This document shows positions 1 to 15,637 of a stretch of DNA of 15,637 bases, one piece after another. The notes below the pieces were generated by a model. That model ran no database searches. It saw only the letters and a list, made by a program, of their open reading frames with translations, and was not told the DNA's origin. How positions within the stretch are numbered: the first letter of the stretch is position 1; each line of letters starts with the position of its first letter. The stretch lies in IMG/VR virus record IMGVR_UViG_2600255005_000006. One strand, given 5' to 3'. The DNA comes from a virus. Lineage: Duplodnaviria; Heunggongvirae; Uroviricota; Caudoviricetes. The position numbers were made by a program, and so were the translations under genes.

Positions 1-579
1 TTACAACGATTTGGCCGCCGGACCGTGATAACCGCACTCATCGCCGCGATAGGTCCAGGTGCAGGTGTTGGCCAGCATGATACGTCCCGGAAAAACAGCG
101 CCGTCCGTTTCCGTCGACGTGGCCAGTACAAAGGAGGCACTGACCGCGCTCAGTTCGCTGCACTGCTCGATGCGCCAGTGGCTGATCACCTCCTGCTCCG
201 GATCGGCGTCGCTGTTTCCGTTGACGAAGTTCACCGCATCCAGAAAACGGGCGTAAACCTTACGCCTGACCACCGTTCCGCCGACCAGACTCTGCAGGTC
301 TTCCGCCATCCCGGTGACCATGCCGTGCAGGTTAGAAACCGTCAGTGTCGGACGGGCAGCACTGCCCTTGCCGTTCAGTTCAAATCCCGTCCCCTGAATG
401 GGATATGCCTGATACTGCCGCCCCTGCCAGGTAACCGGCTCACCTCTTTCATTCTGCTCATTGCAGAAAAAGTAGCGATCCCCGCCTACCTCTGTCAGGT
501 CGATTTCCCAGAGCACCACGCTGGCCGACTGCTCCGCCCGAATGCATTCATTCAGTGTTTCCTGTTGTATGTCCTGCAT
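1..579 (-). CDS. Minor tail protein L (lambda gpL-like), 192 aa, C-terminally short and divergent
   Basis: Translation MQDIQQETLNECIRAEQSASVVLWEIDLTEVGG... is near-identical to lambda gpL as I recall it, up to ...TWTYRGDECGY, then ends HGPAAKSL with a stop at nt 1-3. ATG at 577-579. Confidence 0.85.
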   Translation of the reverse strand: MQDIQQETLNECIRAEQSASVVLWEIDLTEVGGDRYFFCNEQNERGEPVTWQGRQYQAYPIQGTGFELNGKGSAARPTLTVSNLHGMVTGMAEDLQSLVGGTVVRRKVYARFLDAVNFVNGNSDADPEQEVISHWRIEQCSELSAVSASFVLATSTETDGAVFPGRIMLANTCTWTYRGDECGYHGPAAKSL

Positions 580-583
580 CAGA

Positions 584-916
584 TCACCACTTCGTCAAAC
601 TGACACGAAAAATCGGTATAGGTGATATGTTCTGTCGCTGACCACGTTCGACACACCACTCTGATTTTTCTGTTAATACCCGGCGGGCGCCAAAAAAAGA
701 TTTATAGCCTTCATGCCGGGCTAAAAATTTTTCAAATGAATCACGTTCATTCGCCTCAACTTTGAAATCACAGGTAAAAACGCGCAGAGAATGATTAAGT
801 CCATTTGGACTTCGTTGCTCATAACCATCGCCAAGTCTTACAATTTTTATCGATGGTTTATTTTCTGTTTTCATTCCATCCTCTGGTAACCAGTGAAATT
901 CTTCCGTATTAGCCAC
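584..916 (-). CDS. Minor tail protein M (Phage_min_tail family, distant lambda gpM homolog)
   Basis: 110 aa; motif [16 protein letters not shown]...[14 protein letters not shown] aligns with lambda gpM VRFGDGYSQRAPAGLN...LESFLEEHGGWKSF. GTG start at 914-916 overlaps the tape measure stop; SD GGGGGA 8 nt upstream. Confidence 0.8.
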
Positions 917-3900
917 TTAACATTCCCCCATCACGTCGCATATTTAACAGAGTGCCCTGCACCCGCTGATCAACCATCCCCATAAGTGCTTTTATTGCCT
1001 GAGGGCCAACCTCTCCATTCTGGCCGTCATTTTGAATAGTGATTTGGTATACAGGGGCATAGGTAATATCTCCGCCTCCATTACCACTTTTACTATTAAT
1101 AGCTCTGACACCAAGAGAACCATCGGAAGTTCGTGTTAATGGCATAATGGCTTCCGGTCCAGCCTCACCAAAAACACCCGCCCCTTTTGCAAAAGCAAAA
1201 AATTGCGGGGAATCATAAATACCGTTCGAATACGTGCTCAATGACGGAGACTCATAAACACCGCCCTTTGCATTCGGAATAAATTTACTAATAGCACTCC
1301 CGATAGTTCCTAAAATCCCCCCAGAAGAACTGTTACTAATGCTGTCGAAAATCCCAGTAATTGAAGCCTTTAATGCTATTCGACTAAGATCCGAAATCAC
1401 GGAAGTAGCGAAAGAACGAAAATTTGCCTTGCCTGTCGTGACAAAATCACCCAGCGCATCGGTCATCCCATCAAACATCTGAGTCGTGGTTGATTTTATC
1501 TGCTCACTGATATCCTTAGTGTCATCCAGCCAGTTATTGAATCCCTGGGAGGCACCACTAACCCAGTCTCCTGCCTGAATATCGACCTGCTCGTTTTTCT
1601 GTCTGACAATTTCTTTTTCTCGTTCCAGAGCATCATTCAGAGCCTGCATTTTCTCCTGAAAAACATGATCTGACATTCCACGGGATTTATCTGCATAGTC
1701 ACGTTCAAGTTGCAGACGCTGGTTGTTATATTCACGTTCAATCCGCAGTAATTCCTGCTGACGTTGCTGATTTTTATCGCCAAGCCCATAACCAGCAATC
1801 TGAATATCATACCCCTGCTGACGATTATCAATCGAAGCCTGCAATGAATCACGCCATGCGGCTATTTCGGTTGATTCCTTGATTAGCCTGTTATTTTTTT
1901 CAATCGCAACATTTTTCTCCATCAACGCGGTTATTTCTTCCCGGTGTAAGAGAAGCGATTTCTGATCCTGGGTTAATTTCGATGACGGTCGTGACTCCAG
2001 GTCGGCAATCTGCTGACGCCACTTAACCAGTTCCTGTTCAGAGGAACTTAATTTAACGGTCAATTCAGCTTGTGAACTTAGTAACGCATTCTGTTGATTC
2101 AGATGATCAATCATTCGTTGGGCAGCATCATCCGAATAACCTTTCGCCTTTGGTAGCTTTGGATCTTTATAACGCTCATTTATTTGAGCGACAAGATTAT
2201 TATATTCTTCCTTTGAATACTGACTCTTTAGCTTTTCCAGTTTTGCAAGTTCACTGGCTCTCTGCTGCTCCCGGGTCTGATATTGTTTTGAAAAGGCATC
2301 TGCTTTCTGTCTGAGTTCAATTCCTTCCTGTTGTCGCTTGTTGTAATCGGTTATTGATGAATTTAGTACGTCCTGAGCAATTTTTTCTGCTTGAAGTACG
2401 CCCAATTGCTGCTTTAATCGTGCCAGCCTTTTATTTTGAGCGCCGCCATCCCCAATGCCACCTAACCCGAAAGCTCCGGGTCGGGTATTTTTTTCTATTT
2501 CATCAATTTGATGGAGAACATCTGAGATTTTTTGATCAAGGGAGGCATCACGACCAATATCCAGCATGGAATCCCATGCCCATTTTGCGGACTCAGCGAC
2601 AGCTTTCCATGCAGTCTCAAGATAACCAAGATTTTCTTTAATCTGGTTGGTGCGCTGGATCATTGAGGATGAGTATGCTTCTGTCGCAATGCGGGCGGCC
2701 TCCTGCTGGTTCCCTTCATCCTGTAGCGCCTTAATCTGGTTATAAGTCGCAATTGTCAGAAAATGGTACTGATCATTAAGTTTTGATATGGCACTGACAG
2801 GATCCTTTGCAATTTCATTGAAGTCATTAACCAGTTGTTCGGTTGATATTCCTGTTACTTCGCTCGTTTTTACTATCGCTGTCGTCACTTGCTCCAGCGA
2901 ACTGCTCGCTACCTTTCCCGAACGCACAAGCTGGTTTAATACTGCCGCCGCAGCGCCAGTTGTCGAATCAGCCGCATTCCCGGCACGTTGAGCTATATCG
3001 GCCAATTGCCCGCTGGTTGTCCCCAACTGATTTCCGGTAAGAATAAGAGATTTATTAAATTCGTCCTGCTCCTGAGAGCCTTTATAGTAAGCCAGCCCTA
3101 AGACGCCAACGGCTGCTGCGGCCAGGGTAAAAGGATTAATTAATCCCAGCACATAAGAACCAACACCTTTGATCGCCGGGCCAATCCCACCGAACATATC
3201 TTTTAGCTGGCCGCCCTGCTGCATTAACACCATAAAAGGCGACTGACCAGTGGACAACCCAACAACAATATCCGTCATTTGTGCAGGCAACATGCGCATA
3301 GCAAAAGCCGTTTGTTTTGCCGACATTCCGGTTTTGCTTAATTGAGATTGAGTAACCTCAAGCTCACTCCGCATAGCACGAAGTTTTCCAGAAAGTTCCT
3401 CATACATTTCAGGAGAGAGCATCCCCTTAGCTTTTGCTTCATTGAGCTGTTTCTGTTGTTCTACCAGACGATTAAAAGCAGTTCCGACAGGGTCAAGTTG
3501 AGCAATCAGACGTTGCAAAGCAGCAACCTGTTCATCATGCGCTTTTGCTGCTTCTCGCTCTGCCTGAGCCTCTCCGGTAAGCTCTCGCCGTGTTTCCTGT
3601 ATTTTTCGGCTATAATTCTCAAACTGAGAACCATTTATTTTCCCGGATGCAAACGCAGCATTAAGTTCATCCTGCTGTTGTTCAAGATTTCTTAGCGCCG
3701 CAACCAGAGGGTCGATCTTGTCCAGCATTCTTTGAAAGGCCTGAGCCTGCGATTCCTGCTGGGCGGCAGCAAGTTTTCCGGCCTTCTCGGCTTCTCTCTG
3801 CGCTTGCGCAACCCCGCTCAATTCCTCTGTGGTTTCATTAAGTTTACGGACAAGAAATTCATATTCTTCTTTATCAATAAGCCCTTTATCGAAAAATTTC

Positions 3901-4142
3901 TTTAATTCAGAATAGCGTCGACCGACAGTATCAATTGCGGCACCAACTGGATCAATAGCTGCTTTTAATTTTGCGAGCGCGTTCTTCTCATCTTCTGTTG
4001 CCTTAGTCACTTTCCCTGCGCTATTTGCAGCAGTTTCCCCGGCCTGCGTCATTTTGACTAATGAGGAGGTCAGATTGTCAGCATTATTTTTTGCTCCAGT
4101 GCTATCAATAATTATTGCGAGACGCGAGGTTTGCTCTGCCAT
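909..4142 (-). CDS. Tail tape measure protein (gpH-like), 1077 aa
   Basis: Very long ORF between chaperone and M genes; coiled-coil-rich N-terminal half, hydrophobic glycine-rich central segment, C-terminal region typical of tape measure proteins. ATG at 4140-4142 with SD GGAG 9 nt upstream. Confidence 0.9.
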
Positions 4143-4165
4143 TTATTAAAACTCCAGACAACAAA

Positions 4166-4185
4166 AAGCCCACCGAAGTGGGTTT
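4166..4185 (-). terminator. Terminator-like hairpin (CCCAC-UUCG-GUGGG followed by CUUUUUGUUGU) just upstream of the tape measure start
   Basis: Read on the minus strand in the 128-bp gap between the T-like ORF and the tape measure gene; short GC stem, UUCG tetraloop, U-run. Confidence 0.3.
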
Positions 4186-4270
4186 CAGGCGACATAATAG
4201 TAGATATAGCGATTACGAGGCCACGCAATGCTTTTCTCCAGGAGCATCATCGATTTAATTAAAGACACCA

Positions 4271-4540
4271 TCACATCTCTGTAACAGAGTGTACGTAATT
4301 AACAACTACACACACTGCTCCTGAAAATAACTGGTCATCCAGTGCAAAGATCACTGCTTCAAACTCATCGCGCTCAATCAATACCGGATGAGTGGCTAAA
4401 TATTCATTTATCTCTGTCAGAGATATAGGCAAAGGCACCCCGGTCATTCCAGCATAACGTCGGGCACGGGATATTACCGAATAGGCGTACAACAATTCCT
4501 TAAGCACCGGGTCTATTTCTGGTTCCGGTATCGGTGGCAA
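4271..4540 (-). CDS. gpT-like tail assembly chaperone extension segment; no credible own start, in frame with the G-like ORF behind its TAG stop
   Basis: The ORF-track start is TTG with no SD. The frame stays open from the G stop (4613-4615) to 4271 (113 sense codons). Position between chaperone and tape measure matches the G/GT arrangement. Confidence 0.45.
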   Translation of the reverse strand: MPPIPEPEIDPVLKELLYAYSVISRARRYAGMTGVPLPISLTEINEYLATHPVLIERDEFEAVIFALDDQLFSGAVCVVVNYVHSVTEM

Positions 4541-4612
4541 CCTGAGTTTTTCTCGCTTCCATCTTGCCTTTTCCCCCTTTCTCCCCGAACTCCGATAACC
4601 ACCGCTGGGCGG

Positions 4613-4627
4613 CTATGGCTTTTTTAT
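4613..4627 (-). promoter_or_regulatory. Putative -1 programmed frameshift signal: slippery heptamer A_AAA_AAG (4625-4619) two codons before the TAG stop, followed after 6 nt by a stem-loop (4612-4599)
   Basis: Zero-frame reads AUA AAA AAG CCA UAG; downstream CCGCC-CAGC-GGUGG can form a 5-bp hairpin. The heptamer is the same as the one I recall at the E. coli dnaX frameshift site. Confidence 0.4.
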
Positions 4628-5074
4628 CGTATCCTGCTTCTGCAGCTCTTTACCCTGGGCGATGCTGGCTGCTTCTGCAAGGATCTGCCAGTACAACTCT
4701 GGATTCTGCTTAAGCAGCGCGATCCCTCGTTCTGGCGTATATTCCAGTGCAACCTCAGCACCATTAACCAGTTCACCAACCCCTTTCCAGTCTTTCAGCA
4801 GATAACGAGCAGCATTATCAATGAGTAAATCATCAACAGAATCTACCTCGGAAACCTTTGAAATATCAAACTCCTTCGTTCCGACGTGCAAACTGGCATC
4901 CATTTTCTCAATGTGACGACGGATTAATGCATTACGGGAGCGATACTGATCGTTATCGCTGCTTGCCACCAACAGTTTTAACCCGTCTACAGGTTTTAAG
5001 TCCTTCATTGGCGTAAACCAGCGTTCTCCACCGATGATAATTTTCTGATTAAGAATAAACATCCATAACCTCAT
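4613..5074 (-). CDS. Tail assembly chaperone (gpG-like by position), 153 aa
   Basis: ORF immediately downstream of the major tail gene and upstream of the tape measure gene; ends in a slippery heptamer. ATG 5072-5074 has SD AGGGGG 8 nt upstream; alternative ATG at 5060-5062 has SD GAGG. Confidence 0.7.
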   Translation of the reverse strand: MRLWMFILNQKIIIGGERWFTPMKDLKPVDGLKLLVASSDNDQYRSRNALIRRHIEKMDASLHVGTKEFDISKVSEVDSVDDLLIDNAARYLLKDWKGVGELVNGAEVALEYTPERGIALLKQNPELYWQILAEAASIAQGKELQKQDTIKKP

Positions 5075-5083
5075 TCAATGCGT

Positions 5084-5110
5084 CCCCCTGTAGTGCAGTA
5101 CCACAGGGGG
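5084..5110 (-). promoter_or_regulatory. Strong stem-loop (about 11 bp) between the major tail and G-like genes that sequesters the G-like gene SD
   Basis: Minus-strand RNA CCCCCUGUGG-UACUGCACU-ACAGGGGG; the 3' arm contains the AGGGGG SD for the ATG at 5074; no U-run follows. Confidence 0.35.
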
Positions 5111-5122
5111 AATAACGGAAAA

Positions 5123-6085
5123 TCAACTAATCGCATCAGCACTGGCTTTTGCGATCACGGCAGTCGGGGAGCATTTTTTTCTGGTTATCGTAGGTGCTTC
5201 ATCTGCTGCGGTAATGCTCAATTGAACCTGGATAATGTCAGTATTACCCCCATCAGGCCATTCACCTGACACCTGAACCTTCGGGAAACTGAAAGTGTAT
5301 GCCCCCTCTCCATTCGAAAGCGTGAAGCTGAACGGAACTGTTTCTCCAGTCAGTGTTTTACTCCAGATTTCCCACGCGGCTTTAGACCATGAAAGCGTCA
5401 CCGTACCGGACGGTGTAAAAGTAGTCGGAATATTTGCTCCTGCATAAGGCGAGCCAGTCCCGATACAACGCTGTGTCTGGAGTTTGTTATCGAACTGAAT
5501 ATCAAAACTGTCGATACAAAAACCGTTACCTCCGGCAACACCATTCAGGCTTACTGCTGAAACCTCCTTAAACGAATAGCGTAACTTTCCTGCACTATCC
5601 ACAGGTTCGCCTTTGATAAAATTCGTATCATCGGCCTTTGATTCCCAGCCCAGCCCGGCAAAGGTTACGGTCGCTGTAATATCGCCGTCGTTAGGGATCT
5701 GCATTTTCCATGAGCCAACCTGCGCTCCTCTGACGACAGAGGCAATTCCGACATCGGACGCATAGGTCGCCAGAGAAAATGTTATTCGCTCATTCCCCAT
5801 TGTCAGAGAATCGCCTGACCATTCCGCGCCGAAACAGGATGCAAGAAAATCATCATGTTGACCCCAGCGAAATTTGGTACCAACATCACCGCCGACATCC
5901 ACAGTGCCAGGCGTCGCCCCCTGAGCCATCCGGGAGCCACCAATCTCATTATTTTCGCCTTTATTCTGGGTGGGTTTTACTCCCCAGCTTGTGCGTTTTA
6001 ATAAACTCCAGTCACCACTTGCTGGCGTAGTGCCTGCAACTGTCTCCCGGATAAATGCCGAGATAACCTTTGCACCTGAACTCAC
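5123..6085 (-). CDS. Major tail (tube) protein, 320 aa
   Basis: Position between tail terminator and chaperone genes. GTG start at 6083-6085 with SD AGGAGG 5 nt upstream. Confidence 0.8.
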   Translation of the reverse strand: MSSGAKVISAFIRETVAGTTPASGDWSLLKRTSWGVKPTQNKGENNEIGGSRMAQGATPGTVDVGGDVGTKFRWGQHDDFLASCFGAEWSGDSLTMGNERITFSLATYASDVGIASVVRGAQVGSWKMQIPNDGDITATVTFAGLGWESKADDTNFIKGEPVDSAGKLRYSFKEVSAVSLNGVAGGNGFCIDSFDIQFDNKLQTQRCIGTGSPYAGANIPTTFTPSGTVTLSWSKAAWEIWSKTLTGETVPFSFTLSNGEGAYTFSFPKVQVSGEWPDGGNTDIIQVQLSITAADEAPTITRKKCSPTAVIAKASADAIS

Positions 6086-6111
6086 AGGAGCCTCCTATGT
6101 CATTAATTGCG

Positions 6112-6504
6112 CTAGAGCGCGCGATATGGAATTTGAAGATTAAGCTGGAACCAGCCATTCTTTTCGCCGACGGCTATTGAGGAAACAGCCTGGTAACTGA
6201 GACGATCGTCATCCTGAAACTCAAACAGTTCCCGCAATTTATCGGCTGTCTCAGTAATGAGTTTTGAACCAGAACCTGCGGGGACAAATAACTGAATAAT
6301 GATTATCCCCGTGCGATAAACAACCGGCCCCGCGCCAATTTCATTAACTCCAGCCTGCCCGGGAATATTACTTAACCGCGCCCAGATTAACTTACCGGAA
6401 GGATCGAACGTTGGCGCGTTCGGATACAATACGTCTTTTCCATCAATAATCGTCTGTGCCGTCATTCTGGAAATAACCGTATTTCTGATTTCAGTAAACG
6501 TCAT
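6112..6504 (-). CDS. Tail terminator / tail completion protein (gpU-like by position), 130 aa
   Basis: Small ORF directly upstream of the major tail gene; its ATG overlaps the previous stop (ATGA). Confidence 0.55.
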   Translation of the reverse strand: MTFTEIRNTVISRMTAQTIIDGKDVLYPNAPTFDPSGKLIWARLSNIPGQAGVNEIGAGPVVYRTGIIIIQLFVPAGSGSKLITETADKLRELFEFQDDDRLSYQAVSSIAVGEKNGWFQLNLQIPYRAL

Positions 6505-6881
6505 TTGTAAGCCTGTAAAACACCATGAAAAGCGTTGGCATACACGCCAGTTGGCGCTTGTTGTGAATGACCGTTTTCAAGAGCCTCTGCATAAGGAAGG
6601 TTATTCTGGATATAAATAACTCCGTAATTTGCAGCTTTCGAAATAACCCCGATCCCACGCTGAACAGCAATCGTACCGTTCGGATCCACGTTATCAGATA
6701 TACCAAAATCGGGATGCTGTAACGACACCAGGTTGTTATTTCTGAAACGTCCGGTATCAACCGGAGCAGCAATATCAATAGCAGTAAGAATCTGAATAGC
6801 GATGTAGCGAATCTTCAGCCCTACATCTTCCTCAATCATCCCGGCAAATATTGACGGTTCTATATCCCATGCCTTTGCCAT
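6501..6881 (-). CDS. Neck protein (HK97 gp10-like by position), 126 aa
   Basis: SD AAGGAG 7 nt upstream of the ATG; the previous gene's stop abuts the start. Family assignment is from memory and position, not a search. Confidence 0.55.
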   Translation of the reverse strand: MAKAWDIEPSIFAGMIEEDVGLKIRYIAIQILTAIDIAAPVDTGRFRNNNLVSLQHPDFGISDNVDPNGTIAVQRGIGVISKAANYGVIYIQNNLPYAEALENGHSQQAPTGVYANAFHGVLQAYK

Positions 6882-7265
6882 TTACGCTCTCCTTAACTGG
6901 ATAGAGTAAACTGATGCGGAAGGATCTACACTTGCTGTAATTACCTCGTATCGTTGTAACTGCCTTGATACAGGATCATAAATCTCAATAATATGGTCGA
7001 CAGCTGGTTTATCCGTAACCTCGCATACCAGAGCGGTTAATTTAAGGTCACCATGCAAAATATTAATCCCATCAATTCTGCCCAGCTTATAACGTGTCAA
7101 CACGCCTCGCCCGGTATAGATTTCGGTGGATTCGCCGCCAGTTTCCGTCACAGGATCCCAGTGCCGGTGCGTAACGTAAGAACCAGAAAAATCACTCACG
7201 GCGTCCGCTAAATCCTCATCAAAAGCAGCGGCAACCTCTGACTGAATCTCTTCACGAAGCCCCAT
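6882..7265 (-). CDS. Head-tail joining / head closure protein (by position), 127 aa
   Basis: ATG overlaps the preceding TAA (TAATG); G-rich SD. Function inferred from synteny only. Confidence 0.5.
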   Translation of the reverse strand: MGLREEIQSEVAAAFDEDLADAVSDFSGSYVTHRHWDPVTETGGESTEIYTGRGVLTRYKLGRIDGINILHGDLKLTALVCEVTDKPAVDHIIEIYDPVSRQLQRYEVITASVDPSASVYSIQLRRA

Positions 7266-7660
7266 TATCCCCCCCTCACAACCCTGACTTGTGAGCGACT
7301 AAGTCCGTACGGTTTCAGCAGTGCTATCGCAAGCTGTAAATCGGGTTCAAGCAATGCAGTGCTGTTTGCTGGCAACTCAGAAAATGATTTCGATACACTG
7401 ACCCCGTCAGCCGACACGGCTTTACTGATAACAACGCCAGAATCATTTTTCTGCTGAAACAACTTACCGAATGAGGCAATTCTGGCTGCATATGCTCCCG
7501 CAAGTTTTACCTCTTCCGGAATACGGGATGGGTTAATTTTCAGGTTGAAGCCATTAAGCCAGGCATTAGCCATTAAAACAGCTTTATTTTTAGCGTTCTC
7601 ACTCGTCCAGGCGTTCCCAAACGCATTATCAACGTCATCACAGGTCACGTAAGTGATCAT
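7265..7660 (-). CDS. Head-tail connector / head completion protein (by position), 131 aa
   Basis: ATG at 7658-7660 with SD AGGAG 8 nt upstream. Function inferred from synteny only. Confidence 0.5.
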   Translation of the reverse strand: MITYVTCDDVDNAFGNAWTSENAKNKAVLMANAWLNGFNLKINPSRIPEEVKLAGAYAARIASFGKLFQQKNDSGVVISKAVSADGVSVSKSFSELPANSTALLEPDLQLAIALLKPYGLSRSQVRVVRGG

Positions 7661-7663
7661 GTG

Positions 7664-7840
7664 TTACTCCTGAGTTTTCCAGCCCATAGCCTTCCAGTTG
7701 TCAACTTCATCAGGATGAACATTAGCGATAGTTGGTGCGCCGGGAAACATCTGATAATCGGTCACCATAACCACTAACTCAATTTGCGTTTTTTGTGCGG
7801 CTTCACGCTGTGCTCTTTGCTCTTTAGTTAATCCGGCCAT
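7664..7840 (-). CDS. Small hypothetical phage protein, 58 aa (absent from the ORF track)
   Basis: Hand translation MAGLTKEQRAQREAAQKTQIELVVMVTDYQMFPGAPTIANVHPDEVDNWKAMGWKTQE; ATG at 7838-7840 preceded by a G6 SD; its TAA overlaps the SD of the next gene; fills the capsid-connector gap. Confidence 0.4.
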   Translation of the reverse strand: MAGLTKEQRAQREAAQKTQIELVVMVTDYQMFPGAPTIANVHPDEVDNWKAMGWKTQE

Positions 7841-7857
7841 ATGCCCCCCATTAAAAA

Positions 7858-7876
7858 TGGGGCCGAAGCCCCGTTT
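7858..7876 (-). terminator. Intrinsic terminator-like hairpin 10 nt after the major capsid stop (GGGGC-UUCG-GCCCC followed by AUUUUUAAU)
   Basis: Read on the minus strand; likely a partial terminator raising capsid relative to downstream expression. Confidence 0.4.
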
Positions 7877-7882
7877 GAATGT

Positions 7883-9022
7883 TTAACCAAGAATCAGACA
7901 ACCATGTGCCGGCTTCACTGATGAAACACCCCATGCCAGTCCAACTTCATAGCGCACCTGGCGATACTGACGATACAGTGCAATCTGGAACGTAATCCCT
8001 GAAATCGGGTCCGTAACATTCATTACATCATCAGCATTATCGCCACCTTCCGGCATTGCCGGAGTACGGGATGCCAGCAGAAACGCGTTGCGATCAAACG
8101 CCATATTTGCAGTAAAGGAGCCAACAACTGTGATTGCAGTATCATCGGCCAGATCCTGACGCAGTCCGGGCGCTGCAAGAGTAATCAGATTGCTGGTCGC
8201 TGCTGCCACAACATACTGATTCGGATCGCCAGCGAACGTAACAATCTGACCTGCAGAAATACTCCCCGAACCAGTATCAATGGAAATAAGAACATCGCCT
8301 TCTTTTTTCTCGCCATTCACGAGATAACCAGTTGCAGCAACCTTTGGCGCTCGTTTTACACCTGCCGAACTGTGAATATTGAATCCCTCCAGACGCCCCA
8401 ACACGCCCTCACGCAGTAGCTGTTCAGTGCCGGATTCATTCACTTTAAACAGTACAGACTGTTTTCCGCGCAAATTAGCAATGGCAGTGGAGCCAAGCAC
8501 CATCTGCAGATCGGTTGTCGGTGCGCCGTTATCCTCCAGAACCTGACGAGCCAGAGCAGCATCAGAAAGATCATCTTTAACACCAAACGGCGTTGTCCCT
8601 GCGGTTCCCACGGCGCGGGAAGCACCGAAATACAACGCACCAAGATCAGCCTCAACCTCGTTTGCAAGGGCGCGAAAAGCCTGCTTGAACTGATCAGCCA
8701 GAATGGTGTTGTAAGTCCCTGAAGGGCCAAGAGCCAGTTGTTCTTCACCATTCCATTTAACCGGTGCCATTTTGGATTTAGTAATTTTCACATCAACAGT
8801 GCCAATATTTTGATCACCGGTATTCGGAGCTGACGGCCCCGGTACGATATCTTCGGTTTTCGCCTCAGGCGCAACTGGCGCGGTTACCGTCTGATCTTTT
8901 GCTGCGGCGTCAGCTTTTGCGTTTTTTGCTACCGCAGGGATAAAACCTACCTGCTCACGGGATACAATATCCAGGGCGGTATAAATAGTCGGGATCAACC
9001 CGGTCAGGGTATTTCCAGCCAT
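7883..9022 (-). CDS. Major capsid (coat) protein, 379 aa
   Basis: Large ORF downstream of the scaffold-like gene and upstream of the neck genes; ATG at 9020-9022 with SD AAGGA; followed by a terminator hairpin. Confidence 0.85.
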   Translation of the reverse strand: MAGNTLTGLIPTIYTALDIVSREQVGFIPAVAKNAKADAAAKDQTVTAPVAPEAKTEDIVPGPSAPNTGDQNIGTVDVKITKSKMAPVKWNGEEQLALGPSGTYNTILADQFKQAFRALANEVEADLGALYFGASRAVGTAGTTPFGVKDDLSDAALARQVLEDNGAPTTDLQMVLGSTAIANLRGKQSVLFKVNESGTEQLLREGVLGRLEGFNIHSSAGVKRAPKVAATGYLVNGEKKEGDVLISIDTGSGSISAGQIVTFAGDPNQYVVAAATSNLITLAAPGLRQDLADDTAITVVGSFTANMAFDRNAFLLASRTPAMPEGGDNADDVMNVTDPISGITFQIALYRQYRQVRYEVGLAWGVSSVKPAHGCLILG

Positions 9023-9121
9023 AATTAAATATTCCTTAAAAATTTGCGTAATTAGTGAATAGATGGAGTAATGAGCTATCCAGCCCTGACACCAGCTCCC
9101 ATCCGGAAGCTGACAAATGTG

Positions 9122-9886
9122 TTAATCAACAATTGTGATACCGTCTTTCAATGCGTTTTGCTTACCTGCAACATCCAGTGCATCAAAAGCAGAGCGTTTC
9201 ATCGTTTTCTGACCAACATCATGCTGTGTCGGACGGGAGCCGCCGCCATTGTTGCCACTGGCTTTCAGGATGTAGTCTTTCTGAGGGTAATTTTCGACGA
9301 GGAACTCCAGCACCTCATCAAACTGCGCCAGTTCGCCAGGCTTCGCGCGGGAATAAATTTTGTTGCCGGAAGCGTCATAAGCAACGATCTTCCCTTCTTC
9401 CACTTTGAATGCCTGCCCGAAGCGGGCTTGTAATAAATCTGCCGGGATCGCAATTTTATCGGCAATATATTTTGAACCCGCAAAACTACCGCCAATCATA
9501 GAATCGTAAAGCTGCGTCTCCAGCATCTGAGAGCGTTGCTTTTCTTCATCTAATTGCTGCTGAAAATTTTTCGTAATTTCTGCCTTAACCTGGTCAACCT
9601 GTCCCGCATCGATCAGCTTTTTCTGGTCGATTTTTGACAGCATTTCCAGTGCCTCGATCGCCTTCTTCGGGTCTTCGATAGCGGCAAACTTAGCCAGTTT
9701 TTCCTCTGCAGCTTCTTTAGCCAGGCGATGATTTTTTGCCTCGCCATTAAGCTCTGTAATTTTTTTTATCGCCAGCGGTGCATCGAAGCCGATTTCTTTA
9801 CCATCGTCGTGCACATAAACTGGCAGGCCAGCAGTATCAATTTCTGCGTATTGTTTTCCGTTAATCTCGACCGTTTTCAGTTTCAT
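9122..9886 (-). CDS. Putative capsid scaffolding protein, 254 aa (start MKLKTVEINGK)
   Basis: Acidic, helix-rich ORF between the MuF-like and capsid genes. The ORF-track GTG extension to 9958 is rejected because it runs through the upstream terminator hairpin. Confidence 0.5.
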   Translation of the reverse strand: MKLKTVEINGKQYAEIDTAGLPVYVHDDGKEIGFDAPLAIKKITELNGEAKNHRLAKEAAEEKLAKFAAIEDPKKAIEALEMLSKIDQKKLIDAGQVDQVKAEITKNFQQQLDEEKQRSQMLETQLYDSMIGGSFAGSKYIADKIAIPADLLQARFGQAFKVEEGKIVAYDASGNKIYSRAKPGELAQFDEVLEFLVENYPQKDYILKASGNNGGGSRPTQHDVGQKTMKRSAFDALDVAGKQNALKDGITIVD

Positions 9887-9940
9887 ATTAGTACCTGGTT
9901 TAAGTCTTCCGACAGTTACGCTGCTCACCATCCGGATCGC

Positions 9941-9970
9941 AGCAATAAAAAAGGCCACCCGAAGGTAGCC
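9941..9970 (-). terminator. Intrinsic terminator between the MuF-like and scaffold genes (GGCUACC-UUCG-GGUGGCC followed by UUUUUUAUU)
   Basis: 7-bp GC-rich stem with one mismatch, UUCG tetraloop, U6 run, read on the minus strand. Confidence 0.5.
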
Positions 9971-9990
9971 TGTTGTAATAAATGATTTAT

Positions 9991-11017
9991 TTAAATCCCT
10001 GCTTTTCTGAATACCTGTGCATCACGCTCACGGAGTTGCTTCAGCGTCAGCCATTCGCCTTTATCGGTGTAAAATTCATCTGGCGACATACCGCCATCCC
10101 GAATCAGCTTTGCCCGGGTTTCCCCCACAATCTGTTTTTGTCTGGTGTAAGGCTGACGCAAAAACCATTCCCTGTAGGTTGTATCTCCGGCCACCACGCC
10201 ATCCATGCTGGCCCGCTCAGCCGGGGAAATATCACGAACATCAATACCCAGTTCCTTCGCTGATTTCAGAATGAACGTTTCCGTTGAGCGGCAGCAGAAA
10301 TGAATTTTTCCCGGCCCATGCAAATAAGGCACACTGTGACCTACAGGTTTATTATCCAGCGTATATTTGAGGCGATCCCTGATTCGACATTGTGGCGTAG
10401 TACGATTATCAAGCGTTGATAACCATTGCTTACCCTTAATCAAATCATTATTCGCGCTGGCAAAACTCTCACGGGCAGTAGCAGCAAGATGTCCAACCGC
10501 TGTTTTTGCAATGCTGGCCGCATTAGCCCGGCTCATCTGCAATGCACCATCCTGAAATCCCTTGCTGACATGTCCCCGAATTTTTCTTGCGATCTGCTCA
10601 TTGGTATCCCCCAGCAAAAAACCCTGACGCACCGTATTTGTTATGCGTCTGAGCCGATCCGCCTCAAGATCCAAGGCCCACTCACTGAGCAGTCGTCCCT
10701 GGAATGGTCGCGCCATTGCAGCGGCGTAAAGTGCATCAAGAAGATATACCAACCAGAGGGTGAACATCAGCAACAAAATCAGGTAGCAGAGAATCAAACA
10801 GACTTAACTGATAACCAGCCTCATAAATTGCCAGCTCGTTCAGCTCTCCGGAGAGACTGGTAAACATGCTGTTAATAGCAGCGCGGTTAACCTCTCTGAC
10901 ACTCGCCAGAAGTGACTCCAGGCGCGTAACGGTAAAACTACCAGGATCGAGGCTGTCCAGTGCTACCAGCAGGCGAGCTGTAAGCTCCGCATCGCTGTCA
11001 TTCAGTATTTTCACCAT
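9991..11017 (-). pseudogene. Head morphogenesis protein, Phage_Mu_F / SPP1 gp7 family, split by a +1 frameshift into an N-terminal ORF (10736..11017, 93 aa) and a C-terminal ORF (9991..10797)
   Basis: The C-terminal part carries a MuF-like motif WLSTLDNRTTPQCRIRDRLKYTL...HFCCRS. The N-terminal ORF has ATG at 11015-11017 with SD GAGG. The frames overlap over 10736-10797; the in-frame ATG at 10714-10716 has no SD. Combined length about 335 aa fits the family. Confidence 0.65.
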
Positions 11018-12885
11018 TCTGGCAGCCTCGCCAGTTGCCTGAAGCGGTATGTGGTTTCCGTCGTCCTGGCCGTGCTGACCAGCCGCTCACTGCCGTCATC
11101 CGCTGCCACGGTCAGGCGAAGCATAAAGCTCCCCCCCTTCACCACCTTCGGCGTGTCCCAGCGCGCCAGCACCTGGTATTCCCCGCTGTCTGCGGTGACT
11201 TCTGCAGTCAGGTGCTGCACCGCGGGCGGCGTGACACCGTTCACCGTTCCGCTCTGGTCGCCGTCAAAGTACGCCCCGTTATCCACGATGGCTTCTTTCT
11301 CCGGTACATGCTGCACGGCAGTGATGGCATACGTGCCGTCATCGTTCTCACGGATACTCACACAGCGGAACAGGCGCTGGCGCAGCATCGGCAGCTTCAG
11401 CCCCCACACGCTGTATCCGGCAACGCCGTCAGGAACACGGCTCACTTTCACCTTCACACCGTCGGTGACGGACTGGACCTCCACGCTGACCGGATTCCCC
11501 TGCCCGTCAACCAGGCTTATCAGCGTGGTGCCGGAGGATGGCAGCGTGATTTCACGGTCGAGCGTCAGCGTCCGGGTCTGGCTGTTCACCGCCAGCACAC
11601 GCCCACCGATGCTGATACCGGCATAGTCATCATCGCAGATTTCAATGACATCCCCCGGTACATGGCGAAGCCCTTCAGCACCCACGCTGAAGTCCACGGT
11701 CTGCGTTTCCAGCAGCTCCGTTTTAATCAGCCACAGCCCGGCGCGGTGTGCCTGCCCCCGACTGGTACAGCCAAAGGCATCCATCTTCGTGACGTTACGG
11801 CCGTAACGGGCAATGGCCTGCGTATCCTCCACGAGCTCTGTCGCCGTCTCCCAGCCGTTGTTCGGGTCAATCCAGTTCACCTCAACGGCATTATGGCGGT
11901 CCTTCAGGGCGCTGAAGCTGTAGCGGAACGGCGCGCCATCATCCGGCATCACCACATTACTGCGGTTATAGGTCCACACCTTATCTGATGGTCGGTCCTG
12001 CACGAACGTCAGCGTCTGCCCGTTCCATACCGGCATACAGCGCATCGCCGAGCAGAAATCACTGAGCACATCCCACGCCTTGCGCTGTGTGGTCAGGTAC
12101 GCATTACAGGTGATGCGCGGCTCCGTGCCGCCAAAGCCGTCCGGCACTGACTGGTCGCAGTACTGGCCGATGACATACAGCGCCCATTTATCCACATCCG
12201 CCGCACCAAGACGTTTCCCCATGCCGTAGCGCGGATGGGTCAGCATATCCCACAGACACCAGGCCATGTTGTTGCTGTATGCCGGTTTAAACGTTCCGTC
12301 CCAGATACCGCTGTATTGCCGCGTCTGCGGGTTATAATTCGACGGCACCTGCAGAATACGCCCGCGCAGATGATAATTACGGCTCACCTGCTGACTGCCG
12401 AACTGCTCCGAGTCCACCTGCACGCCGACCAGTGCCGTGTTCGGGTAGCACTGTTTCACATCGATAATTTCGGTGTATGACGACCAGAGCGTTTTGTTCT
12501 GCAGCTGGTCTGTGGTGCTGTCCGGCGTCATCCTGCGCATCCGGATACTGAACGGGCGCGGCGGCAGGTTATCCACCACCACCGAGGCCAGATACTGTGA
12601 AGTGGTTTTACCCTTAATGGTGATGTCTTTTTCCGTCACCCAGCCACCGTTACGTTGTATCTGAACCAGCAGGCGGACTTCCGATGGATTCCTGTCCCCC
12701 TTTGAGGTGGTTTCCACCAGTGCCTGCACGCCGAAAGTAAAACGCAGACGGTCAATGTTTGCCGACGTGATGGTCCGGGTGATCGGCGTGTCATATTTCA
12801 CTTCTGTACCGAGCACCGTCTCGGAGCCGGAGGATTCAAATCCCTCCGGCGGTGTCTGCTCCTGCTCACCGGCCCGGAACACCAC
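11011..12885 (-). pseudogene. Internal fragment of lambda-like host specificity protein J (roughly lambda residues 55-690); lacks its N-terminus and C-terminal receptor-binding region
   Basis: Translation VVFRAGEQEQTPPEGFESSGSETVLGTEVKYDTPITRT... is near-identical to lambda gpJ as I recall it. Homology runs upstream to about 12927 (SEGNTNISGVT) and ends at about 11025 (RFRQLA, then RLPEW-stop versus lambda LGNYRL). Confidence 0.9.
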
Positions 12886-12929
12886 CGTGACGCCGGATAT
12901 ATTGGTATTCCCCTCACTGCCCGATAGGG

Positions 12930-13340
12930 TTGGCGGGTGGGCTAAACTTATACCAATACGCGCCGAATCCGCTGGGGTGGATTGACCCGTTAGGACTTAA
13001 ATGCTGGAGTTCGGCCAGACGTGATTACTGGAAAGCAGAAGCTAAAGCAGCGCCAAAAGGCATGTATTCATCCGTGAATATGTTAAGAATGCGTTTTGGT
13101 CTTGCTCCAAGAATTCGAGTTAAAGAATTCCATTTTAAAACAGGTACAGAAAGAATAAGAAACGTATCGCTAGAACTAAACCATCGTCATTGGCCTCAAC
13201 GCGATGGTAAGCATGTTGATATTCCATATAACCTTGAGAAAGTGACGCCCTGGGAACATGCAGCTAAAGATCCCTATAGACATCCAGGTAGTACGTTACT
13301 TGAAATACTACAAGACATTGGAAACTATAAGGGGTTTTAA
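12930..13340 (+). CDS. Orphan Rhs C-terminal toxin tip: Rhs core-end motif (PIGLAGGLNLYQYAPNPLGWIDPLGL) followed by an HNH/colicin-DNase-like domain of about 110 aa; no bona fide start codon
   Basis: Rhs PxxxxDPxGL boundary motif at 12921-12998. Downstream ELNHRHWPQRDGKHVDIPYNLEKVTPWEH resembles the colicin E9 HNH motif [28 protein letters not shown]. In-frame stop at 12888-12890; AT-rich codon usage. Confidence 0.65.
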   Translation: MAGGLNLYQYAPNPLGWIDPLGLKCWSSARRDYWKAEAKAAPKGMYSSVNMLRMRFGLAPRIRVKEFHFKTGTERIRNVSLELNHRHWPQRDGKHVDIPYNLEKVTPWEHAAKDPYRHPGSTLLEILQDIGNYKGF

Positions 13341-13341
13341 A

Positions 13342-13722
13342 ATGAGACTGGCTGAATTTATGCAATCTGATATTTATGTTGATTTTCTTAATGACTTGGA
13401 TAAGTCTCTTTCAGAAAAGATAGATAGAAAATCAAAGGTTTATGATGTTGTTGTTAACCTTATGGAAAAATGGTTGGAATATGCCTCGATGTCTTTTGAT
13501 GATTTGCATTGGGTTATATCAAATTGCAGGTCAGATTCAATAAGTTACATTGTAAAAAAACAAGTTACTTATACAGAGGCTAATGGTGGGAAAGATAATA
13601 TCATCAATCAAGCGCCTAAGATAAACTTCCCTATTGGTCATCTGATAGAGTATTATTTATTATCGAAAAGACCGAACGATTTGCTTGATTATGTGAACAA
13701 AAATTCGGATTCCCGGTTCTAA
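13342..13722 (+). CDS. Putative cognate immunity protein, 126 aa
   Basis: ATG 1 nt after the toxin TAA with SD AAGGGG 7 nt upstream; very AT-rich; followed by a terminator. Function inferred from the toxin-immunity gene arrangement; no recognisable family. Confidence 0.55.
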   Translation: MRLAEFMQSDIYVDFLNDLDKSLSEKIDRKSKVYDVVVNLMEKWLEYASMSFDDLHWVISNCRSDSISYIVKKQVTYTEANGGKDNIINQAPKINFPIGHLIEYYLLSKRPNDLLDYVNKNSDSRF

Positions 13723-13782
13723 GAAATATGTAAAGGAAATTGGGAAAATATTTTCTGAAATAAAATATTCATAATTTAAATG

Positions 13783-13816
13783 GCCGGGGAGAAAATCAAA
13801 TCTCCCCGGCTTTTTT
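13783..13816 (+). terminator. Rho-independent terminator (CCGGGGAGA-AAAUCAAA-UCUCCCCGG followed by UUUUUUAUUU), shared by the convergent immunity and SymE-like genes
   Basis: 9-bp stem with U6 on the plus strand; the SymE-like stop codon (13819-13821) sits in the T-run; the minus-strand side is followed only by an A/U-rich tract. Confidence 0.6.
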
Positions 13817-13818
13817 AT

Positions 13819-14145
13819 TTAATTATCTTTCAGCACTTCCCACATCCCGCTTTTTATTCCCTTCACCACCCGTTTAACCTGATAAAGTTCCTCCCGCAGT
13901 TCCTGTACCTCGTCACTGTCAGCGATGATGGTCAGGCACCCCTCCGAAATCTTCACCGTCACACCCCGCCCGGTATCAAATCCGGCTTCTTTCAGCCAGT
14001 CGCCCTTGAGGTGCAGGCTGGGGTGTTGTGAATAATACCGGGCTATACCGGTTGTGCGGTCCTGGTGGCGGGCTCTGACATAGCCGACTTTATAGCGGCG
14101 CTGTGTTTTGGAAATGACGTCCGCATTACTGTCGTTCTGCGGCAT
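13819..14145 (-). CDS. SymE-family (type I toxin-antitoxin, AbrB-fold) toxin homolog, 108 aa
   Basis: LHLKGDWLKEAGFDTGRGVTVKISEGCLTIIA aligns with E. coli SymE [32 protein letters not shown] as I recall it. ATG at 14143-14145 chosen; the ORF-track extension to 14325 is antisense to the PTS gene and rejected. Confidence 0.7.
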   Translation of the reverse strand: MPQNDSNADVISKTQRRYKVGYVRARHQDRTTGIARYYSQHPSLHLKGDWLKEAGFDTGRGVTVKISEGCLTIIADSDEVQELREELYQVKRVVKGIKSGMWEVLKDN

Positions 14146-15637
14146 TATGTTAGGGATTGGTAGTTCCCTGAGTAGCCATGATGTCATCACCCTCATCCCG
14201 GCATTGGGTAACCCCGTGTTGCAGGCTATCTTTACCTGGATGAGTAAAATTGGCTCGTTCGCTTTTAGCTTCCTGCCGGTGATGTTCTGTATTGCGATCC
14301 CGCTTGGTCTGGCACGTGAAAACAAAGGCGTAGCGGCGTTCGCTGGTTTCGTAGGTTATGCGGTGATGAACCTGGCGGTTAACTTCTGGTTGACCAATAA
14401 AGGCATTCTGCCAACCACCGATGCAGCTGTTCTGAAAGCCAATAACATCCAGAGCATTCTTGGGATCCAGTCGATCGACACCGGGATCCTCGGTGCGGTG
14501 ATCGCCGGTATTATCGTCTGGATGCTGCATGAGCGTTTTCATAATATCCGCCTGCCGGATGCGCTGGCATTCTTCGGCGGTACGCGCTTCGTGCCAATTA
14601 TCTCCTCGCTGGTGATGGGGCTTGTCGGTCTGGTGATTCCGTTAGTCTGGCCGATTTTTGCCATGGGTATTAGCGGCTTAGGTCATATGATCAACAGCGC
14701 GGGTGATTTCGGACCTATGCTGTTTGGTACGGGTGAACGTCTGCTATTGCCGTTTGGTCTGCATCACATTCTGGTGGCATTAATTCGCTTTACTGACGCG
14801 GGCGGCACGCAGGAAGTCTGTGGACAAACCGTCAGCGGCGCACTCACCATCTTCCAGGCGCAATTAAGCTGCCCGACCACTCACGGTTTCTCTGAAAGCG
14901 CCACGCGTTTCCTCTCCCAGGGTAAAATGCCTGCGTTCCTCGGCGGTCTGCCAGGTGCTGCATTAGCCATGTATCACTGTGCTCGCCCGGAAAACCGTCA
15001 TAAAATTAAAGGCCTACTGATTTCTGGCCTGATCGCCTGTGTTGTTGGCGGCACCACCGAACCGCTGGAGTTCTTGTTCCTGTTCGTAGCGCCAGTTCTC
15101 TACGTCATCCACGCGCTGTTAACCGGCCTCGGCTTCACCGTCATGTCTGTGCTCGGTGTCACCATCGGTAATACCGACGGCAATATCATCGATTTTGTGG
15201 TGTTCGGTATTTTGCATGGCCTGTCGACTAAGTGGTACATGGTGCCAGTGGTGGCGGCAATCTGGTTTGTCGTTTACTACGTCATCTTCCGTTTCGCTAT
15301 CACCCGCTTCAATCTGAAAACACCGGGTCGCGACAGTGAAATCGCCAGCTCAATCGAAAAAGCCGTTACCGGTGCGCCGGGTAAATCGGGTTACAACGTT
15401 CCGGCAATCCTCGAAGCCTTAGGCGGTGCCGACAATATTGTCAGCCTGGATAACTGCATTACCCGTCTGCGTTTGTCAGTGAAAGATATGTCGCTTGTTA
15501 ATGTGCAGGCGCTAAAGGACAATCGGGCAATTGGCGTAGTACAACTTAATCAACATAACCTGCAGGTTGTTATCGGGCCGCAAGTTCAGTCAGTAAAAGA
15601 CGAAATGGCTGGTCTGATGCGTACTGTTCAGGCATAA
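14108..15637 (+). CDS. malX: PTS EIICB component, glucose/maltose family (malX-like), 5'-truncated by about 20 codons relative to canonical EIICB N-termini
   Basis: IIC domain then IIB domain with active-site motif NCITRLR; aligns along its length with E. coli PtsG but is longer (at least 509 aa versus 477), fitting MalX (about 530 aa). In-frame stop at 14093-14095; only TTG 14108 or ATG 14114 available as starts. Confidence 0.8.
   Translation: MEMTSALLSFCGIMLGIGSSLSSHDVITLIPALGNPVLQAIFTWMSKIGSFAFSFLPVMFCIAIPLGLARENKGVAAFAGFVGYAVMNLAVNFWLTNKGILPTTDAAVLKANNIQSILGIQSIDTGILGAVIAGIIVWMLHERFHNIRLPDALAFFGGTRFVPIISSLVMGLVGLVIPLVWPIFAMGISGLGHMINSAGDFGPMLFGTGERLLLPFGLHHILVALIRFTDAGGTQEVCGQTVSGALTIFQAQLSCPTTHGFSESATRFLSQGKMPAFLGGLPGAALAMYHCARPENRHKIKGLLISGLIACVVGGTTEPLEFLFLFVAPVLYVIHALLTGLGFTVMSVLGVTIGNTDGNIIDFVVFGILHGLSTKWYMVPVVAAIWFVVYYVIFRFAITRFNLKTPGRDSEIASSIEKAVTGAPGKSGYNVPAILEALGGADNIVSLDNCITRLRLSVKDMSLVNVQALKDNRAIGVVQLNQHNLQVVIGPQVQSVKDEMAGLMRTVQA

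Follow-up and report, generated by a model that had tools for sequence, protein, structure and literature searches.

The 15,637-nt stretch of DNA analysed here, recorded in IMG/VR as a virus of the class Caudoviricetes (IMGVR_UViG_2600255005_000006) and called the window throughout, begins with a gene for a lambda-like tail protein L that stops well before the length usual for this protein. The question raised by this locus is whether the short L is a natural form of the protein, the remnant of a gene broken in the bacterial chromosome, or a product of the way in which the source sequence was assembled. Here, we describe the short gene and its product, place it in its source record, locate the break at the level of single bases, and weigh the readings of its origin.

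The truncated L gene and its product

The L ORF runs from an ATG at 577-579 to a TAA at 1-3 and encodes 192 aa, whereas L in intact relatives has 699 nt and 232 aa; the window ORF is thus 40 residues shorter, as the initial annotation had estimated. Residues 1-188 are colinear with lambda gpL at high identity, and the Pfam family Phage_tail_L (PF05100) is matched with E = 2.5e-77, at model positions 1-161 of 206 only. The full-length form of about 232 aa includes a C-terminal iron-binding domain, and the last 44 residues of this domain are absent from the 192-aa ORF. The [4Fe-4S] ligands in lambda gpL are Cys173, Cys182, Cys205, and Cys212 (PMC10721106). Cys173 and Cys182 are kept in the short ORF, and Cys205, Cys208, and Cys212 are gone, leaving two of the four ligands; the early suspicion that the distal Fe-S cysteines would be missing is borne out for Cys205 and Cys212. 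In an exact look-up over 153 billion gene positions, the 192-aa protein occurred in a single record.

The genes upstream of L follow the order known from lambda, with the tape measure gene (H), M, and then L on the minus strand. Intact E. coli relatives continue after L with K (a C40 peptidase), I, J, lom, and a tail fibre gene, a one-strand H-M-L-K-I-J order that is broken in the source, where H, M, and the shortened L (L') are colinear, K and the start of I (I') lie on the opposite strand, and a J fragment sits 11 kb off, beyond the head genes on their far side. The initial annotation took it as probable that neither K, I, nor the rest of J follows L. K and the start of I are in fact present next to L, inverted and accompanied by the missing 134 nt of L; J is indeed out of place, and its fragment in the far part of the window had been overlooked. 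The frameshift in M moves the end of its ORF from 579 to 584 and gives it an unrelated tail; the shortened A run is probably a homopolymer sequencing error. The coordinates of these features are collected in Table 1.

Table 1. Features of the window that bear on the truncation of gene L (positions in the window; strand relative to the window as given).
Feature	Position	Strand	Remarks
Gene I nt 67-80 (codons 23-27, LQRFG)	1..14	+	Inverted relative to L; right end of the 859-bp block
Truncated L ORF	1..579	-	188 L codons, 1 hybrid codon, and 3 codons and stop from antisense gene I
L-derived DNA, L nt 1-565	15..579	-	Identical to L in the E. coli Yu5 and KK05-19 prophages
CCGCCG microhomology, 6 nt	15..20	.	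L nt 560-565 (reverse complement) and native gene I nt 81-86
Gene M (Phage_min_tail)	584..916	-	A7 at 692-698, A8 in relatives; frame shifted for the last ~37 codons
Tape measure gene, intact, 1077 aa	909..4142	-	Context for the H-M-L order
J fragment (codons ~55-683) fused to 5′ part of minor head gene	11011..12885	-	Join at 11030-11035

Several other features of the window were recorded alongside. The J-head fusion is a 624-aa ORF found in one record only by exact look-up. Its J fragment shares about 95% identity with J of Yu5 and flanks the head genes on the wrong side. The window has neither portal nor terminase genes, and its Phage_Mu_F minor head gene is broken by an indel at 10738 into ORFs of 258 and 93 aa. 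A YdaY-family ORF (PF27119) occupies 4613-5074, with two C-run length differences from Yu5 just downstream (4577-4582). Positions 12921-14115 hold a Rhs-tip-like ORF, a putative immunity ORF, and a SymE-family toxin gene; this segment shares 92% identity with a SymE/HTH/primase/XerC cassette that is repeated in a few E. coli strains, such as SCU-111, joins the J fragment at ~12918-12921, and stands in place of malI and the promoter region. Compared with E. coli, the first 78 nt (26 codons) are missing from malX itself (14108-15637).

Organization of the source record

The window was located in GCA_000208585.2, on record AEMF01000001.1 (4,463,584 bp), with window nt 1 at record position 4182689. 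This record is a gap-free 4.46-Mb contig from a 2011 short-read draft. AEMF00000000 corresponds to Escherichia sp. TW11588, a member of cryptic clade IV from Michigan soil (PMC7716201, Table A1). Since malX is only 93.7% identical to its E. coli counterpart and the flanking sequence matches E. ruysiae, the record is consistent with a clade IV source. Both window edges are gene boundaries (the right one being the malX stop codon), and the record continues for megabases, so that the left edge is no end of the sequence.

In the record, the region from ytfB to cpdB is followed by 814 nt of an autotransporter gene, an inverted block, 11 kb of head-tail genes, 1.9 kb of J, a 1.2-kb Rhs-tip/SymE cassette, and malX without its first 78 nt, downstream of which come malY, add, ydgJ, cnu, ydgK, and rsxABC. 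This arrangement contains six junctions in 17 kb, with pieces of 0.8-1.9 kb plus one of 11 kb. On the K-12 map, cpdB lies near 4.43 Mb and malX near 1.70 Mb. The record joins the cpdB and malX regions, both ascending, in an order that is non-syntenic with E. coli; no single inversion gives both regions in ascending order, and at least one nearby join is probably artificial. To the right of the window, rsxC (L007 18254-20345) is read as two ORFs of 258 and 421 aa, which fits a frameshift error in the record.

Position of the break and the inverted block

The break lies between nt 14 and 15, within the window. In every matching record, comprising more than 4300 from E. coli and 127 from phage, the match starts at window nt 15 or 17 and never at nt 1, and a base-by-base comparison of the left end with E. 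coli Yu5 gives the same sequence from nt 15 and unrelated sequence over nt 1-14. The rearrangement breakpoint proposed in the initial annotation is therefore real as a feature of the record, and its placement at or to the left of the window start has to be moved inward. The point of divergence in the protein shifts likewise: H185-G-P-A188, which had been taken as already foreign, is normal for this allele (Yu5 L reads ...CGYHGPAVADEY), the last L-encoded residue is Ala188, and the foreign part consists of A189-K-S-L192 and the stop. Window nt 1-14, TTACAACGATTTGG, equal gene I codons 23-27, and their antisense reading gives K-S-L-stop to the L ORF.

Sequence to the left of the window, where the initial annotation had advised looking, is rearranged, with an inverted I'-K-L3' block followed by a hairpin and an autotransporter remnant. 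The block measures 859 bp, lies inverted directly left of nt 15 (L004 10566-11424, record ~4181845-4182703), and has window nt 1-14 as its final bases. It contains I nt 1-80, K without its last ~23 nt, and the 3′ 134 nt of L, which places the missing end of L ~0.85 kb from the break in flipped orientation. In the deposited sequence, the gene is cut between L nt 565 and 566, with zero L bases lost or duplicated. When the block is flipped onto L nt 1-565, an uninterrupted 232-aa L results that has 100% protein identity to Yu5 L, contains all five cysteines, covers positions 1-206 of the PF05100 model, and gives a full-length alignment to lambda gpL in PDB 8IYK (E = 5.5e-150). Gene L is thus split, not deprived of its end, and the short L is no natural variant but the first 565 nt of an ordinary lambda-type gene, carried by a prophage that is dead and fragmented.

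The block is ~95% identical to Yu5, and K within it is unreadable, with at least seven small source-specific 1-nt indels in 859 nt that are absent from relatives. At one site of the inverted K (L004 10862-10876), the source has CTCGCGGATGAAAAT and relatives have (C/T)CGCGATGAAAAT; with its two extra bases, the K site matches the L nt 566 end of the block at 11411-11425 (ATATTCATCCGCGAG) at 93% in inverted orientation, a likeness that may be a coincidence or a consensus error.

The block is followed by the hairpin GCCGCCCGTATCGTGACGGGCGGC and then by the 3′-terminal 814 nt of an autotransporter gene of the chromosome. The E. ruysiae reference (NZ_CABVLQ010000001.1) reads ...AAAAAGAGT followed by GCCGCCCGTATCGTGACGGGCGGC after an intact 886-aa autotransporter; as the same hairpin is native to E. 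ruysiae, the chromosomal break falls exactly at the foot of the terminator stem. The autotransporter (MisL/AIDA-type, 886 aa; L004 11425-12368) is left with only its last 814 nt, from codon ~627, and the remnant joins the cpdB upstream region 41 nt from the expected start of cysQ, which is absent. In the E. ruysiae reference (L005 4015-7994), type I Zorya zorD and zorC stand beside the intact autotransporter and an RhtB-family exporter.

The junction sequence of L was found in none of 5426 complete E. coli genomes, nor in the GTDB species representatives, IMG/VR, or the JGI metagenomes, and no second assembly with either L junction or the J-head fusion was found in the collections searched. 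The same short L in related phages, named in the initial annotation as a finding that would refute its reading, is likewise absent from every phage and genome collection searched.

Short homologies at the junctions

Both ends of the inverted block carry short sequence shared with their partners beyond chance, at L/I as well as at L/hairpin, where the null for junction homology was taken from local chromosomal DNA. Junction a, between L nt 565 and antisense I, falls in the 6-nt CCGCCG; the native I allele concerned, ...GATTTACAACGATTTGGCCGCCG, is present in at least 120 viral contigs, and the chance of an overlap of at least 6 nt is 7.6e-4. Junction b, between antisense L nt 566 and the hairpin, has no exact overlap. 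Here, 14 nt of L (nt 552-565, TCACGGTCCGGCGG) match TCACGATACGGGCGGC, the reverse complement of the left half of the hairpin (GCCGCCCGTATCGTGA), at 12/16 with gaps. The anchored homeology score of 7.0 was tested against its own anchored-alignment null over 35,566 chromosomal positions and is reached at 0.34% of them (p = 3.4e-3).

A GC-rich motif, GCCGCC, is common to all three partners (L ...CCGGCGG, I ...GGCCGCCG, terminator stem GCCGCCCG). A crossover inside GGCGG/CCGCC predicts junctions that are off by one G/C from those observed, and an exact flip between the two imperfect inverted repeats reproduces both junctions, given an I/hairpin join of TTTGG to GCCGCCCG. A repeat search found no exact inverted repeat at the block ends, only the gapped 12/16 match. 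The junctions contain neither Ns nor linker. Elsewhere in the window, the junction of the minor head gene with J (11030-11035) has a 5-nt overlap, CCAGT.

Error profile and allele switch

Over window 15-11027, a base-by-base comparison with the Yu5 prophage gives 1 interior substitution (9312) and six 1-nt indels, at 691, 4329, 4577, 4582, 9054, and 10738, mostly in homopolymers. Such an indel-heavy difference points to pyrosequencing-type (454-type) errors and not to evolution. Indel density in the 859-bp block is ~15 times that of the adjoining 11 kb.

The two parts of L also differ in allele type. Up to L nt 564, the source is of the Yu5 type: nt 537 and 564 set it apart from both Ec104 and L044, and nt 553 sets it apart from L044 as well. 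At nt 588, 630, 633, and 642, it is of the Ec104 type against Yu5. The block starts 2 nt past the last SNP that parts the two allele types. If one gene had simply flipped, an allele switch at the break is a 24-nt coincidence; it is expected for a repeat contig shared with a second prophage and unexpected for a simple flip.

Origin of the split gene

Several readings of the short L can be set aside with the evidence above. A phage family that encodes a functional short L without distal cysteines would account for an open ORF with a proper stop, yet we regard this as very improbable, given that the final 14 nt are antisense gene I, that the junction occurs in 0 of the 127 phage and more than 4300 E. 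coli records and in none of the GTDB, IMG/VR, and JGI contigs, that the exact protein is known from one record only, that two of the four Fe-S ligands are missing, and that frameshifts affect the neighbouring genes M and K. In another reading, an insertion sequence truncated L, or a contig ended at a repeat, nt 1-14 being the tip of a mobile element. This is suggested by homology that stops abruptly 14 nt short of the window edge; we reject it, considering its chance negligible, as the record runs on for megabases, the 14 nt and the next 845 nt align to I-K-L sequence, and there is no transposase among the called genes within 10 kb on either side. A programmed invertible segment of the Gin/Cin/Pin/Hin type that switches tail genes has in its favour that the block is inverted with no L base lost or gained. 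No invertase was found among the called genes that have Pfam hits and lie within 10 kb to the left or right, the block ends have no ~26-bp inverted crossover sites but only the gapped 12/16 match, the inversion cuts the coding sequence of L and K instead of swapping fibre C-termini, and neither orientation is conserved in any relative; such a switch seems to us extremely unlikely.

The choice that matters lies between a rearrangement in the cell and an error of assembly. Because the homologies at the junctions exceed chance, a real microhomology-mediated rearrangement is favoured, and, going by the junction sequences, we lean towards an illegitimate, microhomology-guided event in vivo, which would fit the patchwork of the locus, with a second window junction (minor head/J) that has a 5-nt overlap and other fragments that are also remnant-like. 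Under a real flip, two things go unexplained, the coincidence of the allele switch (about 1-3%) and the excess of errors. The low quality of the draft makes an assembly artefact a serious alternative, to which we assign a substantial but less than even chance: the 859-bp block may be a small repeat contig common to another lambdoid prophage in the same genome, misoriented or abutted, in which case the real genome would have either an intact L (L-K-I' beside the hairpin) or the block elsewhere. In line with this are a gap-free contig of 4.46 Mb from a 2011 short-read draft, the six indels against one substitution in 11 kb relative to a near-identical prophage, a ~15-fold indel density in the block that is the pattern of a poorly assembled repeat, the split rsxC, the non-syntenic cpdB-malX connection, the six junctions in 17 kb, the loss of 78 nt of malX and of cysQ, and the absence of both junctions from every independent assembly among the collections searched. 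A block that begins 2 nt after the last allele-type SNP is what a repeat boundary would give, and the exact abutment of L nt 565 and 566 is natural for neighbouring contigs. Against an artefact, blind concatenation predicts neither the CCGCCG overlap (~8e-4) nor the hairpin homeology (~3e-3), the homologies are far too short to mislead an assembler, and no Ns or linker mark the joins. If only the orientation of the block is wrong, a single coincidence (p ~3e-3) remains, because similarity between L and the hairpin implies similarity between L and I, provided that the I/hairpin join was itself microhomology-mediated. Greedy merging of contigs by tiny overlaps was also considered and is out, as junction b and the autotransporter/cpdB junction have 0-1 nt of exact overlap.

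Proposed course of the rearrangement

For the favoured reading, a rearrangement in the cell, a two-step course can be proposed. The prophage would already have been deleted from I codon ~27 (nt 80) to the foot of the terminator, giving a precursor join of ...CGATTTGG to GCCGCCCG..., predicted as ...CAACGATTTGG(G)CCGCCCGTATCGTGA. The segment would then flip between the imperfect inverted repeats formed by L nt 552-565 (TCACGGTCCGGCGG) and the hairpin (GCCGCCCGTATCGTGA). By an alternative path, a replication template switch between two co-resident prophages would lead to the same arrangement and, in addition, account for the allele switch; such a two-prophage event would remove the coincidence that a simple flip, by contrast, leaves in place. 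A further possibility, which we consider improbable, is one complex replication-based template switch that used the three GCCGCC sites (in L, I, and the terminator stem) and two co-resident prophages. As a single event, it would explain both the allele change exactly at the break and the base-exact abutment of the L halves, and, if true, would offer, in a wild Escherichia from soil, a natural bacterial case of prophage scrambling of a chromothripsis-like or MMBIR-like kind.

Relation to known prophages and recombination events

Lambda gpL (PDB 8IYK, 8IYL, 8K35; PF05100) resembles the window L in residues 1-188 and in its position after M and the tape measure gene. Unlike lambda gpL, the window L stops at 192 aa and is followed by a K and an I that are inverted and damaged. 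The closest relatives belong to intact prophages: that of E. coli Yu5 (NZ_CP200247) is near-identical over window 15-11027, from the minor head gene to L nt 565, and that of KK05-19 (NZ_CM144239), compared by database search only, is 99.9% identical over window 15-1200 and 99.2% over the whole match. Both keep the L 3′ end, K, I, J, lom, and the tail fibre gene in normal order, with portal and terminase upstream, whereas none of these is in place in the window. The 11 kb of prophage sequence is essentially identical between the Michigan soil clade IV strain and Yu5 from Moscow, likely errors aside, and KK05-19 derives from a human-stool E. coli in Germany, with the 99.2-99.9% match from the database search. 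Taken at the level of sequence identity, the likeness of prophages across Michigan, Moscow, and Germany implies what would be a very recent cross-species transfer.

The cryptic prophages of E. coli K-12 (Rac, Qin, e14, and others) are lambdoid and have been cut by deletions and rearrangements to dead gene fragments. The decay seen here is of the same kind, to which a small inversion splitting L is added, as recorded in one draft. As in Rac, the YdaY homologue of the window lies between the tail tube and tape measure genes. Microhomology-mediated inversions and MMBIR-type template switching form a known class of illegitimate recombination, and the present junctions resemble such events in their GC-rich microhomologies of 5-6 nt and in a short, imperfect inverted repeat, part of which is a hairpin stem; here, by comparison, the mechanism is read from the junction sequences, and one junction is one base off the simplest model.

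Implications for prophage decay and the L protein

The short L is a product of ordinary prophage decay or of assembly error, and no new kind of L protein. Since the short protein is a fusion product of the break and not an evolved form, nothing new on gpL or its Fe-S cluster follows from it. With L' lacking two of the four Fe-S ligands, K and M unreadable, and I and J unusable, we infer that no tail tip can be formed. Truncated genes in old draft pseudo-molecules such as AEMF01000001.1 need read-level support before they are given a biological reading. If the rearrangement is real, the locus would represent one more case of prophage inactivation, in which a small inversion at GC-rich microhomology split an essential tail-tip gene, and would be a reminder that a terminator stem can serve as a recombination partner.

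What the first reader, a model, noticed from the sequence alone, without database searches (positions are those of the whole stretch)
4271..4627. Anomalous G/T tail-chaperone recoding region: a canonical frameshift signal leads to a short -1 extension, while the long downstream ORF lies in the zero frame behind a TAG
The G-like ORF ends ...AUA AAA AAG CCA UAG, with a perfect A_AAA_AAG heptamer and a stem-loop 6 nt downstream. The -1 frame runs only 39 codons to a TAA at 4500-4502. The 113 sense-codon T-like ORF is in frame with G behind the amber codon and has no credible start or SD. Either T is inactivated by a 1-nt indel, the GT product is unusually short, or the extension is made by amber readthrough, which would be atypical for a G/T-type tail chaperone pair, where a -1 frameshift is the expected mechanism.
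Basis: partly seen in the sequence, partly recalled or inferred. Interest (0 to 1): 0.6.

Follow-up and report, generated by a model that had tools for sequence, protein, structure and literature searches.

The report
Tail-chaperone frameshift cassette broken by indels
This is an ordinary phage tail-chaperone gene pair that normally uses a programmed -1 ribosomal frameshift; it looks anomalous here only because this one genome record carries three single-base insertions or deletions that about 99% of related copies (over a thousand examined) lack, most likely sequencing or assembly errors.

Summary
On the minus strand the G-like ORF (5062/5074..4613) ends ATA AAA AAG CCA TAG. The -1 frame stops after 39 codons (TAA 4502-4500). 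A 113-codon T-like ORF lies in the zero frame behind the TAG.

The anomaly is not a recoding novelty. The window comes from AEMF01000001 (Escherichia sp. TW11588, E. ruysiae), a draft single-record chromosome.

- The E. ruysiae representative genome is identical over 3,754 nt, with 0 substitutions. It differs by exactly three 1-nt indels: G5->G4 (4586-4583), G6->G5 (4577-4573), and an extra T (4329/4330).
- With those bases restored, -1 slippage at A_AAA_AAG gives a 256-aa G-T fusion that matches PHROG 313 (tail assembly chaperone) end to end.
- About 99% of 1,068 E. coli genomes, 77 of 80 IMG/VR loci and four Citrobacter genomes have T in the -1 frame.
- The linker after the heptamer evolves as -1-frame coding sequence.

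Over 11 kb the window has six 1-nt indels but only 1-3 substitutions against its nearest relatives. Natural relatives show at most 2 indels per 100-170 substitutions.

Most likely these are base-calling or assembly errors (about 0.75). Real pseudogenisation is the alternative (about 0.2). Amber readthrough is very unlikely. Interest is low.

The parts
5123..6085 (-). Tail tube protein gene (320 aa), immediately upstream of the chaperone pair
   Evidence: Pfam Phage_tube_2, E 1.5e-31; annotated as phage tail tube protein in relatives
4613..5074 (-). G-like tail assembly chaperone ORF (YdaY family). The longest ORF starts at 5074; the likely start is the ATG at 5062 (149 aa). Stop TAG at 4615-4613.
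   Evidence: PHROG 313 'tail assembly chaperone', E 8e-46; PF27119 Phage_YdaY on the called gene; start inferred from relatives with a stop after the first ATG
4619..4625 (-). Slippery heptamer A_AAA_AAG in the phase for -1 tandem slippage
   Evidence: Sequence. Present in the same phase in 80 of 80 IMG/VR loci and 8 of 8 genome loci
4592..4618 (-). Hairpin downstream of the heptamer; the core CCGCC/GGUGG stem starts 6 nt after it
   Evidence: dG -14.2 kcal/mol, z -3.7 for the 29-nt segment. Identical in close relatives but not recovered in the 77-80% identity clade, so a stimulatory role is unproven
4583..4586 (-). G4 run; G5 in nearly all relatives (1-nt deletion in this record)
   Evidence: Alignments; census
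4573..4577 (-). G5 run; G6 in nearly all relatives (1-nt deletion in this record)
   Evidence: Alignments; census
4500..4502 (-). TAA that ends the -1 frame after 39 codons in this record; out of frame in relatives
4271..4612 (-). T-like domain coding sequence. In this record it lies in the zero frame behind the TAG; in relatives it lies in the -1 frame and ends at the TAG equivalent to 4308-4306.
   Evidence: PHROG 1189 E 3.9e-36; Pfam Phage_TAC_18 below threshold. The canonical 256-aa fusion covers positions 13-246 of the 258-position PHROG 313 profile
4329..4330 (-). Extra T (CAG-TAT -> CAGTTAT) that shifts the last codons of T. Found in 0 of 1,046 E. coli genomes that match this 91-nt stretch.
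4169..4182 (-). Terminator-like hairpin plus T run between T and the tape measure gene
909..4142 (-). Tape measure protein gene (1077 aa), immediately downstream
   Evidence: Pfam TMP_2 E 1e-81, Tape_meas_lam_C, TMP_4

Best explanation
The locus is a standard G/GT-type tail assembly chaperone cassette of a Rac-like lambdoid prophage, the ydaY family. It sits between the tail tube gene and the tape measure gene.

In the functional form, most ribosomes terminate at the TAG and make G (149 aa). A minority slip -1 on A_AAA_AAG and continue for 104 codons, making a 256-aa G-T fusion. This mechanism is inferred from conservation and by analogy with lambda G/GT; it was not assayed here.

In this record (AEMF01000001, Escherichia sp. 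TW11588) three single-base indels destroy that arrangement. One G is lost from each of two neighbouring G runs, which moves T into the zero frame. One extra T scrambles the C-terminus of T. These indels are most likely base-calling or assembly errors in an early draft genome whose contigs appear to have been concatenated into one record. No unusual recoding such as amber readthrough or a short GT product is implied.
For: 1. The E. ruysiae representative genome is identical to window 2809-6562 (0 mismatches in 3,754 nt) apart from exactly these three indels. Its -1 product is the full T extension.
2. E. coli Yu5 and a metagenome scaffold differ from window 15-11035 by 3 mismatches (two of them beside the 11030 junction) but six 1-nt indels. 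Eight further relatives with 90-167 substitutions differ by the same six indels, while natural indels among them number at most 2.
3. All three insertions are +A on the plus strand. The three deletions are in homopolymers.
4. Census of 1,068 E. coli genomes: 7 have non-canonical G runs. G4 occurs only together with G5, on three different SNP backgrounds. This correlation is expected from assembly-specific homopolymer under-calling, not from independent mutations. The extra T is in 0 of 1,046 genomes.
5. 77 of 80 IMG/VR loci and 8 of 8 genome loci (Escherichia, Shigella, four Citrobacter species) give a 100-114-codon -1 extension containing T.
6. Between clades the 96-nt linker after the heptamer has 36 differences, distributed 8/7/21 over -1-frame codon positions, with only 6 of 32 residues changed. 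The -1 frame is therefore translated from the slip site.
7. The canonical fusion matches PHROG 313 over its whole length (E 1.6e-50).
8. The record is a 4.46-Mb single WGS entry. Junctions in and around the window occur in none of 5,426 complete E. coli genomes, and the flanks come from distant K-12 map regions. This suggests contigs were concatenated.
Against: - About 13 kb of flanking chromosomal genes (add, malY, cpdB, ytfE-H, cycA, fklB) have called lengths that are normal, judged against K-12 lengths I recall. A uniform indel error rate of about 0.5 per kb does not fit that. The errors would have to be concentrated in the prophage contig.
- Three of the five private indels fall within 253 nt.
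- The prophage copy may be a truncated remnant, where real frameshifts would be tolerated.
- One of the six indels (A7 at 698, in the gpM-like gene) is a genuine allele seen in hundreds of independent assemblies.
- I could not verify the sequencing platform of this assembly, and no reads were available.
Confidence: 0.75

Rival explanations
1. The three indels are real mutations. The Rac-like prophage in TW11588 is a decaying remnant and its T reading frame has been pseudogenised. G may still be made, but no functional G-T fusion is.
For: The prophage copy in the record is truncated on both sides: gpL is 192 instead of 232 aa, the Mu-F-like head gene is cut at about 11030, and terminase and portal genes are absent. 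Other phage genes carry frameshifts (698, 10739) while the flanking chromosomal genes do not. G runs are natural slippage hot spots. The A7 frameshift allele of the gpM-like gene is real and widespread.
Against: There are no substitutions in 3,754 nt against a conspecific genome but three indels. Over 11 kb there are 1-3 substitutions against 5-6 indels, whereas natural relatives show at least 50 substitutions per indel. The three insertions are all +A at non-repeat or 1->2 positions, which is atypical for replication slippage. The truncations themselves may be artefacts of contig concatenation.
Confidence: 0.2
2. The zero-frame arrangement is functional. G-T is made by readthrough of the amber codon (natural leakiness or a suppressor tRNA) instead of by frameshifting.
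For: T is open in the zero frame for 113 codons directly behind the TAG. The same G4/G5 allele occurs in two E. coli assemblies.
Against: Only 3 of about 1,150 loci have it, on three unrelated haplotypes, and G4 is always coupled to G5. The zero-frame linker (PPSGGYRSSGRKGEKA) replaces a linker that is conserved as protein in the -1 frame across genera. The extra T also destroys the conserved C-terminus. No suppressor tRNA lies next to the locus; I inspected the ORFs but did not run a tRNA scan. One time in three, two random 1-nt deletions would land T in the zero frame by chance.
Confidence: 0.02
3. The 39-codon -1 extension is itself the functional GT product, a short T.
For: The heptamer and hairpin are intact, so slippage would produce a 187-191-aa protein.
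Against: From residue 13 on, the extension is out-of-frame sequence with no family match (protein 3: 0 families). It lacks the T domain, which every intact relative carries in the -1 frame.
Confidence: 0.01

Closest known systems
Bacteriophage lambda G / GT tail assembly chaperones (programmed -1 frameshift; Levin, Hendrix and Casjens 1993; Xu, Hendrix and Duda 2004 - cited from my own knowledge)
   Same: The position between the tail tube gene and the tape measure gene. A short upstream ORF with a slippery heptamer a few codons before its stop. A roughly 100-codon extension in the -1 frame with no start of its own. In relatives the fusion is 256 aa against 149 aa for G alone.
   Different: The slippery sequence is A_AAA_AAG rather than lambda's G_GGA_AAG. 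The T part does not match Pfam Phage_tail_T (the lambda T family); it matches PHROG 1189 and weakly Phage_TAC_18. In this record the -1 continuity is broken by indels.
ydaY of the E. coli K-12 Rac prophage and its relatives (Pfam PF27119 Phage_YdaY; PHROG 313)
   Same: Direct homology. G is 77-99% identical to ydaY-family genes in about 1,070 of 5,426 complete E. coli genomes and in Citrobacter and Shigella. The gene order is the same (trkG ... head genes ... tube-ydaY-T-TMP).
   Different: The public annotation (PGAP) lists 'protein YdaY' plus a separate 66-aa hypothetical protein and does not annotate the frameshift. K-12-type remnants lack the first 33 codons of G.
dnaX gamma/tau and IS3-family (e.g. 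IS911) -1 frameshift sites using A_AAA_AAG (from my own knowledge)
   Same: The identical heptamer and a downstream hairpin at a 6-nt spacing.
   Different: There is no Rfam match to any curated frameshift element. The hairpin is not conserved in the more distant clade. In dnaX the shift leads to early termination; here it leads to an extension.

Membership tests
G/GT-type tail assembly chaperone pair with programmed -1 frameshift | Located between the major tail (tube) gene and the tape measure gene | tested here: met
   Tube gene 6085..5123, G 5062..4613, T 4612..4271, TMP 4142..909
G/GT-type tail assembly chaperone pair with programmed -1 frameshift | X_XXY_YYZ slippery heptamer in the correct phase near the 3' end of the upstream ORF | tested here: met
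   A_AAA_AAG at 4625-4619, one codon before the TAG. Conserved in phase in 88 of 88 related loci
G/GT-type tail assembly chaperone pair with programmed -1 frameshift | Downstream T ORF open in the -1 frame from the slip site, giving a roughly 100-residue extension | tested here: not met
   In the window the -1 frame stops after 39 codons and T is in the zero frame. The feature is met in relatives: 77 of 80 IMG/VR loci, 8 of 8 genome loci, about 99% of 1,068 E. coli genomes, and the conspecific genome identical but for 3 indels. So the window is a disrupted or mis-sequenced copy of a member.
G/GT-type tail assembly chaperone pair with programmed -1 frameshift | Sequence homology of both parts to tail assembly chaperone families | tested here: met
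   G: PHROG 313, E 8e-46. Canonical fusion: PHROG 313 over profile positions 13-246 of 258, E 1.6e-50. T: PHROG 1189, E 3.9e-36, and PHROG 3817 'tail chaperonin', E 1e-3
G/GT-type tail assembly chaperone pair with programmed -1 frameshift | Frameshift product actually made, at a low fixed ratio to G | not testable with these tools
   Only indirect evidence: the linker evolves as -1-frame coding sequence from the slip site (8/7/21 differences by codon position)
Pfam Phage_tail_T (lambda T, PF06223) | Match to the family HMM above the gathering score | tested here: not met
   No hit at E <= 1 for either the window's T or the canonical T. The only hit is PF23812 Phage_TAC_18 at 19-22 bits, below its cut-off of 27
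Programmed stop-codon (amber) readthrough extension | Zero-frame continuity behind the stop conserved among relatives, with the extension conserved as protein in that frame | tested here: not met
   The zero-frame arrangement occurs in only 3 of about 1,150 loci, on unrelated haplotypes. The linker is conserved in the -1 frame, not the zero frame

The most novel reading that the evidence does not exclude
The G4/G5 allele is real and recurrent: contraction of two adjacent G runs acts as a switch. It moves the T domain into the zero frame, so that G-T is made only by leaky or suppressor-dependent amber readthrough. That would make a tail-chaperone pair convertible between frameshift-dependent and readthrough-dependent expression.
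Probability: 0.02. Interest if true: 0.55.

Novelty: already known. Interest (0 to 1): 0.08.

Why it matters
It matters mainly as a caution. A textbook G/GT -1 frameshift cassette can look like exotic recoding when a draft assembly drops bases in homopolymers, so apparent zero-frame 'readthrough' arrangements should be checked against close relatives first.

There is a minor practical point. The -1 frameshift of the ydaY-family chaperone pair, present in about a fifth of complete E. coli genomes, is not annotated in RefSeq records. They list YdaY plus a 66-aa hypothetical protein, so the G-T fusion is systematically missing from protein sets.

Tried and rejected
- **Pfam on the window's G and T.** G gave nothing and T gave only a sub-threshold Phage_TAC_18 hit. 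PHROGs was far more informative.
- **Rfam scan of 4150-4800 at E <= 1.** No hit, so the site is not a curated frameshift element.
- **Exact look-ups of possible gene calls for the window's T ORF** (58, 78 and 91 aa variants). None is on record. The 91-aa variant I submitted had a wrong N-terminus, but the source assembly has no gene call in that interval anyway.
- **Sequencing platform of TW11588.** The Luo et al. 2011 paper is not held and other papers naming the strain say nothing on the method. The platform stays unverified.
- **Literature on ydaY frameshifting.** Nothing relevant was found.
- **The hairpin as a conserved stimulator.** It is present and locally stable, but it is not recovered in the 77-80% identity clade, so I do not claim a role for it.
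- **A second compensating frameshift site in the G-rich tract, or phase variation at the G runs.** Rejected, because non-canonical run lengths are about 0.7% of genomes and G4 is always coupled with G5.
- **Structure prediction and deep protein searches.** Not run, because the question was settled by nucleotide comparison.

Full report
**1. Observation**

All relevant genes are on the minus strand.

- The G-like ORF runs 5074..4613. It ends ATA(4627-4625) AAA AAG(4621-4619) CCA TAG(4615-4613), so A_AAA_AAG (4625-4619) is in the phase required for -1 tandem slippage.
- After a -1 slip the frame runs 39 codons to TAA at 4502-4500.
- The zero frame behind the TAG stays open for 113 codons (4612..4274, stop at 4273-4271) and contains the T-like domain.
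- A hairpin follows the heptamer. Its core stem begins 6 nt downstream, and the extended stem spans 4618..4592 with dG -14.2 kcal/mol. The z-score is -3.7 for the 29-nt segment but not significant in a 59-nt context.

One refinement: the true start of G is probably the ATG at 5062 (149 aa), because seven relatives have a TAG three codons after the first ATG.

**2. Context**

Upstream lies a Phage_tube_2 tail tube gene (6085..5123). Downstream lies a 1077-aa tape measure gene (4142..909). This is the classical position of a G/T tail assembly chaperone pair.

- G matches PHROG 313 'tail assembly chaperone' (E 8e-46) and Pfam Phage_YdaY.
- The T part matches PHROG 1189 (E 3.9e-36) and, below threshold, Pfam Phage_TAC_18. 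It does not match Pfam Phage_tail_T.
- The element is a Rac-like lambdoid prophage (trkG, ynaK, terminase, P22-type capsid, lambda-like tail). It is present in about 1,070 of 5,426 complete E. coli genomes.

**3. What relatives show**

Alignment with phages vB_EcoS-606R9 and SPF_0923 and with E. coli chromosomes shows three 1-nt differences in the window:

- it lacks one G in each of two neighbouring G runs (GGGGG->GGGG at 4586-4583; GGGGGG->GGGGG at 4577-4573);
- it has one extra T (CAG-TAT -> CAGTTAT, 4329/4330).

With the canonical run lengths the T domain is in the -1 frame. Slippage at A_AAA_AAG then gives a 256-aa fusion (...QDTIKK-AIAAQRWLSEFGGERGEKARWKREKLRLPPIPEPE...DDQYFQEQCV). That fusion aligns to PHROG 313 over positions 13-246 of its 258-position profile (E 1.6e-50).

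Conservation of the arrangement:

- All 80 IMG/VR loci with a G homologue (77-99% identity) have the heptamer in phase, and 77 give a 100-114-codon -1 extension containing T. Of the other three, two diverge or are rearranged downstream, and one (L054) has a G6->G5 contraction plus another 1-nt deletion.
- In one-genome-per-species data, all 8 loci have the canonical arrangement: E. ruysiae, Shigella flexneri, two E. coli and four Citrobacter species.
- Between the Escherichia-type and Citrobacter-type clades, the 96 nt directly after the heptamer differ at 36 positions. These are distributed 8/7/21 over codon positions of the -1 frame, with only 6 of 32 residues changed. The -1 frame is thus protein-coding from the slip site on, which is what frameshift expression predicts and independent initiation of T does not.

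**4. How private the window's arrangement is**

- In a 101-nt census, 1,068 E. coli genomes carry the stretch, and about 99% (about 1,060) have G5/G6.
- Seven are non-canonical. Two have G4/G5 like the window (strains 98210 and Z1323CEC0013), each on a different SNP background. Five have G5/G5.
- G4 never occurs without G5.
- The extra T occurs in 0 of 1,046 genomes.

**5. Source, and the error-versus-decay question**

Exact look-ups of two window-specific proteins place the window in NCBI GCA_000208585.2, AEMF01000001.1, a single 4,463,584-bp WGS record. A strain table identifies that accession as Escherichia sp. TW11588, cryptic clade IV or E. ruysiae, from soil (PMC12446263; PMC3466228).

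*Evidence that the indels are not ordinary evolutionary change:*

- The E. ruysiae representative genome (NZ_CABVLQ010000001) is identical to window 2809-6562, with 0 mismatches in 3,754 nt, apart from exactly the three indels.
- Over window 15-11035, E. coli Yu5 and a metagenome scaffold differ by only 3 mismatches, two of them next to a junction, but by six 1-nt indels: 698, 4330, 4577, 4582, 9054 and 10739.
- Eight further relatives that differ by 90-167 substitutions carry the same six differences. Among themselves they show at most two natural indels.
- The window therefore has an indel-to-substitution ratio roughly two orders of magnitude above the natural one.
- The three insertions are all +A on the plus strand. 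The three deletions are in homopolymers.
- The record also has junctions found in no complete E. coli genome: a Mu-F-like head gene joined to an internal gpJ fragment at about 11030; gpJ joined to an Rhs tip at about 12920; a 5'-truncated malX next to symE; and gpL truncated at about 15. Its flanks correspond to distant K-12 regions, cpdB-ytfB on one side and malX-rsxA on the other. This looks like concatenated draft contigs.
- The coupling of G4 with G5 within the same assemblies, on three haplotypes, is what assembly-specific homopolymer under-calling produces. Independent mutations at frequencies of about 0.2-0.7% would almost never coincide.

*Evidence against a pure artefact:*

- About 13 kb of flanking chromosomal genes have normal called lengths, judged against K-12 lengths I recall, so the error would have to be concentrated in the prophage contig.
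- One of the six indels, A7 at 698 in the gpM-like gene, is a genuine allele seen in hundreds of independent assemblies.
- I could not verify the sequencing platform.

I put base-calling or assembly error at about 0.75 and real pseudogenisation of a decaying prophage at about 0.2.

**6. Mechanism**

*Shown:*

- the gene order;
- the heptamer and its phase;
- the frame relations in the window and in more than 1,100 relatives;
- homology of G, T and the fusion to tail assembly chaperone families;
- -1-frame coding constraint from the slip site.

*Inferred:*

- ribosomes shift -1 on A_AAA_AAG at a low rate to make G-T, by analogy with lambda G/GT and with dnaX and IS911, which use the same heptamer (my own knowledge);
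- G-T and G chaperone the tape measure protein.

The hairpin's stimulatory role is not shown. It is locally stable but not conserved in the distant clade, and there is no Rfam match.

**7. Rejected readings**

- *Amber readthrough.* The zero-frame arrangement is rare, scattered over unrelated haplotypes, and replaces a conserved -1-frame linker. In the window it also comes with a scrambled T C-terminus.
- *A short 39-codon GT.* The extension is out-of-frame sequence with no family match.

**8. Novelty and score**

The cassette is a known kind, a G/GT -1 frameshift pair, in a known family (ydaY, PHROG 313). The anomaly is an artefact or a trivial lesion of one record. Interest is low (0.08).

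The only mildly useful by-products are these:

- RefSeq annotation omits this frameshift in about a fifth of complete E. coli genomes.
- The purine-rich GGGGGAGAAAGGGGGG tract is a recurrent site of run-length discrepancies in public assemblies.

Noticed in passing
window 584-916 (minus), indel at 698: The gpM-like minor tail gene has an A7 (T7 on the coding strand) run where Yu5 and ten other relatives have A8. The shift replaces the lambda-M-like C-terminus (..[16 protein letters not shown]..) with ..[14 protein letters not shown].. . The same frameshifted protein is on record in hundreds of independent contigs (e.g. P0005 in 363), so this is a real, widespread allele or a hypermutable tract, not only an error.
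   Followed up: partly
window 9991-11017 (minus), indel at 10739: The Mu-F-like minor head protein gene is split into two ORFs (93 aa and 268 aa) by a +A insertion absent from all relatives examined. Its 5' part is missing beyond about 11030.
   Followed up: partly
window ~15, ~11030, ~12920, ~14100: There are four abrupt junctions. gpL is truncated (192 vs 232 aa). The head gene is joined to an internal fragment of a gpJ tail-tip gene (11030-12918; up to 98.8% identical over its length to J of other prophages). That fragment is joined to an Rhs-type C-terminal tip. A 5'-truncated malX-like PTS EIICB gene abuts a symE-like gene. No complete E. coli genome has these joins, and the flanks map to K-12 regions about 95 min and about 36 min. 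This is probably contig concatenation in the draft record.
   Followed up: partly
window 12930-13722 (plus) and 13819-14325 (minus): An orphan Rhs C-terminal toxin tip (contains the ..PLGWIDPLGL.. core-end motif; weak Tox-HNH-HHH hit) is followed by a small putative immunity ORF. Next to them lies a SymE_toxin-family gene (Pfam hit on the 108-aa called gene; the longest ORF is 168 aa).
   Followed up: no
window 4169-4182 (minus): A terminator-like hairpin (CCCAC-TTCG-GTGGG plus a T run) lies between the T stop and the tape measure start. Relatives carry a natural 2-nt length polymorphism in its loop (TTCG vs TTCGCG). A terminator inside a late tail operon is a little unexpected.
   Followed up: no
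relatives: L003-L008, L094 (RefSeq E. coli chromosomes): PGAP annotates the pair as 'protein YdaY' (119 aa, probably starting too far downstream) plus a separate 66-aa hypothetical protein beginning at a GTG inside T. The -1 frameshift fusion is not annotated in any record inspected.
   Followed up: partly
L004, L005, L006, L091-L093, L054: Run-length discrepancies in the tract GGGGGAGAAAGGGGGG recur in other public assemblies. G4/G5 is in strains 98210 and Z1323CEC0013. G5/G5 is in E686, 405, Nord1, Nord58 and F5. IMG/VR locus L054 has G6->G5 plus another deletion. In Nord1 the neighbouring tube and tape measure genes are also flagged frameshifted or with an internal stop.
   Followed up: partly
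L101, L102 (E. coli ECDA1023, ECGI0523): These loci lack the first 33 codons of G (the match starts at residue 34) yet keep the heptamer and an intact -1-frame T extension. I suspect they are K-12-type Rac remnants, which was not checked.
   Followed up: no
window 9312: The single true substitution against the nearest relatives (A vs G) lies in the DUF6651 head gene. It makes that protein unique to this record in the 15-billion-protein collection.
   Followed up: partly

What the first reader, a model, noticed from the sequence alone, without database searches (positions are those of the whole stretch)
9991..11017. MuF-like head morphogenesis gene split by a +1 frameshift
An N-terminal ORF (10736..11017) with a good start and a C-terminal ORF (9991..10797) carrying the conserved MuF motif overlap in different frames. 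The only in-frame ATG of the second ORF has no SD. Together they make about 335 aa, a normal size for this family. This points to an inactivating indel, a sequencing error, or a programmed shift.
Basis: partly seen in the sequence, partly recalled or inferred. Interest (0 to 1): 0.45.

Follow-up and report, generated by a model that had tools for sequence, protein, structure and literature searches.

The report
Truncated, frameshifted prophage head gene remnant
The two overlapping reading frames are one well-known prophage head-assembly gene, split by a single extra base seen only in this genome assembly; the gene had already lost its start in a deletion, so it is an ordinary dead gene or a sequencing error, not a programmed frameshift.

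Summary
ORFs 10736..11017 and 9991..10797 (minus strand) are two pieces of one MuF-family (PF04233) minor head gene, with the second in the +1 frame.

The cause is one extra T at 10738/10739 (ATATCTTC[T]TGATGC), not the A4 run. Deleting it gives 341 aa that are 100% identical to residues 30-370 of the 370-aa Rac-type prophage protein WP_001317036.1.

The extra T is absent from all 204 complete E. coli genomes carrying that 60-mer, from 15 IMG/VR contigs and from 2 species-representative genomes. Homologs down to about 63% identity are single proteins of about 370 aa.

Homology stops at 11035, where an internal lambda-type gpJ fragment (11029-12922) is fused. The first 29 conserved codons, the portal gene and the terminase genes are gone. 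The "good start" is internal Met30, and its GAGG is made at the junction.

The source is Escherichia sp. TW11588 (AEMF01000001.1), the only contig found with these products. Against the closest prophage, 11 kb shows 1 substitution but 6 one-base indels. That pattern favours a consensus error (about 65%) over a real mutation (about 30%). A programmed shift is effectively excluded. Interest is low.

The parts
10739..11017 (-). Codons 30-122 of the minor head (MuF-like) gene, in frame 0. It begins at internal Met30 and is followed by a premature TGA at 10736-10738.
   Evidence: 100% identical to WP_001317036.1 residues 30-122; phrog_241 positions 39-124.
10738..10739 (-). TT where all homologs have a single T. 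One of the two is the extra base that causes the +1 frame change.
   Evidence: Alignment A1 and BLAST differences. The variant is found in 0/204 complete E. coli genomes, 0/15 IMG/VR contigs and 0/2 species representatives.
9991..10737 (-). Codons 123-370 plus the stop of the minor head gene, in the +1 frame. This piece contains the Phage_Mu_F domain.
11027..11035 (-). Breakpoint between the gpJ fragment and the head gene. ACTGG microhomology spans 11031-11035. Base 11028 (A) matches neither parent and creates the GAGG that looks like an SD.
   Evidence: Three-way comparison of the window, gpJ (L009) and the head gene (L005).
11029..12922 (-). Internal fragment of a lambda-type tail tip gene J (about codons 54-684 of 1161). 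It replaces the portal gene, the terminase genes and the first 29 codons of the head gene.
   Evidence: (PF24801, PF13550, PF24421).
9952..9971 (-). Terminator-like hairpin plus T run, directly after the gene's stop codon.

Best explanation
The locus is the dead remnant of a Rac-type prophage minor head (MuF/SPP1 gp7-like) gene in Escherichia sp. TW11588. Two lesions are shown. First, a deletion joined an internal piece of a lambdoid gpJ gene to codon 28/29 of the head gene. This removed the gene's conserved first 29 codons, its native start, and the upstream portal and terminase genes. Second, one extra T at 10738/10739 shifts the frame after codon 122 and creates a TGA. By inference, the extra T is most likely a consensus or base-calling error of this assembly. 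It is one of six private one-base indels in 11 kb that otherwise carry a single substitution. It is not a programmed frameshift, and no functional head protein is expected either way.
For: Single-base insertion. Deleting it restores 341/341 identity to WP_001317036.1 residues 30-370. The insertion is private to this assembly: 0/204 complete E. coli genomes, 0/2 species representatives including E. ruysiae, 0/15 IMG/VR contigs and 0 metagenome contigs. The 93-aa, 258-aa and 624-aa products occur on only one contig, AEMF01000001.1. 5' truncation and gpJ fusion. The lost N-terminal 29 aa are conserved in homologs of 64-88% identity. In intact prophages the gene sits between the portal and scaffold genes. 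Error signature: against E. coli Yu5, window 15-11035 has 1 substitution away from the breakpoint and 6 one-base indels (the two further mismatches, 11028 and 11030, lie at the breakpoint). Three of the indels are homopolymer under-calls (A8>A7, C6>C5, C5>C4) and three are extra A's. Five of the six fall in coding sequence. From my own knowledge, spontaneous indels in E. coli run at about one tenth of substitutions. At that ratio, 6 or more indels among 7 events has a probability of about 6e-6. No promoter-like site lies in 9800-13000.
Against: Without reads, the error cannot be told from a genuine mutation. The 10738 insertion turns T into TT and is not a long-homopolymer event. A gene that is already truncated and not under selection is exactly where real frameshifts accumulate. 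Two of the homopolymer variants do occur in a few other complete genomes (7/596 and 1/1068), so some of the six indels could be real slippage polymorphisms. I could not verify the sequencing platform of this assembly (one search failed).
Confidence: 0.65

Rival explanations
1. The extra T is a genuine, recent inactivating mutation in strain TW11588. The gene was already truncated and without function, and it is decaying further as part of a defective prophage.
For: The remnant lacks terminase, portal and the head gene's own start, so selection is relaxed. Rac-type prophages often decay at this gene, as the ParB-N::minor head deletion chimeras in many E. coli contigs show (P0020 on 81 contigs). 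The insertion is not in a long homopolymer.
Against: Six indels against one substitution over 11 kb is very unlike natural divergence. Three of the six are classic homopolymer under-calls. No second assembly carries the change.
Confidence: 0.3
2. The split is a programmed +1 ribosomal frameshift at UCU-UGA, a 'shifty stop' like that of prfB. Reading from the junction ATG, it would produce a 341-aa protein.
For: An in-frame stop lies directly at the shift site, and the downstream frame is +1. An SD-like GAGG sits 8 nt before the ATG at 11017.
Against: The site is not conserved. All close and distant homologs are single ORFs without the extra T. Sequence inspection shows no CUU-U type re-pairing: the P-site codon UCU would have to re-pair on CUU. 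It also shows no SD-like stimulator a few nt upstream. Local RNA structure is no better than shuffled sequence (z = 0.10). The ATG and its SD are accidents of a deletion junction.
Confidence: 0.02
3. The two ORFs are a natural two-gene arrangement: separate N- and C-terminal proteins.
For: None beyond the existence of the two ORFs.
Against: Most of the 120 best homologous clusters are 361-371 aa and cover 97-100% of the 370-aa query. Annotated intact copies are single CDSs. The second ORF has no SD before any in-frame start.
Confidence: 0.01

Closest known systems
Rac-type prophage 'phage minor head protein' WP_001317036.1 (370 aa) of E. coli, Pfam PF04233 Phage_Mu_F / PHROG 241 'head morphogenesis'
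   Same: After one T is removed, the window encodes residues 30-370 at 100% identity. The downstream neighbours are the same: DUF6651 scaffold-like gene, P22-type coat gene, tail genes, ydaY and the tape measure gene.
   Different: The first 29 codons and the upstream portal and terminase genes are missing and replaced by a gpJ fragment. One extra base splits the frame. The remnant lies next to malX rather than trkG.
SPP1 gp7 / Mu gpF minor head proteins (the founding members of the family)
   Same: They share the Phage_Mu_F domain and the gene position directly after the portal gene in intact relatives. From my own knowledge, these proteins are portal-associated and are packaged into the head.
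   Different: Similarity is at domain level only, and no function was tested here. In this window the partner portal gene is absent.
ParB-N(ynaK)::minor head deletion chimeras in other E. coli Rac remnants (e.g. P0020, 438 aa)
   Same: The same gene has lost its 5' part to a deletion that fused it to another prophage gene.
   Different: The fusion partner (ynaK instead of gpJ) and the breakpoint differ. Those chimeras are in frame and carry no extra T.
prfB-type programmed +1 frameshift (CUU UGA C)
   Same: A stop codon sits at the point where a +1 shift would be needed.
   Different: There is no slippery CUU-U, no upstream SD-like stimulator and no conservation.

Membership tests
Phage_Mu_F / SPP1 gp7 minor head (head morphogenesis) protein family (PF04233) | Significant match to the Phage_Mu_F domain profile above Pfam's gathering score | tested here: met
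   the C-terminal ORF scores 39.4 bits and the intact homolog 38.5 bits, against a cut-off of 29.6; phrog_241 'head morphogenesis' at E = 1e-180 for the intact protein.
Phage_Mu_F / SPP1 gp7 minor head (head morphogenesis) protein family (PF04233) | Gene located directly downstream of the portal gene in the head-morphogenesis module | tested here: not met
   The feature is met in intact relatives, which run portal (DUF4055), minor head, scaffold, coat. In the window the portal gene is deleted and a gpJ fragment lies upstream. The sequence is therefore a family member by descent, but the module is broken.
Phage_Mu_F / SPP1 gp7 minor head (head morphogenesis) protein family (PF04233) | A single uninterrupted ORF encoding the whole protein | tested here: not met
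   a frameshift after codon 122 and loss of codons 1-29.
Phage_Mu_F / SPP1 gp7 minor head (head morphogenesis) protein family (PF04233) | Incorporation into procapsids and interaction with the portal | not testable with these tools
   This needs biochemistry.
Programmed +1 ribosomal frameshift sites (prfB type) | Shift site conserved among homologs, so that the two-frame arrangement is the ancestral state | tested here: not met
   0/204, 0/2 and 0/15 homologous loci carry the extra T. Distant homologs are single ORFs.
Programmed +1 ribosomal frameshift sites (prfB type) | A slippery P-site codon that can re-pair in the +1 frame, plus an upstream SD-like stimulator | tested here: not met
   The sequence is GGUAUAUCUUCU-UGA. 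UCU to CUU re-pairing is poor, there is no AGGGGG-like element, and no unusual structure is present (z = 0.10).

The most novel reading that the evidence does not exclude
The extra T is real, and the junction-created GAGG/ATG at 11017 drives translation of the remnant. Low-level +1 slippage at the UCU-UGA stop would then yield an N-terminally shortened MuF-domain protein that the host or a co-resident prophage has co-opted.
Probability: 0.01. Interest if true: 0.3.

Novelty: already known. Interest (0 to 1): 0.07.

Why it matters
It matters little biologically. The gene is a 100% identical copy of a catalogued E. coli prophage head gene, broken in a defective prophage.

The practical value lies in annotation. 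The two ORFs should be merged and flagged as one truncated, frameshifted pseudogene. This assembly region also shows an indel-rich, substitution-poor error signature, so frameshifts elsewhere in AEMF01000001.1, especially in prophage repeats, should not be read as biology without the reads.

Tried and rejected
- **A4 run as the lesion:** rejected. The alignment places the indel 37 nt downstream, at 10738/10739.
- **Programmed +1 frameshift:** rejected on conservation, sequence context and RNA structure.
- **Same junction or frameshift elsewhere:** the frameshift 32-mer and the junction 30-mer gave 0 hits in metagenome contigs. The junction gave 0 hits in IMG/VR. No complete E. coli genome spans the junction (0 places with at least 80% coverage). 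Exact-protein look-ups returned only the source contig.
- **Sequencing platform of TW11588:** I tried to confirm it from the original genome paper, but the paper is not held. I therefore make no platform claim.
- **Strain identity:** my first recollection that the assembly was strain TW09308 was wrong. PMC7716201 Table A1 assigns AEMF to TW11588, clade IV.
- **Promoters:** no sigma-70-like promoter was found in 9800-13000.

Full report
**Observation**

On the minus strand there is a 93-aa ORF (10736..11017, ATG) and a 268-aa ORF (9991..10797, TTG). They overlap by 62 nt, and the second is in the +1 frame relative to the first. The second ORF carries a Phage_Mu_F domain (PF04233, 39.4 bits against a cut-off of 29.6). 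The two ORFs match consecutive stretches of one PHROG head-morphogenesis profile: phrog_241 positions 39-124 and 126-365.

**What causes the split**

Megablast against 5,426 complete E. coli genomes found 713 genomes in which one match covers at least 80% of window 9700-11300. The listed best hits are annotated there as 'phage minor head protein' next to a 'DUF6651 domain-containing protein'. In these intact Rac-type prophages the gene is 1,113 nt (370 aa, WP_001317036.1). It lies between the portal gene (DUF4055) and the scaffold-like gene. The wider order is trkG, ynaK, terminase, portal, minor head, scaffold, P22-type coat, tail genes, ydaY, tape measure, J.

The nucleotide alignment shows one extra base in the window. 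It reads ATATCTTC-T-TGATGC where every reference has ATATCTTC-TGATGC, which places the extra T at 10738 or 10739. Deleting it yields 341 aa that are 100% identical to residues 30-370 of WP_001317036.1.

**Is the two-frame arrangement natural or programmed?**

It is neither.
- A 60-mer centred on the site matches 204 complete E. coli genomes. All match at 59/60 with a gap, and none carries the extra T.
- A pattern that allows either state found only the single-T state in the two species-representative genomes that have it, Shigella flexneri and Escherichia ruysiae, and in 15 IMG/VR contigs.
- The frameshifted 32-mer is absent from the metagenome collection.
- In a search of 5.8 billion proteins, homologs down to about 63% identity (Salmonella, Citrobacter, Klebsiella, Raoultella, Erwinia, Enterobacter, Leclercia) are mostly 361-371 aa and cover 97-100% of the query.
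- In the alignment they run without interruption through the site, GIS(S/P)DA(L/V)YAA.
- The site itself (GGU AUA UCU UCU UGA) offers no good +1 re-pairing and has no SD-like stimulator.
- The local RNA folds no better than shuffled sequence (z = 0.10).

Similarity to the head gene stops at window 11035. From 11029 to about 12922 the same strand is an internal fragment of a lambda-type tail tip gene J. It covers roughly codons 54-684 of 1161 and matches PF24801, PF13550 and PF24421.

The three-way comparison shows J sequence up to ...CAACTGGCG and head sequence from GGCTGCCAGAATGG.... The parents share an ACTGG microhomology, and one base (11028, A) matches neither. That base creates the GAGG that looks like a Shine-Dalgarno sequence 8 nt before the ATG at 11017. 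This ATG is Met30 of the intact protein.

The lost 29 residues (consensus MxTxNExLRDESIAHAIWISRYSTGVANR) are conserved across homologs of 64-88% identity, so they are real coding sequence. Portal and terminase genes are absent from the remnant. No sigma-70-like promoter is detected between 9800 and 13000.

**Source**

Exact-protein look-ups of the 93-aa ORF, the 258-aa called C-terminal ORF and the 624-aa J chimera each return a single contig. That contig is NCBI GCA_000208585.2, AEMF01000001.1, and it is identical to the window. AEMF is Escherichia sp. TW11588, cryptic clade IV (PMC7716201, Table A1). This fits the 93.7% identity of the window's malX to E. coli.

**Artefact or mutation?**

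Against the closest prophage (E. coli Yu5), window 15-11035 differs by a single substitution away from the junction (9312) but by six one-base indels:

| Site | Change | Location or effect |
|---|---|---|
| 691 | A8>A7 | C-terminal third of the M-like tail gene |
| 4329 | +A | -1-frame extension of ydaY |
| 4577 | C6>C5 | -1-frame extension of ydaY |
| 4582 | C5>C4 | -1-frame extension of ydaY |
| 9054 | +A | intergenic |
| 10738 | +A | this finding (minor head gene) |

Sequence contexts are, and the effects on coding sequence are. Five of the six indels disrupt coding sequence.

The non-homopolymer insertions are fully private: 10738 in 0/204 genomes and 9054 in 0/761. The homopolymer variants recur only rarely: 7/596 and 1/1068.

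From my own knowledge, spontaneous indels in E. coli occur at about one tenth the rate of substitutions. At that ratio, six indels to one substitution is about a 6e-6 event. Most of the six are therefore best explained as consensus errors in a repeated prophage region of an older assembly. I could not verify the sequencing platform. A genuine mutation in an already dead gene also remains plausible. I put an error at about 0.65, a real mutation at about 0.30, and the rest at 0.03 or less.

**Comparison with known systems and verdict**

By sequence this is a member of the Phage_Mu_F / SPP1 gp7 minor head family, identical to a catalogued E. coli prophage protein. It fails the features of an intact, functional member: it is not a single ORF, it lacks the native N-terminus, and it has no portal neighbour.

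A parallel decay route is seen in other E. coli. There, deletions fuse the ParB-like ynaK gene to the same head gene (for example P0020, 438 aa, on 81 contigs).

Nothing here is new in kind. The correct annotation is one truncated, frameshifted pseudogene within a chimeric prophage remnant, and the frameshift should be re-checked against reads.

Noticed in passing
window 4613-4630 (minus strand), extending to about 4150: A classic A_AAA_AAG slippery heptamer (4619-4625) lies two codons before the ydaY stop. In E. coli Yu5 the -1 frame continues for about 125 aa, up to the tape-measure gene. This is a lambda G/GT-type programmed -1 frameshift of the tail assembly chaperone. In the window that -1 ORF is broken by three one-base indels (4577, 4582, 4329).
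   Followed up: partly
window 691, 4329, 4577, 4582, 9054 (plus 10738): Six one-base indels against one substitution over 11 kb, relative to the closest prophage (Yu5). Three are homopolymer under-calls and three are extra A's. The 691 change frameshifts the C-terminal third of the M-like tail gene (584..916). This suggests consensus errors in this assembly region.
   Followed up: yes
window 11011-12922 (minus strand): An internal fragment of lambda-type gpJ (about codons 54-684 of 1161) has breakpoints on both sides. Its ORF reads across the junction into head-gene sequence and ends ...ARLPEW*, overlapping the ATG at 11017 (ATGGTGA).
   Followed up: yes
window 14108-15637 and 13819-14325: Homology to malX starts at 14123, which is codon 27 of E. 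coli malX. malI and the malX promoter region are replaced by the island. A SymE-family type I toxin gene (PF08845) abuts or overlaps the truncated malX start on the opposite strand.
   Followed up: partly
window 12930-13722 (plus strand): A 136-aa ORF begins with an Rhs-core-end-like motif (...PNPLGWIDPLGL). It is followed by an overlapping 154-aa ORF. Neither has a Pfam hit. They look like an orphan Rhs C-terminal toxin tip with its immunity gene.
   Followed up: no
P0020, P0026, P0015 and similar proteins: Many E. coli contigs encode in-frame ParB-N (ynaK)::minor head chimeras of 390-463 aa. Deletion into the 5' part of this head gene is therefore a recurrent decay route of Rac-type prophages.
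   Followed up: partly
window 9952-9971 (minus strand): A strong terminator-like hairpin (AGGCTACC-TTCG-GGTGGCCT plus a T run) sits between the minor head gene and the scaffold-like gene. It lies inside what should be a late operon, and the region is nearly identical in the intact prophages aligned here.
   Followed up: no

Follow-up and report, generated by a model that had tools for sequence, protein, structure and literature searches.

Orphan rhs-CT/rhsI modules (C-terminal displacement; Salmonella, PMC3967940) are the closest described counterparts of the toxin cassette analyzed here, which, like them, consists of a short core-end and a variable tip followed by a small AT-rich candidate immunity open reading frame (ORF). 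Those modules lie downstream of a full-length rhs gene, whereas the present one forms a 1,196-bp island between a fragment of a phage J gene and a truncated malX. The locus can also be set beside repeat-induced contig breaks and unmarked joins in draft pseudo-molecules, with which it shares ends at repeat or cassette borders, scrambled and flipped neighbors, errors clustered at an end, and chimeric ORFs found in one record only; it differs in having no Ns or linkers and in showing short overlaps at some joins. Cryptic prophage remnants, such as Rac and Qin of Escherichia coli K-12, contain truncated tail genes, keep their gene order, and accumulate substitutions. The locus resembles these remnants in placing truncated lambdoid morphogenesis genes beside chromosomal genes, but its pieces have lost their natural order, with one of them flipped, and are near-identical to intact prophages (1 substitution in 11 kb).

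The stretch of DNA analyzed (15,637 bp; hereafter the window) is part of AEMF01000001.1 (GCA_000208585.2), a single 4,463,584-bp "contig" of Escherichia sp. TW11588 (E. ruysiae). The published description gives the strain of AEMF01000001 as TW11588, a soil isolate of cryptic clade IV from Puerto Rico. A first-pass annotation of the window had noted that a J fragment (J') and an Rhs toxin tip abut head to head, and had attributed this to inversion, deletion, or illegitimate recombination, with an assembly chimera as a fallback. We conclude, with a probability of roughly 0.72, that the join consists of the abutted ends of two separately assembled contigs, placed together with no gap marker, and is not a biological breakpoint.

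Results and discussion

The head-to-head abutment was borne out. Homology to J on the minus strand ends at 12922, Rhs homology on the plus strand starts at 12920/12921, and megablast together with translation of both strands of positions 12,870 to 12,960 confirmed two unrelated, divergent fragments with zero intergenic DNA. The coordinates shifted slightly, from ~12927 to 12919-12922 for the end of J and from ~12921 to 12920/12921 for the start of Rhs. When a continuation of homology through the join was looked for, neither J nor Rhs homology was found to cross it. The end of the J homology and the start of the Rhs homology have CCC in common (12920-12922); the overlap is thus CC or CCC (2 to 3 nt), with a chance expectation of roughly 1/16 to 1/64, and the search for short microhomology at the junction returned this overlap only, which is within chance. 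No IS ends and no direct or inverted repeats were found flanking the join. GC content is ~0.59 in J' and drops to 0.31-0.40 where the toxin and immunity sequences lie.

On the left of the join, J' (11029-12922, minus strand) is an internal piece of a lambda-type tip attachment protein J gene, spanning nt 159-2052 of 3498 (~aa 53-684), with the J gene of E. coli F5 as the coordinate reference (window position 12922 is J nt 159, and 11029 is nt 2052). In a megablast search of 5,426 complete E. coli genomes, J homology ran on the minus strand from 11029 to 12919-12922, and identity in the final 223 nt reached 99.6%. The fragment carries the Pfam domains FNIII-A_GpJ, Phage-tail_3, and Ig_J, and it is not full length: a complete J has ~1,160 aa, and both ends are absent here. 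The claim that each of the two fragments lacks its 5' portion needs correction on two points: J' is missing its 3' end as well, and the truncation of Rhs was not made by the junction but is the normal edge of an orphan. J' is 99.2% identical to J of E. coli MB06172.

On the right of the join, the Rhs piece is an ordinary, if rare, orphan tip-immunity-symE cassette. The orphan tip (12921-13340, plus strand) comprises a core-end (12921-12998; PIGLAGG...DPLGL) and a 113-aa toxin domain, and its plus-strand translation reads PIGLAGGLNLYQYAPNPLGWIDPLGL followed by the 113-aa tip. The core-end motif PxxxxDPxGL is present directly before the variable C-terminal domain and aligns with the main rhs and the orphans of E. 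coli SCU-111, and homologues of the tip are annotated as RHS repeat-associated core domain proteins. The YD-repeat shell and the N-terminal region are absent; as in native orphans, the cassette begins at the core-end. The toxin domain (12999-13340) is rare, its best homologues being partial Rhs ends of 85-87% identity (a Salmonella partial protein and an ENA metagenome protein), and a search for the same tip in the sister strain OPT1704 or other E. ruysiae gave no homologue above 87% identity. Its match to Pfam Tox-HNH-HHH (E = 0.028) is below the cut-off; judged from its sequence, it is possibly an HNH/EndoVII-type nuclease. The source record does not annotate the tip ORF as a gene.

Directly 3' of the toxin lies a candidate immunity gene (13342-13722, plus strand; 126 aa; ~31% GC), with position and low GC content as expected and no family match; the exact 126-aa sequence occurs on AEMF01000001 alone. 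A terminator-like hairpin (13763-13830) separates the convergent immunity and symE genes. The latter, symE' (13819-14116, minus strand; type I toxin family; Pfam SymE_toxin, PF08845, 9.9e-22), has lost ~32 nt at its 5' end, where the native sequence is replaced by malX antisense sequence. A full-length Rfam match to the isrA sRNA (13949-14077, plus strand; 115 bits against a gathering threshold of 51) lies antisense within symE. No full-length rhs gene was found near the cassette in the 34 kb of the record examined, whereas relatives do have one; a displaced contig would be expected to have no full-length rhs beside it.

The left edge of the cassette was compared with native contexts. Rhs homology starts at 12921 against SCU-111 and at 12920 against E. 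ruysiae-type orphans, and this base is the first Rhs-derived base in eight native contexts (2 SCU-111 orphans and 6 E. ruysiae-type contigs), in all eight of which the orphan is preceded by a xerC spacer ending ...GATCGTYCCGATGAY. An independent E. ruysiae draft contig of 1,254 bp (JBBUKW010000027), which holds a different tip-immunity-symE set, has this same base as its first. The chance of a random break landing on the native orphan edge within ±3 nt is of the order of 10^-3, whereas an assembler that breaks where a multi-copy module gives way to a variable cassette would routinely reach that edge. The two SCU-111 orphans are similar through the core-end, which weighs against a contig join; that TW11588 has a repeat border precisely at 12920 is thus no more than plausible. 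On the right, homology to the Rhs locus stops at 14116, 19 nt into a 5' portion of symE conserved throughout the references, and the SCU-111 border between variable and conserved sequence maps to ~13783, not 14116; the strong edge coincidence is thus confined to the left edge. Contig ends of more distant orphan cassettes were also compared, and their boundaries were uninformative.

In SCU-111 (NZ_CP051727, 2.427-2.447 Mb), orphan tips at the ansP-yddH (rhsE) locus alternate with symE-HTH-primase-xerC modules, and a conserved spacer ending ...GATCGTYCCGATGAY stands directly before the core-end sequence CCGATAGGG, as it does at other loci. The SCU-111 relatives of the cassette lie behind vgrG-dcrB-rhs at ansP-yddH, and a similar arrangement is present in a Logan contig. 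The XerC-type recombinase family is widespread in Enterobacterales (Salmonella, Erwinia, Pectobacterium, Photorhabdus, and Xenorhabdus). Most homologues of the recombinase are found on contigs of 2-7 kb, which indicates that such loci regularly fragment in short-read assemblies. The symE-HTH-primase-xerC modules are possibly integrative elements by which Rhs tips are delivered or displaced.

A recombinase of this type could itself have moved the cassette ectopically, by recombining the spacer/core-end site with a pseudo-site in J, and we regard this as very improbable. That the left edge of the cassette is exactly the conserved spacer/core-end boundary and that the family is widespread beside such cassettes in Enterobacterales both speak for it; against it, no recombinase gene was found in the 34 kb examined, J at the join reads CTCACTGCCC/AGCACC, with no resemblance to the native ...CCGATGAY/CCGATAGGG, the right-hand malX' join and the other joins would be left unexplained, and site-specific activity at the spacer/core-end boundary would itself have to be assumed. 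Equally improbable is the wider reading that orphan tips bounded by ...CCGATGAY/CCGATAGGG are mobile units moved by the adjacent XerC-type recombinase, one of which landed in a prophage J. A xerC module of TW11588 was also sought as a reciprocal contig end, and recombinase searches gave 0 matches on the 4.46-Mb record.

The join itself was found in TW11588 only. None of the 5,426 complete E. coli genomes (0/5,426; megablast) spans it, a 32-mer across it is absent from species-representative genomes, and the J'/CCCGATAGGG join was found in no other assembly. The chimeric ORFs of the neighboring joins (J', 624 aa; L', 192 aa) occurred on AEMF01000001 alone in exact-protein look-ups, through which no Logan assembly of TW11588 was found.

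The DNA in and beside the window is similarly discontinuous, with at least five abrupt joins in ~17 kb, in the order autotransporter', fragment B, fragment A, J', Rhs cassette, and malX'. Fragment B is an 880-bp piece that lies mostly to the left of the window, where only its last 14 nt fall (1-14), and it covers L nt 566-699, K, and the first ~86 nt of I; in our extract of the record, it occupies L091:10566-11424 (record position 4,181,8xx), including window positions 1-14. The ORF called on it runs antisense to K, and Pfam gave no match for it. Fragment A (15-11027, minus strand) is a lambdoid/Rac-like prophage block with L nt 1-565, M, the tape measure, tube, capsid, and DUF6651 genes, and a minor head gene from whose 5' end ~70 nt are missing. 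In the phage reference, A ends at 903 and B starts at 904, so the two are flush natural neighbors, yet B is inverted, and its other end adjoins the terminator of the autotransporter gene. MB06172 is the best-matching genome for fragment B (97.1%) as well as for J', and these two pieces match an MB06172-type tail-tip module best, yet J' lies on the wrong side of A. Fragments B, A, and J' look like parts of one L-K-I-J cluster with wrong order and orientation and ~780 nt missing, namely J nt 1-158 together with the 3' end of I.

No target-site duplication was found around the inverted B. IS-mediated replicative inversion of B was considered and rejected, given the flush 903/904 contact of A and B and the missing target duplication. 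An apparent 14-nt overlap of A and B in BLAST was a chance match to the terminator hairpin. Single bases that fit neither partner stand at two joins, a T at 11028 between the minor head gene and J' and an A at 14117 between symE' and malX'. The A-B join has a 6-nt similarity (CGGCGG), and the join of the minor head gene to J' has one of 6/7 nt (C[A/G]CCAGT). Both exceed what random abutment predicts and were counted against a contig join; they fit either microhomology-mediated joining or software that merges short end overlaps.

Prophage remnants and rhs loci are known as recombination-prone regions. Illegitimate, microhomology-mediated recombination could accordingly have fused J nt 159 directly to the start of an orphan rhs tip, as one of a series of deletions, inversions, and translocations in TW11588. 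The deposited sequence is continuous, the 2- to 3-nt overlap is compatible with end joining, longer microhomologies stand at the two nearby joins, and the recombination-prone character of such loci also favors a genuine junction. It is nonetheless quite improbable: a random break would have had to hit the native edge (±3 nt), further independent events would be needed for the inverted B, the misplaced J', the symE'-malX' join, and the cpdB flank, all of them necessarily recent in view of the match to OPT1704, where they are absent at malX, and nothing comparable occurs in the 5,426 E. coli genomes. The inversion, deletion, or illegitimate recombination proposed in the first-pass annotation is therefore unsupported, with no independent occurrence of the join, no significant microhomology, and an Rhs edge that is a repeat/cassette boundary. 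Its fallback, an assembly chimera, is favored instead, the junction lying within a run of scrambled short fragments in a low-quality pseudo-molecule.

The outer flanks derive from distant parts of the chromosome. To the left of the window (10 kb examined), ytfB-fklB-cycA-ytfE..cpdB are followed by an autotransporter fragment and its terminator; to the right of the cassette lie malX'-malY-add-ydgJ-cnu-ydgK-rsx. On the K-12 map, we take the cpdB-side flank to lie at ~4.43 Mb and the malX-side flank at ~1.70 Mb, both in K-12 plus orientation, and flanks from these two positions in like orientation rule out a single inversion as the producer of the arrangement. A 227-aa autotransporter beta-domain ORF (L091:11425-12141) lies just ~230 nt from the start of cpdB and is ~67% identical to an E. 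coli autotransporter of the ECSE_1600 family. The autotransporter fragment left of B may be another truncated contig end.

At the right of the window, malX' (14118-15637, plus strand) lacks nt 1-74 and has an extra C 3 nt inside the join. In the sister strain and type strain OPT1704 (E. ruysiae), uidCBA-uidR-hdhA-malI-malX is intact. The TW11588 malX is 93.6% identical to that of E. coli and, apart from indels, identical to that of OPT1704. A simple insertion into malX was rejected, since window nt 1-14 are unlike the malX sequence preceding the break. From malX to rsxC (9.4 kb; L003:10777-20219 versus L011), TW11588 and OPT1704 differ by 0 substitutions and 7 one-base indels, of which one is 3 nt from the symE'-malX' join and another splits rsxC (L003 19029). 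Indels with almost no substitutions are typical of pyrosequencing drafts. The same pattern is seen in fragment A, where comparison with an E. coli Yu5 prophage over 11 kb shows 1 substitution against 6 single-base indels, several of which fall in homopolymer runs, and in denser form in fragment B, where 9 indels in 885 nt amount to ~10 times the indel density of fragment A. The error pattern also shows that pieces of differing quality were combined.

Instead of contigs with no physical relation, the pieces could represent a real, scaffold-level adjacency in a decayed region, with a multi-copy element (e.g., an IS) dropped between each pair; the truncations would then have arisen biologically, through IS-mediated deletions or inversions, and the zero-length spacer alone would be artefactual. 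Order and orientation could in that case derive from paired reads. Assemblers may leave filled one-base gap placeholders, which the single unassignable bases at 11028 and 14117 conjecturally resemble. Because malX is single copy, a contig break at its nt 75 needs a cause, such as an inserted repeat, and the TW11588 assembly is ~190 kb shorter than that of OPT1704, both of which would also suit a dropped repeat. This reading would, however, need five IS-bounded events in 17 kb despite 0 substitutions against OPT1704 over 9.4 kb, B has no target-site duplication around it, none of the joins retains an IS remnant, the native orphan edge of Rhs is not what a random IS insertion would recreate, and the flanks come from ~4.43 and 1.70 Mb of the K-12 map in like orientation. 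We consider it unlikely.

The reading as abutted contigs follows from the limits of the fragments, the scrambled neighbors, the indel errors, the intact malI-malX of OPT1704, and an Rhs edge that is both a native edge and an independent contig end. The 2011 draft genome of TW11588 is an error-prone, low-quality pseudo-molecule, and we infer that AEMF01000001 is a concatenation of contigs, although no Ns or linker sequence were found in the 34 kb of the record examined. The two contigs would have been set side by side when the draft became a 4.46-Mb pseudo-chromosome, presumably with no read spanning 12920-12922. Both pieces are DNA of a multi-copy or mosaic type, which assemblers tend to break where repeats end: the left one is the conserved middle of a lambdoid J gene, and the right one the variable tip-immunity-symE part of an orphan rhs cassette, whose conserved neighbors are a xerC spacer on its left and symE-5'/HTH/primase on its right.

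Unmarked contig joins in old pseudo-molecules call for caution, as they can pass for rearrangements and can leave false truncations, fusions, and singleton proteins that persist in databases; in the present record, J' (624 aa), L' (192 aa), a SymE whose start derives from malX, and a MalX of 496 aa are examples of such false products. Were the join real, it would represent a rare instance of an Rhs toxin cassette leaving its locus.

The comparisons also yielded observations on strain and phage relatedness. TW11588 (soil, Puerto Rico) and OPT1704 (feces, international traveler) have no substitutions across the 9.4-kb backbone; the reported within-clade average nucleotide identity is ~98.9% (PMC8346766). 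The tape measure protein of fragment A recurs, with identical sequence, in >500 blocks of the protein collection. At 10736-10797, the minor head (Mu F-like) gene falls into two overlapping ORFs, and an extra A relative to Yu5 at 10738 coincides with the split, which is therefore probably a sequencing error. That fragment A and the prophage of E. coli Yu5 are a single substitution apart in 11 kb implies that E. ruysiae and E. coli exchanged phages very recently.

What the first reader, a model, noticed from the sequence alone, without database searches (positions are those of the whole stretch)
13819..14325. SymE-family toxin homolog beside the Rhs toxin-immunity cassette, with its 5' end overlapping the truncated PTS gene on the opposite strand
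The SymE-like gene converges on the immunity gene and shares its terminator. Its first codons overlap codons 2-13 of the PTS ORF, so its promoter and leader would have to lie inside the PTS coding sequence. I saw no LexA-box-like CTGT-N8-ACAG upstream, whereas E. coli K-12 symE is SOS-regulated and controlled by the antisense sRNA SymR. Whether a SymR-like antisense RNA exists here on the plus strand near 14100-14220 is open.
Basis: partly seen in the sequence, partly recalled or inferred. Interest (0 to 1): 0.5.

Follow-up and report, generated by a model that had tools for sequence, protein, structure and literature searches.

The report
Truncated SymE gene at assembly join
The SymE-family toxin-like gene is real and ordinary, but its "overlap" with the sugar-transporter gene is most likely an artefact of short assembly contigs pasted together, which cut off the gene's true start and its SymR-like antisense RNA.

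Summary
Window 13819-14119 (minus strand) is the 3' 99 codons of a SymE-family gene (Pfam PF08845, E=2e-21). Its first 10 codons, ribosome-binding site, leader and upstream genes are missing: homology to the SymE locus stops at 14119 and malX homology begins at 14120-14123 (malX codon 27). The ATG at 14145 and the rest of the 168-aa ORF are antisense malX sequence read in frame.

The 1,200-nt piece 12920-14119 is 99.9% identical to an intact locus in the Escherichia ruysiae reference genome (vgrG-eagR-rhs-rhsI, then symE, an XRE-type HTH gene, primase and integrase). Both of its ends fall on the outermost copy-specific SNPs next to multi-copy repeats. The source record (Escherichia sp. TW11588, one 4.46-Mb record) shows at least five abrupt joins within 17 kb. 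Contig concatenation is the best explanation (confidence about 0.78); reads were not available to prove it.

No LexA box was found in the window or in the intact locus. Intact loci carry a full-length but sub-threshold Rfam symR match with the same geometry as E. coli K-12. An Rfam isrA match lies antisense to the coding sequence. Low interest.

The parts
13819..14119 (-). Genuine part of the SymE-family gene: codons 10/11 to the stop (TAA at 13819-13821), including the whole SymE_toxin (AbrB/SpoVT-like) domain
   Evidence: Pfam PF08845 at 76 bits, E=2.3e-21. It is 99.9% identical over 1200 nt to the E. ruysiae locus L005 8030-9228, where the gene is an intact 109-aa ORF. [quoted passage not shown]
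14120..14325 (-). Fortuitous in-frame ORF extension through antisense malX. It contains the apparent ATG start at 14143-14145, which has no Shine-Dalgarno sequence upstream
   Evidence: malX homology (93.6% to E. coli) begins at 14123. The sequence upstream of the ATG is CCAATCCCTAACATA, whereas the native leader has GGAG/GAGG. No minus-strand promoter-like site lies in 14146-14330.
14117..14122 (.). Junction between the SymE-locus fragment and the 5'-truncated malX; probably a contig join
   Evidence: SymE-locus homology ends at 14119 and malX homology starts at 14123. The end lies 1 nt beyond the L005-specific SNPs (CGTC versus CACC) that follow a 40-nt stretch identical in all SymE copies.
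14120..15637 (+). malX (PTS maltose/glucose EIICB) lacking codons 1-26 and its promoter
   Evidence: Pfam PTS_EIIC and PTS_EIIB. Alignment to E. coli SMS-3-5 malX starts at nt 79 of that gene.
13782..13811 (.). Two-way intrinsic-terminator-like hairpin between the immunity gene and the SymE gene
   Evidence: Flagged on both strands by the terminator scan. It is conserved in intact loci.
13949..14077 (+). Match to Rfam isrA (Salmonella IsrA antisense RNA), antisense to the SymE coding sequence
   Evidence: RF01385 at 115 bits against a gathering score of 51, E=1.8e-26, model 1-129. The same match occurs in every homologous locus tested. It may simply reflect conservation of the coding strand.
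14108..14113 (+). TTGGAA: remnant of the putative -35 of the SymR-like antisense promoter. The -10, start site and RNA body are missing from the window
   Evidence: TTGGAA-16 nt-TAATAT/TAGAAT is conserved on the antisense strand of intact copies in 5 genera. Rfam symR matches start 7 nt after the -10.
12920..13340 (+). Rhs core end (…LNLYQYAPNPLGWIDPLGL) plus the C-terminal toxin domain. This is the left part of the same 1.2-kb fragment
   Evidence: TIGR03696 Rhs_assc_core at 23 bits, below its cut-off. Weak Tox-HNH-HHH hit, E=0.027. In L005 it is the tip of a 1550-aa Rhs protein. The fragment ends exactly at the last SNP between two Rhs copies.
13342..13722 (+). Putative Rhs immunity gene (126 aa)
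   Evidence: Position immediately after the toxin domain; no family match. The gene call comes from the public collection.

Best explanation
The window holds the 3' nine-tenths of an ordinary SymE-family gene of the subfamily that flanks T6SS-linked Rhs toxin/immunity cassettes. In the organism (Escherichia sp. TW11588, cryptic clade IV, E. ruysiae) the gene is most likely intact, as it is in the E. ruysiae reference genome. There it is 109 aa long and converges on rhsI. An XRE-type HTH gene lies 78 nt upstream. A SymR-like antisense RNA of about 75-85 nt starts at nt 6 of the coding sequence and covers the start codon and SD. The deposited 4.46-Mb record appears to be short-read contigs joined end to end without Ns. 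The 1.2-kb unique piece (Rhs tip, immunity gene, most of symE) was cut at the multi-copy repeats on either side (the Rhs core, and the symE 5' end with symR, HTH and primase). It was then placed next to an unrelated contig that begins inside malX. The 'overlap', the ATG at 14145 and the 168-aa ORF follow from that join. Shown: family membership, the exact breakpoints, their coincidence with repeat edges, and the intact homologous locus with its symR-like match. Inferred: that the join is artificial, and that the SymR-like RNA and the HTH protein control symE expression.
For: Family: PF08845 E=2.3e-21. Breakpoints: SymE-locus homology runs 12920-14119 at 99.9% to L005, and malX homology starts at 14123. 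Repeat edges: the right end lies 1 nt past the copy-specific SNPs that follow a 40-nt stretch identical in all four E. ruysiae copies. The left end lies exactly on the last SNP (L005 9228) before the Rhs core that is 99.7% identical to a second copy. Both ends miss the natural cassette edges by 2-4 nt. Other abrupt joins nearby: a truncated phage head gene against an internal 1.9-kb piece of gpJ at 11029-11035; gpJ piece against Rhs tip at 12919/12920; truncated gpI against an autotransporter fragment; that fragment against the cpdB upstream region. The gpJ piece sits on the wrong side of the phage head genes. The flanking blocks correspond to K-12 regions 4.43 Mb and 1.70 Mb. The fused 108-aa ORF and the 496-aa MalX' occur on this one record only, among 15 billion proteins. 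The junction is absent from 5,426 complete E. coli genomes and from viral contigs. The record is a single 4,463,584-bp WGS entry of a strain listed with the other TW cryptic-clade strains. Genuine draft assemblies commonly break in this element: 33 of 47 and 32 of 60 blocks that carry the HTH protein have contigs under 2 kb, and one contig starts 3 nt before symE. Other assemblies with the same 1550-aa Rhs protein and a 143-aa downstream immunity gene call have an intact 109-aa symE plus the HTH gene. SymR-like RNA: full-length RF01809 matches of 35-52 bits in 5 loci from 4 genera, with the same geometry as K-12; the predicted fold also parallels K-12 SymR.
Against: No reads or assembly log could be examined, so the artificial nature of the join is inferred. 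There are no Ns at the joins. malX is not a repeat, so nothing explains why a contig should start at its codon 27. The other halves (symE codons 1-10 with symR and HTH, and malX codons 1-26) could not be found in the TW11588 record. Natural 5'-truncated SymE copies with nearby breakpoints do exist: codon 11 in L029, codon 8 in Salmonella L040. A real rearrangement is therefore not impossible.
Confidence: 0.78

Rival explanations
1. The junction is real. In TW11588, illegitimate recombination in a decaying prophage/island region placed an Rhs-tip/immunity/symE' cassette against a 5'-deleted malX. That would leave a promoterless, SD-less symE remnant (a pseudogene) whose ORF happens to stay open through antisense malX.
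For: The sequence is continuous with no Ns. Natural 5'-truncated SymE copies are common in orphan arrays, with breakpoints at codon 8-11 or further in. The region contains prophage debris, where deletions are frequent.
Against: It requires at least five independent abrupt junctions in 17 kb, a misordered gpJ fragment, and juxtaposition of two distant chromosomal blocks. The fragment is 99.9% identical to an intact locus, so all events would have to be very recent. Both fragment ends sit on copy-specific SNPs rather than on the natural cassette edges. The junction occurs in one record only.
Confidence: 0.17
2. The 108-aa (or longer) ORF is a functional, expressed SymE variant. It would have a new N-terminus and be transcribed from a promoter inside malX, with regulation unlike that of K-12.
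For: The ORF is open, and the SymE domain is complete. The N-terminal 10-20 residues vary across the family.
Against: There is no SD before ATG 14145 and no promoter-like site on the minus strand in 14146-14330; the two hits further upstream are at the level expected by chance. The upstream sequence is ordinary malX, 93.6% identical to E. coli. With 1 difference in 1200 nt from the intact copy, the open frame says nothing about selection.
Confidence: 0.03
3. The isrA match on the + strand (13949-14077) marks a functional IsrA-type long antisense RNA that is still made in this window and controls the symE remnant.
For: RF01385 at 115 bits. In Salmonella, IsrA is a detected 423-nt RNA expressed inversely to the overlapping gene STM0294.1n (PMC2330248). 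According to the title of Acuna et al. 2020 (cited in PMC13006217), IsrA represses that gene.
Against: No + strand promoter-like site lies between the terminator (13811) and 13949. The antisense-strand terminator hairpin of intact loci (L005 7968-7935) lies beyond the fragment end. The Rfam match can be explained by conservation of the SymE coding sequence alone. The ends of IsrA could not be mapped onto this locus.
Confidence: 0.2

Closest known systems
E. coli K-12 symE/symR type I toxin-antitoxin locus (Kawano, Aravind and Storz 2007, cited from PMC8167048; SymE is now annotated 'nucleoid-associated protein' in RefSeq)
   Same: Same Pfam family (PF08845), 37% protein identity. Intact relatives of the window gene have a full-length symR-like match that starts at nt 6 of the coding sequence, exactly as in K-12. 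They also share the two-hairpin fold with the anti-SD sequence in the first loop.
   Different: Below the NCBIfam equivalog cut-off (51 versus 132 bits). No LexA box. An XRE-HTH gene lies directly upstream in place of the hsd/mcr context. Always linked to an Rhs tip/immunity cassette. symR matches fall below Rfam's gathering score. In the window itself the whole 5' control region is missing.
Salmonella Typhimurium IsrA / STM0294.1n (iasE) (Padalon-Brauch 2008, PMC2330248; Acuna 2020, title seen in the reference list of PMC13006217)
   Same: The Rfam isrA model matches the antisense strand of the window gene at 115 bits. The Salmonella homologue also converges on the immunity gene of a vgrG-linked Rhs.
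   Different: According to that title the Salmonella gene is SOS-induced, but no LexA box was found here or in the Salmonella locus examined. That Salmonella copy is naturally truncated at codon 8 and fused to antisense Rhs core. The ends of IsrA could not be mapped here.
Shigella flexneri sRNA Ssr1 (PMC4782007)
   Same: It lies next to an Rhs gene (SF0268). The full Rfam model sits antisense to a SymE-family ORF in L035/L036. Partial homology to window 13725-14118 on the + strand (64 bits).
   Different: Only a fragmentary match (64 bits against a gathering score of 820). The SymE copy under Ssr1 is only about 36% identical to this one.
Orphan Rhs-CT/immunity cassettes (C-terminal displacement arrays)
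   Same: The window fragment starts in the Rhs core-end codons and carries a toxin tip and an immunity ORF, like the orphan modules in L005, L013 and L022.
   Different: In the 99.9%-identical reference locus this tip belongs to the full-length primary Rhs, not to an orphan. Its orphan-like look in the window follows from the fragment boundary.

Membership tests
SymE family (Pfam PF08845) | SymE_toxin (AbrB/SpoVT-like) domain above the Pfam gathering score | tested here: met
   76.1 bits against a cut-off of 29, E=2.3e-21, profile positions 1-53 of 54
SymE family (K-12 SymE equivalog, NCBIfam NF010128) | Score above the equivalog cut-off, i.e. the same protein as K-12 SymE | tested here: not met
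   51.2 bits against a cut-off of 132; the intact L005 copy scores 49.5 bits; 37% identity to K-12 SymE
symE/symR type I toxin-antitoxin system | cis-encoded antisense RNA (SymR) overlapping the 5' end and SD of the toxin mRNA | tested here: not met
   For the window: no symR match at E<=10 in 12800-14800, and the sequence beyond 14119 is malX. For intact relatives the result is inconclusive but positive: full-length RF01809 matches of 35-52 bits (gathering score 61) in the right place in 5 loci, with the K-12 control at 95 bits.
symE/symR type I toxin-antitoxin system | LexA box / SOS control of the toxin promoter | tested here: not met
   The K-12 box was found as a control. None was found in window 14100-14400, in L005 7380-8010 or in Salmonella L040 5500-6060. 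This was a pattern search only.
symE/symR type I toxin-antitoxin system | Toxicity of the protein (RNA cleavage or nucleoid condensation) and its neutralisation by the RNA | not testable with these tools
   Needs expression experiments
IsrA/IasE (Salmonella) | Rfam isrA match above the gathering score, antisense to the SymE-family coding sequence | tested here: met
   115 bits against 51, window 13949-14077 + strand; the match may reflect coding-sequence conservation
IsrA/IasE (Salmonella) | A long antisense transcript with its own promoter and terminator | tested here: inconclusive
   No + strand promoter-like site in 13811-13949. The antisense terminator-like hairpin is present in L005 but lies outside the window fragment.
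Rhs toxin/immunity cassette | Rhs core-end motif PxxxxDPxGL directly before a variable C-terminal domain, followed by a small immunity ORF | tested here: met
   The motif PNPLGWIDPLGL is at the start of ORF 12930-13340. TIGR03696 scores 23 bits, below its 32.5 cut-off. In L005 the tip is part of a 1550-aa Rhs protein with RHS repeats. The immunity ORF has no family match.

The most novel reading that the evidence does not exclude
The symE/symR pair, together with the XRE-HTH gene, a 983-aa primase and a tyrosine integrase, may form the backbone of a mobile element that sits between successive Rhs toxin tips in Enterobacterales. In that reading symE marks the 3' edge of each tip/immunity cassette, and its conserved 5' end (codons 1-10 plus symR) is a recurrent recombination boundary. 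symE would then be a stabilising or regulatory module of a toxin-tip exchange element, not a free-standing SOS toxin. The window shows only a broken piece of one such unit.
Probability: 0.3. Interest if true: 0.55.

Novelty: already known. Interest (0 to 1): 0.1.

Why it matters
It matters little as a discovery. SymE-family genes of this subfamily are routinely annotated by PGAP, and an antisense RNA for the Salmonella homologue has been published. The practical value is a caution: the TW11588 record AEMF01000001.1 behaves like a chain of contigs without gap markers. Gene fusions, overlaps and 'truncated' genes read from it, including this one, should not be treated as biology. A secondary point is that Rfam's symR gathering score misses the Rhs-linked subfamily, so these loci look as if they lack an antitoxin when they probably do not.

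Tried and rejected
1. I searched for the exact junction sequence in viral contigs: 0 hits.

2. I looked for the 'other halves' of the broken genes in the TW11588 record, using exact-protein look-ups of a second SymE copy (P0064) and two HTH variants (P0152, P0156). TW11588 was not among the carriers, so the artefact could not be proved directly.

3. I tried to map the published ends of IsrA (LT2 339338-339760) onto the locus. LT2 could not be fetched, and the Salmonella contig obtained (L040) has no obvious antisense terminator at the expected distance, so I dropped this.

4. I tried to read Luo et al. 2011 for the assembly method and Acuna et al. 2020. Neither is held.

5. I first took the left fragment boundary (12920) for a natural module edge, because many loci's BLAST hits start there. 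That is trivially caused by the window's own junction, so I rejected the inference. The real orphan-cassette edge is 2 nt further out.

6. An apparent 21/34-nt similarity between antisense malX and the SymE 5' end suggested homology-assisted recombination. Once the truly homologous 4 nt are excluded it falls to 17/34, which 1.3% of other malX positions reach. I treat it as chance.

7. Covariation analysis of the SymR-like RNA: the first hairpin is almost invariant, and the terminator hairpins differ too much to align. RNAalifold therefore gives little; single-sequence folds were more informative.

8. P0134 (a 71-aa SymE) turned out to be a genuine truncated copy next to an Rhs locus on the 4.53-Mb record CP026810.1 (GCA_002949455.1). 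It has no bearing on the artefact question.
Full report
WHAT IS IN THE SEQUENCE. The minus strand carries an ORF at 13819..14325 (168 aa from a TTG, with internal ATGs at 14196, 14187 and 14145). Its C-terminal two-thirds match Pfam SymE_toxin (PF08845) at 76 bits, E=2.3e-21. The + strand ORF 14108..15637 is a PTS EIIC+EIIB protein. It is malX, 93.4-93.7% identical in DNA to E. coli malX, but only from window 14123 onwards, which is nt 79 (codon 27) of the E. coli gene. Upstream on the + strand lie an Rhs core end plus toxin tip (12920/12930..13340) and a small putative immunity ORF (13342..13722). A hairpin at 13782-13811 scores as a terminator on both strands.

WHERE THE SymE GENE REALLY ENDS. 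I aligned the window with annotated E. coli loci (L001, L002) and with the E. ruysiae reference genome (L005). Homology to the SymE locus stops at window 14116-14119. Intact genes are 109 aa and begin ATGGCTGAACACGATATTACGCCAGAAGTC..., preceded by a GGAG/GAGG SD. The window keeps only ...CGTCATTTCCAAAAC onwards, from codon 10/11. The ATG at 14145, the residues MPQNDSNAD, and everything up to the TTG at 14325 are antisense malX that happens to stay in frame. No SD precedes ATG 14145, and no promoter-like site lies on the minus strand in 14146-14330. The 'overlap' also disappears with another choice of start: the public gene call starts MalX' at 14147, 1 nt from the SymE ATG.

SOURCE AND NATURE OF THE JUNCTION. 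Exact-protein look-ups place the fused 108-aa ORF and the 496-aa MalX' on a single record, AEMF01000001.1 (GCA_000208585.2; 4,463,584 bp). This is Escherichia sp. TW11588, cryptic clade IV.

Window 12920-14119 (1,200 nt) is 99.9% identical to L005 9228-8030 of the E. ruysiae reference genome. There it is the tip of a full-length 1550-aa Rhs protein (vgrG, eagR, rhs, rhsI). An intact convergent symE follows, then an XRE-type HTH gene, then a divergent 983-aa primase and a tyrosine integrase, then orphan tips.

Both ends of the 1.2-kb piece coincide with the edges of multi-copy repeats in that genome. On the right, the 40 nt before the break are identical in all four symE copies, and the piece ends 1 nt beyond the first copy-specific SNPs (CGTC versus CACC). 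On the left, the piece ends exactly on the last SNP (L005 9228) before the Rhs core, which is 99.7% identical to a second Rhs gene. The natural edges of orphan cassettes (GACCCGATAGGG, the DPIGL codons) and of naturally truncated symE copies (ATTTCC) lie 2-4 nt away from these points. The breaks therefore track sequence uniqueness, not a biological module edge.

The neighbourhood contains further abrupt joins:
- a truncated phage minor-head gene abuts an internal 1.9-kb piece of gpJ (11029-11035);
- the gpJ piece abuts the Rhs tip (12919/12920), and it sits upstream of the head genes instead of downstream of gpI;
- the phage ends inside gpI against an autotransporter fragment;
- that fragment abuts the cpdB upstream region.

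The flanking syntenic blocks correspond to K-12 4.43 Mb (cpdB..ytfB) and 1.70 Mb (malX..rsxC). rsxC is split into two ORFs. Genuine draft assemblies break in this same element very often, and one contig starts 3 nt before symE.

The simplest reading is that the record is a chain of contigs without gap markers, and that the symE'/malX' junction is one of the joins. I could not prove it. No reads or assembly description were available. The missing halves were not found in the record. I have no explanation for why a contig should start at malX codon 27. I put about 0.78 on the artefact, about 0.17 on a real rearrangement that leaves a dead remnant, and very little on a functional, newly promoted gene.

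REGULATION: LexA AND ANTISENSE RNA. No LexA box is present. A 20-mer scan recovers the K-12 symE box (ACCTGTATATATCATCAGTA) as a control, but finds nothing in window 14100-14400, in the intact upstream region L005 7380-8010, or in a Salmonella homologue.

Rfam's symR model finds K-12 SymR at 95 bits and nothing in the window at E<=10. In the intact E. ruysiae locus it gives a full-length match (model 1-77) on the antisense strand at 8006->7932: 48.7 bits, below the gathering score of 61, E=1.6e-8 for that small search. The match starts at nt 6 of the symE coding sequence, exactly as in K-12 (symR 2336, symE ATG 2341). Equivalent matches occur in E. coli (52.4 bits), Yokenella (47.8 bits, twice), Erwinia (38.8) and Buttiauxella (35.1).

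The predicted RNA folds like K-12 SymR: a 5' hairpin with the anti-SD sequence in its loop, then a terminator hairpin (-35 kcal/mol, z=-4.9, against -37.8, z=-5.3). Erwinia and Buttiauxella keep the terminator hairpin with unrelated stem sequences. A TTGGAA-16 nt-TAATAT/TAGAAT promoter-like element is conserved on the antisense strand inside symE codons 5-13, and it keeps the TAnnnT form even where the encoded residue changes.

In the window only its -35 (14108-14113) remains, because the fragment ends at 14119.

Separately, Rfam isrA matches the + strand at 13949-14077 (115 bits), as it does in all relatives. IsrA is a 423-nt Salmonella RNA expressed inversely to the overlapping gene STM0294.1n (PMC2330248). 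The title of Acuna et al. 2020 (seen in the reference list of PMC13006217) states that IsrA represses that SOS-induced gene. The match could reflect coding conservation alone. I found no + strand promoter-like site for it in the window.

COMPARISON WITH WHAT IS KNOWN. The gene belongs to the SymE family by Pfam. It is not an equivalog of K-12 SymE (51 versus 132 bits; 37% identity). [quoted passage not shown] Its closest characterised relative is the Salmonella IsrA/STM0294.1n pair.

It differs from K-12 symE in three ways: it is linked to Rhs tips, it has an upstream XRE-HTH gene, and it lacks a LexA box. SymE genes beside T6SS/Rhs/CDI toxin clusters have been remarked on in passing in Pantoea, Erwinia and Proteus (PMC3942780, PMC7764402, PMC11278526).

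VERDICT. The SymE homology is confirmed and ordinary. The feature that made the finding interesting (a 5' end buried in a truncated PTS gene, with unusual control implied) most likely comes from how the record was built. Interest 0.1.

The most novel reading still open concerns the family rather than this window. symE/symR plus the HTH, primase and integrase genes may form a mobile backbone between Rhs toxin tips (probability about 0.3). In 34 of 35 loci from more than 20 species, symE is followed within 0.6-2.7 kb by a convergent Rhs core end.

Noticed in passing
loci L005-L038, L040 (symE on + strand near 8001 in most): In 34 of 35 loci from more than 20 Enterobacterales species, a SymE-family gene or its 5'-truncated remnant is followed 0.6-2.7 kb downstream by a convergent Rhs core-end motif (PxxxxDPxGL). 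Arrays alternate toxin tip, immunity gene and symE; L022 has 9 symE pieces and 8 Rhs ends. symE looks like a fixed 3' flank of each Rhs tip cassette.
   Followed up: partly
L005 3142-8330; also L044-L052, L056-L071: Between the primary Rhs/immunity pair and the first orphan tip lies a conserved unit: symE (with the symR-like RNA), an XRE-HTH gene (best NCBIfam hit is the RstR-type repressor family), a divergent 983-aa primase and a tyrosine integrase. Two tandem units in E. ruysiae are 92.7% identical. Orphan tips begin at the same DPIGL codons (GACCCGATAGGG). This suggests an integrase/primase element involved in toxin-tip turnover.
   Followed up: partly
L035 and L036 8014-8667 (minus strand) against the SymE-like ORF at 8001-8273 (+): The published Shigella sRNA Ssr1, described as intergenic between Rhs gene SF0268 and SF0269 (PMC4782007), lies entirely antisense to a SymE-family ORF. 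A partial Ssr1 match also covers window 13725-14118 on the + strand.
   Followed up: partly
L005 7932-8006, L002 5365-5439, L013 464-536 and 2398-2470, L014 and L015 7931-8006: Full-length Rfam symR matches of 35-52 bits, all below the gathering score of 61. Rfam's curated threshold misses the SymR homologues of the Rhs-linked SymE subfamily.
   Followed up: yes
window 11029-12919 (minus strand): An internal 1.9-kb piece of a lambda-type gpJ tail-tip gene, truncated at both ends and 98.8% identical to E. coli prophage J genes. It is placed upstream of the head genes of a different phage contig, which is itself cut in a minor-head gene (window 11035) and in gpI (L043 ~11440).
   Followed up: partly
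L043 11440-12368 and L039 460-2551 (record AEMF01000001.1, 4.17-4.21 Mb): An autotransporter fragment is wedged between the phage gpI remnant and cpdB. rsxC is split into two ORFs. Chromosomal blocks that lie at 4.43 Mb and 1.70 Mb in K-12 are only 17 kb apart. All are signs that this single 4.46-Mb record is a draft pseudo-molecule.
   Followed up: partly
L040 5990-6357 (Salmonella enterica contig): The Salmonella symE homologue under the isrA match is naturally truncated at about codon 8 and fused to antisense Rhs-core sequence. L029 9232 has another natural truncation at codon 11. Breaks near the symE 5' end therefore recur in real genomes.
   Followed up: no
window 12930-13340: The Rhs C-terminal toxin domain has only a weak hit to Tox-HNH-HHH (E=0.027), and the immunity ORF has no family match. 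The toxin type is not established.
   Followed up: no
window 14120-14153 against L005 7996-8029: Antisense malX next to the junction matches the deleted SymE 5' end at 17 of 34 positions. Only 1.3% of other malX positions reach this level. Probably chance.
   Followed up: yes
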